DNA of 64,000 bases, taken from positions 992,001 through 1,056,000 of the forward strand of contig CAXWPJ010000009.1 in assembly GCA_963664115.2 (NCBI GenBank). The letters are read 5' to 3'. The notes below the pieces were generated by a model. The model was not told the DNA's origin and ran no database searches. It saw only the letters and a list, made by a program, of their open reading frames with translations. Made by a program: the position numbers and the translations under genes. This DNA is from Terriglobia bacterium (GTDB taxonomy: Bacteria; Acidobacteriota; Terriglobia; 20CM-2-55-15). Shown here in pieces: positions 1-64,000 of the stretch. How positions within the stretch are numbered: the stretch's first letter is position 1; each line of letters opens with the position of its first letter.

Positions 1-1
1 G

Positions 2-235
2 CGTGCCCGTAAGACGTGCCCGGCAACCATAAGGAAGGCCGCGAGGCGTAAGCTTGAGCTGCTCGATTCGGCGGGCACGCTACACGACCTGCGGGTGCCG
101 CCTGGAAACCAGCTGGAAGCCCTGAAGAAAGAACGAGCTGGGCAACACAGCATTCGCGTGAACAATCAGTATCGCGTCTGCTTCGAGTGGACGGAGCTTG
201 GTCCGTCGAACGTGGAGATCATCGATTACCACTGA
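2..235 (+). CDS. higB: HigB-family (RelE/ParE-like) toxin, 5'-truncated by the window edge
   Basis: My frame-2 translation (not in the ORF track): ...ARRKLELLDSAGTLHDLRVPPGNQLEALKKERAGQHSIRVNNQYRVCFEW...VEIIDYH*. The PPGNxLE, HSIRVNxQYR and VEIIDYH motifs are typical of HigB. It lies upstream of HigA. Confidence 0.93.
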   Translation, partial: RARKTCPATIRKAARRKLELLDSAGTLHDLRVPPGNQLEALKKERAGQHSIRVNNQYRVCFEWTELGPSNVEIIDYH

Positions 236-264
236 GCACTTGTCGCAACTATGCGGAGGCTAAA

Positions 265-570
265 ATGGTCCGAGTCCCAACGCATCGTCAGCCTACTCAT
301 CCCGGACGGATGCTGTTAGAGGAATTCCTGAATCCGATGGGCCTCAGCCAACGGGAATTGGCTGATGGTATCCGTGTGCCGTATCAACGCGTCAATGAGC
401 TAGTGAATGGCCGACGTGGGATCACTCCGAGCACGGCGCTTCGACTAGCGAAGTTCTTCGGAACCACCGCCGATTTGTGGATGAACCTCCAGCTCCGTTG
501 GGATCTATATCACGCACAGGCAGCGGAGTCGGGGGAACTCGGGCGCATCAGGTGTGTGCAGACCAGCTAA
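265..570 (+). CDS. higA: HigA-family addiction module antitoxin (Xre HTH)
   Basis: PTHPGRMLLEEFLNPMGLSQRELA...VNELVNGRRGITPSTALRLAKFFGTTADLWMNLQ. ATG at 265 follows GGAGG. Confidence 0.93.
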   Translation: MVRVPTHRQPTHPGRMLLEEFLNPMGLSQRELADGIRVPYQRVNELVNGRRGITPSTALRLAKFFGTTADLWMNLQLRWDLYHAQAAESGELGRIRCVQTS

Positions 571-581
571 CCCAAACAGCG

Positions 582-611
582 ATATAACAAGCGGCTGCAC
601 CAGACGGCGGC
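582..611 (+). other. Possible left arm of an integron attC site (remnant)
   Basis: ATATAAC-AAGCGGCTGCACCAGACGGCGG lies just after the higA stop and resembles attC R''/L'' arms. No complementary right arm is seen. Confidence 0.4.
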
Positions 612-819
612 CACGGTATTGTCTTGAACCCTGCCTTGAAAACGATTCTCAACGCCTGTTAAATCATCTTCCCGGACACTGAGAATTGCCAATTTACGGA
701 GGGTTTTCACTGTCCGAGAATGTCGTTTCCGAGGACTGGAGCCTCTTCTTGCTAATAAATCCTACCTGTCGTTATATTTACGCAGATTTTCGTACTTCGC
801 ACCGACCGACACTGTAACG

Positions 820-1238
820 ATGAAATCCGGCACCAAACTCGGCTATTACGAGACCAGCACACTCTTAGGTAAAGGTGGAAAGGGCGAAGTGTCGCGGGAG
901 AATTACAAACGGACCAGCGAAAAACTTTTCGCAAGTGTTGGGATTCAGCCGCAATCGATATTCGTTGCGACTAATGGGCCCGTTAAGAATGTCCATTACT
1001 ACGCGATAGGAAAAGGCAAGCCGCGGGTATTAATACATGGGGAGGGTTTTACGCTTCGCACTGGTATCCGCTCATCAAATCTTTGCAGGAGAAATTTCAA
1101 CTCTTTATTCCTGACCGGCCAGGCTGCGGACTTACAGACACATTCCAATATCGCGGTGTGGATATACCAAGTCACGGAATAGACTTTGTTCGTTCGTTTA
1201 TGGATTCTGTTGGTATTGATAAAGCGGCCTTTGCGGGG
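820..1238 (+). pseudogene. Chimeric debris: Ser/Thr kinase N-terminus (about 820-897) joined to a frameshifted alpha/beta-hydrolase fragment
   Basis: MKSGTKLGYYETSTLLGKGGKGEV resembles kinase subdomain I (GxGGxGEV). It is followed by HYYAIGKGKPRVLIHG and, in another frame, LQEKFQLFIPDRPGCGLTD...DSVGIDKAAFAG, which stops at the IS end. Confidence 0.7.
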
Positions 1239-1585
1239 TGTAGCCTGTCAGAGCATTTCGCACGAAATACCCTAAAAAACTAAGAGACACTTTTCTAATC
1301 AGAACGATCTGAAGGAGGATCGAATGAGTGAGAAAGTGTCGGCAGAGAATCGGGTACGAGAGATTCGTCGATCGGCCCTGGTTCCGAAAGAGCGGACGCG
1401 CAAGAAGTACTCGTCTGAGGAGAAAGTGCGGATCGTGTTGGAAGGGTTGCGAGGCGAAGAGAGCATCGCAGAACTGTGCCGACGCGAAGGGATTCCGTCA
1501 AATCTGTATTACCGGTGGAGCAAGGACTTCCTGGAGGCGGGGAAGAAACGGCTGGCTGGGGACACGAAGCGGGAAGCGACATCGT
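1239..1585 (+). mobile_element. IS3-family element remnant (left end plus truncated OrfA, ORF 1324-1602)
   Basis: RTRKKYSSEEKVRIVLEGLRGEESIAELCRREGIPSNLYYRWSKDFLEAGKKRLAGD is an IS3 OrfA HTH. The element probably starts at TG 1239, where the hydrolase fragment breaks. There is no OrfB/DDE domain. Confidence 0.85.
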
Positions 1586-1763
1586 GGACCCATCGACGAT
1601 GATGCTCTTCGAGCGAACGTTCCCCTACCCGACGTTCGACCTCACTTCATTCGATATCCATCCCGACCTCGACCGATTCTTTTCTTTAGGATCGATCGTG
1701 GGTACGGGAAGGAGCAGAAAACTACGTCGCCAAGTGTCGTCTGTAATTTGGAGGGAGATCTAA
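1584..1763 (+). pseudogene. C-terminal gene fragment, possibly the propeller tail of a Ser/Thr kinase
   Basis: PSTMMLFERTFPYPTFDLTSFDIHPDLDRFF resembles the 'PxxLF...YDVxPDGxRFL' tail of kinase-PD40 proteins. Confidence 0.35.
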
Positions 1764-1805
1764 AACCGGCCCTTTTTCCGATTGGAAAAGGGCCGGTTTC
1801 GTTTT
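1763..1805. repeat. 43-bp palindromic element / bidirectional terminator, copy A
   Basis: AAACCGGCCCTTTTTCCGATTGGAAAAGGGCCGGTTTCGTTTT forms a hairpin with a T tail. It is 39/43 identical to 14774-14816. Confidence 0.8.
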
Positions 1806-1835
1806 TCTTACGGGGAAGTCGAAAGTGTCCGGAAC

Positions 1836-3965
1836 CTACCGGAAGGCCTCCGGGACGTTGAAGGTAAATATCGCGTTGTGTGTCTTGTCGGAAACCATCA
1901 CGTTCTGATTCCTGACATCGAGGGTGACGCCTCGCGCGTCCTTCAAGAGGACGTTCGGCCCGCCGATCGTCCACCGGGGCTCAGTGGGGCCGTCATCGAA
2001 GACGCTCCACACACCCACATAGTCTTCCTCCAGGAATCGCCCGCCGGGACGGACGACTCCGAAAATCATTCCGTTCTCCGGATTGCTGGTCAGCAACGAA
2101 ACTGCTGCCGCTGCATCACCGGTGATGACCCGGAGCGGAGGCGTGTTGCCCGAAGCCGTGCGATCGAAGATCTGGAGCTTGTCGCCGCCCGAGACGATCA
2201 GGAGATCGTGCACGGGGTCTATCGTCAGCCGGCCCGCAGTTAAATTCGTATCGGGTCCCTCCAGAGTCCGGAGGGGCGCCACATCGCCGTCCGCGTCCCG
2301 GTCGAAGACCAGCACCCGGCGGCCCTGGGGAACGAATATCTCCCCATGGACTGCATCTATGGCAAGAGCCTGCGGATTATGTATTTGCGTGCGGGGTCCC
2401 ATAATCTGGCGGACGGGCGCCGCGTCGCCATCCGCGCCCGCGGCGAAGGTGAGAATGGAAAGGTTATACCAACCGGGTACAAGGATCTCATCCCGCACCG
2501 GGTCGTAGGCCATGTCGTGAATCGTGCGTGTGAAATTAGTATTCTGTCCGGCAATGGACCGCGTCGCCGTTGTGCTCCCATCCGCCAGCCTGGCGAATGC
2601 CGCAATCTGCGGGTGGCCCACTCAGTTGCCGCCGAGGATTTCCTCGCGCCGAGTGTCGTACGTGATCGTGTGGACGTTTGCGAGCATGGGCCCGCGGGAG
2701 TCGGCGGGGCCGCTGCGAATCACGCGCGTTGGCGTAGGATCTCCTTCAGCGGTAATGTCATACACGGTCGCGGAGTGACTGCCCAGATTGGCGACCCACA
2801 GCTCGTCGTTGGTCAGGTCCAGCTTCACCCCGACAGGGTGGTTGATCAACGAGTTTGGACCCTGGAGGACTCGAATAGGAGCGGCGTTGCCGTCCGCATC
2901 GGCGCTGTAAACCGTTACCGTATGGCCGGTGTCATTGGCGACGAAGATCTCGCCCCGTTCCGGATGCACCGCGATATCGGTCGGCCAGTTCAGCAAGGTG
3001 TTAGGTCCCTGGATCACCTGCAAGGGTGCGACATTCCCCTGGGCATCCTTGCGGTACACAGTAATGGAGGGCGGCTCGTTCCGTCCCGAACCCGGAATGT
3101 TGGCTTCGCGCCCGACGGGCCAGTTGGCTTTTCCTTCTCCACGATTCAGGGTGGTCGGCGCGTCTGTGTCATAGTGGCGGTCCGCCACCGTACCCCAATT
3201 GGTGACAAAAATCAGGCCCGCGCTCGAGTCCACGGCGATCCCATGGGGATCGGCCAATCGCGTGGCCGATCCCTGGATCAGCCGCACGGGGGACTCTTCG
3301 TCCTCGGCCGATTTCCGAAAAACTGAGACCGCATGATCGTCCTGGACGGTCATGAAGATTTCCTGGGTCGCTTCATCGATGGACATCCGAACGGTCGTGT
3401 GCGGTGTGGCCAGTTTCCTCTTCGGCGCCACATTCCCTTGAGCGTCACGGCCCCAGACCGTCATCCAATTCAAGGTGTCGTTGTTGATGGCATAGATGTC
3501 GCCGCTTTCGGGGTCGATATAGATGCCGCAAACGTACTCCAGGAAGGTGTTCTCTCCCTGAATCACCCGTCTGGGTTCGCTGAACGCAGCAGTTGGCGGT
3601 GTATTCGTCATCCGGTCGTAGACGACGATGCTGAAATTATTTTCGTCGCCAGCGACAAGTTCACCTCGGATGGGGTCGATGTCAATGGCGGCAAACACAT
3701 GACGGGCGTCATGGATCGTACGGATGGGCGGTCTGTTCGCCACCGCCGCTCTTTCCGCCTCGCTCGGCCGGGGGGGAGGGTCCGTAGCCGCTCCTGCTTG
3801 GGCGCCTTCAACCAGCGCCATCAGACTCCCTGGAGCGCTGGCGGCCATCAGAATTGTCTGCCCGTTTCCGTCCGGCCCCAGCTGCCCGTTTTGAGGCAAC
3901 GCGCCGACAGCCACCGACAGACATAAAACCAGTGAGATCATTAAAATCCACTGCCTTGGTTTCAT
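1836..3965 (-). CDS. Secreted NHL-repeat beta-propeller protein, predicted selenoprotein (Sec at TGA 2622-2624; about 709 aa)
   Basis: ORFs 2622-3965 and 1836-2621 abut in frame (...EEILGGN-TGA-GTG GHPQIAAFARLADG). The TGA falls inside a blade repeat. The paralog at 13340 has the same TGA. A SECIS-like hairpin lies downstream. Signal peptide MKPRQWILMISLVLCLSVAVG, with a GAGGAGG RBS. Confidence 0.85.
2579..2599 (-). promoter_or_regulatory. Putative bacterial SECIS hairpin (propeller 1)
   Basis: mRNA CAUUCGCCA-GGC-UGGCGGAUG begins 22 nt after the UGA. The loop starts with G. Confidence 0.75.
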
Positions 3966-4169
3966 CTCAGTCCTCCTCTATTCCCGAGGGTTAACTTTGT
4001 GGATACTTCGTGTCGCTAACCCTATGGTCTTTCAATCTTTCCTGTCAAGCACTATGGCGTGAGGTGTATACCCTGTGCGCTCAAGGTGGCCAGGCAATCA
4101 GCGATACGCTCAATGACTGGGACAAGCTCTCCCGGCATCCTCGGGCGGAACCCGCCCCCGTCCGATCTC

Positions 4170-4330
4170 CTGGACAAAACGCGGAAGCCCAGGCCGACTT
4201 CAACCAGGGTTTTGTGATGAAGTATGGGTTTGCGAAAGACGAGGCCAAGCGATCGTTTCGCGAGGCCGTTAAACGCGATCCCAATAGCGCGATCCGTTGC
4301 TGGGGCGAAGCGTGGTCCTGGGGTTCTTAT
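4170..4330 (+). pseudogene. Fragment of a TPR-containing protein
   Basis: AQADFNQGFVMKYGFAKDEAKRSFREAVKRDPNSAIRCWGEAWSWG matches the N-terminal block of a common TPR family (AQxYFxQG...SFRxA...DP...YWGxAW). It has no credible start or continuation. Confidence 0.6.
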
Positions 4331-4342
4331 TTTGCCGGCCTT

Positions 4343-5107
4343 TTACTTGTCCGCATTTTGAAGGCGACTCAATGATTCTTTCACGCTCGGCGACTGGCCC
4401 GATGCAACATCTTCGCGCCGAAGTTCGTGGAAGTGAGTCAGAACCGTATTGGCTTCCGCCAGCACTTTGATCCGTGCGGCGTATTCCTGGATTTTGGCAC
4501 CCGGCAAGGCCCATAGAGCGAAATCGTCGGTGAGCACATCCAGATAGGCGCGCGCTCCGCAGCAACCCAGGCTCAGCGCAGCATTTCCCGTATTGATAGC
4601 CTGGGGTATCACGCCGCAGGCGGGCCGCCCCAGGGCCGGTGGGGCATTGGGCTCCACCTGCCCTACAGCTTCAGCGATCGCCAGGCTTTGCCTGGCATTG
4701 GCGAACAAGAGAACCACCGACGGTTGCAACGGAGTGGAAGCCAGAGGTGCGTAGACGACGTATTTCCCCTCTTCCTCCAGGACGGGAATCCGAGGGATGT
4801 CCTCGGGGCGAACATAGCCAAGGTCCCCGAAAACCTTCAGACTGTCGTTCAAGTCTTCCTCTGAGGACGTCGCAAGGGGCATGTGATGTGTGTACATCCC
4901 TATGCTGCAGTTCTGATGGTCTGTCGGAGAGGTGACAAACGTGGCCTCGGCTCCCTGCTGCCAAAAGACACACCCGGCTGCTACCGGTTTTGAGGGACTG
5001 GGAATTCCCTCGGGCGGCTCATCGGTCATGCAGACGGCGACGGGAGCGACCCGAAGTCCTAGCGATTCCATAATGGTCTGGGCGATGGGGGCATAGTCAC
5101 TCATCAC
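4343..5107 (-). CDS. DUF169-like domain protein
   Basis: PVAV...GCVFW...HQNCSIG...PSVVLLFANARQ...GRPACG...SLGCCGAR. This Cys pattern is typical of DUF169. GGAGA RBS. Confidence 0.75.
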   Translation of the reverse strand: MMSDYAPIAQTIMESLGLRVAPVAVCMTDEPPEGIPSPSKPVAAGCVFWQQGAEATFVTSPTDHQNCSIGMYTHHMPLATSSEEDLNDSLKVFGDLGYVRPEDIPRIPVLEEEGKYVVYAPLASTPLQPSVVLLFANARQSLAIAEAVGQVEPNAPPALGRPACGVIPQAINTGNAALSLGCCGARAYLDVLTDDFALWALPGAKIQEYAARIKVLAEANTVLTHFHELRREDVASGQSPSVKESLSRLQNADK

Positions 5108-5462
5108 GATTCTCCCTAATTCACCTCGTTAACAATGGGGCGTTTAAGACAGCAGTGTACTCATACCGCAACTCGACTCTAAAGTCCAATTGGATCGAAC
5201 GGATGAGCCGTACATTAACTTTACAAAATAACCAGACCAATGCGGATGTTATTCGAACATTCTCGATCGGTTATTTCCGATTAGACTTTGCTAATTGGGA
5301 GGCATTCTGACAGACTTACCCCGAAGGTAAAGGGACTCCGGGCTCACCACGTTTCGAGTAAACGTAAGGTGATTTTATGCGGTGGATGTCCTTGCGTTTC
5401 GGGCAAATAACCAGTGCAGTGCCGCCGGTGACGCCAGCGGGATACTTCCCAGAGAAGAACGA

Positions 5463-6356
5463 ATGCTAAGCGCAAAGCTTCTTAGTCTTAAGTCCCTGGT
5501 TTTGGTGGGGATTGTTCTCTCGCCAAACCTGTCCGCAATCGGAGCAGTCCAAGTCGACCCGTCCAGCCTCACCTGGGAAAGAGACTACGAAAAAGCTGTT
5601 GAGCGAGCCACAGCGGACGAGAAGCTGATCGTTGCCTACATGTTCACGGATTGGTGTGTGATCTGTAGGAGGATGGACAGCGAAACGTTCGTCGCGCCGC
5701 AATTGATAGAGGAGATGGCGGCGGAATATGTCTGGCTGAAGCTGAATACCGAAACTGAAGAAGACGGCAAACGTTTCCAGGAAGAGTTCGCAATACTAAC
5801 CTATCCCACGATTTTGCTCCTGGACAGTCAGGGCGAGGAAATCGAGCGAGTCAGCCGCTTCGTTCCTGCTGCCGAATTCCGGGAAACTGTTGAGTTTTTC
5901 GTTGAGAGCCCGGATTCTCTTGGGAGCCTGAGAGCAGCAGTCGAGGAGCAGCCCGATTCCGTTTCAGCGCAATTCGCTCTGGCCGAAAAATATCTCAACC
6001 AGAACAACTACCCTAAGGCCGCCGCCCGATATGAGAAGGTGATCGAGCTCGATCCTGAAAACCTTGAAGGCCATACCGATGAGAGCCTCTACAATGTCGC
6101 GCTCTCCCTCGCCAGCCAGGAAAGATTTGAAGAGGCGCTCGCCCAGTTGGATCTTCTTGAGAGTCGCTTTCCGATGAGCGGCAACCTTGGGGAGACGGCC
6201 GTCGTGCTAAGGGTACAGGTTCTCCACTGTTGTGGAAGAATGGATGAGGCGGAGGCCCTTTTACAACAGCAACGCAATGCGAACGCCGAACCGGCTCCTG
6301 TTGGGGAGGTCGAAAACCTGTTCTCCGAAATGGAAGCCGAAATCAGCGGCAATTAG
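5463..6356 (+). CDS. Exported thioredoxin-fold protein with TPR repeats
   Basis: Signal-like N-terminus, FTDWCVICRRMD (CxxC), cis-Pro motif YPTILLLD, and a TPR C-terminus (AQFALAEKY...YEKVIELDP). Confidence 0.85.
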   Translation: MLSAKLLSLKSLVLVGIVLSPNLSAIGAVQVDPSSLTWERDYEKAVERATADEKLIVAYMFTDWCVICRRMDSETFVAPQLIEEMAAEYVWLKLNTETEEDGKRFQEEFAILTYPTILLLDSQGEEIERVSRFVPAAEFRETVEFFVESPDSLGSLRAAVEEQPDSVSAQFALAEKYLNQNNYPKAAARYEKVIELDPENLEGHTDESLYNVALSLASQERFEEALAQLDLLESRFPMSGNLGETAVVLRVQVLHCCGRMDEAEALLQQQRNANAEPAPVGEVENLFSEMEAEISGN

Positions 6357-6527
6357 ACCACCTGCCACGACTATCTTCTGTAACACCATCTGTTGAAAAG
6401 CCCCTCTGTGACAGGGAATAGTAACGCGTCCTTCGGCCGGAATAAAACAGCTTGGATTCAGTTAGTTGTAAGTTTAATATCGACTTGCATTGGCGTGTCT
6501 GTTTGACTTGGAGAAGCAGGCGATCAA

Positions 6528-7151
6528 ATGGCTCGGAAAAAATACGGCAAACAATTCGCTAAGATGTTTGCGGCGATAGCGCTGCTGACCGTGACCGTCA
6601 TCGGGCTCGGTTATGGCTCGCTGCTTCGCGCTATGGATCAAGCTGGGGAAGACTATGGCCGGGGCGATGTGGAGGCTGCGCTGACCCGTTACGAGAGCAT
6701 CGAGGGTCGGCTGCGTTCCCTGGGCGCTCTGCGCATGATACCGGCGAAAGACCGCGGGAATCTTATTCTGAACCAGGCACGCCTGCTCTATGCCCTCGGT
6801 CGCTATGAGGATGCCCAGGTAGCCATGGATCGGGAGACTGAAATCGCCGGTGTCGCCAACAACGATTGCCGATTCCTTCTGTTGAACGGCGACATTGCAT
6901 TCCGGAGAGCCGTCAGGAATTACCGCGAATCGTCGGAGGGGGATGCGGGGTTGCTGGACGACGCCCTGCGCACTGCCGAAACTTATCTGCGTGATTCCCT
7001 GCGCCTCTGCCCGAATGACTGGGACGCCAAATACAATTTTGAGTTCATGCGGCTGAATCGGGCTCGGCCGGCACAGATCCCACTTTTGATGATGGGCGGT
7101 GATAACCAGGATCCGCCGCCGACAACCCTTCCGGCGGAACTGTCACCTTGA
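6528..7151 (+). CDS. MxaK-like TPR membrane-anchored protein
   Basis: N-terminal TM helix, TPR-like helices, and SLRLCPNDWDAKYNFE (compare MxaK/BatC ALRxxPxxWDAxYNLE). First gene of the MoxR-VWA operon. Confidence 0.65.
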   Translation: MARKKYGKQFAKMFAAIALLTVTVIGLGYGSLLRAMDQAGEDYGRGDVEAALTRYESIEGRLRSLGALRMIPAKDRGNLILNQARLLYALGRYEDAQVAMDRETEIAGVANNDCRFLLLNGDIAFRRAVRNYRESSEGDAGLLDDALRTAETYLRDSLRLCPNDWDAKYNFEFMRLNRARPAQIPLLMMGGDNQDPPPTTLPAELSP

Positions 7152-7185
7152 TTTCGGCGCCTCGATCACTCAGCGATAATCTCTG

Positions 7186-8202
7186 ATGGAATTTGCAAGA
7201 CAAGAATACTTCTGGCTGTTGCTGCCGGTTCCCTTTGTAGTTCTGCTCTGGGGAATCGGTGTATGGCACCTGCGGCGGATGCGGATCCGATTCGGAAATA
7301 TCGGAAACCTCGCGTCCATCTCAAGAATCTCCTGGTCAGGCAGAGAGTGGTTCCGAGGTCTGCTGTTTGTGGGCGCTCTGGGGCTGATGGTCGTGGCCCT
7401 GGCTGAGCCCAGCGCAGTTGTTCGGGAGTTGCACGCCGTTCCGACACCCACGGATCTGGTGTTCTTGTTGGATACCTCCCCCTCCATGTACGGACGCGAC
7501 ATGGATCCCAACCGGCTGGGTCGTGCTGAACGAATCATTGAGAGATTCCTCTTTCTGAAGCAGCCCGAGGATCGTTATGGCTTGATCTCGTTCAACTGGA
7601 CGAGCGTGGTGTTGTCCTACCTGACCCGCGATCCCCAAAGCATCTTGCTGTACTTCGATTATCTCAATCAGCTGAATGTGCCACAGCCGGGCACCAATGT
7701 GGGCGCCGTGCTGACCAACGCGATGCAGCTGGTTGCCACCGAACGGACCCTCGATCCGGAAAGCGCCCAGAATCGCCGCGTCGTTTTCGTCCTCCTTTCG
7801 GACGGAGACGATACGGCGGACGAGATCGAGGAGCCTCTGGCCGAGGTAGTTCGATCTGGGATTAATATCTATTCCATCGGTCTGGGTACGGCGAACGGCT
7901 CGAACGTGCCGATGGAGATGGCGGGGGGGTTGAACGGCCGGCCGGTAAGGTACTACCAGCGCTACGACGGGGTCCGGCTGATCAGTCAAGCGCAGGCCAG
8001 AACCATGAGAGAGGTCTCCGACCGGACGGGCGGACGGTTCGTGCGCGGTGAGCTGGAAGAGCAGGTGGATCAACTCATGGAGGAAATCCTGGTCGACAGC
8101 CGGCCTGTGTCCGGTTTCGAATCGAGCGCTGTGCGCCGAGACCTCTATGTTTATTTTCTGATGGCCGCTTTGGGATGCCTGTTGGTCGGCGTCTTTTTAT
8201 AA
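7186..8202 (+). CDS. VWA-domain membrane protein (MxaL/BatB-like)
   Basis: Two N-terminal TMs, MIDAS DTSPSM, GTN, LLSDGD, and a C-terminal TM. Confidence 0.85.
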   Translation: MEFARQEYFWLLLPVPFVVLLWGIGVWHLRRMRIRFGNIGNLASISRISWSGREWFRGLLFVGALGLMVVALAEPSAVVRELHAVPTPTDLVFLLDTSPSMYGRDMDPNRLGRAERIIERFLFLKQPEDRYGLISFNWTSVVLSYLTRDPQSILLYFDYLNQLNVPQPGTNVGAVLTNAMQLVATERTLDPESAQNRRVVFVLLSDGDDTADEIEEPLAEVVRSGINIYSIGLGTANGSNVPMEMAGGLNGRPVRYYQRYDGVRLISQAQARTMREVSDRTGGRFVRGELEEQVDQLMEEILVDSRPVSGFESSAVRRDLYVYFLMAALGCLLVGVFL

Positions 8203-8222
8203 CCGGCCTGGAGCCCTTGAGG

Positions 8223-9248
8223 ATGGAATCGTTGACCGAACACGTGGAAACGAAAGAGCAGGCATGGGAGGTCATCGCCAGAATCGAAGAGCAGATCCGC
8301 AAGGTGATTATCGGACAGGACGATTTGATCCGGCGCATCCTGATCGGGCTGTTCGGGCGCATTTCCTACTCGTTCAAGAAGGGGCAGGACGAAAAAACAG
8401 GTTCGGGTCACATTTTGTTGGAAGGCGTGCCCGGACTCGCGAAAACGCTGCTTGTCTCGGCCATTGCCAGCACGATTGACGCCAAGTTCCAGCGCATTCA
8501 GTTCACGCCGGATATGCTGCCCGCCGATATTCTTGGAACCAAAATCTTCGATAGCAAGGTCGGCGAATTCCGTACTGAAACAGGTCCGATCTTTGCCAAC
8601 ATTATTCTGGCGGATGAAATCAACCGCGCCCCGCAGAAGACGCAGAGCGCTCTGTTGGAAGCCATGCAGGAGCGCCAGGTCACGATCGGCGAGACTACAT
8701 ACGCGTTGGATGATCCTTTCTGGGTCCTGGCGACTCAGAACCCCGTGGAGCAGGAAGGCGTGTTCTCACTGCCCGAAGCACAGCTGGATCGATTTTGCAT
8801 GATGGTTCGTGTGCATTACCCGTCCCCGGAAAGCGAATACGACATGCTCTCAGCGAGTCTCGAAAAAACGGGCCTGGAATCGGTGACCGGCCCCAAAGCA
8901 GTTCTCGCGATCCGGCAATTAGTCGGTCAGGTGCACGTGGACGAAAAGATTCGCCGGTATATCGTTGCCATCGGCCAGAACACGCGCAGTAACGGCACGA
9001 ACACACTGCCGATTGTGGAGGAGATGGTCATGCACGGCGTATCGCCGCGCTCTTACAATCACCTGCTGGCGATGTGTCGTGCCGTAGCTTTTTTCCGCCG
9101 GCGCGATTACGTTCTCCCTTCGGATGTGAAGTACATTGCGCCCGATGTGCTGCACCACAGAATCGTGCGCACGATCCGGGCAGAAGTCGAAAACGTGGAA
9201 TCCGACGAGATCGTCGCCGAGGTGTTGCGACATACTCCGATTCCTTAA
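8223..9248 (+). CDS. moxR: MoxR-family AAA+ ATPase (MxaR-like)
   Basis: HILLEGVPGLAKT (Walker A), RIQFTPDMLPAD, ILADEINRAPQKTQSALLEAMQE, ATQNPVEQEG, LPEAQLDRF. Confidence 0.95.
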   Translation: MESLTEHVETKEQAWEVIARIEEQIRKVIIGQDDLIRRILIGLFGRISYSFKKGQDEKTGSGHILLEGVPGLAKTLLVSAIASTIDAKFQRIQFTPDMLPADILGTKIFDSKVGEFRTETGPIFANIILADEINRAPQKTQSALLEAMQERQVTIGETTYALDDPFWVLATQNPVEQEGVFSLPEAQLDRFCMMVRVHYPSPESEYDMLSASLEKTGLESVTGPKAVLAIRQLVGQVHVDEKIRRYIVAIGQNTRSNGTNTLPIVEEMVMHGVSPRSYNHLLAMCRAVAFFRRRDYVLPSDVKYIAPDVLHHRIVRTIRAEVENVESDEIVAEVLRHTPIP

Positions 9249-9256
9249 GAGGTCCT

Positions 9257-10150
9257 ATGGCGCTGGCGCCGGAATTAGTAGAAGAGCTTCGATATGTGGA
9301 AATCAGCGTGGCGCGGCGCATTCGCAGCCTGCGCTTCGGCCAGAATCGCAGCCCATTAAAGGGCTCTGGCTACGAATTCGAGGCCCACAGCAAGTACCAG
9401 GTTGGCGAAGATTTTCGGCGCATCGACTGGAACGTTACAGCGCGCATGCAGGAAGTCTTCATCAAGCGCCATTTTGAGGAACGGGAGGTCTCGGTATTTC
9501 TGGTGGCGGATGTATCCCGCTCAATGCGTTTCTCAACGGCGAAACATTCCAAGAACCTGCGACTGATGCAGGTGGGCGCCACTCTCGGTTTTTCTGCTGT
9601 CAGCGACAGCTGCAACTTTGGCTGGCTGGCGTTCAGTGATCAGGTGGAAGCCTACGAGCCCCCTCGCAAGGGTCGCGCACATGTGTGGCGGGCGATTGAT
9701 AGACTTCACAACCTGAAGCCGAAGCACTCGGGAACCAATTGGGAGCTTGCGTTGCGTTTTCTGCGTAGCCACCTGCGGGGCATGTCCATTGTGTTTCTGC
9801 TCTCGGATTTCATTACAGACCCGGATGCGACCCAGCTGAGGGAACTGCCAGATCTTAAGGTCCTGGCGCAAAAACACGACGTGGTTCCCATCGTGTTCGT
9901 CGATCAACTGGAAAAAACCCTTCCTACAGGCAAAGGGCTGCTCCGCTTTCGTTCGGCCGAGGGCCGCGATGAAATATTGCTCAGCCTTTCCTCGCGTCAG
10001 AGGCGCGCGTTCGACGCCTTGGTGGAGAAACGTAAAGCGGATCTACGGGATCTGTTTTACTCCTTGGGAATGGAGTGCCTGTTTTTGAACGTGGGCGAAG
10101 CGTTCACCGATTCCCTGATGATGCTATTTCAAAGGCGGAAGAAAATATGA
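9257..10150 (+). CDS. DUF58-domain protein (MxaS-like)
   Basis: GSGYEF...YQVGEDFRRIDWNVTAR...FEEERE...DVSRSM, LLSDF. Directly follows moxR. Confidence 0.9.
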   Translation: MALAPELVEELRYVEISVARRIRSLRFGQNRSPLKGSGYEFEAHSKYQVGEDFRRIDWNVTARMQEVFIKRHFEEREVSVFLVADVSRSMRFSTAKHSKNLRLMQVGATLGFSAVSDSCNFGWLAFSDQVEAYEPPRKGRAHVWRAIDRLHNLKPKHSGTNWELALRFLRSHLRGMSIVFLLSDFITDPDATQLRELPDLKVLAQKHDVVPIVFVDQLEKTLPTGKGLLRFRSAEGRDEILLSLSSRQRRAFDALVEKRKADLRDLFYSLGMECLFLNVGEAFTDSLMMLFQRRKKI

Positions 10151-11115
10151 AGGCGACTTTGCTGTGCATAGCCCTGGGCTTCGCGAACCAGGTGGCCTGG
10201 GCTCAGACAGTGACGACCGATGCCGTTACGGACTCTTCGGATCTGCGGTTCACTGTTCATTTGGATAGAACAGCCGTCTGGCCCGGCGATCAGTTCCACT
10301 ATCTCATCATTGTCGACTACTCCTCTGATTACGAATTCGTTCTCGACAACCTGAGCCAAGAGAGCATTAACATGGACCCCTTTGAGGTCATAGACGTCGG
10401 AACGAATCTGGTTGTTAATAGCACAGGCCGGAGATTGTTCGTGGATCTGACACTGGCCAACTTCGAAACCCTGCAGGGCAGAATGGACATTCCACAGTTC
10501 ACCCTGTTTTATTTCCGTACAGAGAACAATACCGTCGGTGTGGATCAGGCGGCTGCCGAAAGCCTGACGATTCCCGGACCCGCCATCGGAATTCGTAGCA
10601 CGTTGGAGCCGAATCCCGACGACATCCGCGATGCAGTTACGGTGATCGGGTGGGACCGCAGTCGCTGGGTGTTTCCCGCCCTCGGCTGGATTTGTGGTGC
10701 GGTTTTGGTCTTGGGTTCGGGGCGGGAGCTGGTGTTGTTTGTCCAGCGAAGAAAAGCGCGCAAAGGTCCGGATCGCCGCAAAGCGATGAAAGCCGTCCGC
10801 GACCGGTGGACGAGCGGCGTGCCTTCAGAGTTCACGGATCCGGAGACCTGCTCGGCTTTTCTCGACCATTCCTACCAGAACCTGAAGGAGTACGTCGGGC
10901 ATTACCTGGAGACTCCCACCATGGGACTGACCTCTGAGGAGATGCGCGAGGAAATGCGACGTCAGGGTGCAAGCACGGACCTGTCCGAGAAAGTTGCTAA
11001 AGTGCTGGAGGCTTGTGAGACAACCCGCTACGCGCGCAACGGTGTGTCGGAACGCGGGGAAGCGGCGCGTGTCGTGGCCGACGGCATGCGCGAAATTCTG
11101 AGCCCCAAGGGATAG
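10147..11115 (+). CDS. Exported/membrane accessory protein (MxaA/BatD-like)
   Basis: ATGA overlap with the DUF58 stop. Signal peptide, beta-rich domain, TM helix and helical tail (YLE...GLTSEE...CETTRYA). Sits at the MxaA position in the operon. Confidence 0.6.
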   Translation: MKATLLCIALGFANQVAWAQTVTTDAVTDSSDLRFTVHLDRTAVWPGDQFHYLIIVDYSSDYEFVLDNLSQESINMDPFEVIDVGTNLVVNSTGRRLFVDLTLANFETLQGRMDIPQFTLFYFRTENNTVGVDQAAAESLTIPGPAIGIRSTLEPNPDDIRDAVTVIGWDRSRWVFPALGWICGAVLVLGSGRELVLFVQRRKARKGPDRRKAMKAVRDRWTSGVPSEFTDPETCSAFLDHSYQNLKEYVGHYLETPTMGLTSEEMREEMRRQGASTDLSEKVAKVLEACETTRYARNGVSERGEAARVVADGMREILSPKG

Positions 11116-11122
11116 TCAACGA

Positions 11123-12055
11123 ATGACGTTTCTGTATCTCCAGTGGCTTTATTTAGCGGTGCCGCTACTGCTGATCGCGTTGGGCCTGCGCTTCTGGAGA
11201 CGGCACTATTGGGGACACTCCCTCGTGTCCCAGATGCGGGAAGAGATCGGTGGTCCGAATCCCATTCTGCGCATGCCTGCCATCCTGGAGGGAGCGGCGG
11301 TGGCATTGCTGCTCACCGCGCTGCTGGGTCCCATCTACCCCTTTGTCGTGAACCGCGTCGAACGCGGTGGGCTGCAGATCCTGATCGTGCTCGACCTCTC
11401 CCAGAGCATGGAAATACCGCTGGGAGACCGGTCGAGAATGGAAGTCATCAAGGCGAGCGCAACCGAATTCATCGACCGCCGACCGGGTGATGCCGTTGGC
11501 CTCGTGGTGTTTTCTCATAACGGATATCTGGTCACACCCGCCACCTTCGATCACGAAAGCCTGCTTTCGTATCTACAGCGGGTCAGCCCGCAGACACTCG
11601 CGCACGAGGGATACACGGCTATCGGCGAGGGTCTTGCCGCCGCCCAGGAGTTTTTTCTCTTCAGCAGAGAACGCGGCGGCCGCGGTAAAGGCGAGGTCAT
11701 TGTCTTGTTCAGCGACGGGGAAAGCAATTGGGGCAGGGACCCCTTGCAGGAAGTGGAAAGAGCGCGCCAGGACGGCGTCCGTATCTACTTTATCGGCGTT
11801 GCACTGCAAGAGGAGGCCGCAGGGCGGATCGCCGCCGCAGTCCCGTCCACGGGCGGAAAGTTTTTCGATGCTCAGATCCCCGGGCACATCGTGGAGGCTC
11901 TCGAAGAGATCAACACGACGGAGCAGGGCCGCTTCTCTACGCTCCAGTTAAGACGGGAACAACCCGCCTACTTTGTTTTTGTCCTCCTGGCGTTCGCGGC
12001 CCTCGCGCTGCGGATGATACTCCATGGTATCCCGCATTTCGTGGAGATCAGTTAA
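11123..12055 (+). CDS. VWA-domain membrane protein (MxaC/BatA-like)
   Basis: N-terminal TMs, MIDAS DLSQSM, FIDRRPGDAVGLVVFS, TAIGEGL, LFSDGESN, C-terminal TM. Confidence 0.88.
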   Translation: MTFLYLQWLYLAVPLLLIALGLRFWRRHYWGHSLVSQMREEIGGPNPILRMPAILEGAAVALLLTALLGPIYPFVVNRVERGGLQILIVLDLSQSMEIPLGDRSRMEVIKASATEFIDRRPGDAVGLVVFSHNGYLVTPATFDHESLLSYLQRVSPQTLAHEGYTAIGEGLAAAQEFFLFSRERGGRGKGEVIVLFSDGESNWGRDPLQEVERARQDGVRIYFIGVALQEEAAGRIAAAVPSTGGKFFDAQIPGHIVEALEEINTTEQGRFSTLQLRREQPAYFVFVLLAFAALALRMILHGIPHFVEIS

Positions 12056-12061
12056 CCGCTT

Positions 12062-12447
12062 TTAGAACAATTCGGGCACGCGGAACGTCAGAACCGAATT
12101 GAGCCTCTTGTCACTGACGATGATGCTCTGGTTCTTCACGTCCAGCGCCACTCCACGTGGCATCTCGAGAACGCCATCGGGTCCACCGATCGTCCACAAC
12201 GGCGGGCCATCGCTGCTCGCTTCATAGCTCCACACACCCAAACAGGAAACAGGATCCGCCAGAGTCTCCCCGACCGGTCGGTTCGTCGCGAAAATGAGTT
12301 TCTTCGGCGGATAGATCGCGAACGGTCCGCCCAGACTGCGGGGGCCTTGGATCGTCATTATCGGGTCGACCTTGCCATTGGCAAGGCGATCATAAAGCAG
12401 GAAAGTGGTCGCGGTCCTGCCCCCGCCCCCACCTCCGGAGGCTGGGG
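12062..12447 (-). pseudogene. 3' remnant of a third beta-propeller paralog
   Basis: ...FLLYDRLANGKVDPIMTIQGP...LGVWSY...PPLWTIGGP...PRGVALD...SDKRLNSVLTFRVPELF* aligns with the last blades of both propellers. An in-frame TAA lies just upstream and the 5' part is missing. Confidence 0.8.
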
Positions 12448-12502
12448 CTTAGCCTGTCCTTCGTGGTCAGAAGATCTCCCGCGGTCAGAAGATTACTTCG
12501 GA

Positions 12503-14569
12503 TCAGAAGATCTCTGGAACCGAAAACACCAGAATGCCGTTCAAGCGCATATCGGAAATAATCACTTCCTGGTCTTCAGGGTTCAATACCACTCCAAAGG
12601 GTTTCTTCAGCGTTGTCGTCGGTCCCGCCGGGAGCTTCCAAAGCGGCGGAATGTCCCCGTTATCTTCGTAGCTCCATACGCCTAAAAAGGCGCCCTCCGG
12701 TTCCATGTGATCTCGAATCCCGGGCATCGCCGCGACGATCAGCTTCCTCTGTGGATAGACCTGCATCTGGTTGATCCGTACAATCCCCGAATTCGGACCG
12801 CGGATTACGGCCCGCGGCTTTACGTTTCCTTCGTCCGTCCGGTTAAACACCAGGAGCGCGCCCCGCTGGGCGTCTGGTGACCGAGAACTACCGAAGGAGC
12901 TGTTTAAGCCGACTACCAGAATGTCGTTGATCGGATCCACGGAAACCACATTAACGGATTCCAAGCCGGTGTCGGGACCCTCGATGATTCGAAGGGGCGC
13001 AACGTCACCGTTGGCTTCGCGCGGATATACCTTAATACTGTTGCCGCTGTAGGTGAAAATCTCGTCGTGAATGGGGTCCACATCCAAGCGGCTGCCTATC
13101 GTTCCGGTCCGGGGGCCCTGTATGATTCGAATGGGTGCTTCCTGTCCATCGGCGCCTCCGCGGAACGTCAGGATCGCCTCTGCAAACGGGTTGGGCACAA
13201 GAAATTCATCGTTGATTTCATCGTAGCGGATGTCGTGCATGGTTCGCGACAGCTTGCTCGCCTGCCCGAAAACGGCCCGTTCGGGTTGCTGTGCTCCGTC
13301 CGCCAGCCTGGCGAACGCCGCAATTTGCGGATGGGCCACTCAGTTGGGCACCAGAATTTGATCCCGTAAGGTGTCGTATCCGACAGCCCCCGGGTTGCCG
13401 ATGTTGAGCGACAGTCTATCCGCCGGTCCAGATCGAATCGTGCGCGATGGGCTAACATCCCCGTTGGCCGTCACCGGGTACACCGTCACCGAGGCATTTC
13501 CCATGTTCGCAACATAGAGTTCGTCGTTGGTGGGATCGACCGTGATTCCGGGCGGATGTTTGATTCCGGTGTTCGGCCCCTTGATGACGCGGATCGGAGC
13601 CACATCACCCTTGTCTGACATCCGAAAAACCAGGACAGAGTCGTCAGCGTCATTCGCAAGGAACAATTCCTGCCGCTCCTCGTGCAAGGCCAGATGCGAA
13701 GGCCAATTCATCAATGTCTGGGGTCCTTCGATGATCCAGAGAGGCTCCGTATTTTCCGACGCCTCCAGGGGATACACGGTGATTGATGGAGACTCGAACT
13801 TCCCCCATTCCCGTGGGCGCGTACCGGCTGGAGAACCGGGCGGTGGCGCCACGGTCTCCCGACCGTTTCCGTAATTGCTCACGAACACCAGGTTGTTACT
13901 CGCATCGATCGCGATCCCGTGGGGATCTTCCAGCTGCGTGTCGTTCCCACGCAACACGCGAAGCGGTTCCTCTTCACCCTCCGCACCCTTCCGATAAACA
14001 TAGACCGCGTTCTGGTGCTGCACCATCAGGAACATCTCCTGTCTCTCTTCGTGCATGGCGATCCCGAAGGTTCCGTGGGGTGTGGCCAGCACCCGCGTCG
14101 GTGTCGCGTTACCCCGGGCGTCGGGAGAAAAAACAGGCAGCCAGTCCTGCGTGTCGTTGTTGACGACGTAAATCTCGCTGGTGACCGGGTCGATATAGAC
14201 CCCGCACATCATCTCCGCAAACGTGTCCGGCCCGGAAATAACCCGTCTCGGCTCCGTGAAAAGTGCCGACGCGGGAGTGTCGGAGCGACTGTCGAACTCC
14301 AGGATCTGAAACAAGTTCTCATCGGTGACGACGAGCATGTTGTTATCCGGATTCACCGCCACCGCGCTTAATGAAGGGTAGGGATCCTTAATAAACCGAA
14401 GCGGGGCCCGTTCGATCAACACGGTCTCTCGATCTCCTCCGCCCTGCGCGTATGCGACCTCTGAAATCTTCCAACTTCCAACCACGATTGCATCCGCTAG
14501 CGACACGATCAAGCCGAGGCAAATCGTCGATAGCAGCCAGATCCTCCAGTTATGACCACCTTGATTCAT
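12503..14569 (-). CDS. Secreted NHL-repeat beta-propeller protein, predicted selenoprotein (Sec at TGA 13340-13342; about 688 aa)
   Basis: ORFs 13340-14689 and 12503-13339 abut in frame (...DQILVPN-TGA-GTG AHPQIAAFARLADG). Start ATG 14569 follows AAGGAGG. Signal peptide present. Paralog of 1836-3965. Confidence 0.85.
13297..13317 (-). promoter_or_regulatory. Putative bacterial SECIS hairpin (propeller 2)
   Basis: mRNA CGUUCGCCA-GGC-UGGCGGACG, 22 nt after the UGA. The A-U pair of copy 1 is replaced by G-C. Confidence 0.75.
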
Positions 14570-14773
14570 TACGGAACCTCCTTCACATTCGACTAAATTC
14601 GACCCACGTCTCCCTGCAGGCCGTGATTCATCGCAAGACCGATAATAACGACCAAACAGCGGGGATGCCCGGAAAATCGTTGAAATCATATCGATGTTCT
14701 TTGCTTAAGCCTTTCTTTTGGGACGACGGGGGAAACAATGTCACGAAGCGGCATCCTGCGTCAGAAACTGCTG

Positions 14774-14816
14774 AAACCGGCCCTTCCTCCGATTGGAGAA
14801 GGGCCGGTTCCGTTTT
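14774..14816. repeat. 43-bp palindromic element / terminator, copy B
   Basis: AAACCGGCCCTTCCTCCGATTGGAGAAGGGCCGGTTCCGTTTT, a direct repeat of 1763-1805. Confidence 0.8.
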
Positions 14817-14890
14817 AAACGACGGCAAACCGAAAGTGTCTCTTAGTTGTTCAGAGGAGTTGGATCAAACCCCTAACCATCGATTTCAAG

Positions 14891-17137
14891 CTATCTAAAG
14901 ACCTCCACCTGGCGGGAGTACTTGACGATGAGATTGCGATTGATGGGACCCAGCCCGTGCAGTCCCTGGATCTCGTTATAGACGACGTACAATCCGGTGC
15001 CGGCGGTGCTCAGCCAGCCAAAGCGGAAGTTTCCGCTCCAGGTACTTGCCCGGTCGTTGTACTGGACCAACGACTGAAAGTTGATCCGTGGTGAGAGGCT
15101 GTAGTTGAGACGAGCCTGCAGCAAGTTGGTTACGAAGTCGCCTTGCGGGAGCTTGACATCGCTGCGCCGCCAGCTGAAGGATGTATTGATCGTGGCCCCG
15201 GCCCGGGCGTTCGCACCCACCGAGAACGTGCGCTCGCTTCCGGTATAAAAGCCACCGACAACCGAAGACCAATCCAGAGACAGCACCTGGCTCCGGTCTG
15301 TACGCAATCGAAAGTCGAGCTGCGGATGTCGGTACTGGCCTGGAGGTATGACCACTCCGGGAGAAATCTCGAACGGTTCATGAAGCCCTTCCATATTAAT
15401 GTTCACGATCGGGCCCAAAAACCAGCCGTTTTCGAAATCGATGCTGGGATCCAGATGGATCTGTTGGGTTTCCATAAAGCCTTCGAAATCCCAATACGTC
15501 CGGATTTGGGCATGGGGCCGAATTTCTCGAAGCCACCCCAGGTTCGGGAAGCGAATGTTCTTCCCTCCCGCGAGGTCAAAAAACCGGTAGTTCTTGCGTG
15601 TCAGGAATCCGACCTCGGGATTGAAGTCATCTCCGACCTGTGAAAATTCGGAACGCAGGTATCCACCCCTCTGCTGGTACTGAGCCCGGACGTCGTAGGC
15701 GGACTCCGGACCCGTTCGACCGGGTGTTTCCGTGCGCGCTATGAACCCGTTGATATCCGTGTATTGGCCGATGCCGAGTTTAGCGTCGACGCCCCAGGTC
15801 CGGTTCCAGTTGTCGGGGATCGAACCCGCCGCCTCACGATTGACAAAAATGCCGCCAAGGCTGGAGCGGTTCGGAAGCTCCCTGCTCACACGCGCTACGG
15901 TGAAGTTGTTCTTGGCTGTGACAAAAGGAACGTCGTCAGTCTCCATGTTGAGCAACCCGACGTTAAACTGCCCCACCTTTCCGCTCAAACGGGCACCTCC
16001 AATGATGGGTACAGCGGCCCCGGAGGGATCGAGACCGATACGGCGGCTGAAAAACAGATCAATGCCGGATTTTCCTGCCGCGAACAAACCGGCATTCTCA
16101 AGGAAAAACGAGCGTTTCTCTGGAAAACGGACACTGAACCGGGTCAGGTTGATCACCTGCTCGTCCACCTCGACCTGCGCGAAATCCGTGTTGTAGGTCA
16201 CATCCAGATTCAGGCTCGGCGTGACACCGAACTTGGCGTCGAAACCGATGTCGCCGTCATAATCCGACTCAGTTTCCGCGGTGTTTGCGAAGTTTCGTGA
16301 GGCTGTGCCGGTCACATAGGGTGTTACGTTGAAATTGCGTGGGGTCTCCAGTTCCAGTCCCTGCAGTTCTCCGGCCGACGACAGTCGATACAGGTTGTAG
16401 ATGCGCTCGATCGGAGCCCAGAAAACCTCTTCGTTCTTCCGCCGAATATTGCGTTGAAAGTTCACACCCCAGGTCTGGGGTCGGTCACCGTAGCGCAGGC
16501 TTCTCAAAGGGATTTCGAACTCGGCCGTCCAGCCCGATTCGTTGACTTCGGTACGCACCGTCCAACTGGTGTCCCAGTTCAGGTTAAAACCGGAACCCGA
16601 GGTCACGGCGGCCCGGCCCTGGACCGCGCGCGTACCCTCGCCTTCGTTGCTGACCTGGCCGTCAAATTCGATCCCCGCGGGATTCGTGCCAAAGACGAAG
16701 CCGTTCTGCCGATCGTGGTAGGTGTCGAAGATGACTTGAAAGGAATCGGTGTCGTTCATTCCCGAATCCCGCCTGCTGTCGGTCACCCGAATCAGCCCCG
16801 GTTCGCTGTCATAGCAGATCACACTGATAAAGATGGCGCGACTGTTGTACAGAATCCGAACGACGGTCTCTTCGGATGCGGGGGTGCCTTCGACCGGCTC
16901 GGTCTGCACAAACCCGGTAATCGGTGTGGCGAGTTCCCAAACTGCGTCGTCGACAATGCCGTCGATCACCGGAGGTGTCTCGACGAAAGTCGCGCTGGCG
17001 ATCGGCACGGGTCCCTGTGCCGCCCCGGGAGTAGTCGCGAGGAGAACGGCCATTATGGCGACGATCGCGCCAAACATCGTCCGCAAGTTGAACTCCTTAA
17101 CGTGTTGTCCGCTGGGGTTGGGGGCCTGCCCAAGCAA
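14891..17137 (-). CDS. DUF5916 / CBM9-like domain outer-membrane protein (paralog 1)
   Basis: PVIDGIVDDAVW...FVQTEP...DSFQVIFDTYHDRQNGFVFGTNPAG...WTAEFEIP...WGVNFQR...NTDFAQVEVD...NLTRF...FPEKRSFFLE...FFSRRIG. Start codon uncertain. Confidence 0.85.
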   Translation of the reverse strand: MLGQAPNPSGQHVKEFNLRTMFGAIVAIMAVLLATTPGAAQGPVPIASATFVETPPVIDGIVDDAVWELATPITGFVQTEPVEGTPASEETVVRILYNSRAIFISVICYDSEPGLIRVTDSRRDSGMNDTDSFQVIFDTYHDRQNGFVFGTNPAGIEFDGQVSNEGEGTRAVQGRAAVTSGSGFNLNWDTSWTVRTEVNESGWTAEFEIPLRSLRYGDRPQTWGVNFQRNIRRKNEEVFWAPIERIYNLYRLSSAGELQGLELETPRNFNVTPYVTGTASRNFANTAETESDYDGDIGFDAKFGVTPSLNLDVTYNTDFAQVEVDEQVINLTRFSVRFPEKRSFFLENAGLFAAGKSGIDLFFSRRIGLDPSGAAVPIIGGARLSGKVGQFNVGLLNMETDDVPFVTAKNNFTVARVSRELPNRSSLGGIFVNREAAGSIPDNWNRTWGVDAKLGIGQYTDINGFIARTETPGRTGPESAYDVRAQYQQRGGYLRSEFSQVGDDFNPEVGFLTRKNYRFFDLAGGKNIRFPNLGWLREIRPHAQIRTYWDFEGFMETQQIHLDPSIDFENGWFLGPIVNINMEGLHEPFEISPGVVIPPGQYRHPQLDFRLRTDRSQVLSLDWSSVVGGFYTGSERTFSVGANARAGATINTSFSWRRSDVKLPQGDFVTNLLQARLNYSLSPRINFQSLVQYNDRASTWSGNFRFGWLSTAGTGLYVVYNEIQGLHGLGPINRNLIVKYSRQVEVFR

Positions 17138-17278
17138 TCGACATGAGCCGTTCAGCTATAGGTAACGGACAAGATGGCAACAACTGATGGCACCGCTACA
17201 TACCGTGCCGTGAAGTATTATACAAGGTTGGAACCGGACTGCTCATGACCCGAAGCCTGTCGTCAAAAAGAGGGTCGA

Positions 17279-19498
17279 ATGCTACTATTTCGCCAAATGA
17301 GGCGTTTTCGCTCAGTGGTCGTGGTCTTGGCGCTGCTCTTGACTGCGGGGTTTCTTTTTTTCACTCAACAACAGGATCGGCAGGTCGGCACTGAGGGGCT
17401 TGCGAGCTCTGGCGACTATGTCGATTCCGCGACCTGCGCGTCATGCCACCAAACCATATACGAGACATATCAGCATACCGGGATGGGGCGGTCTTTTTCG
17501 CGCCTGGGTCCGGCCAATACGATTGAAGATTTCATAACAGACAACACCTTTTATCACCGTCTCTCGGACCGGTATTACACGATGCACGAGCGAGACGGCC
17601 GCTATTTCCAGCGACGCCACCAGTTGGGTCCCAATGGAGAGCCCATCAATGCCGTAGAGATGGAAATAGATTACGTCCTCGGTTCCGGCAATCATTCGCG
17701 CGCTTACTTGCATCTGAACGAGCAGGACAGGCTGATTCAACTTCCGGTCGCGTGGTATTCCGAGAATGGCGGTTACTGGGACATGAGCCCGGGATACGAC
17801 CGGAAAGACCACCTGGACTTTCGGCGCGAGATTACACCCGAATGCATGTTCTGCCACAACGCATACCCTGAAATTGGAGCAAATTCATATCGAAGTGGCA
17901 GCGAGGCGGCGTTCCCGGGAAGAATCCCGGAGGGCATTGACTGCCAGAGGTGCCACGGACCGGGTGGCGCTCATATTCGTGCCACCGAACAAGCGGACCG
18001 AACCCTCGAAATGATCCGGACAGCAATCGTGAATCCTGCGCGACTATCGTCGGAGCGGAATCTCGAAGTATGCATGCAGTGCCATCTCGAATCGACCAGC
18101 ACGCCGCTTCCTTATGCGACGCGCCGCTTTGACCGCGGTGTCTTTTCTTATCGCCCAGGCGAGCCGCTCGCCGAATACGCCATTCATTTCGATCACGCGC
18201 CTGGCTCCGAACGCGACGGCAAGTTCGAAATCGTGAATCAAGCGTATCGGCTGCGCCAGTCGGTCTGTTTCTTAGAGAGCGGCTCGGCGATGACCTGCAC
18301 AACATGTCATGATCCGCATAACGTACCGCGCGGCGCGGAAGCTACCAGACATTATGCCGCCGTATGTCAGAGCTGCCATGAAGACCGGGTTACGAGCCTG
18401 ACAACCGCAGGAGGGCATCCTTCATCACCAGACTGCGTCTCCTGTCACATGCCCAAACGTCGGACCGATGACGTCGTTCATGTCGTGATGACGGACCACA
18501 CCATTCAGCGCAACAGACCCTCACGGGATCTGTTGACGCCCATCACAGAAGAGGCCGCCGGGACGAACACAAGCGATTACACGGGCGACGTCGCTTTGTA
18601 TTACCCCCCGGATCTGCCACCTACCCCAGACAACGAGCTCTATGTTGCCGTCGCTCAGGTGATTCAGAATTCTAATTTAGAGGATGGTATTCCCCGCCTC
18701 GAGGCGGCCATCGAAAGGTACCGGCCGGAGGAGGGCGAGTTCTACTTCGTATTGGCCGAAGCTTACCGCAGCAGGAATGCACTCGGGCTTGCAATCGGGA
18801 TGTATCAGGAAGCCTTGGAACGGCGCCCTGATTTCTGGCCGGCTCTTCGCATGCTCGGACTATCGCTTGTAAGCGTGGGACAGCCGGAGCGCGGTGTCGA
18901 GTTTCTGGAACAGGCTGGGAGGCTGTCCACAAATGAGGCTGTAGGGAACGATCTCGCGATGGTTTACCGCGGAATGGGAAGGCTCAACGAGGCGGTGGCG
19001 GCTCTCGAAAATGCACTGTCGCTGAATCCTGACTTTCCACCCACCCACAACAATCTGGGACGCATCCGGGCCGAGATGGGCGATATCGCCGGAGCGGAAG
19101 AAGCGTTCAGCCAGGCGATTCGAGTCCAGCCGGATTTCACGGGTCCGTACACAAACCTGGCCAACGTCCTCGCTGCGCGCGGCAATCTTCAGCGGGCGCA
19201 AACCATCCTCGAAAGGGCGATCACGCAGGCCCTACCCGCCGATCCTGGCTTGGCTAACGTTCGCAGCTTGCTCGGAGATGTGATGGCGGCGCGCGGTGAA
19301 ACAGAGCCGGCACGTGTCCACTATCTAGAGGCTTTGAGAATGGACCCGAACCTCGCTCCCGCCCAGTTCGGCCTCGGATCGGTTCTGGCCAGTCAAGGCA
19401 GAACAGCCGAAGCTATCGTCCAGTTTCAGCAAGTAGCCGAAACCGGAGACATCGGCCTTCGCCGGGCCGCTCTGGCAGCGATTCAAGAACTCCGGTAA
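17279..19498 (+). CDS. Multiheme c-type cytochrome (7 CxxCH) fused to TPR repeats
   Basis: CASCH, CMFCH, CQRCH, CMQCH, CTTCH, CQSCH, CVSCH. N-terminal TM/signal and a TPR C-terminal half. Confidence 0.9.
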   Translation: MLLFRQMRRFRSVVVVLALLLTAGFLFFTQQQDRQVGTEGLASSGDYVDSATCASCHQTIYETYQHTGMGRSFSRLGPANTIEDFITDNTFYHRLSDRYYTMHERDGRYFQRRHQLGPNGEPINAVEMEIDYVLGSGNHSRAYLHLNEQDRLIQLPVAWYSENGGYWDMSPGYDRKDHLDFRREITPECMFCHNAYPEIGANSYRSGSEAAFPGRIPEGIDCQRCHGPGGAHIRATEQADRTLEMIRTAIVNPARLSSERNLEVCMQCHLESTSTPLPYATRRFDRGVFSYRPGEPLAEYAIHFDHAPGSERDGKFEIVNQAYRLRQSVCFLESGSAMTCTTCHDPHNVPRGAEATRHYAAVCQSCHEDRVTSLTTAGGHPSSPDCVSCHMPKRRTDDVVHVVMTDHTIQRNRPSRDLLTPITEEAAGTNTSDYTGDVALYYPPDLPPTPDNELYVAVAQVIQNSNLEDGIPRLEAAIERYRPEEGEFYFVLAEAYRSRNALGLAIGMYQEALERRPDFWPALRMLGLSLVSVGQPERGVEFLEQAGRLSTNEAVGNDLAMVYRGMGRLNEAVAALENALSLNPDFPPTHNNLGRIRAEMGDIAGAEEAFSQAIRVQPDFTGPYTNLANVLAARGNLQRAQTILERAITQALPADPGLANVRSLLGDVMAARGETEPARVHYLEALRMDPNLAPAQFGLGSVLASQGRTAEAIVQFQQVAETGDIGLRRAALAAIQELR

Positions 19499-19568
19499 TA
19501 AGAAACTCAAGCGTCTGTTTTACGATGCGTCCCGGTCCGGGTCGTCGGCGGTCGGGGTCGGGTTCGGG

Positions 19569-20342
19569 TCAGTCCGTGCAGGTCGTGGCGACTGCATCCA
19601 GACGCGTCAAGCTCAGGCCGACTCCCCGGTCGTTGCTGAGCAGGTAGCCCTTGGCATGCAGTTTGTGGCCGACGTGGGGTTCAGGTTGGAAGCCGGGCCT
19701 GAGAAAGTCCATGTAGACGAGGCGGTAACCCTGGGTTCCCAGGGACAGGTCTCGGGCCGCCAGCAATTGGGCGTCGGTCAATGCTTCCGGATCGCGTGTC
19801 CGAACCGGTGCGGAAACATGGGTCAACGCCCACTCTCCGTCAGGCCACTCCTCCAAACAGCCGACCACCTGGACCAATGCAAACTCGGGCAGTGGGGTCG
19901 GGCCGTCGGTGCTCACGAACCCGACGCTTGCAACCTGCGGGGCCGTGAGTTCCTCCAGACCTGCCGGAAACCCATTCAGCGACAGTATGTGCGTCAGGAT
20001 ATCCAGATAAGTCTGGTCGTCGAGGCTCCCACGGGCGTTGGGCGGCATCCGTGTCCGTATCAGGTCGAACAGACTACTCAGGCTGTCTTGCCGCCAGGTG
20101 TCGACAAAGCTCTGGCCTATGAGCGCGGTTGCGTTCATACCCTGGAGGTCCTCCGAGTGGCACGAGCTACAATTGAGGGCGTATGAGGACCGGCCGCGTT
20201 CGGCCTGAGCCTCGGTGAACACGCCGTCCAGAGTCGTTCTGGGGCCTCCATCGTCGGCTTGCTGGGCTCCGGCCACAACGGGGGCTGCCCACCACCCCCC
20301 CGTCAGTGTGGTCGCGAGTACGATTGTGCGAATGAGATTCAT
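19569..20342 (-). CDS. Monoheme cytochrome c with a C-terminal extra domain
   Basis: Signal peptide, GVFTEAQAERG, CSSCH, Met ligand in RMPP, second domain VVGCL. Confidence 0.88.
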   Translation of the reverse strand: MNLIRTIVLATTLTGGWWAAPVVAGAQQADDGGPRTTLDGVFTEAQAERGRSSYALNCSSCHSEDLQGMNATALIGQSFVDTWRQDSLSSLFDLIRTRMPPNARGSLDDQTYLDILTHILSLNGFPAGLEELTAPQVASVGFVSTDGPTPLPEFALVQVVGCLEEWPDGEWALTHVSAPVRTRDPEALTDAQLLAARDLSLGTQGYRLVYMDFLRPGFQPEPHVGHKLHAKGYLLSNDRGVGLSLTRLDAVATTCTD

Positions 20343-20572
20343 CGGACGTTTCCGAGAGATCGTGTCAACAGGATAGGGTACAACTTTCCCACAATGCTCG
20401 CCGGGAATTTGTATAGAACGAAATGGAATTTTCCCACGCTACGGCGTGGGTCCCTCCTCCGCACTCTGCTGCGACCGTTCGAATCTGAAAGTAGAAGCGA
20501 GAGCTGCATTGATTCTGCCACGGACTGCTATAATCCCTTCAAATCAATCCCTTGATGTTAGGGAGCGTAGCG

Positions 20573-21496
20573 ATGCTTATCAGACCGTGTAAGCGACAGG
20601 AGCGACAGGAGCGACGTAAGCGACCTATCTTCAGCCGGCTCCCGGGGCAGTGGGTTGGGGCGTCTTTAGCTCTTGGTGGTCTCCTTGCCCTGATTCCTCC
20701 GGCGCCCGCTGCCGCGGCCCGACAGACCTCCGTTACACCCGATCTCAACGATCTCCGGGTTCGCTTCCAGACAGAAGCTACAGAAATCAAAATCGGTCGT
20801 CGGGCGTCTCGCCGATTCGAGAGGCGTATAGATCTTGTTGAAGACAGTGCCGTAAACGAATACGTCGACCGGATCGCACAGAATATCGCAATTAACTCGG
20901 ACGTCACTGTTCCCGTCACGATCAAGGTTGTCGATGCCACGGAAGTGAACGCCGTGTCATTTCCAGGGGGCTTTCTCTACATCAGCAGCGGCTTGATTCT
21001 CGCAGTGGACGACGAAGCGGAAATTGCCGGGGTCTTGGCGCATGAGATCGCCCACGTCATTGCGCGTGATGGTATGAGGAACAATCGATACGTGGGTATG
21101 GACTTTGGAGCGGAACCCATAATCTTAGAATCTCCGAACGGCGCCGTAACGAACGTGTTTGAAGACAATACCACCACCTTGATAACCTCACCTCGAACCC
21201 TGCGTGAATTAGACGCAGACGAACGCGCAATCCAGTACATGCAGAAAGCGGGCTACAATCCCGAGTCGCTGCTAGCGTTTCTGGAAAAACTGCAAGCGGA
21301 GGAGACGATCGAGCGGAGGGAAGTTCTGCCGATATTTCAAACGCATCCTGCTCCCGCCGAGCGCATTCGATTGGTCCAGGAGCGAATCGGCGCTGAACCG
21401 GTCGCAGACAATCCGCCCGCCGGTGCAAGGGAAGCGCTTCAGGACATCAAAGCGCGGCTGGTGCAGCGCGAAACGAATCAAGCCCGACCCGAATAG
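20573..21496 (+). CDS. M48-family Zn metallopeptidase (BepA/YfgC-like catalytic domain)
   Basis: VNAVSFPGG...EAEIAGVLAHEIAHV...ELDAD...AGYNP...FQTHP...ERI. Start codon uncertain. Confidence 0.88.
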   Translation: MLIRPCKRQERQERRKRPIFSRLPGQWVGASLALGGLLALIPPAPAAAARQTSVTPDLNDLRVRFQTEATEIKIGRRASRRFERRIDLVEDSAVNEYVDRIAQNIAINSDVTVPVTIKVVDATEVNAVSFPGGFLYISSGLILAVDDEAEIAGVLAHEIAHVIARDGMRNNRYVGMDFGAEPIILESPNGAVTNVFEDNTTTLITSPRTLRELDADERAIQYMQKAGYNPESLLAFLEKLQAEETIERREVLPIFQTHPAPAERIRLVQERIGAEPVADNPPAGAREALQDIKARLVQRETNQARPE

Positions 21497-21626
21497 TCTC
21501 GATTTACCGCGGAGATCATGAGGGCGCGTTTTCCGGCTTTCCATTTTTCGGTGTGGAAAATTTGTTGTCCGTTCGCGATATCGTCGGACCACTGCCGACC
21601 TTAATTGCCTTCATAGGAGGTCCGTT

Positions 21627-22835
21627 ATGAGGCACTCGTTTTCACCCAAACGCTTCGCGACTGCCGGGTTCTGTGCCGTGTTGACCTTGGCTTTTGCCGG
21701 GGCCTGCACCCCCGCAGACTCCGTTCCCGACGAGGCCGCCACTGGGGGGAACCCACCGGCCGCAACCGCTGACACCGGCCCCCGGGAATTCGAGACGGCT
21801 GAACATTCGATCCGCGTTGTCACGGTCGCCGACGGCCTCTCCTATCCCTATGCGATGGCGTTCCTCCCGGACGGCGGCTTGCTCATTACGGAGATGGGCG
21901 GCCAGGTGCGTATGATTCGTGACGGCGCTCTCCTCGCCGAGCCTGTCGGCGTGATCCCCGACGTGCATCACGATGGGGGATCGAAGGGCCTGATGGACGT
22001 CGCCCTGCACCCTGATTTTGCCGAGAACCAACAGATCTACTTCACCTACAACAAGCCCGGCGAACGGGGCACCACCTTAGCTTTGGCGCGTGGGACGTTT
22101 GACGGAAATGAGTTGACCGACCTGACGGATATCTTCCTTGCCGACGCGTGGGCGATGACCGATGCGCGTCAGAATGCCCGCATAGGCTTCGACAACGCCG
22201 GCATGCTCTACATGACGGCCGCCGGGGGCCGGAGCGAGCGAGACCGGGCGCAGGATCTGAGCGATCATTCCGGAAAAACCCTGCGTCTTCGTGACGATGG
22301 GACCGCCGCGCCGGGGAACCCGTTTGAAGGCATCGAGGGGCAGCGACCCGAAATATTTACATACGGCCATAACAATATTCACGGGATCGCGGGTCATCCC
22401 GACACTGGGGAGCTTTGGGTCGTGGAGCATGGCGACAAGGTCAGCGCTCTCGTGGCCGGGCGCAACTACGGATGGCCGTTCGTTCGTTACGGTCCCAGCA
22501 CCAATCCCGCGCCCAATCCCGCTCCGATGGGCGTTCAGTTGACGGCGCCACAAATTGTATGGGACCCGGACGTCCATATTTCCGGCGTGATGTTCTACAC
22601 CGGCGACCGGTTTCCCGAATGGACGGGCGACCTGTTCGTCGGAGGACTCCGCACACAGCAGGTCAATCACGTAGAGCTGACCGACGCGGGCGTGGGGATA
22701 CGGGAATCCCTGTTCACGGAAATCGGCCAGTGGGTGCGCGATTTGAAACAGGGTCCGGACGGATTGATCTACTTCACGAGCTATGCCGACCCGGATGCGC
22801 CGGGGCGTGTGATGCGGATCGAACCCGTCGAATAG
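21627..22835 (+). CDS. PQQ-dependent sugar dehydrogenase (GSDH/YliI-like) lipoprotein
   Basis: Lipobox FAGAC. GLSYPYAMAFLPDG, GLMDVALHPDF, GKTLRLRDDG...NPF...EIFTYGH, NYGWP, VRDLKQGPDG. Confidence 0.85.
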   Translation: MRHSFSPKRFATAGFCAVLTLAFAGACTPADSVPDEAATGGNPPAATADTGPREFETAEHSIRVVTVADGLSYPYAMAFLPDGGLLITEMGGQVRMIRDGALLAEPVGVIPDVHHDGGSKGLMDVALHPDFAENQQIYFTYNKPGERGTTLALARGTFDGNELTDLTDIFLADAWAMTDARQNARIGFDNAGMLYMTAAGGRSERDRAQDLSDHSGKTLRLRDDGTAAPGNPFEGIEGQRPEIFTYGHNNIHGIAGHPDTGELWVVEHGDKVSALVAGRNYGWPFVRYGPSTNPAPNPAPMGVQLTAPQIVWDPDVHISGVMFYTGDRFPEWTGDLFVGGLRTQQVNHVELTDAGVGIRESLFTEIGQWVRDLKQGPDGLIYFTSYADPDAPGRVMRIEPVE

Positions 22836-22871
22836 GAGATTCCGAATAGGAGATTCCTCGGATGCGAAGCT

Positions 22872-25202
22872 TCAGTATCGGAACGTGTACTGAAGCTTCG
22901 CCGATACTTTGCTCTCTTGGGCACTGAATCGATAATCCTCCTCCGGATTCTGAATCCACCCCTGGCTGAACACAAAGAATAAGTCGTTGCCGGGCCGCAG
23001 GGTCCATCGGGCACGGCTCTGCCAGCCCAGATTCCGGGACTTGTTGTCGTATTGAATTAGATTCGAGAAAGACAGAAAGGGCGTGGGTGCATAGTTCGCA
23101 CGCCAGGTCAGGATTCGGGCCACGAAATTGCCTTCGGGCAAGCGGGCGAACGTCTGGTTGGCACTGAAACTTATCGTGAACCAGGGCGGGATCTTGTAAG
23201 AGAGCGAGACGTTGACTTCGTCCGCGCTCCCCGACCAATAGTTACCTATTCCCCAAAGAAAGCTTGCCTGCAACCTGCGCTTCGAAGCACTTGACACGTT
23301 AAAAATACTCAAGCGTGTAAAGCGGTATTCACCCGGAGGAAGAGTGACGCCGGGGAAAATCTCAAACGGGGCGAACAAGCGCTCGTACTTAATGGATGGC
23401 CAGAAGAGCCTGTGAAGACTGTCACCGGACCTGAAGTGCCAGTCGATCGGCCCCGGGAAGTGAAGGTTCCAGCTCTCGACTTCTCCGTTGTCGAGACGTG
23501 TGAACCGGTTGTAGAACGCGCCCATGAACATCTGCTGCAGGCCCAGGAATTCCTTCGGGCGGGGATTATAGCGGCCTCCTATCCTGAGGAGCCTCAGGTT
23601 CCTACGCCCGACCCTGCCAAGGCTGGGTCTGAAATTCTCCTGAACGTCGCGCCAGGTAAATTCCATCTCGATGAGGTCGTTTGGATAATCCACCGAGACA
23701 CCATAGGACAAGTCCCGGTCGGAAACACCTTCATTCCTGCTCTTGAGACCGAAGGCGTTGAAGATCAGATTCTTCGAATTGCCCAGGAACTGGGAGGTTG
23801 CCAGACGCAGGTCTGCCCCGAAGGTCTGGCTCGACACCGGGAGCGCCGGGTTACCGTTCGTGAAAATCCCTCCGATATAGCTTTGCTCCAACAAATTCAC
23901 TTTCATCCGTCCTACAAAAAAATTCTTCGAGGGAAGGCCCGGCAAGTCGCGTGTGCGGACGTCCAGCACGCCGATGTCGGTTCGACCGACTTTACCGGTG
24001 AACTTTGTTCCAAAATCGATGGGCACCTCTGTTCCGGAAAGCAATCCGATCCGGCGGCTGAAAAACGGGTTGACTTCAAACCGGGTCGGGGCCAGGAAAC
24101 CCGGTTCCCTCACCGAGGTATCGGAAAAGGCAAAGACTCCGGCATCCTCCAGGAAGAACGTTCTCTTTTCAGGGAAGAACAATGAGAAGCGCGAAAGATT
24201 GATCTGGCGCGTGTCCACTTCCGTTTCCCCGAAATCGGTGTTCGCGGTCGCGGATATCTTCAGGTTGGGGGTGATGTTGTAGAACAGGTCGAGCCCCGGC
24301 CTGCCGGTGATCGTATCGTTCCCATTGGCGTTGGTATGCAGCCAACGGCCGCTGGTGAAAGGCCGGATATCCAGTCCGATGCCCTGTGTGATGCCGTCGA
24401 GGTTGGTGATTTCACCGGCTTCCGATACCTGAAGAAACGGGGTTTCCAAACGCGCTCCGGACCAGCGATCGTCCTCCAGCTTTCGCTGGATGCGCCGAGC
24501 GATGTTGAAGCCCCAGTCCGTCCCCCCGGAAGCAAAAGCCAGACTCTTGAACGGAATTGCGAATTCGGCGGACCAACCCTGATCCGTGCGCTGGATCCGC
24601 ACGTCCCAGATAGCATCCCAGTCCATGTTCGACTGACCGTTTGCGAACAGGAGGCCGTCTACGAGAGCGCCAGCCGGATTCGTAGCAAAATAAAAGGCGT
24701 TGCGCTGGTCCCGATATGTGTCGAGCAGGATCTCAATCCGGTCGTCGGAATTCAGGTTGGCATCGCGCGCCATCTGTGTCCCGATGATCGCATCCGGGGC
24801 GGAGTCGTAGCACATGACGCCGATGTAGAGATAGTTCTGATCGCGGAGCAAGGTGACCTCCGTCCTCTCCGTCGGCCTCTCTCCGTTGTTCGGTTCCCTC
24901 TGTGTCAACTCGCCAATCTTGGGTGCGTTCTGCCATGCCAGTTCGTCGAGCGAGCCGTCAACTGTAATTTCCGACGTGATCTCAGTGACAATTGCAGATC
25001 GCGGCTGCTCTGACAGACCCAACTCCTGAAGCAGCGCACCCGCCATCGCCGGTACTGTGATGAAGATCCATATGAGGACGAGTGGCAGGATCCACCCGAA
25101 TCGGGGCCAGCGTCTATGGATCTTGCCTGCAAGATCGTGGCGCGAGGTGGAAGTCGATCTAAGCGTATTCACGACATCGACGGGTCCAAGGGGTGTCTGC
25201 AT
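22872..25202 (-). CDS. DUF5916 / CBM9-like domain outer-membrane protein (paralog 2)
   Basis: Same motif set as paralog 1 (VDGSLDE, DTYRDQRNAFYFATNPAG, NTDFGETEVD, FPEKRTFFLE, FFSRRIG). C-terminal YTFRY. Start codon uncertain. Confidence 0.85.
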   Translation of the reverse strand: MQTPLGPVDVVNTLRSTSTSRHDLAGKIHRRWPRFGWILPLVLIWIFITVPAMAGALLQELGLSEQPRSAIVTEITSEITVDGSLDELAWQNAPKIGELTQREPNNGERPTERTEVTLLRDQNYLYIGVMCYDSAPDAIIGTQMARDANLNSDDRIEILLDTYRDQRNAFYFATNPAGALVDGLLFANGQSNMDWDAIWDVRIQRTDQGWSAEFAIPFKSLAFASGGTDWGFNIARRIQRKLEDDRWSGARLETPFLQVSEAGEITNLDGITQGIGLDIRPFTSGRWLHTNANGNDTITGRPGLDLFYNITPNLKISATANTDFGETEVDTRQINLSRFSLFFPEKRTFFLEDAGVFAFSDTSVREPGFLAPTRFEVNPFFSRRIGLLSGTEVPIDFGTKFTGKVGRTDIGVLDVRTRDLPGLPSKNFFVGRMKVNLLEQSYIGGIFTNGNPALPVSSQTFGADLRLATSQFLGNSKNLIFNAFGLKSRNEGVSDRDLSYGVSVDYPNDLIEMEFTWRDVQENFRPSLGRVGRRNLRLLRIGGRYNPRPKEFLGLQQMFMGAFYNRFTRLDNGEVESWNLHFPGPIDWHFRSGDSLHRLFWPSIKYERLFAPFEIFPGVTLPPGEYRFTRLSIFNVSSASKRRLQASFLWGIGNYWSGSADEVNVSLSYKIPPWFTISFSANQTFARLPEGNFVARILTWRANYAPTPFLSFSNLIQYDNKSRNLGWQSRARWTLRPGNDLFFVFSQGWIQNPEEDYRFSAQESKVSAKLQYTFRY

Positions 25203-25218
25203 AGAAATCCTCAGACCA

Positions 25219-26403
25219 CTACGTCAACTCGACCGACAGCGCATCGTAGTTGTAGAGCCACTGATTCCTTTCGGCGCCCAGCGTGCGCTCGGCGAACGCC
25301 TTCCGCAGATCTTCCTCCGTTGCAAGATGGAACAGCCGTGCATTGTCGGTGGATTCTTCGATGACGCGGCTCGTTCGGGGAATCCGATTTCTCTGGTACA
25401 GATCGAGCGCTTCTTCAATCGAACTGCAGCGATCCAGGCATCGGGTGAGAACGACGCCGTCCTCCACCGCCATTACGGCACCCTGGGCCAGAAACGGCAA
25501 CGTCGCGTGTGCGGCATCGCCCAGCAAAGTCACGTGGCCTTGGCTCCAGTGATCCACTTTCGAGCGGATAAACAAACCCCAGCGATAACACTGATCTCTA
25601 TCCGCATTTTCAATAATCTCGCGCACTTCGGGATGCCAGGCTGAGAAGTCGTCCCTCATCTGGGACCAATCGCATTTGACGGTCCAGCTTTCCTCGCTCC
25701 AATCAGAGCTTTCAACCGAGCCAACGAAACAGATCCGGTCAGCGCGAGCGTTATAGACGACGGCATGGGCCCCGGGGCCCACCCAAACAGTCATCACAAA
25801 ATCCGTGGCGTCTCTGGAGAGGCGTTCTGTGGGTACGAGAATGCGCCAGGCCGCATTGCCTGTGTAGTGTGCTTCGGCCTTTCCCAGAATCTGCTCGCGG
25901 ACCACAGACTTGATTCCGTCGGCGCCAATGAGCAGGTCGCCTTCTTCGCTCCTGCCGTCCGTCAACCGTACGGTAATCGTGGAACCTTTCTCTTCGAACC
26001 CTTCAACAGTGCTGCTGAGACGAACCGCGTCTGGATCGAGGTCGCGTACGGCTCCAACGAGCAACTCATGAATATCGGCGCGATGAAACAGGTAGTAGGG
26101 CGCCCCGTGAAGTCGACGGTGCTCCTCGCCCAGAGGAAACGTCTGAATGATCTCACCGGATTGAAACAGTCGAAACACATAGGCCCTGGGTTTGACGCCG
26201 ACTTTCTCCAATCCATCCGCGAGACCCAGGTGGCAGAACATTTTGATCGCGTTCGCGCTCATGTGGATCCCAGCCCCGATCTCACCCAATGCAGGCGCCT
26301 GTTCAAAGACGCGTACCGGGTAACCGGATTTCAGCAGAAACGCGGCGGCCGTAAGACCTCCGATGCCGGCTCCAGCGATCAGCACTTTGGGTTTTACTGA
26401 CAC
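25219..26403 (-). CDS. FAD-dependent aromatic monooxygenase (salicylate/3-hydroxybenzoate hydroxylase-like, group A)
   Basis: GAGIGG Rossmann motif, FEQAPALGEIGAGI, LIGADGIKSVVR (DG motif), LLGDAAHATLPFLAQGAVMAVEDG (GD motif). Confidence 0.9.
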   Translation of the reverse strand: MSVKPKVLIAGAGIGGLTAAAFLLKSGYPVRVFEQAPALGEIGAGIHMSANAIKMFCHLGLADGLEKVGVKPRAYVFRLFQSGEIIQTFPLGEEHRRLHGAPYYLFHRADIHELLVGAVRDLDPDAVRLSSTVEGFEEKGSTITVRLTDGRSEEGDLLIGADGIKSVVREQILGKAEAHYTGNAAWRILVPTERLSRDATDFVMTVWVGPGAHAVVYNARADRICFVGSVESSDWSEESWTVKCDWSQMRDDFSAWHPEVREIIENADRDQCYRWGLFIRSKVDHWSQGHVTLLGDAAHATLPFLAQGAVMAVEDGVVLTRCLDRCSSIEEALDLYQRNRIPRTSRVIEESTDNARLFHLATEEDLRKAFAERTLGAERNQWLYNYDALSVELT

Positions 26404-26449
26404 AATTCAGTTTCCACTTAGATCAAACTATGGTTGCAAAATTCTCGAG

Positions 26450-28735
26450 TCAAAATCGGTGCGTGTAGATGATCTTCGAGGCTGCTTTGCGGTCGATTGT
26501 CTCGATGCGGGCGGCTTGAGCGATGTCGCCCGGGTTGTCCCGCCAGTTCTGCGTGTAGACGAAGTATATGTCGTTCCCGGGTTTCATGATCCAGCGGAAA
26601 CGCGCCTGCCAGCCGATGATACGGCTCAGAGTGTCGTATTGCAGATTGCTCGCCAGCGATATCCACGGGCTGAACTGTTTGTTGACTTGAGATTGCAGCA
26701 GGCTTGTCGAGAAGCTGCCTTCCCCCAGCTCGACGCGGTTGAACTGTCCGCTGAGGTTGATCACGAGACCGACCTGCGGGCGGATCTCCAGGCGCGGCTC
26801 AAACGCCCGTCGAGTCCCGCTGAAGTAATCGCCCCAGGAATAATCGCCGCCGATCGCGAAGACGCGCTGGTTGCTTGTGCTCCAGGAAACTTCGAAGCGC
26901 GTGAAACGGTATTCCGAGCCCTGGGGCAGGACAATGTCACCCTGGGGCTGGCGGAAGTCGCGCTCGAGGCGTTCATATTCCCGGGAGATCTCAAACTGAA
27001 CGCCGTCCCCGGCATGGGTGCCGACTGAGAGGGGCGAAAAGCGGATGCGGCGCGACAGCAGCGTGTTCGACGAACTGGTGATCCGGTTCACGTTGACGCC
27101 GAAGGAGTACTGCCGGATCACGGGGTGGTTGTCCGGACGGGGCGCTATCGTCAGACCGGTGACCACTTCCTTGATACCGCTCCGGTCATTGAAGCCTACG
27201 GCGGGATCGAAATTCGCCTCCCTTAGGTTCCCGCGGAGACTTGCGTTGATCAGGTCATTCGGGTAGGTAATCCCGAAGGAGCCGCGCGAACTCTTGCCGG
27301 TGCCCGCAGGGTTCGACGTATAGACCATGTCCCCCCGAAACCGCAGGTTTTTGTCTCCCAGAAAAGTCCGGGTGGTGAGATTGTAGTCGAAGGCGATCGT
27401 GTGGCGGGGGTCCGGGACCCCTGAACCCCCGAGTGCGCCGATGGTGTCACTTGCTCTCGCCGCACGACGGGTGTAGAGCATCCCGATCATGGACTCGCTC
27501 CAGAAGCGCTGGGTCCCCCGGAGGATCGTGAAGTCCTCACCGAGCCGGCCGCCCTCTTCTGCGGTCCGCACCTGCATCGCTCCGATATCGTGCGCCCCGA
27601 TCTGTCCGGTCAGTTTTGCCCCGTATTCGATACGCTGCGGTACGCCTTCGTTCAAGCCGATGCGACGGCTGAAAAACGCCTGGAACGGAGTGGCGAGATC
27701 GAAGTAGTTGCTGCCTTCGAGAAAGAATTCGCGCTTTTCCGGGAATCGGATAGGGAATCGCGTGAGGTTGACCTGGCGATCATCGACCTCGGTTTCGGCA
27801 AAGTCCGTGTTGAGCGTGACGCTGGCCCTCAGGTTGGGTGTCACCGCGTAGACGATATCGAGTCCCGTGTCGCCGGTGTAGAGGGTCTGGTTGTTGGGAT
27901 CGGGTCTGCGGGAATCGTAGAGGCCCGAACCCACGACATACGGTTTGACGTCAATGCCAATTCCCTGGTCCACCTCAGACACGTTTGTGAGCAAACCCGC
28001 ATTCGACATGGTTCTCAGGTCCTGGTTCCGGGCGAATCCGTTCCATATGCTTTCTTCGTTCTTCCGGCGGACGGTCCGCTGGAAGTTGATGCCCCAGGCC
28101 GTGCCGTCCGGATTGAAGTTGAGTGTCCGAAAGGGGATCTCGATCTCGGCGATCCACCCGATCTCGGTCCGGCGTATGCGCGCTGTCCAGATCCCGTCCC
28201 AGGCCCGCTGCTGCTCGCCTGCCGGAAAAACCAGGCTGTCGCCCATGGATCCGGAAGGATTGATCTCGAAGAAATAGCCGGACCTTTCGTCCAGATAGGT
28301 GTCGAAGACCCACATGAATCGATCTCCTGAAGAGAGCGCGGCGTCTCGCAACATCGTGTTGCCCATCATGCCTTCGGGGTCGCGGTCGTAACAGATGACA
28401 CCCATGTAGAGGGTGTCCTCGGAGTAGACAATCCGGACCTCCGTGCGTTCGGTGGCCGGCGCGCCGTTGTCCGGATCGACTTGAATGAAATCGGACGCGG
28501 GCTCCGGGCGTTCCCAGAGGGTCTCGTCGAGCACCCCATCCAGATCGATAGCTTCACCCGGCCCGAGCCTGTAGGCCGACACGATTCGGCGGTCGGCGAA
28601 GTCCTCCAGAATGCGCTGCGAGGCGTCGAGAGGTGCTGTCAGCAGGATCGAAACACACAAGAACGGCAATAAGAACAGGTGCGGTAAACGTTTCGGTGCC
28701 GCTCCGTTTCTCAAACGAAGGTCTCCTCGATCCAT
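26450..28735 (-). CDS. DUF5916 / CBM9-like domain outer-membrane protein (paralog 3)
   Basis: LDGVLDE, DTYLDERSGYFFEINPSG, NTDFAETEVDDRQVNLTRF, FPEKREFFLE, FFSRRIG. C-terminal YTHRF. Confidence 0.85.
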   Translation of the reverse strand: MDRGDLRLRNGAAPKRLPHLFLLPFLCVSILLTAPLDASQRILEDFADRRIVSAYRLGPGEAIDLDGVLDETLWERPEPASDFIQVDPDNGAPATERTEVRIVYSEDTLYMGVICYDRDPEGMMGNTMLRDAALSSGDRFMWVFDTYLDERSGYFFEINPSGSMGDSLVFPAGEQQRAWDGIWTARIRRTEIGWIAEIEIPFRTLNFNPDGTAWGINFQRTVRRKNEESIWNGFARNQDLRTMSNAGLLTNVSEVDQGIGIDVKPYVVGSGLYDSRRPDPNNQTLYTGDTGLDIVYAVTPNLRASVTLNTDFAETEVDDRQVNLTRFPIRFPEKREFFLEGSNYFDLATPFQAFFSRRIGLNEGVPQRIEYGAKLTGQIGAHDIGAMQVRTAEEGGRLGEDFTILRGTQRFWSESMIGMLYTRRAARASDTIGALGGSGVPDPRHTIAFDYNLTTRTFLGDKNLRFRGDMVYTSNPAGTGKSSRGSFGITYPNDLINASLRGNLREANFDPAVGFNDRSGIKEVVTGLTIAPRPDNHPVIRQYSFGVNVNRITSSSNTLLSRRIRFSPLSVGTHAGDGVQFEISREYERLERDFRQPQGDIVLPQGSEYRFTRFEVSWSTSNQRVFAIGGDYSWGDYFSGTRRAFEPRLEIRPQVGLVINLSGQFNRVELGEGSFSTSLLQSQVNKQFSPWISLASNLQYDTLSRIIGWQARFRWIMKPGNDIYFVYTQNWRDNPGDIAQAARIETIDRKAASKIIYTHRF

Positions 28736-28865
28736 AGCGGCAGCGACGTTCGTTTATACGTGCCGGTTCTAGTGCACAACGCCATTGTTCTAATGCGTGA
28801 GGAATAGTTGGGCGGAAGGAAAAAGTGGCCCGGTATATTCACAGGCCACCCACATCATGCGTGTT

Positions 28866-29960
28866 CTACCGAAGACCGCTTTCAACGGAGTGCCTGAGGT
28901 TCAGATTTTCCCGGCGAGCCTGGGTCAACCATTCTAGGGTCGCATCCGAACATTCGCTCATTACGGTCTGATAATTCTCGACGGCATCGACGTTTACGAA
29001 GGGATGGGGATCGCCCGGATTGCGAAACCTCAGAGCAGTGAGTTTTTCGAGAGTTTTGTCGTAGTTCGTATGACTCGAAAGATGAACGTCTGCCCGGGCT
29101 TCTCTCGCGATGTCCCGGAAACGCCTCGCCGACGCGGCGTAAATGGGTAGTAACTCGAAGGGGTCCGGGTAGTGCCCGAATCCGAAGGCGGTTCCTCCAA
29201 ACAAGGCGCCGACGTGGAGACGGTTTCCATCCTTGAGCGGCCACAGGGTCGAAATCGTTCCAGGTGTGTGACCCGGCGTCACGTAGAGCGTCACCGTGGT
29301 GTCGCCAAGTGTCAGTTCCATACCATCGGTGGCCACCATGTCTTTTCTGGGCTTGAGGTCCTCCGACATCCCTGCGCTCTCCACCAGGTCCCAGTCCCGG
29401 TTGGCCATGATAATCCGGGAGCCGTAATTGTCCTGAAGCTGCCGGGCTCCGAGAAAATGGTCGGAGTGGCCGTGGCCGATGATGACGTACTTGATATCCG
29501 CAGGATCGAGACCGAACTCGCGCAGCCCGTCAACGATCTGCGCTTCAACCATGTACTCGTGGGCCGTGTCGTGCAGAATAATCCCATCGGAGGTCGTCAT
29601 CGCCCACATCGAGTCGTGATTGCTCCCGATGTAGTACAGGTTGTCGAACACCTGCGCAGGCTCCTGGTACCATGCGTCGCGCGGGGGAATTCGGGGCCCG
29701 GGGTCGAACTGTGGGCCCGGAGGATCCGGGTCCATGACCAACTCGCCGTCGGTGATCATCGTACGGCGGGGGGGACGCTCGCTACAGAGCTGATCGAAAA
29801 GCCCGCTAAAATCGTGTCCTGGCTGGTAGGTAGCTGCTCTGGCTATTGCGGCTTCCGCATCGCCAGCAGTTTCGATGTCCTGGGCAATCGCATTGCTTAC
29901 GCCCCCGGCCAGAAGCAAGAAGCCACAGAGAGCCACTGCCAGACGGCGTTTCCCAGTCAT
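28866..29960 (-). CDS. Secreted metallo-beta-lactamase-fold hydrolase (subclass B3-like)
   Basis: PAQVFDNLYYIG, HGHSDH, TPGHTPG, LSSH, signal peptide. Confidence 0.85.
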   Translation of the reverse strand: MTGKRRLAVALCGFLLLAGGVSNAIAQDIETAGDAEAAIARAATYQPGHDFSGLFDQLCSERPPRRTMITDGELVMDPDPPGPQFDPGPRIPPRDAWYQEPAQVFDNLYYIGSNHDSMWAMTTSDGIILHDTAHEYMVEAQIVDGLREFGLDPADIKYVIIGHGHSDHFLGARQLQDNYGSRIIMANRDWDLVESAGMSEDLKPRKDMVATDGMELTLGDTTVTLYVTPGHTPGTISTLWPLKDGNRLHVGALFGGTAFGFGHYPDPFELLPIYAASARRFRDIAREARADVHLSSHTNYDKTLEKLTALRFRNPGDPHPFVNVDAVENYQTVMSECSDATLEWLTQARRENLNLRHSVESGLR

Positions 29961-30089
29961 ACTCAGTCCTCCTCGGTAGGATATCTGGATTCGATTTGCG
30001 TCGAAGTTGACGCGATCCTATCACACGCTCTCCTAGAGCGCCCCGTGAGCACGGATCGACTTCCCGACAGGCTGGGCCTGCCTGTATTT

Positions 30090-30677
30090 CTAATCGGTCG
30101 CGAAGCAATAGAGCAGGCCGGAACCGCCGCTGTCGGCAATACTCCCGGCGTCGCAGCCTCGGCTCGGGTGCGTCGAATTCCAGGGCGCGTAACCGGCGTT
30201 GCCGCGGCGATTGATATGTCCGAGCGTGCCCAGGTCCTCAACGGCATCACTGGTCCAGTCCTTGCAGGTCAGAGTGTGCCCGTCAAAGTTCAACTGGTCC
30301 ATCAACGCGTATGGCCACGCGGTGCCGTCGATCCGCGAGCCGGTCAGGATGTCGTTACCCTCGGGTGGAACCGGGTCGCCTTTCTCGGTAAGGACGGTCT
30401 GCTCCGTGATGTTGCGCGCGCATTGATGTTCAGCGCGCGGATTGGACTGGCTGAGGTAGGCGTGCCAGTTCTTGTTTCCCTCGCCTGCGGCCCCGGCCAG
30501 CGCCTGGCAATGCATGTCGGCGCCATGGAGGCCACCCAGATCGCCTCCGCCATCGCCCGGGGCCACGCTCGTGACGAAGAAACTCATGCTCGTGTCCTGG
30601 GCCATCGCCGGAGAAGTGGCCAGCGCTAGTAACACGATCAGGGCAAGAACACCGTACATCTTTTTCATCTTTTTCAT
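30090..30677 (-). CDS. Secreted endostatin/C-type-lectin-like protein, possibly with an internal deletion
   Basis: MSFFVTS...LGGLHGADMHCQALA...WHAYLS...DILTGS...TCKDWTS...GH...WNSTHPSRGC...GLLYCFA. Confidence 0.7.
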   Translation of the reverse strand: MKKMKKMYGVLALIVLLALATSPAMAQDTSMSFFVTSVAPGDGGGDLGGLHGADMHCQALAGAAGEGNKNWHAYLSQSNPRAEHQCARNITEQTVLTEKGDPVPPEGNDILTGSRIDGTAWPYALMDQLNFDGHTLTCKDWTSDAVEDLGTLGHINRRGNAGYAPWNSTHPSRGCDAGSIADSGGSGLLYCFATD

Positions 30678-30932
30678 GTTTCGGTTCTCCTTTCGTAGTC
30701 CAGATCGTCACGGCCGCAGGGTGTCGCCTCCCGCAGTTTCATTCGCTTCGAGAAAAGTAGAACTTATTAGAAAGCGGGTATGCCGGTCAAGAGGATAAGC
30801 GATCCTTTTCAATGCGAAACGATTTCAACAGGATGGCCGTGCTTTCAGCCGGGAACCGGCGGACATCGCGATCATTTTTCGTGACCCTCCCCGCTTCGAA
30901 TTCCGCTGCGCAATCGTAAGCGTTATAAAAGG

Positions 30933-30960
30933 TTGACCCCACGGGTCACTATGGTATATT
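30933..30960 (+). promoter_or_regulatory. Putative sigma70 promoter with an overlapping operator palindrome
   Basis: TTGACC-N16-TATATT with TG upstream of the -10. The inverted repeat TGACCC-CAC-GGGTCA covers the -35. Confidence 0.5.
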
Positions 30961-31086
30961 GCCTCTAATTTCTTGTAGTTACACTGTAGTCAGAAGCAAG
31001 TGAGATGAACTCACAAACAGTTGAGGCAGACCGCTCTGCGTGTGTTTTAAGGGCTGCCTGTCTTGCTCAGATCAGAGGGGTGGAAA

Positions 31087-34000
31087 ATGAAATCAGGAGC
31101 GAGATGTTTGCTGTTGGTCGTCTTGGTGGTCGCTCTGGGTTCGGGCACGATGTGGGCGCAATCGACGGTTGAGATCAGCGGATCGGTGACCGATGCCACG
31201 GGGGCGCTGCTGCCCGGCGTGGACGTGTCAGCTACGAACACCGGCACCGGCATTACCCGGGCGGCGGTATCGAACGAAACCGGATCCTTCGTGCTGACGA
31301 ATCTCCCCACGGGGCCCTACCGTCTGGAGGTGTCATTGCCGGGGTTCCAGACCTATGTCCAGACCGGAATCCAAATGCAGGTCGGCAGCAACGTTCAGAT
31401 TAACGTCGCGCTCGAAGTAGGTCAGGTGGCCCAGACAATCGAAGTTCAGGCCAACGCATCGCTGGTTGAAACGCGGAACGTGTCCATAGGACAGGTCATG
31501 GACAACGAGCGAATTCTGGAACTGCCTCTGAATGGGCGGAACGTCCAGGAGTTGATTACGCTCTCCGGCGGGGCCGTACGGTCGGGAACTTCGAACGCTA
31601 TCGCCCTGCAGGGTATTCCGGAGATTGCGATCGCCGGTGCTTTCCAGAGTGCCACGACATACCTGCTCGATGGCGCGATGCACAATAACACCTACTCGAA
31701 CAACAGCCTGCCGCAGCCGTTTCCGGATGCGCTGCAGGAGTTCCAGGTTGAAACCGGCGTTCGGTCCGCGCGGAGCGGGCGCAACGCGGGTGCCCAGGTC
31801 TCCAGCGTGACGAAGTCGGGGACCAACGAATTCCACGGCAACGCGTTCTGGTTCGTCCGCAACGACCTGTTAAACGCCCGGAATTATTTTTCAACGACCG
31901 GCAGCACCCTGAAACGGAACCAATATGGTGGGACCATCGGCGGTCCGGTCTTCCAGAACCGGCTCTTTTTCTTTGGCGGCTACCAGGGTACGATCGTGCG
32001 GCAGGACCCGGCCGACGAGAGACAGTTTGTGCCGACAGCGGACATGCTGGCGGGCGATTTCACCACCTTCGCCTCCGCAGCCTGCAACAGCGGCCTGGGG
32101 AACTTGAGTTATGCTCCGGATGGCGTCGAGCTTTTCAATAACAATATCATCGACATCGCCAATTTCAGCCCTGCGGCGGTGAATCTAGCGGCTCGGCTGC
32201 CGCAGACAAACGATCCCTGCGGCGAGCTCACCTTCGGTGTAAAAGAGAACACGGACGAGCACCAGGTCGTGAGCCGGATCGACTACCAGTTGAGCGACGA
32301 ACAATCGCTGTTCGGGCGTGTGTATTTCGTCGACCCTGACGAAGCGGTCCCGTTCTCGTTCGACACGAGTAACATCCTGCTTACGGATTTTAACGGCTAC
32401 GACAATTGGGTCGCCGCGTATGCGGTGGGTCATACCTATCTGATCAGCCCAACCACGGTCAACTCAATCCGCCTGAGCGCGAACCGCTGGGAATCCGTCC
32501 GCGCCAAGGGCAGCATTTTCTCGGCACCGGACCTGGGCGTCAACATCTTCTCTTACGAGTCGGACCGGACAAACGTCGGTGTGGACGACGGTTTCGCAAT
32601 GGGAACGAACAACGGTCCCATGATCGGCAACAGCTTCGCCCTCACCGAGGAGTTGAGCCTGACGCGGGGCGATCACCAGTTCACGTTCGGGACGAACGCG
32701 GGGTACTCGATGTCGTTTCTGAGATCGAACGTTCGGACGGCGGGTAACTTCGATTTCGATGGTGATGCAACCGGCCATGGGCTGTCGGACTTCCTCGTAG
32801 GCGCGGTGACTGAGTACCAACAGACCCCGCAAACCAATGCCATCATCACCCAGTGGCACACCGGGTTGTACGGTGCCGACGTCTGGCGGTTGACGCCCCG
32901 CGTGACCGTGAACTATGGCCTGCGCTGGGAGCCTTATTTTCCGCAGGTGCGCCGGAATGGTTCTCTCTCCAACTTCAGTGAAGCCCGTTATGCGGCGGGG
33001 CAGAAGACCAGCGTTTTCGACAACGCTCCGTTCGGGTTCATTTACCCCGGCGATCCGGAATTTGTGCGGAGCACCGCCAGGGGCGACGGCACCTTCCTGG
33101 CGTCGGGTCAAGAAATCCACTGGGGTGATTTCTCGCCGAGGCTGGGCTTGGCCTGGGATGTCTACGGGGACGGACGCATGTCCGTTCGGGCCGCTTTTGG
33201 AAGGTCGTACGAGCAGTTGACGGGCGGACTCTTCGCCGGCTTCATCTCCCCGCCGTGGGACAACCGGGTCATCCTCAGGAGCCCGCCCGGCGGTTTTGAC
33301 GATCCCTGGCGGGGCATTCTCGGGGGCAATCCGTTCCCGACGCCTGAGGGCGCTAGTGCCGATGCATTGTTCGTGGAGGGTGGAAGTTACTACTCGCTTC
33401 CGAGCGACCGCCCGACGACCTCGAGGAACCAGTGGAACCTGAGCGTCCAGAGGCAGTTCGGGCAGGACTTGACCGTGGAGACGACTTACATCGGTAGCCA
33501 GGCGACGAACGTCTGGTATAACAATGCGATCAATTACGGCATATTCGTTCCCGGGGACGGCGACGCCAACGGGAACTGTTTCTATAACGGAGCGGTCGCT
33601 CCGTTCACGGTCAGTGCAGGCAGGGCCTGTTCCACGAACAGCAACCTCAACGACCGCCGCTACCTGAACATGACGTATCCGAACATCGGGGGGACATCCC
33701 TCTCATATGTGGATGAGTACACGAACGGGGGCACGCAGAGCTACCACGGCCTGCTGCTTTCGGTCCAGCGTCGGGCTACCGACGGCGTGAACTTCGGTGG
33801 GAACTATACGTTCTCACACTGTTATGGCGATGACAACGTATCGCAAAGCGGGCATGGAGGGAATCCCGACAGGACCGTCCGTCCCGGCAACCGGGATGCC
33901 GACCGCGGCAATTGCCGCCACGACCGGCGGCACGTCTTCAATTTGACGTCGGTCTTGCAGACGCCGGAGTTTGCCAACCCGACGACGCGGCTCCTGGCCA

Positions 34001-34449
34001 GCAACTGGAGGCTGTCCACGATCTTCAGAAGGTCGTCGGGATCCTGGCTCACCGCGGACCTCGGCCGCCGTCGGGATCAGGCGCGGACCGGTATCGCCGA
34101 CCAGCGGGCGAACCAGGTGCTCGACGATGTGTTCCTGGACAAGTCGGGCGACCCGGGTTCGCTGTATCTGAATGCAGCTGCGTTTGCGACACCCGCCGTG
34201 GGTACGTATGGAAACATGGCCCCCCGGAATATTGAGGGGGTGGGAGTCTGGGATTTCGATGTGGCGCTCGCGAGGTCGTTCCAGTTGGGCGAAACCCAGG
34301 CGCTGGAGTTTCGAGTCGAGGCCTACAACCTGACGAACAGTTTCCGGCCCGTAAATCCGGAAGACAACATTCGGAGTCGCAATTTCGGTAGGATCCGTCG
34401 TTCTGAAGAACCGAGAATCCTGCAGTTCGCATTGAAGTTCGCGTTCTAG
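31087..34449 (+). CDS. TonB-dependent receptor (Oar-like, N-terminal carboxypeptidase-regulatory-like domain)
   Basis: ISGSVTDATGALLPGV...LPLNGRN...PDALQEF...TKSGTNEFHG...RNQYGGTIGGP...PRILQFALKFAF (terminal Phe). Confidence 0.93.
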   Translation: MKSGARCLLLVVLVVALGSGTMWAQSTVEISGSVTDATGALLPGVDVSATNTGTGITRAAVSNETGSFVLTNLPTGPYRLEVSLPGFQTYVQTGIQMQVGSNVQINVALEVGQVAQTIEVQANASLVETRNVSIGQVMDNERILELPLNGRNVQELITLSGGAVRSGTSNAIALQGIPEIAIAGAFQSATTYLLDGAMHNNTYSNNSLPQPFPDALQEFQVETGVRSARSGRNAGAQVSSVTKSGTNEFHGNAFWFVRNDLLNARNYFSTTGSTLKRNQYGGTIGGPVFQNRLFFFGGYQGTIVRQDPADERQFVPTADMLAGDFTTFASAACNSGLGNLSYAPDGVELFNNNIIDIANFSPAAVNLAARLPQTNDPCGELTFGVKENTDEHQVVSRIDYQLSDEQSLFGRVYFVDPDEAVPFSFDTSNILLTDFNGYDNWVAAYAVGHTYLISPTTVNSIRLSANRWESVRAKGSIFSAPDLGVNIFSYESDRTNVGVDDGFAMGTNNGPMIGNSFALTEELSLTRGDHQFTFGTNAGYSMSFLRSNVRTAGNFDFDGDATGHGLSDFLVGAVTEYQQTPQTNAIITQWHTGLYGADVWRLTPRVTVNYGLRWEPYFPQVRRNGSLSNFSEARYAAGQKTSVFDNAPFGFIYPGDPEFVRSTARGDGTFLASGQEIHWGDFSPRLGLAWDVYGDGRMSVRAAFGRSYEQLTGGLFAGFISPPWDNRVILRSPPGGFDDPWRGILGGNPFPTPEGASADALFVEGGSYYSLPSDRPTTSRNQWNLSVQRQFGQDLTVETTYIGSQATNVWYNNAINYGIFVPGDGDANGNCFYNGAVAPFTVSAGRACSTNSNLNDRRYLNMTYPNIGGTSLSYVDEYTNGGTQSYHGLLLSVQRRATDGVNFGGNYTFSHCYGDDNVSQSGHGGNPDRTVRPGNRDADRGNCRHDRRHVFNLTSVLQTPEFANPTTRLLASNWRLSTIFRRSSGSWLTADLGRRRDQARTGIADQRANQVLDDVFLDKSGDPGSLYLNAAAFATPAVGTYGNMAPRNIEGVGVWDFDVALARSFQLGETQALEFRVEAYNLTNSFRPVNPEDNIRSRNFGRIRRSEEPRILQFALKFAF

Positions 34450-34488
34450 TGTTGCGTATTAGAAGTCAGTTGATGTAGTTGGGACATG

Positions 34489-34517
34489 ACTGTGGGGATG
34501 CCAAGCGTCCCCACGGT
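34489..34517 (+). terminator. Hairpin downstream of TBDR 1
   Basis: ACTGTGGGGATGC-CAA-GCGTCCCCACGGT, a 13-bp stem including G-U pairs. No strong U tract. Confidence 0.5.
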
Positions 34518-34815
34518 CCAACTCCAGTCTTTCCGTATTCCGTTCCTCATGAAGGCCTGCCATTAGTCCCTTTCATACCCGTGCATGATTGTCCAACGAA
34601 CCGAGTTCTGTGAATACATCGATGATGTCCATCGGGCCGATTAATCCGTCGCGCCAAAGGGGCGCAGCGTGACCCTGACAGTGACTCCATCGCCCTCCGG
34701 TACGCCGATGGGCGGGATGGAAACGTTGATCAAACAGGACCCGATATTTCGGATGGGCTGCGGCAGGACATAGTTGCGGCCCCTAAGACGGAAACGATCC
34801 AGGGAGGAAAGAAGA

Positions 34816-36456
34816 ATGCGAATCGAAATAATGGCAACTCAGGCGATCGCGGCCAGGGCAATCACCGCAATGTTACTCGCTGTAGTGGCGGTGCTGGGAA
34901 CCTCATCCGTCGCGTCGGGTCAGGGTCCGTCCGCCCCCGGGGGCCGTCTGTCCTCCAGCATCATCGAGGCATCCGTTCTGACGCGGGCGGGACTCCCGTC
35001 CGAGGACATGGCCAAGACCGTCTTGAGCGATGCACTCCGGGGCAACATCCATCCTCAGTGGTTTCGTGTGGAGTCGGGCCGGGCAACGATACATACTTTC
35101 GTGGTCTTTCCGCAGCGTCCAACCCTCGCCCCTGTCGTCCTGATCACATCCGACAGCCAGGGCATGAGCGATTGGCTGCGTGCTATGGGCGATCAGGTGG
35201 CAGCTGAAGGCTTCATTGCTGTTGTCCCGGATCTGCTGTCGGGGATGGGGCCGGACGGCGGCGGCACCGAAGCGTTCGCCGGCCGGGATGCTATTTTTAA
35301 TGTCATTGAGCAGCAGAGACGGGAAATCGCACAGCGGACAGCGGACGTAATGGACTGGGCGATACGTATGCCGGGTTCGAACGGAAACGGGGCCAAGCTC
35401 GAGTTCAACGTCAGAGCCGGCAAGGCACGGATCGATGCGACACGCATAGCGTCGGGGGAGCGAAGCACGGCCACGTTCGAGTTGAAGGAAAACGCCTGGG
35501 AAAACGCTGTGGCATTCCTGGCGAAGACTGAGACCGCTGTTCAGCCCGCCTTTGCCGCGAAGCCAGCGGGCGCTGGCGTACAAACGGCTCTGGGAGCGGC
35601 CGAGTCCGCGGTCCTGGAAGAGTTTTTGAGCGGTGGGCGCACCGATAGGATACCTACGAGAAGCAAGCACCCGGATTTTCCCGCGAATTTTCTGATGGCC
35701 GCCAGAGTCGTCGACGATTCACCCCGGAGAGGTGAGTGGATCGACATTCCTATGGCCAGTGGGACGCAACTTCGCACCTGGATTTCCTATCCCGAAGGCA
35801 ACACCCCGGCGCCCGTGGTGCTTGTCTTTCAGCCGGGTCCCGGCATGGACATGGGCGAGCCGCCTCAGCCCGGTGGCGGCGCCAACTGGCTCCGGGGAAT
35901 CGCCGACCAATTGGCATACGAGGGTTTCATTGCCCTGGTTCCTGATCTGACATCGGGTCTGGGTCCGAACGGAGGGAACTTTGATTCCTTCCAGTATCCT
36001 GACGATGTCGGTATGGCGTTGGGTACGCTCAGCCGCGAGGAGGTTCTCAATCGTGTCCGAGCCACACACGACTACGGGCTCGGACTGGAAATGGCGAGCG
36101 GCACGAGTGCCGCGATCGGATTCTGTTTTGGGGGTGGCCTGGCCTGGGAATCCGCAGCGGCGGTCGAAGGCCTGGACGCTGGCGTCGTCTTTTACGGAGG
36201 CCCGCCCGAGGAGGAAGTGATGGCACGCATCCAGGCCCCGGTGGCAGCCTACTACGGCACGAACGATGTCGGCCTGGCTCCAAGAATCGGAACTGCGACT
36301 GCGGATATGGCGAGGCTTGGGAAAGAGTTCGAGGTGGAAGTCTACGACGAGGCCACGCACGTATTCCTCTATCGTCAGGACCTGAGCAAGAACTCGGCAG
36401 CCACGGTAGACTCGTGGCCCAAGGCGATTGCATTCATGAAGAAGAACACGATGTAA
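34816..36456 (+). CDS. Secreted dienelactone hydrolase family protein with tandem domains (first domain degenerate)
   Basis: Two copies of 'PVVL...WLRxxxDQxAxEGFIAxVPDLxSGxGPxGG'. Only the second has GFCFGG, GTND and ATH. Start codon uncertain. Confidence 0.8.
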   Translation: MRIEIMATQAIAARAITAMLLAVVAVLGTSSVASGQGPSAPGGRLSSSIIEASVLTRAGLPSEDMAKTVLSDALRGNIHPQWFRVESGRATIHTFVVFPQRPTLAPVVLITSDSQGMSDWLRAMGDQVAAEGFIAVVPDLLSGMGPDGGGTEAFAGRDAIFNVIEQQRREIAQRTADVMDWAIRMPGSNGNGAKLEFNVRAGKARIDATRIASGERSTATFELKENAWENAVAFLAKTETAVQPAFAAKPAGAGVQTALGAAESAVLEEFLSGGRTDRIPTRSKHPDFPANFLMAARVVDDSPRRGEWIDIPMASGTQLRTWISYPEGNTPAPVVLVFQPGPGMDMGEPPQPGGGANWLRGIADQLAYEGFIALVPDLTSGLGPNGGNFDSFQYPDDVGMALGTLSREEVLNRVRATHDYGLGLEMASGTSAAIGFCFGGGLAWESAAAVEGLDAGVVFYGGPPEEEVMARIQAPVAAYYGTNDVGLAPRIGTATADMARLGKEFEVEVYDEATHVFLYRQDLSKNSAATVDSWPKAIAFMKKNTM

Positions 36457-36515
36457 GCGTAGAGGGTTTGCCGTTGAGAAATAACGAGCGTATCGAAATC
36501 AATTGGAGGTGTTTC

Positions 36516-37430
36516 ATGTTGAGGTGCTGTGAGTTTGTTGTAACGAGCGCGGTCATTGTCTTGCTTGCCGCGTGCTCGGGCCCGGAACCGACGGGAACGC
36601 CGGAACCGGATTCGACTGCGGCCGGGAATCAACAAGCGGAGCGTGTGAATTGGAATCTGAGGGCGCCGTGGGCCGAGACGCGGCAGGACGGCACGCGCGA
36701 GAACAAGACTCCCTTCAAGATTTTTGACAACGTGTACTACGTCGGACTTCAGACCGTATGCTCGTATCTGATCGACACGGACGAGGGATTGGTTCTGATC
36801 GATACAACCTATACCGACACCGCCGATGCTGTGCTCGACAACATTCGGACCTTGGGTTTCGATCCCGAAGATTTGGAATACATCTTCGTGACCCACTCTC
36901 ATACCGACCATGTCGGTGGCGCGGCAAGAATCCAGGAAGTGTCCGGTGCACGTGTGGGAATGGCGCTCGGAGACTGGGGCGTCGTTGAGGGGCAGGAGGA
37001 GCTCGGGCTCACTCAGGATCTCGTTCTTGAGGATGAAGCATCCATGACAGTCGGAAACATGACGTTTTCGTTCTACCTTACGCCGGGACACACACCCGGT
37101 TCGACCTCGATCGAGTATCAGGTGCAAGATGGTGAGAACTCCTATCGCGCACTCAGTGCCGGCGGGCTGGGCATGTCCATGGGCCCGGTGGAAACGCTGA
37201 CCTTTCTCAGTAGCGTCGAACGGCTTAAGGCCTTGGGTCCGTGGGACGTAATGCTGCCCAATCATCCGTGGTTGATGCCCGGCACGCTCGCCGATGTAGA
37301 GACAGGCTTGTCGACACGGGGAGATGGGGCGCATCCAGGCGTCCTCGGCTCCGAAACCATCGATGGGTGGATTGATTCGGTGCTGACCGTGATCCATCAA
37401 AAAATCGACGCAGACGCGCAGACGCAATAG
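36516..37430 (+). CDS. Metallo-beta-lactamase-fold lipoprotein (subclass B3-like)
   Basis: Lipobox LLAAC, PFKIFDNVYYVG, THSHTDHVGG, TPGHTPG, LPNHP. GGAGG RBS. Confidence 0.85.
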   Translation: MLRCCEFVVTSAVIVLLAACSGPEPTGTPEPDSTAAGNQQAERVNWNLRAPWAETRQDGTRENKTPFKIFDNVYYVGLQTVCSYLIDTDEGLVLIDTTYTDTADAVLDNIRTLGFDPEDLEYIFVTHSHTDHVGGAARIQEVSGARVGMALGDWGVVEGQEELGLTQDLVLEDEASMTVGNMTFSFYLTPGHTPGSTSIEYQVQDGENSYRALSAGGLGMSMGPVETLTFLSSVERLKALGPWDVMLPNHPWLMPGTLADVETGLSTRGDGAHPGVLGSETIDGWIDSVLTVIHQKIDADAQTQ

Positions 37431-37600
37431 ACGCACAGACGCCTTAGTTGTCGAGGATCGTTGACCCCACGATCAGCAGACCCCGCGGCGGGTCGGGCGC
37501 TATGCCCCCGGGTGGCTCTTTTGCCGCTTCCGAGTGCGGGCATACCATGTGGCGCTATGGCGCCCCTGTTTTACCAGGACAACACCGGAGGACGTGAAGT

Positions 37601-38782
37601 ATGAAACGATTATTTGCCTTGATCTGTCTTCCTTTGCTTCTGAGTCTGGGCAGTGCCCGGGATCTTGCCGCACAGGACCTTCTGATACGGAACGCCAGGA
37701 TCGTTGACGACAACCGGGTGATTGAACGCGGCAACATTGTCGTCCGCGGCGGACGCATCGAATCTCTTGGTGTGGGAGCGACAGCCGAGGGGCTGACTGA
37801 AATCGATGCCGAAGGCATGACGGCCATGCCGGCCTTTATCGACGGCCACCGTCACATCATCCGTGGTCAGGCAGACGCATGGTTTGAAAATCAAGCGACA
37901 GTCAGAATGCAGGAGTTTCTCGACGCGGGGTTCACGACGCTGATGGAAGGCGGCGGACGTCTTCCGGGAATCACGGAGTTGCAGCGCCGCATTGAGGGTG
38001 GCCAACTGATGGGTCCGCGCATCATTACGTCTGCCCGTGCGAACACGAACCGTACGGCCGATGAAGCCCGGGAGCAGGTCCGTGCAGCCGCAGAGGCCGG
38101 GGTGGATATCATCAAGACCAGCATCGCCGTCACGCCGGCCGGCACCGAAAGGGAGGTCCTCAGGGCCCTCATCGAAGAGGCACACCGTGTGGACTTGCAG
38201 GTGATGGCCCATGCGGTTACCGTGCCGGCGATGAACGCGGCCGTGGCAGCAGGTGTCGACAAGCTGGTACACACCCCCCATGACAGTTTTATGACCCCGG
38301 AAGAGGCACAAGCGGTCGCCGACGCCGGCATCGAGAACGCCTCGACGATCGGGTTTGCGGTTCCGCTGTTCGATATCTTCAACAACGACAACGTGCCCAC
38401 GTTTCGCGATGGCAGTTCCTGGCCCGAAGACATCACAGGGACCGGGTCGAACGCGGCGGGCGAGAAAGCGGTCAACGCACGCACGCTGTGGGATGCGGGC
38501 GTCGTTTACGGCTATGGCACCGACACCGGGTATCTGCCTCGGGCGGCACTGCAACACGAACTGCGTTCGCTCAATCTGATGTTCTCTCCTCTGGACCTTG
38601 TCAAGCTGATGGGGCCGGGTTCGGCGGCGTTTGTCGACATGAGCGACGACCTGGGAACACTGGACACGGGCAAGCTGGCCGACATCGTACTTCTTGGCGG
38701 GGACCCGTTGGAAGGGTACTGGAATTACCTGGACGTCAAGATGACGATCAAGGAAGGCGTCGTCGTTTCCGATCAACGTTAG
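37601..38782 (+). CDS. Secreted amidohydrolase-family protein (copy 1)
   Basis: LLIRNARIVD, PAFIDGHRH, GVDIIK, MAHA, LVHTP, YGTD, GKLADIVLLGGDPL. Confidence 0.9.
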   Translation: MKRLFALICLPLLLSLGSARDLAAQDLLIRNARIVDDNRVIERGNIVVRGGRIESLGVGATAEGLTEIDAEGMTAMPAFIDGHRHIIRGQADAWFENQATVRMQEFLDAGFTTLMEGGGRLPGITELQRRIEGGQLMGPRIITSARANTNRTADEAREQVRAAAEAGVDIIKTSIAVTPAGTEREVLRALIEEAHRVDLQVMAHAVTVPAMNAAVAAGVDKLVHTPHDSFMTPEEAQAVADAGIENASTIGFAVPLFDIFNNDNVPTFRDGSSWPEDITGTGSNAAGEKAVNARTLWDAGVVYGYGTDTGYLPRAALQHELRSLNLMFSPLDLVKLMGPGSAAFVDMSDDLGTLDTGKLADIVLLGGDPLEGYWNYLDVKMTIKEGVVVSDQR

Positions 38783-38846
38783 TTATCGGATGGTGATACA
38801 AATGGGGACCGATCTTCCGGGTCGGTCTCCGTCCAACCTTTAAGTT

Positions 38847-39440
38847 TCACGCCGGCCTTTCCGTCGGCGGGGCATCCCCCGGACCGGGCAGCGAGGCTTT
38901 CGTCCCACCCTCCAGAATGTCTTGTATAGATGCATAGGCGTAAATCGTCGGCGCCTCGTTCTGCATCAGTCCTCCCGTATCCGCGGTCGGTCCGTAGGTG
39001 CTGTGCAGGTCGTGGTTGAGCATCCGTGCCAGCGATGCTTGCTGTCCTCTGTGGTGGGCGGAATGGGCGATGCGGCGGACCATGACCCATGCGCGAGAGC
39101 GGGTTGCGCCGAAGAATGAGACGGACTCTTCCCACCACGCATTGTCTTTGTCCTTCAGAACCTCGAGCCGCTTACCGGAATCCTCAGCGTATGTTGCGAG
39201 AAACGCCATACGCGTTTCCGGTGTGGGCAGCGGCGGTGCGCCCACGTCGATACCGAATATGTTAAGAAACCACAGGTTTTCGCTCACGCACTGGTGCACC
39301 ATCAGTTCCCGCACGCTGCGGCCGCGACGGTCCGTAGGGTGCGGACGAAATTCCATGTCGCCATCCCGGAACATGCTCCACATGCTGAGAGTTTTCAGTC
39401 GTTCGGTCTCGTAGGTGTCGATCAGAAAGGTGTATGTCAT
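38847..39440 (-). CDS. DinB/YfiT-like four-helix metal-dependent protein
   Basis: FRP...RSVRELMVHQ...RRIAHSAHHRGQ...YGP, the DinB His triad. Confidence 0.85.
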   Translation of the reverse strand: MTYTFLIDTYETERLKTLSMWSMFRDGDMEFRPHPTDRRGRSVRELMVHQCVSENLWFLNIFGIDVGAPPLPTPETRMAFLATYAEDSGKRLEVLKDKDNAWWEESVSFFGATRSRAWVMVRRIAHSAHHRGQQASLARMLNHDLHSTYGPTADTGGLMQNEAPTIYAYASIQDILEGGTKASLPGPGDAPPTERPA

Positions 39441-39715
39441 AGTCTCCGGTCCGCGTGTGGCCTATCGAAATCGAATTCTGAGAAGCCACTGTCCGGAACA
39501 TATCATCGCTCACACATCGCTCACACCAGCCGAGACTGATTCGGTCAACGCGATGCCTCCCGCAGCTTGCGAAGCTCTGCAGCAATCGGAAGAGAGCCCG
39601 AAGGTAGAGCCGGTTTCTGGACTGGCGTATCCCTCCACCGCGAGCGCAGGTTTCTGATGCATGCGGTATGATTTGCGGAACTGTTGGTTGGCCTATTGTG
39701 AGGAGGACGATCTGA

Positions 39716-40879
39716 ATGAAGCAATTGATAGCTTTTTTATGTCTGGCTTTTTTGTTGCACGCAGGCACCGCACCCGACGTCGCGGCTCAGGATCTTCTGA
39801 TCCGGAACGCCCGGATTGTGGATGCTAATGGCGTGATTGAGCGGGGTAACATCGTCATCCGGAACGGTCGGATCGCATCGATCGGTGCGGGCGCGACCGC
39901 TTCCGGGCTGGAGGAAATCGACGCTGAGGGCATGAGCGCCATGCCGGCCTTTATCGATGGCCACCGTCACATCATGGGACGGAACTTCGATCAGGAACGT
40001 GTCGTTCGGATGCAGCAGTTTCTGGATGCTGGCTACACCACGCTGATGGAAGGAGGCGGACGTCCCCCTGATATCGTCGATTTGAAACGCCAGATCGCGG
40101 ACGGCGAACTCGTCGGTCCGCGCATCATCACATCTGGCAGAGCGGATCCCGGCAACTTCCCGACTCCCGAAATGGCACGCGCCCAGGTGCGGGCGCTCGC
40201 GGAAGCCGGCGTGGACATCATCAAGGCACGTATCGAGGCTGAAGATAAGGCAGTACTCGAGGCCATCGTGGATGAGGGACATAGGGTCGGCTTGGAAGTC
40301 ATGGTGCATGCCGCGAACGTCCCTGCCATGGTCGCGGCTGTCGAAGCCGGTGCGGCTAAGCTGGTCCACACGCCCCATAACAGCTTCATGACTCCCGAGC
40401 ATGCCCAGATGGTGGCCGACGCCGGCATCGAAAACCTGTCGACCGTTGGCTTTGCCGTTCCGCTGTTCGACGTGTACAACAACGACAACGAACCGACATT
40501 TCGAAACGGCGCGCCATGGCCGGAGGAAATTCTCGGGACGGGATCGAACGCCGCCGGCGAAAAGGTAGTCAACGCTCGGACGCTCTGGGATGCCGGTGTG
40601 ACTTATGGTTACGGAACGGACTCGGGCTATCTTCCGAAGGACGGCCTCGCGCACGAGTTGAAATCACTCAATCTGGTTTTCTCGCCGAGGGACCTCGTTA
40701 AGCTGATGGGGCCAAACACTGCGGCATTCGTCGACATGGAAGACGATCTCGGAACGCTGGAGACGGGGAAACTGGCGGATATCGTTCTTCTGGGCGGCGA
40801 CCCTCTGGAAGGGTACTGGAATTTCCTGGACGTCAAAATGACGATCAAAGAGGGCGTCATCGTCTCCGATCAGCGTTGA
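39716..40879 (+). CDS. Secreted amidohydrolase-family protein (copy 2)
   Basis: Close paralog of 37601-38782 with the same metal ligands and a near-identical C-terminus. Confidence 0.9.
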   Translation: MKQLIAFLCLAFLLHAGTAPDVAAQDLLIRNARIVDANGVIERGNIVIRNGRIASIGAGATASGLEEIDAEGMSAMPAFIDGHRHIMGRNFDQERVVRMQQFLDAGYTTLMEGGGRPPDIVDLKRQIADGELVGPRIITSGRADPGNFPTPEMARAQVRALAEAGVDIIKARIEAEDKAVLEAIVDEGHRVGLEVMVHAANVPAMVAAVEAGAAKLVHTPHNSFMTPEHAQMVADAGIENLSTVGFAVPLFDVYNNDNEPTFRNGAPWPEEILGTGSNAAGEKVVNARTLWDAGVTYGYGTDSGYLPKDGLAHELKSLNLVFSPRDLVKLMGPNTAAFVDMEDDLGTLETGKLADIVLLGGDPLEGYWNFLDVKMTIKEGVIVSDQR

Positions 40880-41213
40880 GCACCGAGTGTTCAAGCGAGC
40901 CGATGACCATCGTCGAGTCATCTGGCGACACAATACAACGACACACTACTAAAGATGGAATCGGGCACAATTTTACGTGGTCGTCGTTTGAGAAACCGAC
41001 GATTGACAGGCCTTTTTCAGTTACCGACCCATCCGTTTTCAGGGCTTGAGTGTTTGCTTGCGTATGTGGCCCATCTGTAGTTTTATTGAACCAGATTTTC
41101 TCAGTTCGCATCGGTATGGATTCAGTCGGTGCCACACGTTCGAATTATTTAGACTGGCGCGCCAATCGTTTTGCCTTCAGGTTGGAAAGTGATTGAGTGA
41201 GGAGGCCTGTTCG

Positions 41214-41930
41214 ATGAGATCAAGTCTTGTACTAAGTATGGCTGCTGCAGTGTTACTGATGAGCATCACTCCAACGACTGGCATGGCTCAGGCAGGAACT
41301 GCCTCCGATATCAGTGGGCTCTGGGTGGGGGCGGGCAGCGCGGGTAACACCCCGAACCTCGAGCGACTACCGGGAGAGCTCCCTTTCACGGATTACGGAC
41401 TCGAACGCTATCTAAACTTCGATCACGCCCTGAACAATGGTGCACGCTGCCTGCCGCTGGGTCCGACGCGGACCTGGCAGGTCAACTACCCGTTCAGGAT
41501 TGTGCAAACCCCCGAGCTGGTGATGATCGTCTATGAACTCCGGCGAACGTTTCGAATCATTTATACCGACGGCCGCGAACACCCCGACATTATTTTCGAC
41601 TATCCGGAATGGATGGGGCACTCCGTGGGTGTTTATGAAGACGGTACGCTGGTCTTCGAAACCGTAGGGATCAACCCCAGAACCGATATCGACAACGCCG
41701 GTCACGAACACAGCGGCCAGCTGCGTCTGGTGGAGAGAATTCGAAAGACGGAGCAAGGTACGCTCGACTGGGCAGTCACCATAGAGGACCCGGAGTTTTA
41801 CACGGAACCCTTTACGCTAAGGAAGACATTCGACCCCGTGGAAAACGATCGCGTCATGGATTACACCTGCATGGAGAACGAAAAGGACGTAGGACATCTG
41901 GTGCCTGGAGTCGCTGTGGGGCCCCAGTGA
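41214..41930 (+). CDS. Conserved secreted hypothetical protein (usual DUF6152 partner)
   Basis: DISGLW...CLPLG...PFRIVQTP...RIIYTDGREHP...WMGHSVG...HSGQLRLVER...IEDPEFYTEP...YTCMEN. Confidence 0.75.
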   Translation: MRSSLVLSMAAAVLLMSITPTTGMAQAGTASDISGLWVGAGSAGNTPNLERLPGELPFTDYGLERYLNFDHALNNGARCLPLGPTRTWQVNYPFRIVQTPELVMIVYELRRTFRIIYTDGREHPDIIFDYPEWMGHSVGVYEDGTLVFETVGINPRTDIDNAGHEHSGQLRLVERIRKTEQGTLDWAVTIEDPEFYTEPFTLRKTFDPVENDRVMDYTCMENEKDVGHLVPGVAVGPQ

Positions 41931-41956
41931 GAACTGGATTTGGAGGCTTGGATTCA

Positions 41957-42358
41957 ATGAAACGCGAATTCTTGAGTGTCTTTGCCGTTGTTTTGAGCCT
42001 GACTTTGATGTCTGCGACATTGAGCGCGCACCATTCCTTCGCAGCTCAATACGATGTCAACAAGCCTGTTAAAATCGAAGGCACGGTAACGAAAGTCGAG
42101 TGGATGAGCCCTCACGTGTATTTCTACCTCGATGTTGAATCCGAAGGCCGGGTCGTCAATTACGGGGTCGAAAACGGAGCGCCGACACGACTCTACAGGC
42201 AGGGATGGCAGCCGGACACCTTGAAGGCCGGCGACATTGTGACCGTGGCAGGTTCTCTGGCTCGCGATGGTTCTTCGCTCGTGAATGCGTCAACGGTTAC
42301 CATGAATGGCCGCCGCCTGTTCGCGGGATCTTCCAATCCCGAAGACCAGGGAAACTAG
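41957..42358 (+). CDS. DUF6152-family protein
   Basis: Signal peptide, then AHHSFAAQYD...GTVTKVEWMSPH...E...L...GW...LKAGD. Confidence 0.8.
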   Translation: MKREFLSVFAVVLSLTLMSATLSAHHSFAAQYDVNKPVKIEGTVTKVEWMSPHVYFYLDVESEGRVVNYGVENGAPTRLYRQGWQPDTLKAGDIVTVAGSLARDGSSLVNASTVTMNGRRLFAGSSNPEDQGN

Positions 42359-42442
42359 CGTCCCCGCTTGCAGGTACGTAAAGTATTTCGCTGTGTCCGA
42401 CCCGCATTGGCACCGTGTCACTGTCCCCTGATTGCAACACAC

Positions 42443-43414
42443 TCACAAGTTCATGTTGTATCGGGCTGCGAGCTCCCGATACTCGTCCCTCAAGCGCAAC
42501 CTGTTGCGAACATCGGCGGGCAAAGTGTCCCCCAGGATTTCGCCGTGAGCTGACTCCGTCATCAATCCGGTATCCCTGAGTTCCATGAGAGCGTCGTACA
42601 CGGCGCCTTGAGCAATGTTTTGTACGAGCGCGGGGTACCACATCAATGCAATCCCGGCGGCCCTGGCGTCGGACACGGGTGTTCCCGATGTCATTCTCCC
42701 CATCAGCGGAAGGCCGGCCGCGTTGGCGATCCCGGGAAGGTCGTCGAACGGAACCCTCTGGTACCATAGGGCGTCCGCCCCCGCTTCCGCATAGGCGACG
42801 CCTCTTTCGGTGATGCTTTCGATGCCTTCGGTGATTGGAATCTGGCAGCGCACAGTAATGACCAACTCGGAACGCGCATCGACCGCCGCGTGAATGCGGT
42901 CGACCATTTCGCTCACAGAAAAGAATCCACCACCGAGAGAGCCTCTTCCGTCAACCATGTGCACGGCTCCGAGGCCTGCCTTGTCGAACTCCTGAATGTC
43001 ACGATAGAGGGCCAATGGTGTCGGCCCTTCGTCAGCAACGTCGATCATTATGGGAATATCGACGCTTCCCGCAAGACGTTTTCCGTACTCGATTTTGTAG
43101 CTCCCTCCCGTCAGACCGTAGCCGGGCAGGCCATAGAACTCGTCCACCGCCGAGCCGCCGATAGACAAGGACGGAAAACCCAGGATCTCCGTCATACGCG
43201 CCGTCATCACATCGTACACCGCGATGTTTTGGAACGGTTCGCCCCCTTGAAGCAAACTTCGGAATCGTGCTCCCATCGTTTGCGGCGCCGGCTCCGACTG
43301 CGGTTGGGATAGGGAAACACCACCGGCGAGTGGTTGGCTTGTCGCCACAATCCCCGCAGCCGCCAAACTGGCGCCTTGTATAAACTCGCGTCGACTGGTC
43401 ATTCGAGACATCAT
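42443..43414 (-). CDS. Isocitrate lyase/PEP mutase-family protein with a Tat signal
   Basis: SRREFIQG twin-Arg motif. VYDVMTAR...GFPSLSIGGS...IPIMIDV...EMVDRIHAAVDAR...RGVAYAEAGADAL. Confidence 0.8.
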   Translation of the reverse strand: MMSRMTSRREFIQGASLAAAGIVATSQPLAGGVSLSQPQSEPAPQTMGARFRSLLQGGEPFQNIAVYDVMTARMTEILGFPSLSIGGSAVDEFYGLPGYGLTGGSYKIEYGKRLAGSVDIPIMIDVADEGPTPLALYRDIQEFDKAGLGAVHMVDGRGSLGGGFFSVSEMVDRIHAAVDARSELVITVRCQIPITEGIESITERGVAYAEAGADALWYQRVPFDDLPGIANAAGLPLMGRMTSGTPVSDARAAGIALMWYPALVQNIAQGAVYDALMELRDTGLMTESAHGEILGDTLPADVRNRLRLRDEYRELAARYNMNL

Positions 43415-43497
43415 GCATCCCCCTTGTCCGACATTTAGATCTCACCCATCCACCGGAGAGCCTGTGCTGGCCTCGGGTGGCGGGTCAGAGAAAACGG

Positions 43498-44811
43498 TCA
43501 ATAGCGGGCGTCGATCCACCCGGCGACATAGTCGAAAAAATTCGTCACGGAATTCGCGTATTGGCCGGGCGTGGTCTCGCAGCGGGTGCAAGGGCTCCCA
43601 CCGTGAGTGGCGCCTTCGACGACGATGAAGTCCTTGTCATCGCTGGCCGCCATCTCGTAGTGAATCTCGTTGTCGCGTATGAAATAGTGGGCACCCATGG
43701 CTGTAATCAGCAGGGGGATCGTAACGTTGGCAAGCGCGCAGGGCGTCGAGTTGTTGCTGGAGCACCAGTCGATCACGTCCATGGAATCGGTGGCTCGAAT
43801 CGCGCTGGCGCTGAGGAACGAACGAACGGTGAGCAGGAGCGTGCCGGGATCGAAACTCGCGTTGGACTCGGCCCGGTCGCGGAAGGTTGGGCGGACGCTT
43901 TCTACAATCCGGGTCGCGATGGTGCCGTCATTTTGCAACAGTTTCTGAGGATTGAGAGTGCTGTGATGGACGCGGGTATCGAGTCGCAACAGCCGGGCGC
44001 CTTCGCCGCGCACGACTAAGAAAATGTCATCGTCGGGATAGGGCGTCTGGGCGCTCTTCATGCGCTGCAGTTTTTCGAGCGCCACGTCGATCAAGCGGTT
44101 CATGCGATCGGCCTGGGCTTTGAAATATGTTTGCTTGAACTCGTCCGAGTAGTTCGAATTCCCGTTCCGATTGTAGCCGTTGCCTGGATTGAAGGGGTCG
44201 AGCGCGGGGTCGATGCGGCGGGGATCGTTCTCGTCCAGCACCGCCGGGTTGATGCTGCGCAGGGCGTTGACCGAGATGCCCGGATGAGCGTCCATCAGGA
44301 TCAGGCCGTCGGCGCTGGGCAGACCGCTGAGATCAGCAGGGCATTCGACGAGCTTGTTCGCTCCCTGGCAATAGGACGGCCCTTGCTCCGCAACCGCCTG
44401 ATAAAAACTTGTCGCCGGGCCGCCGCCGCTGTGTCCGAACAAAATGACCCTGGTGATTCCTGGCTGCCTGCGAAGGAATTCAATGCCGCTTCGGATGTCG
44501 AGAGCGTTGCGCTCGAAATCCACGGCGGTCTCGTTGTTGTCCGAGCGCGGATTCATACCGAGCACCATGAAGCCGCGGCTGGATAGCTCCCGCGTGGCGA
44601 GGTGCGACAGGAAGTTCGATGTGCGGTGCGTCAGCAACACGGCGACGTGGGGAGCCGGTCCGGAATCGGGCTGATAGAGCGCGCCCTTGACGGCGCCGGG
44701 GCTGAACTGGACATAGAGCGGATTGTTCTGCGGCAAGGCTAGATTGGCAGAGCCGAGAAGGAAGATGCAGACGATGCAAACGGACGTAAACAAACGGGTG
44801 AATAAATTCAC
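43498..44811 (-). CDS. Secreted alpha/beta-fold hydrolase
   Basis: Signal peptide, nucleophile elbow LFGHSGGG, C-terminal EGATH. Confidence 0.8.
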   Translation of the reverse strand: MNLFTRLFTSVCIVCIFLLGSANLALPQNNPLYVQFSPGAVKGALYQPDSGPAPHVAVLLTHRTSNFLSHLATRELSSRGFMVLGMNPRSDNNETAVDFERNALDIRSGIEFLRRQPGITRVILFGHSGGGPATSFYQAVAEQGPSYCQGANKLVECPADLSGLPSADGLILMDAHPGISVNALRSINPAVLDENDPRRIDPALDPFNPGNGYNRNGNSNYSDEFKQTYFKAQADRMNRLIDVALEKLQRMKSAQTPYPDDDIFLVVRGEGARLLRLDTRVHHSTLNPQKLLQNDGTIATRIVESVRPTFRDRAESNASFDPGTLLLTVRSFLSASAIRATDSMDVIDWCSSNNSTPCALANVTIPLLITAMGAHYFIRDNEIHYEMAASDDKDFIVVEGATHGGSPCTRCETTPGQYANSVTNFFDYVAGWIDARY

Positions 44812-44872
44812 AATGGACCTCCGGGAATCCAGGGGAATTTTTGTCCGAATTATTCTGGCGACGTAGGGCGGT

Positions 44873-45298
44873 CTACGGTCTGATGATGTAACCCGTCAGG
44901 GTTTGCTCGCGGTGAAACTCGTGGCAGCTACCGCAGTGGTCCCTGATAGATGAATATGACTCCTGCGCCGCTTCAACATCTCCGTCGCCCACCCTCGCGG
45001 CGACGGCTGCGACGGCCTCTCGGGCCCCTCTTGCGGCACCGATCGCGTCCTCGGTTTGGAAGCGGGCCCAAAACGCCTCAGTTTCTCTGAACAGTCCTTC
45101 TAATCTGGCAGCATCTTCAGCAACCGCCGGAGCCTCACTCGCCTCCAGATTTTCGCCGAGGCTTCGGTAGGTTGCCTGAACATCCTTCATTATTTCGTCA
45201 TGGGGCCGGCCCTGATAGGGACCGTCCTGGGCGAATACGGTGGCTCCCGCTAACACCCCGGAAGCAACGATAAAAACTAAAGCAAAGTACCGATTCAT
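44873..45298 (-). CDS. Class II (four-helix) cytochrome c
   Basis: Signal peptide, helical body, C-terminal CGSCHEFHR, N-terminal Met in EIMK. Confidence 0.82.
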   Translation of the reverse strand: MNRYFALVFIVASGVLAGATVFAQDGPYQGRPHDEIMKDVQATYRSLGENLEASEAPAVAEDAARLEGLFRETEAFWARFQTEDAIGAARGAREAVAAVAARVGDGDVEAAQESYSSIRDHCGSCHEFHREQTLTGYIIRP

Positions 45299-45943
45299 CT
45301 TTCGCCTGCCTATAGCCGTCTGACCCCTACGAGGTCTTCGGCCGGAAATATAAACGTGTGTAGTAGAACGGCCCGGGAAGCCTTCTGGCTTCCTTCCTGA
45401 GAGCTTGGCGAGACAAGCTTTGCTCACGTTTCACGTTTGTGTCAAGAGAAACTCGTTGGGCAGATTGCTTGGAATTGCTCAACGCTCGATGACTGCGATC
45501 GGGCCCGAATCCGCAAGTTCACCCCTCGCGTCGTCCGTTATGTCCGCATCACTGACGGTCTCTAAAGTCGTCATTAGACAACTGTTCCCGAAAACCTCAA
45601 TTGTTGTTTGCAGGAATCCGTTCATCCCAGACATAAGGTAGCTTCATCGACAGCGAACCATGTGAAGGCGGTCTGGGGGCACCCCAGTGGCCCGTTTGTC
45701 GATTAATCCCGACGGGTCCCACATGATGGGAGGCGTGCGATGGGACAGAGCTTAACAGGAAGTAAAATCAATGACTTACACAAACGATTTGCGGGTCGGC
45801 GGTCACCACAAATCGTTTATCAGCACCCTGCCCGATGCTCCAGGCCACGCTTGAGCCGTCATCGGCGACCCCAAAACAGACCATTCAGAGGTGGCTTGAC
45901 TGATGCCCGAATCGCCATCGAATGTTTCAGTCGAACAGCATCC

Positions 45944-46004
45944 TTGACAAGGCAGGCGACGCACGATATCGTTCCGAAAGTTGTGTCTTGACAGTTAAAC
46001 TGTC
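45944..46004 (+). promoter_or_regulatory. Putative sigma70 promoter and downstream palindromic operator of TBDR 2
   Basis: TTGACA(45944)-N17-TATCGT. A second TTGACA at 45988 is overlapped by the inverted repeat GACAGTT-A-AACTGTC (45990-46004). Confidence 0.5.
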
Positions 46005-46048
46005 GACCTATTTTAGTGGGCGGTGAAATTCGATACCGTGGAGGAGAA

Positions 46049-49000
46049 ATGAAACTGAGTTTCAGGCTTTTGTCAACAACCTGTTTTGTCCTGTTATTTT
46101 CCTGCGTTTCAGTGTTTGCGCAGACGACGGCTCAATTGAACGGCAGGGTCGAGGACCCGACCGGAGCGAGGCTGCCGGGCGTCGAGGTCACGGCCACGCA
46201 AATCGATACGGGCGTTACCCGGCTCGTCGTAACCAATGAGACGGGCAGCTACACCCTGCCGAGCCTTCCGCTCGGACCGTATCAGTTAGAGGCAACCCTT
46301 CCGGGGTTCAGCACTTTCCTGCAGTCCGGAATCGTGCTGGCAGTCGGTAGCAGTCCAAACATCATTATTACCCTGGAAGTGGGCCAGGTGGCCCAGACGA
46401 TAGAAGTGACGGCCTCTGCCGCTCTGGTGGAAACCCGGACCCTGGGCATCGGGGAACTCGTCGCAAGCGAGCGCATCCTGGACCTGCCGCTCAACGGACG
46501 TAATGTGACCCAGCTCATCCTTCTGGCCGGCGGGGCCGTCCAGACGGAATTGGATAGCCCTCATAGGCAACCCAGAGGCGCGGTGGAAATGTCTGTCGGC
46601 GGCGGCGCCGAGGGCACGACAATGTACTCGCTGGACGGGGCCATTCACGTCGATCCCCACAACCTCAACAACCTGCCCATGCCTTTCCCCGACGCGCTCC
46701 AGGAGTTCAAAGTGGAGTCGAGCGCAACCTCCCCGGCCGCGGGGACGTTTTCGGGCGCGTGGGTGAATGCGGTGACCCGATCGGGCACGAACGCATTTCA
46801 CGGCAGCGCGTTTGAGTTTGTGCGCAACGATGCGTTAAACGCCCGGAGCTATTACGCAAGCGAGGGAGACACGCTCAAGCGCAACCAGTACGGCGGCACG
46901 ATCGGAGGGCCCATCGTGCCGAACAAGCTGTTCTTCTTTTTCGGTGCCCAGCTGACCACCCTTCGCACGGATCCGACCGACCAGATCAAGACCGTGCTCA
47001 ATACCGACATGGTCAACGGCGACTTCAGCACGTTCATGGGGCCCACGTGCAGGTCAAGGCCGGAACAACTCAACCAGAACGGAACCGAAGGCGGCCTCTT
47101 CTTCGATGACAACAACCGAGTCCTGCCCGGAGCCCCGTTCAGTGTCGTCGCGCGGACTCTCATGACGCGACCGGACTGGCCGGGAGACCAAGCCGACGAG
47201 TGCGGCATCCTCCGATACGGACAGAGGGAAATCCAGGACCAGAACAACGTGGTCACCCGTATCGACTATCAGATAACCGACAACCACTCGCTGTTCGGGC
47301 GTTATCTGGGCGACTTCTACAACGAGCCCAACGCCTACGCACTGGAAGGCGGGGTTAACATTCTGCACAACGAACGCAGTGGGGAAGGCTTCAACAATGG
47401 CGCCACCTCATATGCCATAGGTTTGACATCTCTGTTGGGTCCGAGCATGGTCAACTCTTTCAGCATGGGGGTGAACCGCCACTCAATCGTCCGTTTTGTG
47501 GCCGATACGGGCACACCGGACGATTATGGGGCCAATACATTCGCTTATCCCGTGATCTACCCGGGGGCGGATACCTTCAAGTGGGACAATGACGAGTTCG
47601 ACCTTGGATCCCGCACCGGACCCATTACCACCATGACCTATTCGATCGGCAATAATGTCAGCCTTGTACGGGGCGACCACCAGTTCACCATTGGCGGGAC
47701 CTATGCGCACTGGAGAAACTATTCCCGATCCCAGGCCCATTCCGCGGGCACGTTCACCACGGACGACTTCTTTACCGATGAGATCCTCGCGGACTTTTAC
47801 TTTGGAGCCATCGACTCCTTCCGCCAGGCGACACCGATCGAAGACGACTCGAGTCAGGACCATCTGGGATTGTTTTTCTCCGACACCTGGCAGGCGACGG
47901 ACAACCTGACTTTGAATCTCGGCGTGCGCTGGGAGCCCCGGATTCAACTGGTCATGCGGTCCGGCCACAACGTGAATTTCGACGTAGATCGATATAATGC
48001 CCGACAGTCGAGTTCCATATTCGTGAACTCGCCCTACGGCCTGGTCTTCCCCGGCGAATCCGGATATGCGGGCAACAACTCGTGCCGCGACAATGGAGTC
48101 TGCCTGGGGTCGGGCTTTAACAATCGCTATAACCAGTTCGCGCCGCGCGTGGGTTTTGCCTGGGATGTTGCCGGGGACGGCCGCACCGCGCTTCGCGGCG
48201 GCTTCGGCATCGCCTACGACATATTGAGAATGTCGTCCCACATCGGCGAGCAGATGACGCCATGGCAGCCGGATATCCGACTCTCGAGTGTCTTTATCGA
48301 TGACCCCTATGCCGACTTTGAAGGTGGCAATCCATTCCCGACACCGTTCGTGACCAACAACGACACCGATTTCGACGGTTTCCAGCCGGGGACCGTGATC
48401 ACGCATAACCCGGATGCGAAGTCGGAGACCAAGTATCTGTGGAACCTCAGCATCCAGCACCAGCTGGGCGATGACATGATGGTCGAGGCGACCTACATCG
48501 GTAACCGGTCGGTGCACATCTGGGACAACACGGAACTCAATCCTCAGATTTACATTCCCGGCGTCGGCGACGCCAACGGGAACTGTTTCTATGAAGGACA
48601 CGTGGCGTTCCAGGTTCGCGCGGGCCGCGACTGTTCCTCGAGCAGGAATCGCGACGACCGCCGCGTGTTTGGTCTCGCCCACCCGGATCTGGACACCACC
48701 CAGGGGCTGCTTCGCGCGCGGATGCCTCGACGCGGGGATCAGAACGCGGCGAGCTATAACGGGATGATTCTCAGATTCCAGCGCCGCGGTACGAGCGGTG
48801 TGGGTATCAATGCGAACTACACCTGGTCGCACGCCATCAGTACCGATTGGGACCGCTTTGCGCGGATCGGGGGCAACGTCAGGTCCGCGGGCGTTGATCC
48901 CTTCGTGCGGGAAATCGCCAGGTACAATAGCGATGCCGACCGCCGGCACATCTTTAATGCCTCCATCATCGCCGAGTCGCCGCAGTTTGCCAATAACACG

Positions 49001-49453
49001 CTGCGCATGATCGGATCCGACTGGAAGGCTTCGCTCATATACAGACTGCAGTCGGGCGAATGGCTCTCGATCGATGGCGGCTCCGACACCATGAGGGACG
49101 GCGGTCGCGAGCGGGCCGTCCAGCTCCAGGACGATGCGTACGGGAACCGCTCGACACGAGGGAATGGCTACTTCAATGAGGACGCCTTCGAGAGACCGGG
49201 TACGGGCACCTATGGCACCGTGGGCCGGGCCAGCGTCGAAGGTCCCGGAACCTGGGCGATGGACATGTCGCTCGCCCGGACATTCGCATTGGCCGAAACC
49301 CAGAACCTGGAGTTTCGAGTCGAAGCGTTCAACCTGACGAATAGTTTCCGGCCGTTGAACCCGGGGACGCGCATAGGCCGGAGTAATTTTGGCCGGATCG
49401 ACGAATCCCGTGATCCGAGAATCTTTCAGTTCGCTCTGAAGTACATCTTCTAG
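46049..49453 (+). CDS. TonB-dependent receptor (Oar-like), paralog of 31087-34449
   Basis: GRVEDPTGARLPGV, LPLNGRN, PDALQEF, TRSGTNAFHG, RNQYGGTIGGP, PRIFQFALKYIF. GGAGGAG RBS. Confidence 0.93.
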   Translation: MKLSFRLLSTTCFVLLFSCVSVFAQTTAQLNGRVEDPTGARLPGVEVTATQIDTGVTRLVVTNETGSYTLPSLPLGPYQLEATLPGFSTFLQSGIVLAVGSSPNIIITLEVGQVAQTIEVTASAALVETRTLGIGELVASERILDLPLNGRNVTQLILLAGGAVQTELDSPHRQPRGAVEMSVGGGAEGTTMYSLDGAIHVDPHNLNNLPMPFPDALQEFKVESSATSPAAGTFSGAWVNAVTRSGTNAFHGSAFEFVRNDALNARSYYASEGDTLKRNQYGGTIGGPIVPNKLFFFFGAQLTTLRTDPTDQIKTVLNTDMVNGDFSTFMGPTCRSRPEQLNQNGTEGGLFFDDNNRVLPGAPFSVVARTLMTRPDWPGDQADECGILRYGQREIQDQNNVVTRIDYQITDNHSLFGRYLGDFYNEPNAYALEGGVNILHNERSGEGFNNGATSYAIGLTSLLGPSMVNSFSMGVNRHSIVRFVADTGTPDDYGANTFAYPVIYPGADTFKWDNDEFDLGSRTGPITTMTYSIGNNVSLVRGDHQFTIGGTYAHWRNYSRSQAHSAGTFTTDDFFTDEILADFYFGAIDSFRQATPIEDDSSQDHLGLFFSDTWQATDNLTLNLGVRWEPRIQLVMRSGHNVNFDVDRYNARQSSSIFVNSPYGLVFPGESGYAGNNSCRDNGVCLGSGFNNRYNQFAPRVGFAWDVAGDGRTALRGGFGIAYDILRMSSHIGEQMTPWQPDIRLSSVFIDDPYADFEGGNPFPTPFVTNNDTDFDGFQPGTVITHNPDAKSETKYLWNLSIQHQLGDDMMVEATYIGNRSVHIWDNTELNPQIYIPGVGDANGNCFYEGHVAFQVRAGRDCSSSRNRDDRRVFGLAHPDLDTTQGLLRARMPRRGDQNAASYNGMILRFQRRGTSGVGINANYTWSHAISTDWDRFARIGGNVRSAGVDPFVREIARYNSDADRRHIFNASIIAESPQFANNTLRMIGSDWKASLIYRLQSGEWLSIDGGSDTMRDGGRERAVQLQDDAYGNRSTRGNGYFNEDAFERPGTGTYGTVGRASVEGPGTWAMDMSLARTFALAETQNLEFRVEAFNLTNSFRPLNPGTRIGRSNFGRIDESRDPRIFQFALKYIF

Positions 49454-49470
49454 TCGGCTGACGACTATCG

Positions 49471-49503
49471 ACGGCGCGGGAGGCATCTCCCGCGCTGTTA
49501 TTT
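49471..49503 (+). terminator. Rho-independent terminator after TBDR 2
   Basis: ACGGCGCGGGAG-GCAT-CTCCCGCGCTGT followed by TATTT. Confidence 0.65.
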
Positions 49504-49657
49504 CGTAAGAATCAATCCGAGTCTGGGAAGCCTGCCGGTCCCGGCCCGAAGGGGTTCCACACATCTTGATTCGAGCCGGTCCAGAATCATCGTCACTCGA
49601 AATCTGGACATTCTGTCAACTACGACCACAAAATCATGCGTTTTTGCCTCAAAGTTG

Positions 49658-49686
49658 TTGACAGTAGATCAGATAAGATTTATTAA
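49658..49686 (+). promoter_or_regulatory. Putative sigma70 promoter of the DUF1549/DUF1501 operon
   Basis: TTGACA-N17-TATTAA in an AT-rich stretch. Confidence 0.55.
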
Positions 49687-49747
49687 TAGGGAGTAGAATT
49701 CCAAAAATTTTCAGTGCTATTTCTGGTGTCGTCGAGTTAATCTTGCT

Positions 49748-49813
49748 GATGTCGAAAGTTGCCGAGAGTTGCCGAGAAAATTGTCGAGATAGTTATCGAG
49801 AAAGTTATCGAGA
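49748..49813. repeat. Six short direct repeats (consensus RWTRYCGARA, 10-12 bp period)
   Basis: GATGTCGAAA, GTTGCCGAGA (x2), ATTGTCGAGA, GTTATCGAGA (x2). Confidence 0.75.
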
Positions 49814-49846
49814 AATTGACGCCCCGCATCCCGTAGGAGGATAAGT

Positions 49847-51697
49847 ATGAAACCCGCGAAGTTGATGGTAATGGTCACGATGGTGTTGGGTCTGTCGCTG
49901 CTTGTAGTCGCACAGAACCCGCCGCAAGTGAATAGCGAACGTGACGATCTTTTAGAGGCCGCGCACGCACCCGTGTTCTCGACCCAGGATGCGGCGGCAG
50001 AGGCTGGCAGGCTGACGGAAGCCGCCTCTCGGGCCATACCGGGCACCGGGGCTGCCTATGAGCCGATCGCACGAAAAAACTACATCGACGATTTCATCTT
50101 CGGAAGGATTGAAGACGACAACATTCCGCATGCGCCCCTCGCGACAGATGCGAAGTTTCTACGACGGGCGTACCTGGATGCGACGGGACTTCTGCCTTCG
50201 GTGGATGAGGCGCGGGCGTTCCTGAGCGACACCGATCCGAATAAACGCGATAAGTTGATCGACGCCTTAGTCGGCACCGAGGCGTATGCGGAACAGTGGG
50301 CGTATCACTATGGCGAGGTGTTCAGAACGGACGACACGAGTTTTCACCTCTGGACAAAGGAATGGATCTGGGCTGACCGGCCCTATGACGAAGTCTTTTA
50401 TGACATCGTGACGCCCACCACCAAGAGCGCGGCGACTCTGCCGCAGGCTCAATATTATGATCCTGCCGCCTACATTGCCAATCGGTGCATCATCTGGACC
50501 GACGCTGACCACTTGAAAGGATTTAACCGGCTGGATTGGATTGACGAGGTCACGTCCGACCTTGGGCGGGTGTTCCTTGGCATCACCATGGACTGCTTTT
50601 CCTGCCACAACGGTGCGGGGCACGCGGACACCTTCAATCTGTTCCTGGCCAGCCAGAGGAGAACCGACTTCTGGCAGCAGGCGGCATTCTTTGGGACACT
50701 GCGGCCCGTAGGCAACGCGGGTAGCTCGGCCGGGGCCCAGTTCCAGAATGGTCAGTCGAGCTTCGACGATTTTGCCGGCGGTTACAACACGGGCCTCGAC
50801 GGAAATTTTGTCACCGTTTCGGAGAATCGTTTCCCGCGCGATGGCCGCACCTACGAGCCGGCTTTCCTGCTGACCGGAGAGACGCCGAGAGAGGGCGAGA
50901 ATCCGCGTAAGGCTTTAGGCCGAATCATGCCGACCCATGTCCAGTTTGCGCGGGCAGCGGTCAACCTCATTTGGAAGAAGTTGATGGTGGTGGGTCTGGT
51001 TGAGCCCTACGACGGCTTTGATCTGCTCCGTTTGGATCCGGCCAATCCGCCGCCGGAGCCGTGGACGATTCAGCCGTCCAATCCGGCTTTGTTGGAAGCA
51101 CTGGCCGCGGATTTTCGCGACAACGGCCTCAAACTCCAACACATGATCAAGACGATTATGAAATCCAACGCTTACCAGCTTTCCACCCGCTTTGAGGGGG
51201 AATGGCAGGATGGCTATAGTGCTTACCATGCGCGCCGATTCGCCCGTATTTTGACGGGTCCGGAGGCTGCCGATATCATGTCGCAGGCCACCGGTTCTCC
51301 ATTCGAGAACGGTTATGTCAAGTCTCAAACTCTGCCCAACAGAGCGGGGCGTGATATTTCGAACTTCATGTCGGCGTACTACCAGGGTGGCCGCGAAGCG
51401 CCGCCGGTCGATAAGACCATGGCCACTCCGATGCAGGCCATGATGATGATGAGTTCGATTGTCGTTACCGATCGCGTCACATCCCAGGGTGATACGCGCG
51501 TTGCGAATTTGCTGGCGTCGGACCTGTCGGACGAGGACGCCATCGAGGAATTGTTCCTGGCCGGTCTTACACGTTATCCGGGGGCCGAGGAGGTGACGGT
51601 GGCGAATCGCGTCATTGCCGCAAGAGGCAGGGCGCAGGGCCTCGAGGAGATTCAGTGGTCGGTGTTGAACTCGCCGGAGTTCCTGCTGAATCATTGA
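49847..51697 (+). CDS. DUF1549/DUF1553 (PSCyt2/PSD1) protein with a heme-binding motif
   Basis: NYIDDFI...FLRRAYLDATGLLPS...KRDKLIDAL...VFLGITMDCFSCHNG...FARAAVNLIW...PSNPALLEALA...IMKSNAYQ...LNSPEFLLNH. Confidence 0.88.
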   Translation: MKPAKLMVMVTMVLGLSLLVVAQNPPQVNSERDDLLEAAHAPVFSTQDAAAEAGRLTEAASRAIPGTGAAYEPIARKNYIDDFIFGRIEDDNIPHAPLATDAKFLRRAYLDATGLLPSVDEARAFLSDTDPNKRDKLIDALVGTEAYAEQWAYHYGEVFRTDDTSFHLWTKEWIWADRPYDEVFYDIVTPTTKSAATLPQAQYYDPAAYIANRCIIWTDADHLKGFNRLDWIDEVTSDLGRVFLGITMDCFSCHNGAGHADTFNLFLASQRRTDFWQQAAFFGTLRPVGNAGSSAGAQFQNGQSSFDDFAGGYNTGLDGNFVTVSENRFPRDGRTYEPAFLLTGETPREGENPRKALGRIMPTHVQFARAAVNLIWKKLMVVGLVEPYDGFDLLRLDPANPPPEPWTIQPSNPALLEALAADFRDNGLKLQHMIKTIMKSNAYQLSTRFEGEWQDGYSAYHARRFARILTGPEAADIMSQATGSPFENGYVKSQTLPNRAGRDISNFMSAYYQGGREAPPVDKTMATPMQAMMMMSSIVVTDRVTSQGDTRVANLLASDLSDEDAIEELFLAGLTRYPGAEEVTVANRVIAARGRAQGLEEIQWSVLNSPEFLLNH

Positions 51698-51803
51698 TGG
51701 ACTTGATTGAAAGGTGGGTGGCTTCGTTCTCAAGCGGAGCCACTCTTAGGCTGTCGTAAACCGTCAGACAATGGGTAATCTTTTTGGAGCGAGGAGAGAA
51801 ATA

Positions 51804-53258
51804 ATGGGACGAATAGGGGACTTGAGCCGTCGAGACATGTTGAAATTATTTGGTGTGAGCGTGGCGGGGTCGCTCGCCGGAGTCACATACCCAACCCAGC
51901 TTCGCGCACAAAGTTCCCGGGTGACCCCTTTAGGGACGGCGCGCAACTGTATCGTGATTCAGAACAACGGCGCACCGAGTCCGCCGGAGTTCTTAGACTT
52001 TAAGGAAACCAAATATACGGCGAACGATCTGGATCCCCAGGTCGTCGCTGGAAATTCGGATTTCATTCTGTCGAAGACACTCCTTCCGAGAATGGACGTG
52101 TGGGCGCCGCATGCTGCCGTGGTTCGAGGAATGAAGGGCGTCGCGCTGGTACACTTTCCGGCGCAATACCACGTACAGGCAGGCCGCGCGTTCAATCCCG
52201 CTCTTGTCAGGGAGATTCCGGCATTGGGCAGCGTCATCGCCAGGGACCTCGAGCCCCAGCGCCGGGAGTCGGATACATTCCCCACCTATATCAGCTTCGA
52301 TCTGGACATCGCTCGCTGCCCGCCCATCGGAACCGGGATGTTGCCGCCAAAATATGCCGGCCTCGATCTGACCACGGGCACGATCCTGGAAACCTTCGGC
52401 GGCGGGGGTGAGAACACCGACAAATCGGAGGTGTTGTCCCAACGCTACGAGACTCTGGGCCGGATGTTAGAAGTGTCATCGATGGGAAATGACGCTTTAG
52501 GCTCCAAGGCCGGAGAGTACGTGGCGTCCTACGATTCGGCAATCCAGCTCCTGATGGATCCGCGGTTTCAGCAAGTATTGGATGTGACCGATGAGGAAAA
52601 GCAGCGTTATGGCGTGGATGCGAATCGCGCCCGGTCGAACTTTGGTTTGGGCATGCTGCTGGCCCGGAATGTGCTGAAAGCCGACGCCGGCTCTCGATTC
52701 TTATGGGTCTGCAACTCCACCAACGGCGGAAACGGTCAATTCGACAACCATGACGTTCTCTACGACCGGGAAGCATCTTTGACCGGTGGCCGTGTATCCG
52801 TATACCAAAGCCTCCCCAGGTTTGATATGGCGCTGGCGAGCCTGGTTGAAGATTTGATCGCCATGCCTGGGCACGAGGCCGGAAAGACGGCGTTTGATGA
52901 AACCCTGATCGTCGTGGTCACCGAGTTCGGGCGCACGCCGGACATGAATCCCCATGGCGGCCGCGATCACTATATTGAGACCTACCCGATGATGTTATTG
53001 GGCGGAGGCGTCAAGGGCGGACGGGTTCTGGGCAAGACGGACGAAACGGGCGGCAAGGTGATCGACACGGGCTGGAATTTCAGAGAACAGACCATGATGG
53101 ATCACATGACGTCAACCATCCATTCGGCCCTGGGCACCGATTACAGCAGCGTCATCGAAGACACGCCTTCCGGACGCGCCTATGAGTATCAACAGACCGC
53201 TCCACTCGGTGGACCTTCGTTTATCCCGCTGAGCGGATTCGAGGATCTATTCATCTAA
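51804..53258 (+). CDS. DUF1501 family protein (Tat-exported)
   Basis: SRRDMLK, GAPS, DFKE, PALGSVI, FDNH, ETLIVVVTEFGRTP, GRDH, GGGVKGGRVLGKTD. Confidence 0.88.
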   Translation: MGRIGDLSRRDMLKLFGVSVAGSLAGVTYPTQLRAQSSRVTPLGTARNCIVIQNNGAPSPPEFLDFKETKYTANDLDPQVVAGNSDFILSKTLLPRMDVWAPHAAVVRGMKGVALVHFPAQYHVQAGRAFNPALVREIPALGSVIARDLEPQRRESDTFPTYISFDLDIARCPPIGTGMLPPKYAGLDLTTGTILETFGGGGENTDKSEVLSQRYETLGRMLEVSSMGNDALGSKAGEYVASYDSAIQLLMDPRFQQVLDVTDEEKQRYGVDANRARSNFGLGMLLARNVLKADAGSRFLWVCNSTNGGNGQFDNHDVLYDREASLTGGRVSVYQSLPRFDMALASLVEDLIAMPGHEAGKTAFDETLIVVVTEFGRTPDMNPHGGRDHYIETYPMMLLGGGVKGGRVLGKTDETGGKVIDTGWNFREQTMMDHMTSTIHSALGTDYSSVIEDTPSGRAYEYQQTAPLGGPSFIPLSGFEDLFI

Positions 53259-53262
53259 GACT

Positions 53263-54051
53263 ATGAAACGAATCATTGCATTGACGATTCTTTGTTACGT
53301 TTACGCCGCGTTGCCAGGCGCGGCGCAAACCGCACCGGACGGTATGGAGCTGATTCCGGACGGCGAATTCTGGATGGGCAGGAGCCATACTCTCTGGCGT
53401 GATGGACAGGATTCGGTTCCGCGGGCCAAGATGGATGACAGGCCCGCGAATCTGGTCCATCTAGACGCGTTCTACATGGATAAGACCGAGGTAACGAACT
53501 CGGACTACGCCGCATTTCTCGAAGCGACGGGCACCGAGCCACCCTGGCACTGGCATTTCGGCGAAATCCGCGAAGGCCTGGAGACGCAAGCCGTATTCAA
53601 CGTCAACTGGTATGAGGCGGACGCCTTCTGCTCCGCGGCCGGCAAGCGTCTTCCCACGGAAGCCGAGTGGGAGAAAGCCGCGCGAGGCGGGCTGGATCGG
53701 CAGCCATTTCCTTGGGGGTGGAAGGACGACTATGAAAGCGGAGCCTTTGGGGGTACGGGGGCTCACGCGGTCGGGGAACATCCTCCCAACGGCTACGGTC
53801 TCCACGACATGTCGGCAAACGTTCTGGAGTGGACCAATGACTGGTATGACCCCACGTACTATCCCTTCATGCCGAAGGTGAACCCACAGGGACCAGAGGA
53901 CGGTTTATACAAAAGCACTCGCGGCGGTGCTTGGACGGTTGGCGGTCGGGGCGGTGCTGGCGAACGGGCGTCGAATTTTTACCGCAACTTCAGTGATCCT
54001 GAACTCCGTGGCCTCACGATAGGTTTCCGTTGCGCAATGTCCGTGGATTGA
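53263..54051 (+). CDS. SUMF1/FGE-sulfatase domain protein
   Basis: IPDGEFWMG, FYMDKTEVTN, VNWYEADAFC, KRLPTEAEWEKAARGG, PPNGYGLHDM, NVLEW, RGGAW, IGFRCA. Confidence 0.9.
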   Translation: MKRIIALTILCYVYAALPGAAQTAPDGMELIPDGEFWMGRSHTLWRDGQDSVPRAKMDDRPANLVHLDAFYMDKTEVTNSDYAAFLEATGTEPPWHWHFGEIREGLETQAVFNVNWYEADAFCSAAGKRLPTEAEWEKAARGGLDRQPFPWGWKDDYESGAFGGTGAHAVGEHPPNGYGLHDMSANVLEWTNDWYDPTYYPFMPKVNPQGPEDGLYKSTRGGAWTVGGRGGAGERASNFYRNFSDPELRGLTIGFRCAMSVD

Positions 54052-54137
54052 CAATAGTCTCCCCTGCGCAACATTTTTCAGCCTCACAACAGTGTTTCGC
54101 TGCCCCAAATCAGAAATATCAATAGCTAGGAATAGCT

Positions 54138-54761
54138 ATGAATAGCAAAGGAAGTGGCCGTATGGGTCGATTGACTGTTCTGACCGTGTTTACGCTTTTG
54201 GCTGCTGTTGCCGTTCAGGCGCAGGATGCGTCCGAGGAGCCCCCGGCCGAGTCCGGGCCCGACATCCTTCAAATGGCCGTGGAATGGGTGGATCGACTGA
54301 ACGATCTCGATGAGTGGACCATATCCCTGGATGGCAGGGAAACGGGGGTGGAAGAACGTGTCGACAGCTTGATGGAACTGTTTACTCCCGATGTGCTTGC
54401 GCAAGTACCGCCACACGATGAAAAACAGATTGGCCCGGTGCTGCTTCGTGGCAGCGAGCAACTCCGGTTGTGGGTCGACAAGGTCGCGAGATCACAAGTT
54501 CAAATCGACTATAAACTCCAACTTCAGACTCAGAGTGAATTCGAAGGAGAACCGATGATCTACTCCAAGCAATTGCCTTGGGGCGGACTGGGTCTTTCGT
54601 TTCGAGTCAATGCGAACTATATTTCGCGTCAAGACCGCACAAGCTATCTGGAGTACGGAGCGGTGTTCCTGCAGTATAACGAAGAGGGGAAGATCCAGCG
54701 CTTACGTCTCCTTCTGTCTGAGAAATCCGAGGTTGTAGACTCCGCGGGCGACCAGATATAG
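54138..54761 (+). CDS. Secreted hypothetical protein, possibly NTF2/SnoaL-like
   Basis: Signal peptide. LMELFTPDV...RGSEQLRLW...GAVFLQYNEEGKIQRLRL. Confidence 0.55.
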   Translation: MNSKGSGRMGRLTVLTVFTLLAAVAVQAQDASEEPPAESGPDILQMAVEWVDRLNDLDEWTISLDGRETGVEERVDSLMELFTPDVLAQVPPHDEKQIGPVLLRGSEQLRLWVDKVARSQVQIDYKLQLQTQSEFEGEPMIYSKQLPWGGLGLSFRVNANYISRQDRTSYLEYGAVFLQYNEEGKIQRLRLLLSEKSEVVDSAGDQI

Positions 54762-55253
54762 GGCGTACACTGCATTGCTTCACACCTGATCTGAGACGCC
54801 AGTATGCCCGCCGATATGCCCGCCGACACGCCTGTTATGCGTACGCCTGCAATACGATGATTAGTCGCAGTCCTCGTTGACCGATACGGGAAATGGACGA
54901 CGGCAACCGCTCTCAAACACAAAAATTGAGCCACGCGAAGCCTTGGCCTTCGGGACCTGGTCCAACGGTTATGCGACCTCCTGGTCTTCTGAATGAAGGC
55001 CAGAGTGTGCCGAATACGCTGGCGGGCGCGGCGGATTGTCGGAATGGACGCGAAAGCCGCGACGCGCTCACCGGAAAAATTAACTGGATCGTGACCTTGA
55101 CCGGCACCAAGAAGGACACATTCAAATACTTTTTGTGGTAATCCTTGATACAGGATTTGGTCCTCAGATTTCCGGAGAGTAGCTTGGAGCGATCTTGTCC
55201 TGGAGCCGAAAGGCATATTCAGGGCAATTTCTCCCGGCCGAAGCGAGTCCACC

Positions 55254-56207
55254 ATGCCAGAGATCAGTGAGCTTCATCGAGTTGATTTGCAAAGCGGGCG
55301 CATAACGAAACTGCGCTGGTCACACGACGGACGTTTTCTCGCCATTCCAACGCAATCCGGGTCGACCGCAATCTTCGATATCGACGCCGGCCAGGTTACA
55401 CAGACTTTGGAAGGCCGTTCGGAAGTGACTGCAGTTGGCTGGGACCCCAGGTCCAACCTGATCATGGCCTGCTCCCTTGATCGATCCATAGCCCTGTGGG
55501 AAATGGAGAGCGGAAGGAGCACACCGTTTACCATCAGCGGTCACATAAAACCAGTACACTCCGTCCAATGGACCGACGAAGGTGCGTTCGCCCTCACGTG
55601 CTCCCCTGACCGGATCCGCGCTCTGGATGGATGTTGCCTATTAGCTGGATGGACGGAAGAGATGGAAGACGGCGTCAACAAGACCACCGGCTTTACAGCG
55701 GCCGGCTGTTCGGGCCAGTCCTCGTTCCTTCTTGCGATGGCAGCCCAGAACGGAGCCGTCCTGGTTCTTGCGAACCTCATGTCGGCGGATGTGCTCGATA
55801 GCATCGAAATGGAGCAGCCGGTACGGACGCTCGCATGGTCACCGGCGGAGGAATTGCTTGCTGTAGGGTCGGGCGACGGAATTGTGACGTTTCGTGCCAC
55901 TCATGAAGGTTTCCTAGACCCTGCGCCCGAATTGACACCGCATGCTCCCGGGGTTCACGCTCTTGCATTTTCAGGTGACGGCAGAGTGTTGGCATCCCGC
56001 GACGCTCAGGGATTAAAAATCTGGGATGTCGCAGGGGCAACGTTGATTGTTGCGCTCGACGAAAAGATCGAGATGCTTAACAGTGGCCTTCCGCCTCCGG
56101 AAATCGCGTTTCATCCGGCGAGGCCCTTGCTCGCAACTGTCAACACGAATGGAACCGCATTTCGAATTGTGGACTTGAGTGAGCTGGCTCGGACTTCGGC
56201 CGGATAG
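55254..56207 (+). CDS. WD40-repeat beta-propeller protein
   Basis: LRWSHDGRFLA, VTAVGWDP...SLDRSIALWE, GHIKPVHSVQW, VRTLAWSP, VHALAFSGDGRVLAS...KIWDV. Confidence 0.85.
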   Translation: MPEISELHRVDLQSGRITKLRWSHDGRFLAIPTQSGSTAIFDIDAGQVTQTLEGRSEVTAVGWDPRSNLIMACSLDRSIALWEMESGRSTPFTISGHIKPVHSVQWTDEGAFALTCSPDRIRALDGCCLLAGWTEEMEDGVNKTTGFTAAGCSGQSSFLLAMAAQNGAVLVLANLMSADVLDSIEMEQPVRTLAWSPAEELLAVGSGDGIVTFRATHEGFLDPAPELTPHAPGVHALAFSGDGRVLASRDAQGLKIWDVAGATLIVALDEKIEMLNSGLPPPEIAFHPARPLLATVNTNGTAFRIVDLSELARTSAG

Positions 56208-56376
56208 AAAGCCTGGATCAAACCCCACCCTCGAGCAGTAGTGATCATCCAGGCCCCGGGTCAATGATGCCGCAAGCGAACTCGCCTGGAGCGCCATCGA
56301 TCGCCGTCCGCGTCCAGACTTGAGCCTTGACACTCGGTCGCGGTTTATATATTTATTTACTAGGAGATAGATCATC

Positions 56377-56697
56377 ATGGCATTGGACCCTAAGCGGGTT
56401 GGCTTGGTTTCCATCGTCGCGGCTCTGCTCACCCCGAGCTGATGAGTGTTGGCGCCGGTCCTGGCAGGACTGGGTTTGTTTTCGTCGTTCAGCATCATGT
56501 GTCTGGTCTGGCTCGAACGACTGCAGCCGCTGTTCTTCGTGCTGGCCGTCGCAGCGCTGGCTTACCAGATCTGGCTCGTGCGCGGCAGTCCACTATTCTT
56601 ACGCACCTGGGCAGTCAAGACGGTGCTGGGCGTCACTCTGGCAGTAAATGGATTGATGATTACGGGCTGGGTCGTGATAACGATTCGGTATTGGTAA
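56377..56697 (+). CDS. MerT-like heavy-metal transport membrane protein, predicted selenoprotein with tandem Sec-Sec (TGA TGA at 56440-56445; 106 aa)
   Basis: AGGAGA RBS, then MALDPKRVGLVSIVAALLTPS-TGA-TGA-VLAPVLAGLG...WLERLQPLFFVLAVAALAY. The TGAs sit at the MerT 'S-CC-xxP-xL-xxLG' position. About 3 TM helices. A hairpin follows and an HMA gene lies downstream. Confidence 0.78.
56455..56473 (+). promoter_or_regulatory. Putative SECIS hairpin (MerT-like gene)
   Basis: CCGGUCCU-GGC-AGGACUGG. The loop is 17 and 20 nt after the two UGAs and has the same GGC apex as the propeller hairpins. Confidence 0.65.
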
Positions 56698-56701
56698 ACG
56701 A

Positions 56702-57217
56702 ATGTTGTTAGACATCATGAGAAAAAACATGAAGATGTATCAACTGATCTTGCTACCGTCCGCGCTTATGATTGCGTTGGCGATGCCAGCATTGGCTCAG
56801 GTCGAAATGGTTGCGATGCGCACCATAGGTATCGAGTGCGGTGTTTGCGCCGCCGTTTCCGAGATCAATCTCCGACGCATCGAGGGTGTGGATAAGGTAA
56901 CAATCAGCAAGTCCAACGAATCGGTAATGATTGCCTATGGCCCGGGCGCTCTTTTCCAACCCGAAGAGATTCGCGAGGTACTGGCGCCGCTTTTTGTCCA
57001 GATTAAGGTGTTCCAGGTCCGGGCGCGGGGAATTGTCCAGGAGCAGGACGGAAAACGGTTTTTCGTGGCGGGCAAAGACCGGTTTGTTCTTGCCCCGGCC
57101 TCCCCAGGTACCCCTGAAGTTCCCTCTGGGACTCCCGTGGTGATCGAAGCGGTCCTCGACGACACGCCGAATCCTATGGAACTGACCGTCCTGACCTTCA
57201 AATCGGTCGCGGAGTAA
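56702..57217 (+). CDS. Exported heavy-metal-associated (HMA/MerP-like) protein with a C-terminal extra domain
   Basis: Signal peptide, then IGIECGVCAAVSEINLRRIEGVDKVTIS (GxxCxxC...L...GV). Starts 4 nt after the MerT-like gene. Confidence 0.78.
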   Translation: MLLDIMRKNMKMYQLILLPSALMIALAMPALAQVEMVAMRTIGIECGVCAAVSEINLRRIEGVDKVTISKSNESVMIAYGPGALFQPEEIREVLAPLFVQIKVFQVRARGIVQEQDGKRFFVAGKDRFVLAPASPGTPEVPSGTPVVIEAVLDDTPNPMELTVLTFKSVAE

Positions 57218-57444
57218 GCAAGAAAGGGACGTACGCTTAAGAATTAGTTTGAACTCCATCAAGGCACAAACAACAGCTGAAAAAGCGACGCACACTCGGG
57301 ATTCAGAAAGCAGACGACAAAGACCAGCATTCGCCCAGATTTGCATTTCCTTTTCGATTCGGGCACGTGTTCAACGGCCTGAAAAAGATAAAGATCTACG
57401 TAGCTGACCGTACACGGCGAATCGCGAAACTTGGAGATTGGTTC

Positions 57445-58497
57445 ATGAGTACAACCCTCACGACAACGTTCAGGATCGCGCTCATATTCCTGAGTATGAC
57501 GATGGCGACGTTCCTAACCGCACAGACTCTGTTTACGACAAGCGACTATCGCCAGGATCGTGAGCAATGGACAGATCCCGCCTACTTCAACTTCAACACA
57601 TTGCGGCAGATCGTGAACTTGCACAGAAGCGAGAGCGACGCGGGCTCGGGGGCGGACACGTTCGACATAACGACTCCGTACGCTTACCAGACGTCTATGG
57701 AACAATACCAGGCGTGGCTCGAGGAGGCGAACGGAGGCACATCCCACACCCTGGAGACCCTGCCGGATTGGGACGGCAACTGGGGCGGCAATGGGAGCTG
57801 GTTTGCCGGAAACCAGGTTCAGGTCAGCACGGTCGTCGCTGCCCTCACGCCGCAGTACCAGGAATATTATGTGCAGCAGACGAAAGCCGAGGCTGAAGGT
57901 CGTGCCTGGTGGCCGTCTGCGTTCTGCCTTCCGGATGGCTTCGTCCGAGGGATTCAGACCCCCAACCAATTCATCGTCCGCCCGCAACAAGTCGTAATCA
58001 TTAACGGTGACGCGCTGCAGACCGAAAGCCAGATTCGTTGGATTCACAACGACGGCAGCGGGCATCTGCCCGAGGATCTGCATTATCCCAAGTGGCAGGG
58101 CGAATCGATCGGCTTCTGGGATGGCGATGCCCTCGTCGTACACACCAACCAGATCAAGCAGTGGAACGCCTCCCGGTCGATGTTGTTCGAGTGGAGCGAA
58201 CAAATGACGGCCGTGGAGCGCTACGAGCGCGTCGGTGATGAGATCATGGGCGAGGTCACACTCTACGATCCGGTAGCGTTCGTCGAGCCACTGCATGCAG
58301 ATTTCACGTTCGGACTCATAGACGACCCCGAGGTCAGGCCCGTGTACAACACATGTACCGACAGCGACGGACCTTCGACCAATGTGTATGTCACCGAAGA
58401 CGGCTTTATCGCGCAGCGGGTGCCCGGCGATCCTGGATACTGGGACGCCGGCGATCCCCGGCCCTGGGCGGCACATTTCGCCATTGGTGAAAATTGA
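57445..58497 (+). CDS. Conserved secreted hypothetical protein (DUF6152 partner family)
   Basis: LPDWDGNW...FCLPDG...IRWIHNDG...WQGESIGFWDGDALVVHT...YDPVAFVEP...TC. Related to 41214-41930. Confidence 0.72.
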   Translation: MSTTLTTTFRIALIFLSMTMATFLTAQTLFTTSDYRQDREQWTDPAYFNFNTLRQIVNLHRSESDAGSGADTFDITTPYAYQTSMEQYQAWLEEANGGTSHTLETLPDWDGNWGGNGSWFAGNQVQVSTVVAALTPQYQEYYVQQTKAEAEGRAWWPSAFCLPDGFVRGIQTPNQFIVRPQQVVIINGDALQTESQIRWIHNDGSGHLPEDLHYPKWQGESIGFWDGDALVVHTNQIKQWNASRSMLFEWSEQMTAVERYERVGDEIMGEVTLYDPVAFVEPLHADFTFGLIDDPEVRPVYNTCTDSDGPSTNVYVTEDGFIAQRVPGDPGYWDAGDPRPWAAHFAIGEN

Positions 58498-58561
58498 TGC
58501 CGGTTGCCAGGTGCTGTCTCGGTTCGAAAGAGATATAGATAATCAGGACTAGGAGAATGTA

Positions 58562-58933
58562 ATGAGGAAATTGGGAGCCATAGTTTTGCTAGCGACCGGA
58601 TTCGCATTCGGTATTGTTCCCTCGGCCGAAGCCCACCACTCACTGTCGGCGTTCGATTACACGACCGAAATCACCCTTGAGGGGACGGTCACGAAGTTCT
58701 TGTTCGGGAACCCACACACCTTTCTCCACATCGCTGTCACAGGTGAGGACGGCGAGGTTGTGGTGTGGGCCGCTGAGATGTCTTCGGTCCAGAACATGGC
58801 CCGTCGAGGCGTACGAGGGTCGACGTTCAAGGTCGGCGACGTGGTCACGCTCTCCGTGAATCCGATGAAGAGCGGCAGCCCGGGCGGCAAATACACCTCG
58901 GTCACTGCGGCCGACGGGAAGACTTACCAATAA
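58562..58933 (+). CDS. DUF6152-family protein
   Basis: AHHSLSAFD...EGTVTKFLFGNPH...WAAE...G...KVGDVV. Confidence 0.8.
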   Translation: MRKLGAIVLLATGFAFGIVPSAEAHHSLSAFDYTTEITLEGTVTKFLFGNPHTFLHIAVTGEDGEVVVWAAEMSSVQNMARRGVRGSTFKVGDVVTLSVNPMKSGSPGGKYTSVTAADGKTYQ

Positions 58934-58983
58934 GCCTGAACAGGGCAGTTCCCCAGTCAGCACCTGCCGGCACAGTGGAAAGA

Positions 58984-59014
58984 GTCAGAGAGGCGTCGCG
59001 AGGCGCTCTCTGAC
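58984..59014. terminator. Hairpin between convergent genes
   Basis: GTCAGAGAG...CTCTCTGAC, a 9-bp outer stem. Confidence 0.45.
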
Positions 59015-59083
59015 CCTACGTCTCCAGAATGATTCTGACACAAGCGTTGTTTTGCTGAGAGACGGTTTTCAAGTTATACCGCC

Positions 59084-59797
59084 TTAAGTTCCGAACCGGT
59101 ATCCGAGTCCGCGCACTGTAAAGATCAACCTCGGTTCGTTTGGTTCCGATTCGAGTTTCTGGCGCAGGCGCGCGACATGGACGTCGATGGTGCGCGTGCT
59201 CGTCATCGTGTCGTAATCCCACACCGCCTCGAGCAACTCGTCACGGGTCAAGGCTACGCCCTCGTTCTCGATAAAGAACCGAAGCAGTTGCATCTCCTTT
59301 GACGACAGCCGCACGAGTTCATTGTTATGGAATACCTGAGCGCTGCGAAAGTCGACTCGCAAGCTCCCGAATTCGACGACGTCAGGAAGGGCTTTCTTCT
59401 TTTGGGCCGGAGCCGCTCGACGCAACAGGGCCCGAATCCTGGCCAGCAACTCAATAAACTCGAACGGTTTCGTCAGGTAGTCGTCCGCGCCGTACTCGAG
59501 ACCGACGACCCGGTCGGTCACTTCTCCGCGCGCGGTCAGCATAAGGATCGGCGTTTCGATGCCGAGACCGCGAAGATCTCGAGCGATCTCGAACCCGTTC
59601 TTTCCGGGCAGCATGACATCCAGGATCGCCAGGTCGTGCTCGGCCGCTGCGGCCAATCTCGCGCCCTGATCTCCGTCCGTCGCCACCTGGATCTCGTAAC
59701 CTTCCCGGCGCAGCCGATCTGACAGCGCCAGCCGGAGCGACGCGTCATCTTCCACAACAAGAATCCGGCGTTTCCCGCCCCGACCACCGTCACCCAT
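59084..59797 (-). CDS. OmpR/PhoB-family response regulator
   Basis: ILVVEDD, LDVMLPGKNG, PILMLTARG, GADDYLTKPF, winged HTH TRTIDVHVARLRQKLE...TVRGLGY. Confidence 0.95.
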   Translation of the reverse strand: MGDGGRGGKRRILVVEDDASLRLALSDRLRREGYEIQVATDGDQGARLAAAAEHDLAILDVMLPGKNGFEIARDLRGLGIETPILMLTARGEVTDRVVGLEYGADDYLTKPFEFIELLARIRALLRRAAPAQKKKALPDVVEFGSLRVDFRSAQVFHNNELVRLSSKEMQLLRFFIENEGVALTRDELLEAVWDYDTMTSTRTIDVHVARLRQKLESEPNEPRLIFTVRGLGYRFGT

Positions 59798-61472
59798 GTC
59801 GAGTGTCGTTTCCCGGGCTGGCCACGGGCAGGTACACAGAAAACGCCGTCCCCGATCCGGACGTAGATGTCACTCCGATGCGTCCGCCATGCGCCTCAAC
59901 AATTTCCTTCACGAGACTCAAGCCGAGACCGGAGCCGCTCACTTGCGCGTCGCGAGCAAGCTGTCCGCGGTAGAACGGTTCGAAGATGTGACCCAGATCC
60001 GCTTTGTCTATACCGGGGCCTTCGTCCTCGACCCGAAATTCGATCTGTTCCCGGCCACGTCCATTGATTCGGCTGGCGGACACGCGGATTTTTCCGCCGG
60101 CACGCGTAAACTTCATCGCGTTCGCGACAAGGTTCCGTACCATGGACTTCAAGGCCTGCTCGTCACCCAGGACAGGGGGAAGATCGGCGTCGATGTTGCG
60201 TATAAGATGCGGGCCTTCGGAAGAGGATTCCCGCCATGCTTCCAGTTCATTATCGATTTCATTGTCGATGACGGCGTGAAGATCGATCGGGACGGACTGG
60301 TGCCGGAAGCGATCCGAGCGCATCGCAGAAAAACGCAACACGCTTTCGACAATGTTGCTGAGCCTGCGGCCCTCTCTGCTGATCGAGTCTCCGTAGCGTC
60401 GGGCCTGTGCGGCATCATCCACGACGCCGTCCGCCAGATTCTGGCTCAAGGAGCATATGCCGGCAATGGGCGTTCGCAGTTCGTGGGACACACCCGCAAC
60501 CAGCTCCATCTGCCGCTCCGCCATCGAGTGTGCCCGTTTAGTGGCGATGAGCAAGGGCACAACACTGGCGCCCAAAACGATCAAGGCTCCCAGGCTCAGC
60601 GCCAGATTGCGACGTCGGTACTGATCGACGAAAGCCTCCAGAGATCCCGCACGATGTTTGGCGGCGACGGCCCAGTTCGGACTGTCGCCATCGTCGAGCT
60701 CTCGCAAAATATCAGGTGCAGTCCTCTCGGTGGGCGAGGCGTCGGGTTTCGAGGTGTAGATGAGACTTCCATCCGCCGTATCGCCGACGTTCATGACCCA
60801 GACGTCGTAGTCGCGTTGGTCCTCGGGGCCGAAATGCTCCTGAACGACAAGCGGAATGAACCGTTCGACGAGGACCTTGCGATTCAGGAGAACGACGACC
60901 CACCCGTCGAACCGGCGATCGTTCTGGGCCTCGACGAGGACAACGGGCCCGTCAATCAACGACTGTCCTGTCAGTCTCCGCGCGGCACGGTTCTGGCTGC
61001 GCCCAGACCCATCCGACAGGCCCGCGAGCTGATCTCCCAGGGCCGTCAAACTGGAATCCCAGTCCGCAGCTTCCAGCCTTTCCCGCTCGAGGTTGAGGCG
61101 CCTCAGGCGAAATCGATCGCGTGTCTGGCCTGCCGCGTTTAGTTCCTCAACCCAGAAAACGTCCGTAATCAGCTCCGGGAAGGCGAACGACGCTGCCCAA
61201 TCACGGTACCCTTCGAGGATGTCCTCTTGTCCTTGGCGAAACGCACGCGGAACGCGAAACGCGGATTGGATACTGTCGAATTCCCGATCAAGATCGCGCA
61301 CGAACCCTTCGGCCGACGCTTCCAGGGTTCGTTCCCTCCCTTCACGTTCGAAGGCGCTGAGCTCATCAACCCACCGGTACTGCAAGACCGCCAGTACGAG
61401 AAGTACCAAGGCCGTAAGCCCGACGAGGAACGTCGTTCGTTGTGTGTTGCCAATGATTACGGATGGCTTCAT
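59790..61472 (-). CDS. Membrane sensor histidine kinase
   Basis: Two TMs flanking a periplasmic domain. H-box VSHELRTP, N-box NLVANAMKF, G1 VEDEGPGI, F-box IFEPFYR, G2 GSGLGLS. Confidence 0.95.
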   Translation of the reverse strand: MKPSVIIGNTQRTTFLVGLTALVLLVLAVLQYRWVDELSAFEREGRERTLEASAEGFVRDLDREFDSIQSAFRVPRAFRQGQEDILEGYRDWAASFAFPELITDVFWVEELNAAGQTRDRFRLRRLNLERERLEAADWDSSLTALGDQLAGLSDGSGRSQNRAARRLTGQSLIDGPVVLVEAQNDRRFDGWVVVLLNRKVLVERFIPLVVQEHFGPEDQRDYDVWVMNVGDTADGSLIYTSKPDASPTERTAPDILRELDDGDSPNWAVAAKHRAGSLEAFVDQYRRRNLALSLGALIVLGASVVPLLIATKRAHSMAERQMELVAGVSHELRTPIAGICSLSQNLADGVVDDAAQARRYGDSISREGRRLSNIVESVLRFSAMRSDRFRHQSVPIDLHAVIDNEIDNELEAWRESSSEGPHLIRNIDADLPPVLGDEQALKSMVRNLVANAMKFTRAGGKIRVSASRINGRGREQIEFRVEDEGPGIDKADLGHIFEPFYRGQLARDAQVSGSGLGLSLVKEIVEAHGGRIGVTSTSGSGTAFSVYLPVASPGNDTRHG

Positions 61473-61541
61473 CCCAAAAAGGCTCCAGAGACAGCTTAAC
61501 AGTTACGTGATCTGGAAATGTAACAGGAAGATCACAAGAGG

Positions 61542-61556
61542 GTAAAAGCTCGTAAA
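61542..61556 (+). promoter_or_regulatory. CpxR-type direct-repeat box
   Basis: GTAAA-AGCTC-GTAAA, an exact GTAAA-N5-GTAAA, in the divergent intergenic region between the kinase and TBDR 3. Confidence 0.55.
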
Positions 61557-61704
61557 TCCTTCGCTTTACAGTGCACTAAGTCTCATCCCTCGTGTAATCT
61601 CGTGGTATATAAATATGAAGCTCCCGAACTCGACCATTGCTGCCCGGAAGTCCGGCACCAGCCGTGGTAATCGCGAGGGAGTTGCCGGTGATTCCGGAGG
61701 ACAC

Positions 61705-64000
61705 ATGGATCAGCCCAGGCCCGAGAATCGATTCAGAGTTTTAGGCGCTGGTTGGATTGATGCTCTGCAGTTCTTGGGAGGCCGGTGTCGCTTGCCCTAC
61801 TTCCTGTTGCTACTCATGTTGGGCGTACCGCCGCAGACCGACGCGGCGTTTCAGGATACCTCTGGATCCGACCGTATTCGTGCGGGCCAGATGTTGCTCG
61901 AGGACGGGGTGGACGGGCTGTCCACTGTTCTTGCAGACGTCACCGCACCACCGCTGACCTTCGATCAGGAAGCGCAGATCCGGCTGCTTCACGAGACCTA
62001 TGACAGGCAACGGGTCGACCTGCTCGAAGACACGGGTGATGGCGACCCGGAAGTCATCGAACGCGCACTCGCCGAGCAATTGCTCCTGGCGGCGGCGAAG
62101 TTCCTCAACCCGGCGCAGCGTTTCGCGCTGGGCGGATTTCTGGAGGCGGAAGTCAACGCAGATCTGCCGGAGGACGAAAGCGAACTGAGGGAATACCTGC
62201 GCGACCTGACCAATGCGGTGTCGGGCCGGGACGGGGATTTCGAAGTCGATGGTTTTTCGGGGCGTCAGGGCCGGATGCCCAACCGGAACGAGATCCTCGA
62301 GATTCGGATCAACGACAATGCGTTCACGACGGAACAGAGCCGCCAGGGGCGGGGCCGGACCCAGATCATCACGCGCGGTGGGACCGGCAGTTTCAACGGA
62401 GATGGCACCTTCCAATTTGCCGACGAATCGCTCGACGCCCGCGATCCGTTTGCCAAGTTTCGTCCCCCGTATCAGACCCGCGACTTTGCAGTCAATCTGA
62501 GCGCGCCGGTCCTACAGAATCGGCTGACGCTGACCGGGAGCCTGCGGAACGAATTTAGCGAGGACGGTGATACGATCCGCGCTTTGACGCCTTCAGGACC
62601 GGTGAATGATGGCATCACGCGTCCCCAGCTCCAAAGGAACTATACGCTGCGGGCAACGACGCAGATCAACGACAACCACGCCCTGACTTTCAGCTTCACC
62701 TATGGCAGCGGGTACGATAATAATCGGGGTGTTGGCGGCTTTGGCCTGCCCGAGCAGGGTTCCGACAGGGAGGAGACCGACTACAATTTCCAAGTCCAGG
62801 AAACCGCCGTGTTGTCGCCGACGCTGAACAACGAGCTGCGATTTCGCTGGAATCGGGAGAAAGAAACAGCGGTCCCGTTTCAGAACGCGCCGCGTATCGT
62901 TGTCCGGGATGCTTTCAGTACCGGTGGATCGACGGACCGGGGGACGGAATCGGACGACTCGTTCGAATTCGGCCAGCTTCTGATGTACACGGGCCAGAAC
63001 CTGTCGATCAAGACCGGCTTTGACGGTCAGTACAGCCGCGAGCGCTCCGAATCGTTCGACAACTTCAACGGGACGTTCACGTTTTCAGATTTGGAATCCT
63101 TTGTAGCGGGAGAGCCGATCACCTACAGCGTCAATCAAGGCGACCCGTTGCTGGAAGTCAATCAGTTCGAGGCCGCCGGGTTCATCCAGGGCGATTTTCG
63201 CGTCACGCCGCGCTTGACAGTCGGTATGGGCCTTCGATATGAAGCGCAGTCCAATCTCGATGACTCGAACAACCTGGATCCGCGGGTCGGATTCGCCTAC
63301 CACCTGGGAGGTACAACCGTCCTGCGGGGTGGATCCGGCACCTTCCACGAACGTCTTCCGACCTATATTCTGGGGAACTTTCTCCGCTTCGACGGCGAGC
63401 GGCAGCGCACGCTGATTGTCCGGAATCCGTCCTACCCCGATCCGTTCCAGCAAGGCGATACGAGGGTGAGGGTTCCTTCTTCCATCCGAGTCCGGTCGTC
63501 GGATATCGCGGCGCCCTACAACTGGCATTCCGAAATAAGTGTGGAGACGACCCTGCCGTCCGGACTCCGGTTGACGGGAGCGTACCGCTTCGTCCGTGGT
63601 ATCCACCAGTTCCGTACTCGCAACCTGAATGCTCCTATGGATATCACCTCTCCGACACCCCGCTCCTGCACAGCGGAACAGGACGCGACCACCTGCGTGC
63701 GCCCCCTGCCCGGCAGTGGGGATATCGTCCAGCTCGAATCGACCGGCAAGGCTAGCGATCATCAATTTCGTCTTGCCTTCCAGCAACGGCTGAGCTTCCT
63801 CAACATTCGCGGCAACTACACGGCGCGGTCGTCCTACAGCGACACGAGCGGGCCGTTCGGGGAGCCCGCCGACAACTACGATTTTAGCCTGGAGTGGGGA
63901 CCGGAAGACGAGGCCCATAGCATAGACACGAGCGTCAACCTGCGGCTGCCGTGGAACATCGACGCCAATACGCAGTTCAACTGGTCGAGCGGAGAGCCTT
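61705..64000 (+). CDS. TonB-dependent receptor-like protein with an N-terminal Spy/CpxP-like helical domain; runs off the window end
   Basis: My frame-1 translation from ATG 61705 (GGAGG RBS), absent from the ORF track because it has no stop in the window: LPEDESEL...VDGFSG...EIRINDNAFTTE...TQIITRGGTGSFNG...DESLDARDPF...GLRYEAQ...DPRVGFAY. Confidence 0.85.
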   Translation, partial: MDQPRPENRFRVLGAGWIDALQFLGGRCRLPYFLLLLMLGVPPQTDAAFQDTSGSDRIRAGQMLLEDGVDGLSTVLADVTAPPLTFDQEAQIRLLHETYDRQRVDLLEDTGDGDPEVIERALAEQLLLAAAKFLNPAQRFALGGFLEAEVNADLPEDESELREYLRDLTNAVSGRDGDFEVDGFSGRQGRMPNRNEILEIRINDNAFTTEQSRQGRGRTQIITRGGTGSFNGDGTFQFADESLDARDPFAKFRPPYQTRDFAVNLSAPVLQNRLTLTGSLRNEFSEDGDTIRALTPSGPVNDGITRPQLQRNYTLRATTQINDNHALTFSFTYGSGYDNNRGVGGFGLPEQGSDREETDYNFQVQETAVLSPTLNNELRFRWNREKETAVPFQNAPRIVVRDAFSTGGSTDRGTESDDSFEFGQLLMYTGQNLSIKTGFDGQYSRERSESFDNFNGTFTFSDLESFVAGEPITYSVNQGDPLLEVNQFEAAGFIQGDFRVTPRLTVGMGLRYEAQSNLDDSNNLDPRVGFAYHLGGTTVLRGGSGTFHERLPTYILGNFLRFDGERQRTLIVRNPSYPDPFQQGDTRVRVPSSIRVRSSDIAAPYNWHSEISVETTLPSGLRLTGAYRFVRGIHQFRTRNLNAPMDITSPTPRSCTAEQDATTCVRPLPGSGDIVQLESTGKASDHQFRLAFQQRLSFLNIRGNYTARSSYSDTSGPFGEPADNYDFSLEWGPEDEAHSIDTSVNLRLPWNIDANTQFNWSSGEP

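Follow-up and report, generated by a model that had tools for sequence, protein, structure and literature searches.

A family of predicted selenocysteine-containing, exported double beta-propellers in Acidobacteriota, with an associated MoxR–VWA gene cassette

Known relatives and the locus

Bacterial selenoprotein genes of the Escherichia coli fdhF type, in which the SECIS element lies within the gene, have several things in common with the genes described here: an in-frame UGA, the SelA, SelB, SelC and SelD machinery, and homologues with cysteine (Cys) in place of selenocysteine (Sec). Small thiol-redox proteins make up the majority of predicted bacterial selenoproteins. The present family differs from the known ones in having neither a thioredoxin fold nor a CxxU or UxxC motif—its presumed Sec sits in a blade of a beta-propeller, instead—and in its numbers: 13 paralogs in one genome, and 26 listed TGA places in another, G001. 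The consensus model for bacterial SECIS hairpins (bSECIS), as set out in PMC13188914, has a G opening a short apical loop, 16–37 nt downstream of the UGA. The hairpins found here match that description, and it was this model that we used to score them.

In fold, the likeness is to NHL-repeat propellers (TRIM2/3/71, Brat and Thin) and to PAL, the peptidyl-alpha-hydroxyglycine alpha-amidating lyase (PDB 3fvz); NHL repeats and a predicted fold (Z 26–29) are common to all. The TRIM NHL domains are binding modules. The proteins described here differ from the NHL propellers and from PAL in having two propellers per chain, and identity to them is 13–22%. PAL holds a metal and an active-site Arg in its propeller cavity, according to PMC10303134, and the new proteins resemble it in having a His at a P-H-G blade start and an invariant Arg, predicted to lie on the top face. 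PAL uses a Tyr/Arg dyad with Zn, however, and has no Sec, and we treat it as the nearest working analogy rather than as a family to which these proteins belong. YncE and 6-phosphogluconolactonase also have beta-propeller repeats, and there is a weak match to Pfam Lactonase, but those proteins are single and seven-bladed whereas these appear double and six-bladed, with a Sec/Cys site. Membership was rejected: NCBIfam scores were 13–33 bits against cut-offs of 370–400.

Two members of the family lie in the window, by which we mean the whole 64,000-nt stretch of DNA analyzed. It comes from a genome of 4.9 Mb, 97% complete (G000). The features that matter here are these:

1763..1799, strand not assigned: 16-bp inverted repeat, terminator-like, 37 nt beyond paralog A's final stop
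1836..3965, minus strand: paralog A, a single 709-aa gene if its TGA is read as Sec, with a hydrophobic leader and two predicted six-bladed propellers
2517..2528, minus strand: R480-T-I-H483 codons of paralog A, with the invariant Arg and His where blade 8 opens
2579..2599, minus strand: SECIS-like hairpin of paralog A, CAUUCGCCA-GGC-UGGCGGAUG, within the coding sequence, its loop 31 nt after the UGA
2622..2624, minus strand: in-frame TGA of paralog A, predicted Sec448 in N-U-V-G-H-P
5382..6356, plus strand: thioredoxin-like (WCVIC) plus TPR protein, the first gene before the cassette
6528..12055, plus strand: six-gene cassette of TPR, VWA, MoxR AAA+ ATPase, DUF58, DUF4381-like membrane protein and VWA, a putative maturation system
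12062..12440, minus strand: remnant of a further paralog, last blades only, without the Sec region, directly downstream of paralog B
12503..14569, minus strand: paralog B, 688 aa, with predicted Sec410
13297..13317, minus strand: SECIS-like hairpin of paralog B, CGUUCGCCA-GGC-UGGCGGACG
13340..13342, minus strand: in-frame TGA of paralog B

Paralogs A and B are 44% identical. The frame of A (3965–1836) has one internal TGA, codon 448 of 709, and that of B (14569–12503) has its TGA at codon 410 of 688. On the minus strand the codons read GGC AAC TGA GTG GGC CAC CCG in A, with the TGA at 2624–2622, and CCC AAC TGA GTG GCC CAT CCG in B, with the TGA at 13342–13340, just as a first-pass annotation had quoted them in claiming that the UGA is conserved in both. 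No terminator-like site was seen at the TGA of paralog A; there is one downstream of its final stop. Near the window's paralogs there are IS remnants and a single partial paralog.

The TGA column and its hairpin

The first-pass annotation had two paralogs sharing the UGA. They do share it, but the family is larger than that: the genome has 13 full-length paralogs, TGA stands at the same column in all 13, none has another internal stop, and in every one the frame stays open for ~260–280 codons further on. When loci from relatives and from other fetched genomes are joined to these paralogs, 140 distinct sites result, of which 127 have TGA, 12 TGC and 1 TGT, and none TAA or TAG—conservation far beyond chance. 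TGA is meanwhile an ordinary stop elsewhere, as had been stated; it is the commonest one in this genome, and ends 546 of the 1134 long ORFs.

IS remnants and a partial paralog close by might bring pseudogenes, or a sequencing artefact, to mind, but the same codon recurs at 127 distinct sites in many assemblies, the long open frame beyond it is kept by all 13 paralogs, and four public runs list no other letter at 2622–2624. The conservation data refute this reading, to which we attach a negligible probability. An RNA-library contig from run X5 (2524–2808) bridges the TGA with four differences, of which the three listed fall elsewhere than in the codon; this shows the presence of the sequence, rather than a level of transcription or read-through.

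Protein databases reflect the TGA in a different way. Among 120 of the 3478 protein homologues, Cys occupies the column in 31 full-length proteins and Trp in 1; another 87 break off just ahead of it, at PN or LN, and 1 ends otherwise. Of the best 150 cluster representatives, 25 stop at the column, 12 span it with Cys and 6 begin right after it; the other 107 fall outside this pattern, and are fragments or more distant repeat proteins. Four divergent full-length representatives, read by eye, have Cys at the Sec column. What the databases store for paralog A is a truncated form of 447 residues.

Could the loci be pairs of coupled genes, then, joined at TGA GTG, with an exported N-terminal half and a C-terminal half made by re-initiation, the two coming together as a heterodimer? 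The halves are indeed stored as separate proteins, labelled YncE or lactonase, and GTG follows the TGA at 115 of the 127 TGA sites (7 of the 13 Cys sites), which leaves room for re-initiation. At 11 TGA sites, however, the next codon is GTC or GTA, which are not start codons, and at 1 it is CTG; the anti-SD energy is −6 kcal/mol or lower at only 2 of the 127; no site among the 140 has TAA or TAG; and the fused homologues all have Cys at the column, bar the one with Trp. The Cys forms have lost the hairpin, moreover, and the model places the break within blade 7, between its second and third strands, in keeping with the earlier statement that the UGA splits a repeat unit. That the downstream ORF has no ribosome-binding site was likewise a fair description: anti-SD duplexes at the downstream frames come to −5.0 and −5.2 kcal/mol, as against −11.8 and −13.3 at the true starts. 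That it has no signal peptide is right for most paralogs, but not clearly for all. In a 13-residue Kyte-Doolittle window, the hydrophobic N-terminal stretch present in all 13 paralogs scores 1.9–3.0, and the first 60 residues after the TGA score 1.1–1.8 in 12 of them and 2.1 in one; the C-terminal half is thus without a leader in most. We consider two coupled genes very improbable.

The hairpin has a G-G-N loop, 31 nt after the UGA. It fits the bSECIS model at 119 of the 127 TGA sites, at 1 of the 13 with Cys and, among 964 ordinary TGA stops, at 49, and so is kept almost exclusively where the TGA is. The Ala codon at +10 is GCC in 123/123 TGA sites and in 0/10 Cys sites, and the Arg codon at +11 is AGG in 125/126 and 0/10, respectively; over the whole genome AGG accounts for 7.5% of Arg codons, and in the rest of the paralogs for 11.9%. 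Among 129 conserved four- and six-fold columns in 77 Sec genes, the six that are most constrained in codon choice lie at 449–461, where one codon accounts for 93–100%; the next column reaches 75%, and the median is 50%. At the stem pair +27/+39, 89 of 102 variants have C-G and 12 have U-A, a compensatory exchange. Single 55-nt hairpin segments are not unusually stable when compared with shuffles (z about −1.5), and an Rfam scan of 1500–15000 found no SECIS family, only two chance matches below the gathering score.

The genome is equipped to make use of such a hairpin. It has selA, selB and selD, all above cut-offs, and tRNA-Sec (selC), and its SelD gene contains an in-frame TGA of its own. A selA match turned up in nine of the 10 family-positive relatives, in one case fragmented; the remaining relative, whose genome is 81% complete, has selB. 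Every TGA-bearing genome tested yielded selA or selB. The sole genome with neither, G044, is 2.1 Mb in size and has a single gene, of the Cys form. An unbiased scan of the window's genome for TGA codons that have a hairpin, and coding signal both before and after, returned 51 candidates, among them 8 of the 13 propeller paralogs and 8 recognizable selenoprotein types: two AhpC/TSA (Prx-type), three deiodinase-like, and one each of OsmC, rhodanese and DUF3179. Three further candidates from the scan were tested, and could be assigned to no family. The 13 propeller copies compare with 9 other recognized selenoprotein candidates, the latter an incomplete count.

One might suppose that the UGA is read as Cys or Trp, or that some programmed read-through without Sec yields a short and a long form. 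One database protein (P0010) does have Trp at the column, and the spacing of the hairpin is unlike that of the genome's other candidates: 31 nt to the loop in the propeller genes, as opposed to 17–26 nt in those candidates and SelD, whose hairpins have similar short, G-led loops. But the hairpin conforms to the bacterial SECIS model all the same; the Trp of P0010 is likely a table-4 translation of TGA; and such decoding fits poorly with a genome in which TGA is the commonest stop and the Sec machinery is complete, as it does with selA or selB in every TGA-bearing genome tested. This reading we find most improbable.

Because the TGA is in frame, aligns with Cys and is followed by the hairpin, and because the genome has the Sec machinery, the TGA is very likely decoded as Sec. 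If these genes follow the standard bacterial pathway, as we confidently expect, SelB with its tRNA-Sec would bind the hairpin and Sec would be inserted. Selenocysteine read-through is what the first-pass annotation had proposed, and its proposal is strengthened on each count by the Cys homologues, by selA, selB, selD and tRNA-Sec in the genome, and by a bSECIS-type hairpin nearly confined to TGA sites; homologues with TAA or TAG at the column, which it had named as evidence against itself, are absent. Its remark that the Sec lies outside a CxxU or UxxC motif is also correct, the motif being N-U-V-x-H-P. By every computational criterion, the predicted selenoprotein gene family is real.

Distribution, fold and probable site

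The family has matches in 13 of 41 genomes (the window's own and 40 relatives), strong ones in 11, and among the matches listed all but one carry one TGA. It is patchy: in an even sample of the phylum it occurs in 1 of 220 genomes, with four candidates scored per genome. Named records come from Vicinamibacterales, Solibacteraceae, Binatia, Gemmatimonadaceae, Nitrospira and Planctomycetota bins. On an unrooted FastTree tree of 100 members, made with the Sec and SECIS columns removed, the Sec/Cys label changes 14 times, 12 of these forced by well-supported branches, and Cys tips are scattered among Sec groups. Four genomes (G041, G042, G043 and G045) have both forms. Repeated replacement of Sec by Cys would be the simplest reading of this tree. 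The natural Cys paralogs in the same genomes, with at least 12 origins on the tree, offer ready-made Sec/Cys pairs and should make expression easy.

The first-pass annotation placed NHL-repeat selenoproteins in earlier bacterial surveys, and this was not borne out by the papers and supplements that we searched. No family of propellers, NHL proteins or lactonases is listed in Table 1 of PMC13188914 (2026, 119 families). The main texts of PMC13326102, PMC12013277, PMC1976440, PMC9312934 and PMC2398784 make no mention of NHL, propeller, lactonase or repeat proteins of this kind, and nor, beyond sequence strings, do the supplements of PMC13326102, PMC12013277 and PMC5029168. NCBIfam 20.0 has no model of a propeller selenoprotein family, and its selenoprotein HMMs gave no match at E 0.1. 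The recoding mechanism is a known one; the family, the fold that hosts the Sec and the scale are new relative to the catalogues checked. Thirteen copies in one genome change estimates of selenium use in Acidobacteriota, and the many database entries that break off at the UGA under YncE or lactonase labels can now be corrected. Because the proteins are large—some 700 residues—predicted to be exported propellers, and without CxxU, they point to a different selenium chemistry.

Modelled as one chain, paralog A has 12 blades (pLDDT 87.6, pTM 0.86). Pfam NHL (PF01436) matches at 45.6 and 43.9 bits, with a cut-off of 20. Residues 86–406 of the model superimpose on six-bladed NHL domains (TRIM3 NHL) with Z 29 and rmsd 2.2, and the match to PAL has Z 26.1. 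Judging from the list of strands, strand 82–85 appears to complete blade 12. Quite probably, then, the protein would be exported by means of its N-terminal leader and fold into two six-bladed propellers, with the Sec in the strand 2–3 loop of blade 7; in the model, Sec448 comes after strand 2.

In 100 non-redundant members, column 448 is Cys or Sec in 99, and Arg480 and His483 are present in all 100, as they are in the four divergent representatives. Other residues of the second half are nearly as constant (Asn430 in 97, His451 in 91), and in the first propeller Asp163 is found in 100, His241 in 97, Cys146 in 81 and His189 in 77. The conserved His and Cys residues C146, H189, H241 and H483 occur at blade starts, His483 at the P-H-G position. 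In propellers, the loop between strands 2 and 3 of blade 7 adjoins, on the top face, the linker that leads to blade 8, and because of this general blade geometry Sec448, Arg480 and His483 likely form one site.

Taken as a whole, the best explanation of these genes, and a highly probable one, is a Sec-containing, predicted exported double propeller with a probable active or metal-binding site. We lean, if only slightly, toward an enzymatic role in the periplasm, in which the Sec, together with Arg480, His483 and His451, would be the working site, acting either as a selenolate nucleophile or as a metal ligand. The substrates would be small molecules imported by neighboring receptors of the TonB-dependent type, and would differ between paralogs. 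The receptors come into this because an outer-membrane receptor gene lies within 3 kb of 7 of the 13 paralogs, compared with 3.8% of random windows; receptors of this kind (carboxypeptidase-regulatory plus beta-barrel) occur in the propeller loci of 16 of 32 genomes.

The same linkage would suit a protein that catalyzes nothing, a binding or scaffold partner of the receptors in which the inserted Sec serves to bind a metal or ligand, or as a redox switch. The top structural matches are the binding-type, non-catalytic NHL domains of TRIM proteins, there are many paralogs per genome, and related repeats occur in long surface proteins. Yet an invariant Cys/Sec with an Arg and a His, all predicted to lie on the same face, looks like an active site, and in most characterized bacterial selenoproteins, according to PMC13188914, Sec is catalytic. 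We give a non-catalytic partner a lesser but substantial chance. Structural and sequence databases offered little more on an enzymatic role. A PDB sequence search gave 8 weak matches (best E 3e-6) and no closely related solved enzyme; Foldseek, with the whole model and with the second propeller alone, returned generic WD40, YncE and NHL propellers and named no enzyme, which is not counter-evidence to a relation; and the clusters in the ESM Atlas, of 273–504 aa and thus halves, carry hypothetical, NHL or lactonase labels and no functional name.

The MoxR–VWA cassette and other neighbors

Between paralogs A and B is a single-copy cassette, an operon that encodes MoxR, DUF58, a pair of VWA proteins, a TPR protein and a further membrane protein. 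Its nearest known counterparts are Bat-type MoxR operons and MxaRSACKL of methylotrophs, where MoxR, VWA proteins and their partners are all needed for entry of Ca into the methanol dehydrogenase propeller, according to PMC12276312. The cassette and MxaRSACKL both have MoxR, DUF58, two membrane VWA proteins, a TPR protein and a membrane protein beside the gene for an exported propeller, although the order here is K-L-R-S-A-C-like rather than R-S-A-C-K-L, and the neighbor is no PQQ enzyme. We use MxaA-like and MxaK-like as names based on architecture; NCBIfam gave no match for either the TPR or the DUF4381-like protein. The MoxR protein scores 216 bits to AAA_3 and 40 to bpMoxR; the MoxR-vWA-beta-propeller ternary conflict systems were considered for it as well.

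Searches with two of the cassette genes led to an identical set of 8 genomes out of the 41, and all 8 are among the 11 that are strongly family-positive; the cassette is in none of 30 family-negative relatives, including G003, of the same genus. Nominal p-values for this co-occurrence are 2e-6 by genome and 3e-4 by genus, and overstate it, kin not being independent. In G000, G002, G041 and G042, and at locus L097, the cassette is within or next to propeller clusters; the DUF4381-like gene of distant linked cassettes is 23–25% identical. Because of the co-occurrence, the linkage and the parallel with methanol dehydrogenase, we tentatively suggest that the cassette might load a metal into the propellers, as MxaRSACKL does for that enzyme; it is in any case a testable lead to a cofactor.

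There is about an even chance that the cassette serves other exported propellers or enzymes, instead, and shares with the family only lifestyle and genomic islands. One genome (G231) has the cassette without the family, beside another, unrelated exported protein. With the queries used, no cassette match was obtained in five family-positive genomes (G005, G015, G024, G043 and G044), and in four (G001, G004, G030 and G038) the cassette is unlinked within 20 kb, the stretch fetched. Only 1 of 73 propeller loci from database records has cassette genes. Against another client stand the 30 family-negative relatives without a cassette, its position within propeller clusters in five genomes, and the distribution of PQQ dehydrogenases: G003, G006 and G016 have 8–35 matches to these and no cassette, whereas G030 has the cassette and no such matches. 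In three genomes (G010, G019 and G045) it is on short contigs.

Two candidate partners of the cassette were rejected, neither sharing its profile: DUF6152, which is present in 21 of 41 genomes, and PQQ dehydrogenases (5 genomes tested). In the even phylum sample, which makes a weak test of co-occurrence, a cassette profile matched 11 of the 220 genomes. Of the five matches inspected, three are generic MoxR operons and one is the specific subtype without the family, that of G231; G150 has the family and three cassette genes.

One could combine these elements into a new class of exported selenoenzyme—a Sec/Arg/His metal site in double beta-propellers, loaded by a dedicated MoxR–VWA cassette, present in 13–26 or more copies per genome, accounting for the greater part of the selenoproteome in these Acidobacteriota and processing receptor cargo. 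All of it together is, in our judgment, doubtful.

Apart from the receptors, neighbors of propeller loci in the 32 genomes include amidohydrolases (in 6 and 5), NMT1-type binding proteins (6) and DUF6152 (5). Metallo-beta-lactamase folds and Mo enzymes also occur nearby.

Possible partners of the propellers and the cassette

The neighbours of the propeller genes and of the six-gene cassette include the following (G000 is the window's own genome):

Window 4343-5107 (-): DUF169 gene, Cys-rich
Window 5382-6356 (+): thioredoxin-TPR gene
G000 C9:981642-982127: gene beside a propeller paralog, encoding a small exported protein that carries a heavy-metal-binding-like CxxC motif

The DUF169 and thioredoxin-TPR genes are still joined to the cassette in the same-genus genomes G001, G002 and G004. 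Propellers are flanked by a DUF169 gene in G043, and by the thioredoxin-TPR gene in three further genomes; the two proteins are possible reductant or metal-handling partners. A gene similar to that of the CxxC protein adjoins propellers in two other genomes. Where the Sec-propeller family is absent, at L161 (G231:C87), the same cassette subtype is found next to a gene for a Tat-type exported protein, which may be another client of the cassette.

Remnants and boundaries of the locus

Window 1763-1799: long palindrome, below paralog A
Window 12062-12500 (-): remnant, the last blades of another propeller paralog, right after paralog B
Window 14774-14812: long palindrome, in the stretch separating paralog B from the DUF5916 gene

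The palindromes are near-identical and enclose the whole locus; short direct repeats (agaagatct...) precede the remnant. From their translations, we take the window-edge genes to be a HigA-like antitoxin (187-570), a fragment of a Ser/Thr kinase gene (820-1182) and the remnant of an IS3-type transposase (1324-1602). The single family member of G150 (L165, G150:C1:1087485-1089696) retains the UGA and the hairpin; it scores as two pieces, which suggests that, upstream of the Sec codon, the frame is broken or an insertion is present.

Other selenoprotein-type genes and expanded families

Eight further G000 genes (L167-L173, L175) have an in-frame TGA, all of known selenoprotein types: deiodinase-like (three, one with an EF-hand tail), AhpC/TSA (two), OsmC, rhodanese and DUF3179 (one each). 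Most have leaders, and the gene immediately upstream of the DUF3179 gene is a propeller paralog. Their positions are:

C9:74840 (-)
C2:701068 (+)
C12:268903 (-)
C5:131175 (-)
C2:768686 (+)
C2:786105 (+)
C10:288080 (-)
C2:360043 (+)

Across G000 as a whole, DUF6152 is hugely expanded (134 candidates, 91 of them scored matches), and 23 loci encode DUF5916/CBM9 proteins. A four-gene block, presumably encoding a large exported protein and DUF1501-like, formylglycine-generating-enzyme-like and NTF2-like proteins, is present twice (window 49847-54761 and G000 C9:974971-980029), each copy with a receptor gene nearby.

Follow-up and report, generated by a model that had tools for sequence, protein, structure and literature searches.

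In the window, a 64,000-nt stretch of Acidobacteria DNA, an in-frame UGA that appears to divide one gene into two is almost certainly, judging from sequence, a site of SelB binding and selenocysteine (Sec) insertion. The main hairpin that follows it is very probably a functional bacterial SECIS element of the ordinary kind, which would yield a predicted double-propeller protein. In the proposed mechanism, this hairpin would bind the SelB-Sec-tRNA complex, the UGA would be recoded as Sec, and the two apparent genes would be fused into one product of 688 residues, probably exported. The gene, here called paralog 2, belongs to a strongly expanded double-propeller family that is a candidate for an uncatalogued selenoprotein family, with a conserved second hairpin as its variant feature.

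Organization of the locus

The family features in the window all lie on the minus strand (offsets are nucleotides 3' of the UGA):

14577..14583, minus strand: Shine-Dalgarno-like AAGGAGG, read from the sequence, 7 nt 5' of the ATG at 14569
12503..14569, minus strand: paralog 2, a single 688-codon frame if the UGA is Sec410
13340..13342, minus strand: in-frame UGA of paralog 2, predicted Sec410, on the blade-7 loop that joins strands 404-408 and 415-420
13318..13330, minus strand: small 5' hairpin of paralog 2, +10 to +22, 5 bp, 3-nt loop
13297..13317, minus strand: main SECIS-type hairpin of paralog 2, +23 to +43, 9 bp, -12.7 kcal/mol
13306..13308, minus strand: apical loop GGC of the main hairpin, 31 nt 3' of the UGA
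1836..3965, minus strand: paralog 1, 709 codons with the UGA as codon 448
2622..2624, minus strand: in-frame UGA of paralog 1
2600..2612, minus strand: small 5' hairpin of paralog 1
2579..2599, minus strand: main hairpin of paralog 1, with A-U at +24/+42 where paralog 2 has G-C
12062..12430, minus strand: partial family copy covering just the 3' end (the last blades), immediately downstream of paralog 2, with its upstream boundary placed approximately

Paralog 2 reads from the ATG at 14569 through 409 codons to the UGA at 13342-13340, and through 278 more to the UGA at 12505-12503. The window neighbours of the family genes encode a DUF5916 protein and c-type cytochromes. Short imperfect repeats occupy ~12462-12520 (minus strand), between paralog 2 and the family fragment. 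Two 46-nt hairpins, 89% identical and with T-rich flanks, resemble a repeated terminator; one (1760-1805) lies just 3' of paralog 1 and the other (14771-14816) between the DUF5916 gene and paralog 2. The plus-strand stretch between the paralogs (6393-12055) presumably encodes a MoxR AAA+ ATPase and VWA-domain partners, which it resembles by motifs, and we take two small adjoining plus-strand ORFs at 1-570 to be akin, again by motifs, to a HigB/HigA-type toxin-antitoxin pair.

A sequencing error at the UGA was considered and rejected, as no variant was seen at 13340-13342 among the 40 of 120 rows listed. Contigs identical to the window span the UGA in one unclassified run and one RNA-library run; those from the RNA library span parts of the paralog 2 gene, and contigs of this sort cannot demonstrate transcription. 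The depth of contigs in the bin 13291-13371 rises from below 10 in its two neighbours to 344 (X2) and from below 20 to 382 (X7) because contigs from other copies match at 90% only there; loose contig ends lie near 13295 and 13360 at this peak. In two runs labelled as sponge metagenome, 30-37% of the words of the window are present.

The in-frame UGA as a probable selenocysteine codon

The host genome (4.89 Mb, 97% complete) carries selA, selB, selC and selD: the tRNA-Sec (71.6 bits, anticodon UCA), selA, selB with its winged-helix domains and selD were all detected over cut-off, and the selD gene itself carries a TGA. RF2 is present as well. The in-frame UGA aligns with a conserved Cys; at this column, the best 120 of 1,064 database homologs have Cys in 104 cases and W, G or S in 3, and 13 end at the preceding Pro-Asn. 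A strict UGA-plus-hairpin pattern was found in 22 of the 23 genomes searched, with 0 matches to the reversed-pattern control, and all 22 other genomes with the pattern hold either selA over cut-off or selB together with tRNA-Sec. No selA was found in G308 (2 Mb), G325 (81% complete) or G360 (95% complete), and in G329 it is in pieces; G360 holds 23 family matches alongside selB, selD and tRNA-Sec.

At the break, the codon is UGA in all 83 UGA versions collected, whereas the true gene ends use UGA (43), UAG (22) and UAA (8). This argues against two coupled genes in which the UGA is a true stop, translation restarts at an adjacent GUG, and the hairpin tunes termination or re-initiation. A GUG does lie directly 3' of the UGA in 74/83 versions, but the next codon is GUC, CUG or GUA in 9/83 and a Shine-Dalgarno-like 4-mer is found 5-20 nt upstream in 0/83; re-initiation at the GUG is thus unlikely. 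The two halves are held as separate public clusters (~440-500 aa and 270-300 aa) and RF2 could serve a real stop, yet 104 of the 120 homologs run continuously through the site with Cys, and the break is predicted to fall in the middle of a blade. Coupled genes are, on balance, extremely improbable.

The tRNA complement bears on another alternative, in which a suppressor-type tRNA or an altered code would lead to reading of the UGA as Cys or Trp and the hairpin would be a generic read-through enhancer. The tRNA with a UCA anticodon is the single one among 52 (ARAGORN) and is a full-length match to the Rfam tRNA-Sec; the tRNA-Trp has the anticodon CCA, RF2 is present, and the paralog 2 gene itself ends in UGA. 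Cys does function at the site in many homologs, and one database protein has W and one has G there, probably through gene calling under other codes. The loop, however, resembles those 3' of the UGA in selD and other known selenoprotein types of this genome, and we consider decoding as Cys or Trp very improbable.

Sec insertion as the preferred reading does not imply a single product. SECIS-directed recoding in E. coli is 30-40% efficient (PMC4513850), and therefore a truncated product may also arise here.

The main hairpin and the bacterial SECIS consensus

As the earlier note had described, a stem with a GGC loop lies 22 nt 3' of the UGA in both paralogs (9 bp in each), the AGG Arg codon is at the apex in both, and a smaller 5-bp hairpin lies 5' of it (13330-13318 in paralog 2 and 2612-2600 in paralog 1). 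The two differences between the main hairpins are indeed synonymous (Ala GCG/GCA, Asp GAC/GAU) and exchange G-C for A-U.

The bacterial SECIS consensus comprises four constraints (PMC13188914, section 5): an apical loop of 3-9 nt on a 4-16-bp upper stem; a G within the first two loop positions, mostly as G(G/U); a UGA-loop spacing of 16-37 nt; and a free energy of -7.5 kcal/mol or lower. The main hairpin of paralog 2 lies within all four, with a 3-nt loop on a 9-bp stem, the loop sequence GGC, a spacing of 31 nt and -12.7 kcal/mol (-11.3 kcal/mol for paralog 1). Across UGA versions, the loop at the same register is GGN in 82/83 and GUG in 1/83; the weakest copy in the genome, on contig C10, reaches -7.2 kcal/mol for the bare stem. 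With the consensus and its prototype, E. coli fdhF, the hairpin shares its position within the coding sequence, shortly 3' of the UGA, a 3-nt loop starting with GG, a 9-bp stem and a SelABCD genome. It differs in that the loop is near the far end of the permitted range and that a second conserved hairpin stands alongside, a feature not in the text of section 5 of PMC13188914. At gathering score, the window has no match to any Rfam family.

Folding energy was rejected as evidence for a SECIS element; in 6/6 folds, single sequences gave z = -0.30 to -1.05 relative to dinucleotide shuffles. The single-sequence fold is unremarkable, and what lies beyond chance is the conservation of the stem at the level of the family. 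Searching the 4.89-Mb genome for a degenerate core motif gave 13 occurrences, 13/13 of them at the same distance 3' of a TGA.

Covariation in the two helices

RNAalifold recovers both helices unaided from the UGA alignment. In this alignment of 82 UGA sequences, 94.1% of cells are paired and two-sided changes occur in 6/14 pairs; 0/500 shuffles match it on any of five measures, and controls slid along the alignment are 31-50% paired. The 35 Cys sequences are 80.2% paired and beat their shuffles on two measures (percent paired and covariation score). The shuffle counts, like the Fisher tests, overstate the support because the sequences are related.

The pair that the earlier note had singled out (+24/+42) is the most varied, with G-C in 26, C-G in 20 and A-U in 11 sequences; it is paired in only 63/82, the lowest of the nine, and is not the best evidence for the stem. 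Three other sites give cleaner cases. At +27/+39, C-G becomes U-A through two synonymous changes in 8 sequences; at +28/+38 in L164, G-C becomes C-G with two amino-acid changes, Ala-Arg-Leu-Ala becoming Pro-Arg-Leu-Gly; and L138 covaries at the closing pair.

Conservation of the stem in UGA and Cys versions

A total of 119 distinct junctions were collected, 83 with UGA and 36 with Cys codons (the latter as DNA loci). A stem of at least 6 bp in fixed register is present in 79/83 UGA versions (the other 4/83 are L086, L127, L134 and L153) and in 14/36 Cys versions; the hairpin is thus tied to UGA rather than Cys versions. The apex AGG follows the same division (81/83 vs 10/36), against a background in which AGG makes up 7.5% of Arg codons in long ORFs of the genome. 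Equal conservation in Cys homologs had been named beforehand as the outcome that would speak against a SECIS element, and the SECIS reading survived this comparison; it is supported, at the sequence level, by the UGA/Cys contrast together with the Sec machinery of the genome.

The contrast is complete outside one Cys clade, where both the stem of at least 6 bp and the AGG are found in 0/19 versions, and partial within it. The remaining clade of 17 sequences holds all Cys versions that keep the hairpin, with the stem in 14/17 and AGG in 10/17. It was split off post hoc by a protein motif and has a tree support of 100 (unrooted FastTree, 2 short rows omitted); the difference in stem from the first 46 UGA versions gave p = 0.057. 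Its members are metagenome contigs (L055, L056, L059, L061, L063-L068, L071, L073, L075, L088, L089, L094 and L095). Erosion is visible at the apex of this clade, as AGG to AGA in 4 sequences, AGG to CGA in 3 and GCC to GCT in 3.

The hairpin of this clade is probably an eroding SECIS remnant; SECIS-like structures that persist in Cys versions derived from selenoproteins have been described (PMC1794560). Compared with those remnants, the present case is alike in having an eroding hairpin at the same place in one Cys clade, and it differs in combining a largely intact remnant (17 sequences) with complete loss (19) within one family and in switching between Sec and Cys at least 12 times on the tree. 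The best tree has 18 such state changes, of which at least 12 are forced by well-supported branches (FastTree, 171 near-full-length proteins, trait columns removed, unrooted; the Cys of database proteins was read from the protein). We infer the direction to be from Sec to Cys. A single Cys copy is the only one in G310, a 2.1-Mb and probably incomplete genome with no match to selA, selB or tRNA-Sec.

The largely intact hairpin in 14/17 members of this clade, together with the ordinary folding energy, could also suggest that the hairpin arises incidentally from the conserved peptide FARLA and from codon bias, or that it has a role in pausing or in the stability of the mRNA that has nothing to do with the UGA. 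Random synonymous recoding, however, gave a stem of at least 7 bp in just 2.3% of 200,000 draws (codon frequencies taken from the genome, except for Asp and Gly, which were assumed). Three genomes hold a stemless Cys copy as well as hairpin-bearing UGA copies (L037, L039 and L040 vs L127-L129 and L136-L138), which controls for codon bias: the same genomes drop the hairpin in their Cys copies. With the hairpin eroding in the Cys clade, and with remnants after a Sec-to-Cys change described in PMC1794560, an origin unrelated to the UGA is exceedingly improbable.

The small 5' hairpin and the spacing of the loop

Two side-by-side hairpins are folded by 13/13 genome copies when the first 8 nt after the UGA, the assumed ribosome coverage, are masked. 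The mean pair probability of the small hairpin exceeds 0.5 in 64/83 UGA versions, in 7/17 of the remnant Cys versions and in 4/19 other Cys versions. The Ala7 codon is GCG in 78/78 UGA versions vs 7/15 in the stemless Cys group. Codon choice at Pro4 can be read both ways: CCG is used in 83/83 UGA versions, as compared with 31/78 and 31/71 at two other Pro sites, and it is also used in 19/19 stemless Cys versions, which counts against selection on the small hairpin. In UGA versions, Arg5 is AGR with Ser7 (4/4) and CGN with Ala7 (3/3), keeping the pair, and in Cys versions with Ser7 it is CGC (4/4), breaking it; both comparisons involve few lineages. In 27/82 UGA sequences, the small hairpin lacks its outer pair. 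Taken together, the 5' hairpin is likely to be a selected structure.

The small hairpin was considered as the SelB-binding loop and rejected; its loop begins 14 nt past the UGA, with A first in 15/75 Gln-coding versions, including paralog 2, and it is an unlikely SelB site because its loop is without a fixed G. In 12 other candidate selenoprotein genes of this genome, the spacing from UGA to loop is 17-26 nt (median 21), as compared with 31 nt in the family. By folding away 11-13 nt, the 5' hairpin would shrink the 31-nt spacing to ~20 nt, like that of the other candidates, and its job may be to bring the distant loop within this ~20-nt reach, a suggestion to which we give somewhat less than even weight.

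Copy number, distribution and other candidate selenoproteins

The host genome holds 13 family copies, all with UGA and hairpin (13/13). In 11 genomes chosen for holding a family locus, one TGA was present in 146 of 150 listed matches (167 matches in total). Among 60 relatives, the family occurs in 15, with one TGA in 148 of the 150 matches listed (231 found, host included); three of these family-bearing relatives overlap with the 11 chosen genomes. The family is patchy but expanded, since it was present in 1/300 genomes drawn evenly across the phylum and yet reaches 27 matches in a 3.8-Mb genome assembled as one contig, and 40 in a 4.2-Mb genome that is fragmented and comes with no contamination estimate.

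Two host copies (C2:357005-359326 and C9:1077021-1079342) share the same sequence for 75 nt beyond the UGA and have similar search scores, which suggests a recent duplication or transfer between these loci. Three family loci (C9:987653-991003, C9:1061753-1065151 and C12:27677-30883) adjoin ORFs of 1,068-1,132 aa with signal-type starts, which resemble TonB-dependent receptors. Two Cys-type homologs (P0102 and P0106) are labelled archaeal (Nitrososphaerota, Thaumarchaeota), through transfer or misbinning.

The other UGA candidates came from a non-exhaustive genome scan for an in-frame UGA followed by a hairpin, from which 20 were picked by eye and 12 kept; the other 8/20 were without sign of being selenoproteins. 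Those kept are in redox-type family proteins: SelD, three deiodinase-like, two peroxiredoxin-like, OsmC, rhodanese, ArsC-like, DUF3179, MerB-like and DUF411. Of these, 10/12 have a stem of 7-8 bp capped by a G(G/U)N triloop, one of the ten folding otherwise in a separate fold. Eleven are of catalogued types (loci L168-L173, L175, L179, L180, L184 and L186). In the DUF411 candidate (C5:202820, plus strand; L174:66-659), the UGA opens a U-G-C-C motif, and an 8-bp stem capped by a GGU loop comes next; this UGA is outside the stretch matched by Pfam, and DUF411 is not named in the tables of PMC13188914 and PMC9312934, as far as these were available.

Predicted structure and function of the protein

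The AlphaFold2 model (98 sequences; pLDDT 92.5, pTM 0.90) has an N-terminal helix at residues 8-27 and twelve blades, and Pfam matches are to NHL and Lactonase. The hydrophobic helix is predicted to be an export signal or anchor. In the predicted model, residues 62-368 match six-bladed NHL propellers as a whole (Z 29.5, rmsd 2.1-2.3 Å over ~250 residues). A second propeller, apparently closed by an N-terminal strand, is read from matches spanning residues 49-688. In whole-chain Foldseek searches, only weak tandem WD40 matches were returned (best TM ~0.35), and no solved structure covers the whole protein. Compared with the NHL propellers of TRIM2, TRIM71/Lin41, NHLRC2, SOQ1 and the PknD sensor, the fold of the single propeller is the same; the differences are an identity of 13-22%, the tandem arrangement and the Sec/Cys in a blade loop. 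A 6-phosphogluconolactonase or seven-bladed lactonase was rejected, with 33 bits against an equivalog cut-off of 370 and six-bladed NHL as the top fold matches.

Residue 410 is modelled in a blade-7 loop between two strands, so termination there would yield an unfinished blade. Across 67 UGA and 104 Cys proteins, no variation is seen at Asn409, Arg442 or His445; Thr443 is nearly invariant. The blade loops with residue 410 and the conserved residues presumably share the ligand-binding face, as in NHL architecture. Our best guess for the protein is a catalytic selenolate in the blade-7 loop, which would act with Arg442, His445 and Thr443 of the next blade in extracytoplasmic redox or group-transfer chemistry; this assignment is tentative, at somewhat less than even odds. 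No CxxU-type or UxxC motif and no Sec-linked partner Cys was found in the family. Cys122 was tried as a partner of Sec, being Cys in 53/67 UGA vs 22/104 Cys versions, and was rejected; it follows clade, since it is unchanged in ~11.6 of 12 independent Sec/Cys pairs.

Relation to catalogued selenoproteins and implications

By table names and NCBIfam models, the family stands apart from the catalogued selenoprotein families. Neither the 87 families in Table 1 of PMC9312934 nor, in the part of it available, the 119 in Table 1 of PMC13188914 include a propeller, NHL or lactonase family by name, and no propeller selenoprotein appears in the main text of PMC13326102, PMC12013277, PMC1976440, PMC2398784 or PMC13745706. 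None of four proteins (4/4) has an NCBIfam model over cut-off. Literature searches, with most subscription papers and the full BSepDB family list outside their scope, found no report of a propeller selenoprotein. An NHL-repeat selenoprotein is reportedly mentioned in older marine surveys; the main text of PMC1976440 and PMC2398784 gave no hit for one. The family resembles catalogued ones in having one Sec, at a position where homologs carry a conserved Cys, and an in-frame SECIS; it differs in having no CxxU/UxxC motif and in its 13 copies in one genome.

Combined, the observations may describe a two-hairpin SECIS, with a spacer-shortening 5' hairpin, in an uncatalogued family of exported double propellers, which accounts for about half the candidates (13/25 found) and shows up to 27-40 copies in related Acidobacteria, repeated Sec/Cys switching and remnants of different ages; as a whole, this composite picture falls a little short of an even chance. 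The recoding mechanism itself is ordinary. If the reading is true, gene callers are dividing Acidobacteria genes by the hundred, each into a pair of hypothetical halves. In BSepDB, the ten organisms richest in selenoproteins have 46-63 such genes, and one family alone, at 27 or 40 matches per genome, would near these totals. Selenium chemistry would likewise gain a propeller scaffold without a CxxU-type motif, and the many natural variants of the family, which include compensatory changes and hairpins that are intact, eroding or lost, would form a test set for the requirements of a bacterial SECIS and for how the distance between UGA and loop is set.

Follow-up and report, generated by a model that had tools for sequence, protein, structure and literature searches.

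With regard to selenocysteine (Sec) in metal-binding membrane proteins, the mercuric transport proteins of the MerT type are the closest described systems. Cys24 and Cys25 of MerT and the hand-over from MerP are set out in PMC5715351. MerT selenoproteins with a single Sec, in a Cys-Sec pair, are known from Table 1 of PMC13188914 and from bioRxiv 2022.07.06.499078, which bears out the statement in a preliminary description of the present locus that single-Sec mercuric-transport-like proteins had been listed before. The 119-family catalogue of 2026 contains no UU motif (PMC13188914, Table 1). Two consecutive Sec residues have been predicted for algal PDI_e with the motif GUGUU, called the first such case in PMC7539508. 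Sec-Sec in bacteria was not found in full-text literature searches, with supplements or BSepDB as places that could hide UU sequences, and it is not mentioned in the accessible parts of the BSepDB and deep-Sep descriptions.

Here we describe a gene with two adjacent in-frame UGA codons that lies in the window, i.e., the whole stretch of 64,000 nucleotides analyzed. The tandem-UGA gene is confirmed as real, conserved and unannotated. Judging from its sequence features, both UGAs are very probably decoded as Sec via one SECIS, and a Sec-Sec soft-metal permease acting together with a periplasmic chaperone is the best reading of the locus and one that we consider probable on balance.

The tandem-UGA gene, its conservation and its relation to MerT

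The reading frame starts at ATG 56377 and comprises 21 sense codons, TGA TGA and a stretch that stays open until the TAA at 56695-56697; ribosome binding site, start, UGA pair and open frame were all found in the sequence as first described (Table 1). The length of 106 residues counts U22 and U23, and databases list an 83-aa piece of the protein that starts at 56446. A scan of the plus strand gave no sigma-70-like promoter. Many loci (L013, L055, L057, L062, L063, L065, L072, L074, L086 and L092) share a TATAGT hexamer some 20-30 nt ahead of codon 1, a recurrence that suggests an own promoter and a short leader.

Table 1. Features of the tandem-UGA locus, in positions of the window
Feature	Position	Strand	Basis
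Shine-Dalgarno-like AGGAGA	56362..56367	+	9 nt upstream of ATG; seen in sequence
MerT-like membrane protein, 106 aa, with two UGA read-throughs	56377..56697	+	ORF, conservation, profile alignment
Tandem TGA-TGA as codons 22-23, putative Sec-Sec in place of the vicinal Cys-Cys of MerT	56440..56445	+	conservation, Cys-Cys relatives
Cys42, invariant third chalcogen ligand (predicted periplasmic loop helix)	56500..56502	+	conserved in relatives
SECIS-type hairpin, 8-bp stem, GGC loop 56463-56465	56455..56473	+	loop position, covariation, frozen synonymous sites
U-rich tail directly 3' of the hairpin (intrinsic-terminator-like)	56474..56483	+	T counts in relatives
Possible lower stem, 56437-56446 (both UGAs) with 56481-56489	56437..56489	+	pairing; weak covariation
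Exported HMA (MerP/CopZ-fold) protein, signal peptide, C-terminal small beta domain	56702..57217	+	likely start 56729
CxxC (GIECGVC) of the HMA partner	56837-56848	+	sequence

Eight public runs were compared at the TGATGA site, two of which (X14 and X16) were without coverage. The six letters are unchanged in contigs from all six covering runs, namely X1, which may be the source sample, X2, X5, X7, X11 and the RNA library X15, so that independent assemblies answer the question of a sequence error raised in the preliminary description with identical letters. The RNA-library contigs span TGATGA, the expression level not being readable from contigs, and DNA near-identical to the locus was found in runs labelled as sponge or seawater metagenome. 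An assembly error, a pseudogene or a genome-wide reassignment of UGA has next to no probability: the genome stems from an uncultured organism and two gene calls made with UGA as Trp, P0010 and P0098, have WW at the site, but the letters hold in 6/6 covering runs and over 63 divergent sequences, TGA serves as the terminal stop of the gene itself in 11/63 relatives, the tRNA-Trp of the window genome has the anticodon CCA, and its tRNA-Sec is the only one among 52 tRNAs with a UCA anticodon. The window genome holds 3071 occurrences of TGATGA, 72 of them with a G-loop hairpin of at least 7 bp, and four of these 72 are flanked by open frames of 21 codons upstream and 80 codons downstream. The pattern is thus not unique within the genome, and the proof lies in conservation.

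TGA-TGA is kept in 112/112 loci, i.e., the window, 31 species genomes and 80 metagenome relatives, the best among 192, a count that describes the UU clade and not the whole family since the search words, which lay downstream of UGA-UGA, demanded RLQP-type motifs absent from two Cys-Cys proteins. After dereplication (<90% nucleotide identity) the pair is present in 63/63 sequences, and among 151 related genomes it occurs in 21/21 strong matches, a set that overlaps with the 112 loci. By title, the 31 species genomes comprise 28 from Acidobacteriota or subgroups and one each from Armatimonadota, Verrucomicrobiia and Clostridia. Within the class, the UU family occurs mainly in two taxonomic families; in an even sample of the phylum it appeared in 0/400 other genomes, and this sample is therefore unable to test co-occurrence. 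The family profile matches 473 protein clusters, and among the 120 matches listed most are 83-aa pieces; the first 28 protein matches start at or after column 24, save one that was called with UGA as Trp and reads WW.

Several features argue for one continuous protein. Codons 2-21 are stop-free in 63/63 sequences, the other two frames containing a stop in 44/63 and 13/63, and they vary mostly at third positions. Codon 1 is a start codon (ATG, GTG or TTG) in 57/63 relatives and is preceded by an SD-like motif of at least 4 nt in 39/61. Downstream of the UGAs, the 83 residues show conservation at the protein level. It is very unlikely that UGA-UGA is a true double stop behind a 21-residue leader, followed by an 83-residue protein from GTG 56446 or from an out-of-frame internal ATG. 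Gene callers do give the 83-aa form, and 97/112 loci have GTG or ATG as codon 24, but this codon is ATC, CTG or GTA in the remaining 15/112 and no SD-like motif precedes it in any of 61 relatives, findings that bear directly on the start at GTG 56446 which the preliminary description had set against its own reading. The 21 codons ahead of the UGAs vary in the manner of coding sequence, and a ribosome binding site precedes them but not codon 24; a restart is therefore unlikely. The ORF from the ATG inside TGATGA ranges from 16 to >200 codons and is not conserved in length; codons 22-23 are never TAA or TAG, yet 52/63 relatives terminate the gene itself with one of these two stops. The joined sequence, moreover, is colinear with MerT, and full-length Cys-Cys relatives exist.

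When the profile of the UU family was aligned with MerT (P0087; probability 96.4, E 1.1e-9), the UU column fell on CC, and the vicinal ligand pair followed by xxP is present in the UU protein as U-U-V-L-A-P or U-U-x-x-P. The search with MerT models gave a divided answer: Pfam MerT (PF02411) is matched by 62/62 family members at E<=0.05 (best E 1.1e-7), but the window protein itself, with 16.8 bits, stays below the cut-off of 32.9 bits and is far below the cut-offs of the NCBIfam MerT models. An HMM search against 1.84 billion representatives yielded two close full-length proteins with PSCCIGLP, P0030 and P0031 (105 and 102 bits), and a remaining tail of MerT proteins. Pfam MerT was found in 35 of 36 matches scanned, above cut-off in 31, and CC in 31/31 of the latter, the search profile having C at the UU columns and thus favoring CC matches. 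Tabulated as the preliminary description had suggested, the two columns read UU in 112/112 loci and CC in the close relatives and MerT, with no CU or UC form among the homologs collected; the proposal that tandem UGA stands at the MerT Cys-Cys columns is thereby upheld. Among ordinary MerT matches from 401 genomes of the phylum, 0/61 have an internal stop, and ordinary MerT loci of the phylum have CC in 26/31, with five unparsed (one genome flagged as unpublished, G079, is included in the ordinary MerT tally). P0031 gave no match when compared with plasmids. In a tree of 42 rows, the two Cys-Cys proteins fall inside the UU clade with a support of 81/88 and an unsettled bootstrap; we do not infer from this placement that UU has reverted to CC.

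The characterization of the product as a MerT-like transporter stands with regard to the alignment and to the pair followed by xxP; it does not extend to a cytoplasmic Cys pair between helices 2 and 3 or to the context of a mer operon, both of which are absent. Apart from the UU pair, Cys42, which is invariant in 62/62 sequences, is the one Cys or His position conserved among 57 full-length sequences. The structure model has three helices at low confidence (pLDDT 59.5), and hydropathy is high with helices that are not cleanly separated. With this low-confidence model, Foldseek gave no match and a fold search gave unrelated helical hairpins (best Z 7.6). Neither a relative of solved structure by sequence nor, as weak evidence, a fused longer form of the UU protein was found.

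The hairpin and the selenocysteine machinery

The GGC-loop hairpin reported after the UGA pair was confirmed as a covarying 8-bp stem with the sequence CCGGTCCT-GGC-AGGACTGG. Its loop is located at +21 from the first and +18 from the second UGA and occupies the same place in 61/63 relatives. Covariation comprises three pairs and 15 cells with compensatory change (0/500 shuffles for cells), 93% of the hairpin cells are paired vs. 22-61% when slid, and the four-fold sites of codons 28-32 are nearly frozen (0-0.51 bits vs. a mean of 1.56 at 34 other sites). With its GGC loop, 8 bp, spacings of 20 and 17 nt and -13.4 kcal/mol, the hairpin agrees with the bSECIS model, the rule for which is a loop of 3-9 nt with G in the first two places, a stem of 4-16 bp, a spacing of 16-37 nt and an MFE <= -7.5 (PMC13188914, section 5). 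Rfam gave no match.

Insertion of Sec in bacteria is believed to be sensitive to how far the UGA lies from its hairpin. Upstream of six molybdopterin matches in the window genome, a Sec-type formate dehydrogenase was not evident, and other Sec genes were therefore used to calibrate the spacing, namely 12 single-UGA genes of known selenoprotein families from the same genome. A G-led loop was present in 11/12 of these candidates, at +18 (2), +21 (1), +22 (4), +23 (1), +24 (2) and +27 (1); the +18 genes encode rhodanese and a SelW-like protein, the +21 gene SelD. Nine of the 11 loops thus lie at +21 or further, with +18 as the short edge. The host genomes contributed 24 Sec-type selD genes, whose first predicted loop lies at +14 to +22, most commonly at +21 (9). 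The first UGA of the pair is at usual spacing and the second at a short but used edge, where it may be decoded less well. Chen, Fang and Inouye reportedly shifted the fdhF UGA by one codon in 1993 and still saw it decoded in E. coli.

These distances are also what speaks for a product with Sec at the first UGA alone, the other being read at a low rate by a near-cognate tRNA (Cys or Trp) to give a mixed, scarce product: the +21 of the first UGA equals the selD spacing of the window genome, +18 is its lower edge, and the base of the hairpin begins just 9 nt beyond the second UGA. We hold this to be quite unlikely, given that a Cys codon could be TGY and yet TGY occurs in 0/112 loci, that two single-Sec genes of the window genome use +18, and that there is no other tRNA with a UCA anticodon. 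Under the preferred reading with two Sec residues, a SelB-GTP-Sec-tRNA complex would bind the hairpin and decode UGA22, a second complex would rebind the same, partly unwound hairpin and decode UGA23, and the product would be one 106-residue three-helix membrane protein with a Sec-Sec pair.

The window genome contains SelA, SelB, a Sec-type SelD and tRNA-Sec. Among the 31 host genomes, SelA is encoded in 29 and SelD in 28, and none is without both. SelA was found in 29/31 hosts vs. 298/400 genomes of the phylum (p=0.007, the kin not being independent, and with the unpublished-flagged genomes G054, G079 and G177 included in the phylum tally), and among relatives there is no enrichment, with 18/21 carriers vs. 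105/130 others (p=0.77; G518 and G541, likewise flagged, included). Co-occurrence with SelA as proof was rejected in view of this high background (298/400; 105/130); it is compatible with Sec decoding and not discriminating. Outside these background tallies and the ordinary MerT tally above, the flagged genomes support no claim made here. Three SelA-negative carriers all have SelB and Sec-type SelD, and tRNA-Sec exceeded the cut-off in two. One of these carriers, the 95%-complete genome G480, contains the UU gene, SelB, Sec-type SelD and tRNA-Sec and has no match for SelA, the result of either an assembly gap or an unusual Sec synthase. In one metagenome locus (L089), selA, recognized from sequence, follows directly downstream, 64 nt after the UU gene; in one genome (L191, on contig G469:C3) it is located about 6 kb upstream.

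The rich selenoproteome of the window genome (G000) includes two deiodinase-like proteins, a DUF3179 protein, three peroxiredoxin-like proteins, a rhodanese, two ArsC-like proteins, a SelW-like and an OsmC-like protein and SelD, each of the 12 genes having one in-frame TGA (C12:267902-269095, C5:130789-131877, C2:359707-360750, C9:74511-75026, C2:700828-701961, C10:287922-288608, C10:243756-244118, C12:463034-463375, C2:141104-141397, C2:785898-786374, C2:298780-299184 and C9:453241-454323). An amidohydrolase-family gene (C12:491177-492679, minus strand) has an in-frame TGA at 491656 with coding-like sequence on either flank, which may stand for Sec or mark a broken gene. Eleven exported NHL-like beta-propeller paralogs of 700-770 aa carry an in-frame TGA in the motif N-U-V-x-H-P-Q. 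Two of their genes lie on the minus strand of the window (1836-3965, TGA 2624; approximately 12503-14689, TGA 13342) and nine more elsewhere in G000. In neighboring loci the site is U in 15 cases and C in four, with a G-loop hairpin at +32; the family had no match in the table of the 2026 catalogue, and in 19/112 loci such a gene lies no more than 6 kb from the UU gene.

The hairpin may have a further role. In 35/63 relatives at least five T are found in the 8 nt of the tail, vs. a simulated mean of 13.6 and a maximum of 27 in 2000 simulations, an excess over what codon usage would predict, and the codon for Leu34 is TTA in 26/47 cases vs. 21/812 elsewhere. The lower stem, 84.6% of the cells of which are paired vs. 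32-67% when slid, shows weak covariation and may bury both UGAs. Termination linked to SECIS under selenium shortage has been reported for fdhF of Treponema primitia (PMC3892789). Terminator-like hairpin, U tail, TTA bias and this precedent would all suit a mainly regulatory element, in which tandem UGA acts as a sensitive selenium gauge, stalled ribosomes let hairpin and U tail terminate and so gate the operon, and the membrane protein is of secondary importance. Such a purpose is hardly probable: the 83 post-UGA residues are conserved as protein, and the read-through product therefore matters; T-richness may partly stem from the lower stem; the 5-T tail is absent in 28/63 sequences, and these are related, so that the excess is overstated. 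With the membrane protein as the main product, the ribosome would stop at codon 22 under selenium shortage, and we regard it as conceivable, though doubtful, that hairpin and U tail would additionally stop transcription ahead of the partner gene as a secondary layer.

The HMA partner and the proposed function

The only consistently linked gene encodes an exported HMA protein. A GxxCxxC HMA gene is present downstream as described at the outset; its start, placed there 4 nt after the UU-gene stop, is more likely ATG 56729, to which the alignment with relatives points and which lies 31 nt after that stop. By tblastn the partner is present in 95/112 loci; six contigs are too short and 11 loci are without it, one of which has the partner on inspection, leaving about 10 loci with enough flank in which it is absent beside the UU gene. 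The structure model (pLDDT 94.9) shows the ferredoxin-like fold of HMA proteins, the CxxC being located at helix 1, and has an rmsd of about 2 Å over about 70 residues to CopZ, Atx1 and MerP. The protein stays below the cut-offs for Pfam HMA (14.0 vs. 24.8 bits) and TIGR02052 (32.3 vs. 92.55 bits), and its C-terminal domain gave a weak OB-fold row (E 7.5e-3).

The partner has CxxC in 79 loci, UxxC in 14 and an unparsed motif in 19; both Cys are invariant in 44 CxxC-type rows, and the UxxC copies have a hairpin of their own. On sequence grounds, this exchange is a predicted independent Cys/Sec pair in the same operon. Loci with a UxxC partner (G-I/V-T-U-x-x-C) are L023, L026 and L029-L040 and, further, L170, L172, L175, L178, L179 and L181; the copy in the window has Cys.

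The statement that merA and merR are not adjacent was borne out, and it can be widened: neither MerA nor Hg-MerR was found above cut-off in the 97%-complete window genome, and neither recurs among the neighbor clusters scanned. We envisage a topology with the N-terminus inside and with U22-U23 and Cys42 facing the periplasm. The Sec-Sec pair could then accept a soft metal ion from the exported HMA protein in the manner of the transfer from MerP to MerT, and the function would be the capture and uptake of a thiophilic metal. Scavenging of Cu(I) or Ag(I) seems more likely than Hg detoxification because MerA, Hg-MerR and a cytoplasmic Cys pair that would pass Hg on are all missing.

In animal thioredoxin reductase, a vicinal Cys-Sec pair is the redox centre. 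By analogy, Sec-Sec may be real and serve as a redox centre and not in metal transport, with a vicinal diselenide/diselenol and Cys42 exchanging electrons with the CxxC or UxxC of the partner, by which exported selenoproteins would be kept reduced. The same lack of MerA, Hg-MerR and the cytoplasmic Cys pair would fit this function, as would a genome rich in exported Sec proteins including the 11 beta-propeller paralogs, encoded near the UU gene in the 19 loci out of 112. We consider it the main rival, but rather unlikely in view of the metal-handling ancestry of both partners (MerT and the HMA fold) and of the fact that no thioredoxin-fold neighbor recurs among the UU loci scanned; the propeller genes are multi-copy, and their proximity may be chance. 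Beside the soft-metal permease as the preferred reading, we put forward tentatively a joint one, in which Sec-Sec from one SECIS would form a soft-metal or electron relay without MerA and the hairpin would be a selenium-sensing terminator; equally tentative is its wider content of a vicinal diselenol in the membrane with Cys42, a Cys/Sec periplasmic chaperone and hundreds of unannotated Acidobacteriota genes.

Comparison with described systems

One hairpin serving UGAs at +21 and +18 offers a natural test of SelB being used twice in a row, and the UU gene may serve as a model for the bacterial production of proteins with several Sec residues. In annotations, hundreds of UU genes appear as hypothetical proteins of 83 aa that miss the key residues. 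Chemically, Hg, Cu or Ag would be bound with unusual strength by a vicinal diselenol placed within a membrane helix, and a soft-metal site of this kind would bear on metal cycling by the abundant Acidobacteriota of soil and sea.

With the MerT/MerP pair (PF02411, TIGR02052) of the Tn21 and Tn501 mer operons, the UU system shares the chalcogen pair of helix 1 with xxP, followed by GxG and LxPxF, and an adjacent exported HMA protein with CxxC; three helices, as in MerT, are predicted by the low-confidence model. It differs from MerT in having UGA-UGA for Cys-Cys and an extra invariant Cys42, in lacking the cytoplasmic pair Cys76/Cys82 and in falling below the Pfam cut-off. Unlike mer operons, the UU locus is without merA and merR, and its partner has an extra C-terminal beta domain. 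The fusion model NF045683 is matched weakly by the UU protein (15.8 bits vs. 375); two other loci that match this model, L238 and L239, were rejected, TGA occurring there only as the merT stop. The UxxU metal-binding (seleno)protein NF041115 resembles the partner in having an HMA-like fold and Sec within the CxxC motif, and the match is weak (E 1.8e-6, 28 bits vs. a cut-off of 95); the partner differs in its mature length of 140 aa, its second domain and at most one Sec.

Algal PDI_e is eukaryotic, has a thioredoxin fold and relies on a 3'-UTR SECIS without spacing constraint, whereas the UU gene needs one in-frame bacterial SECIS for two codons at two distances. The known MerT selenoproteins likewise have Sec at the MerT metal-binding site, with one Sec listed for them and two UGAs in the UU gene; the latter is the UU form of MerT-like selenoproteins and not a member of the mer system.
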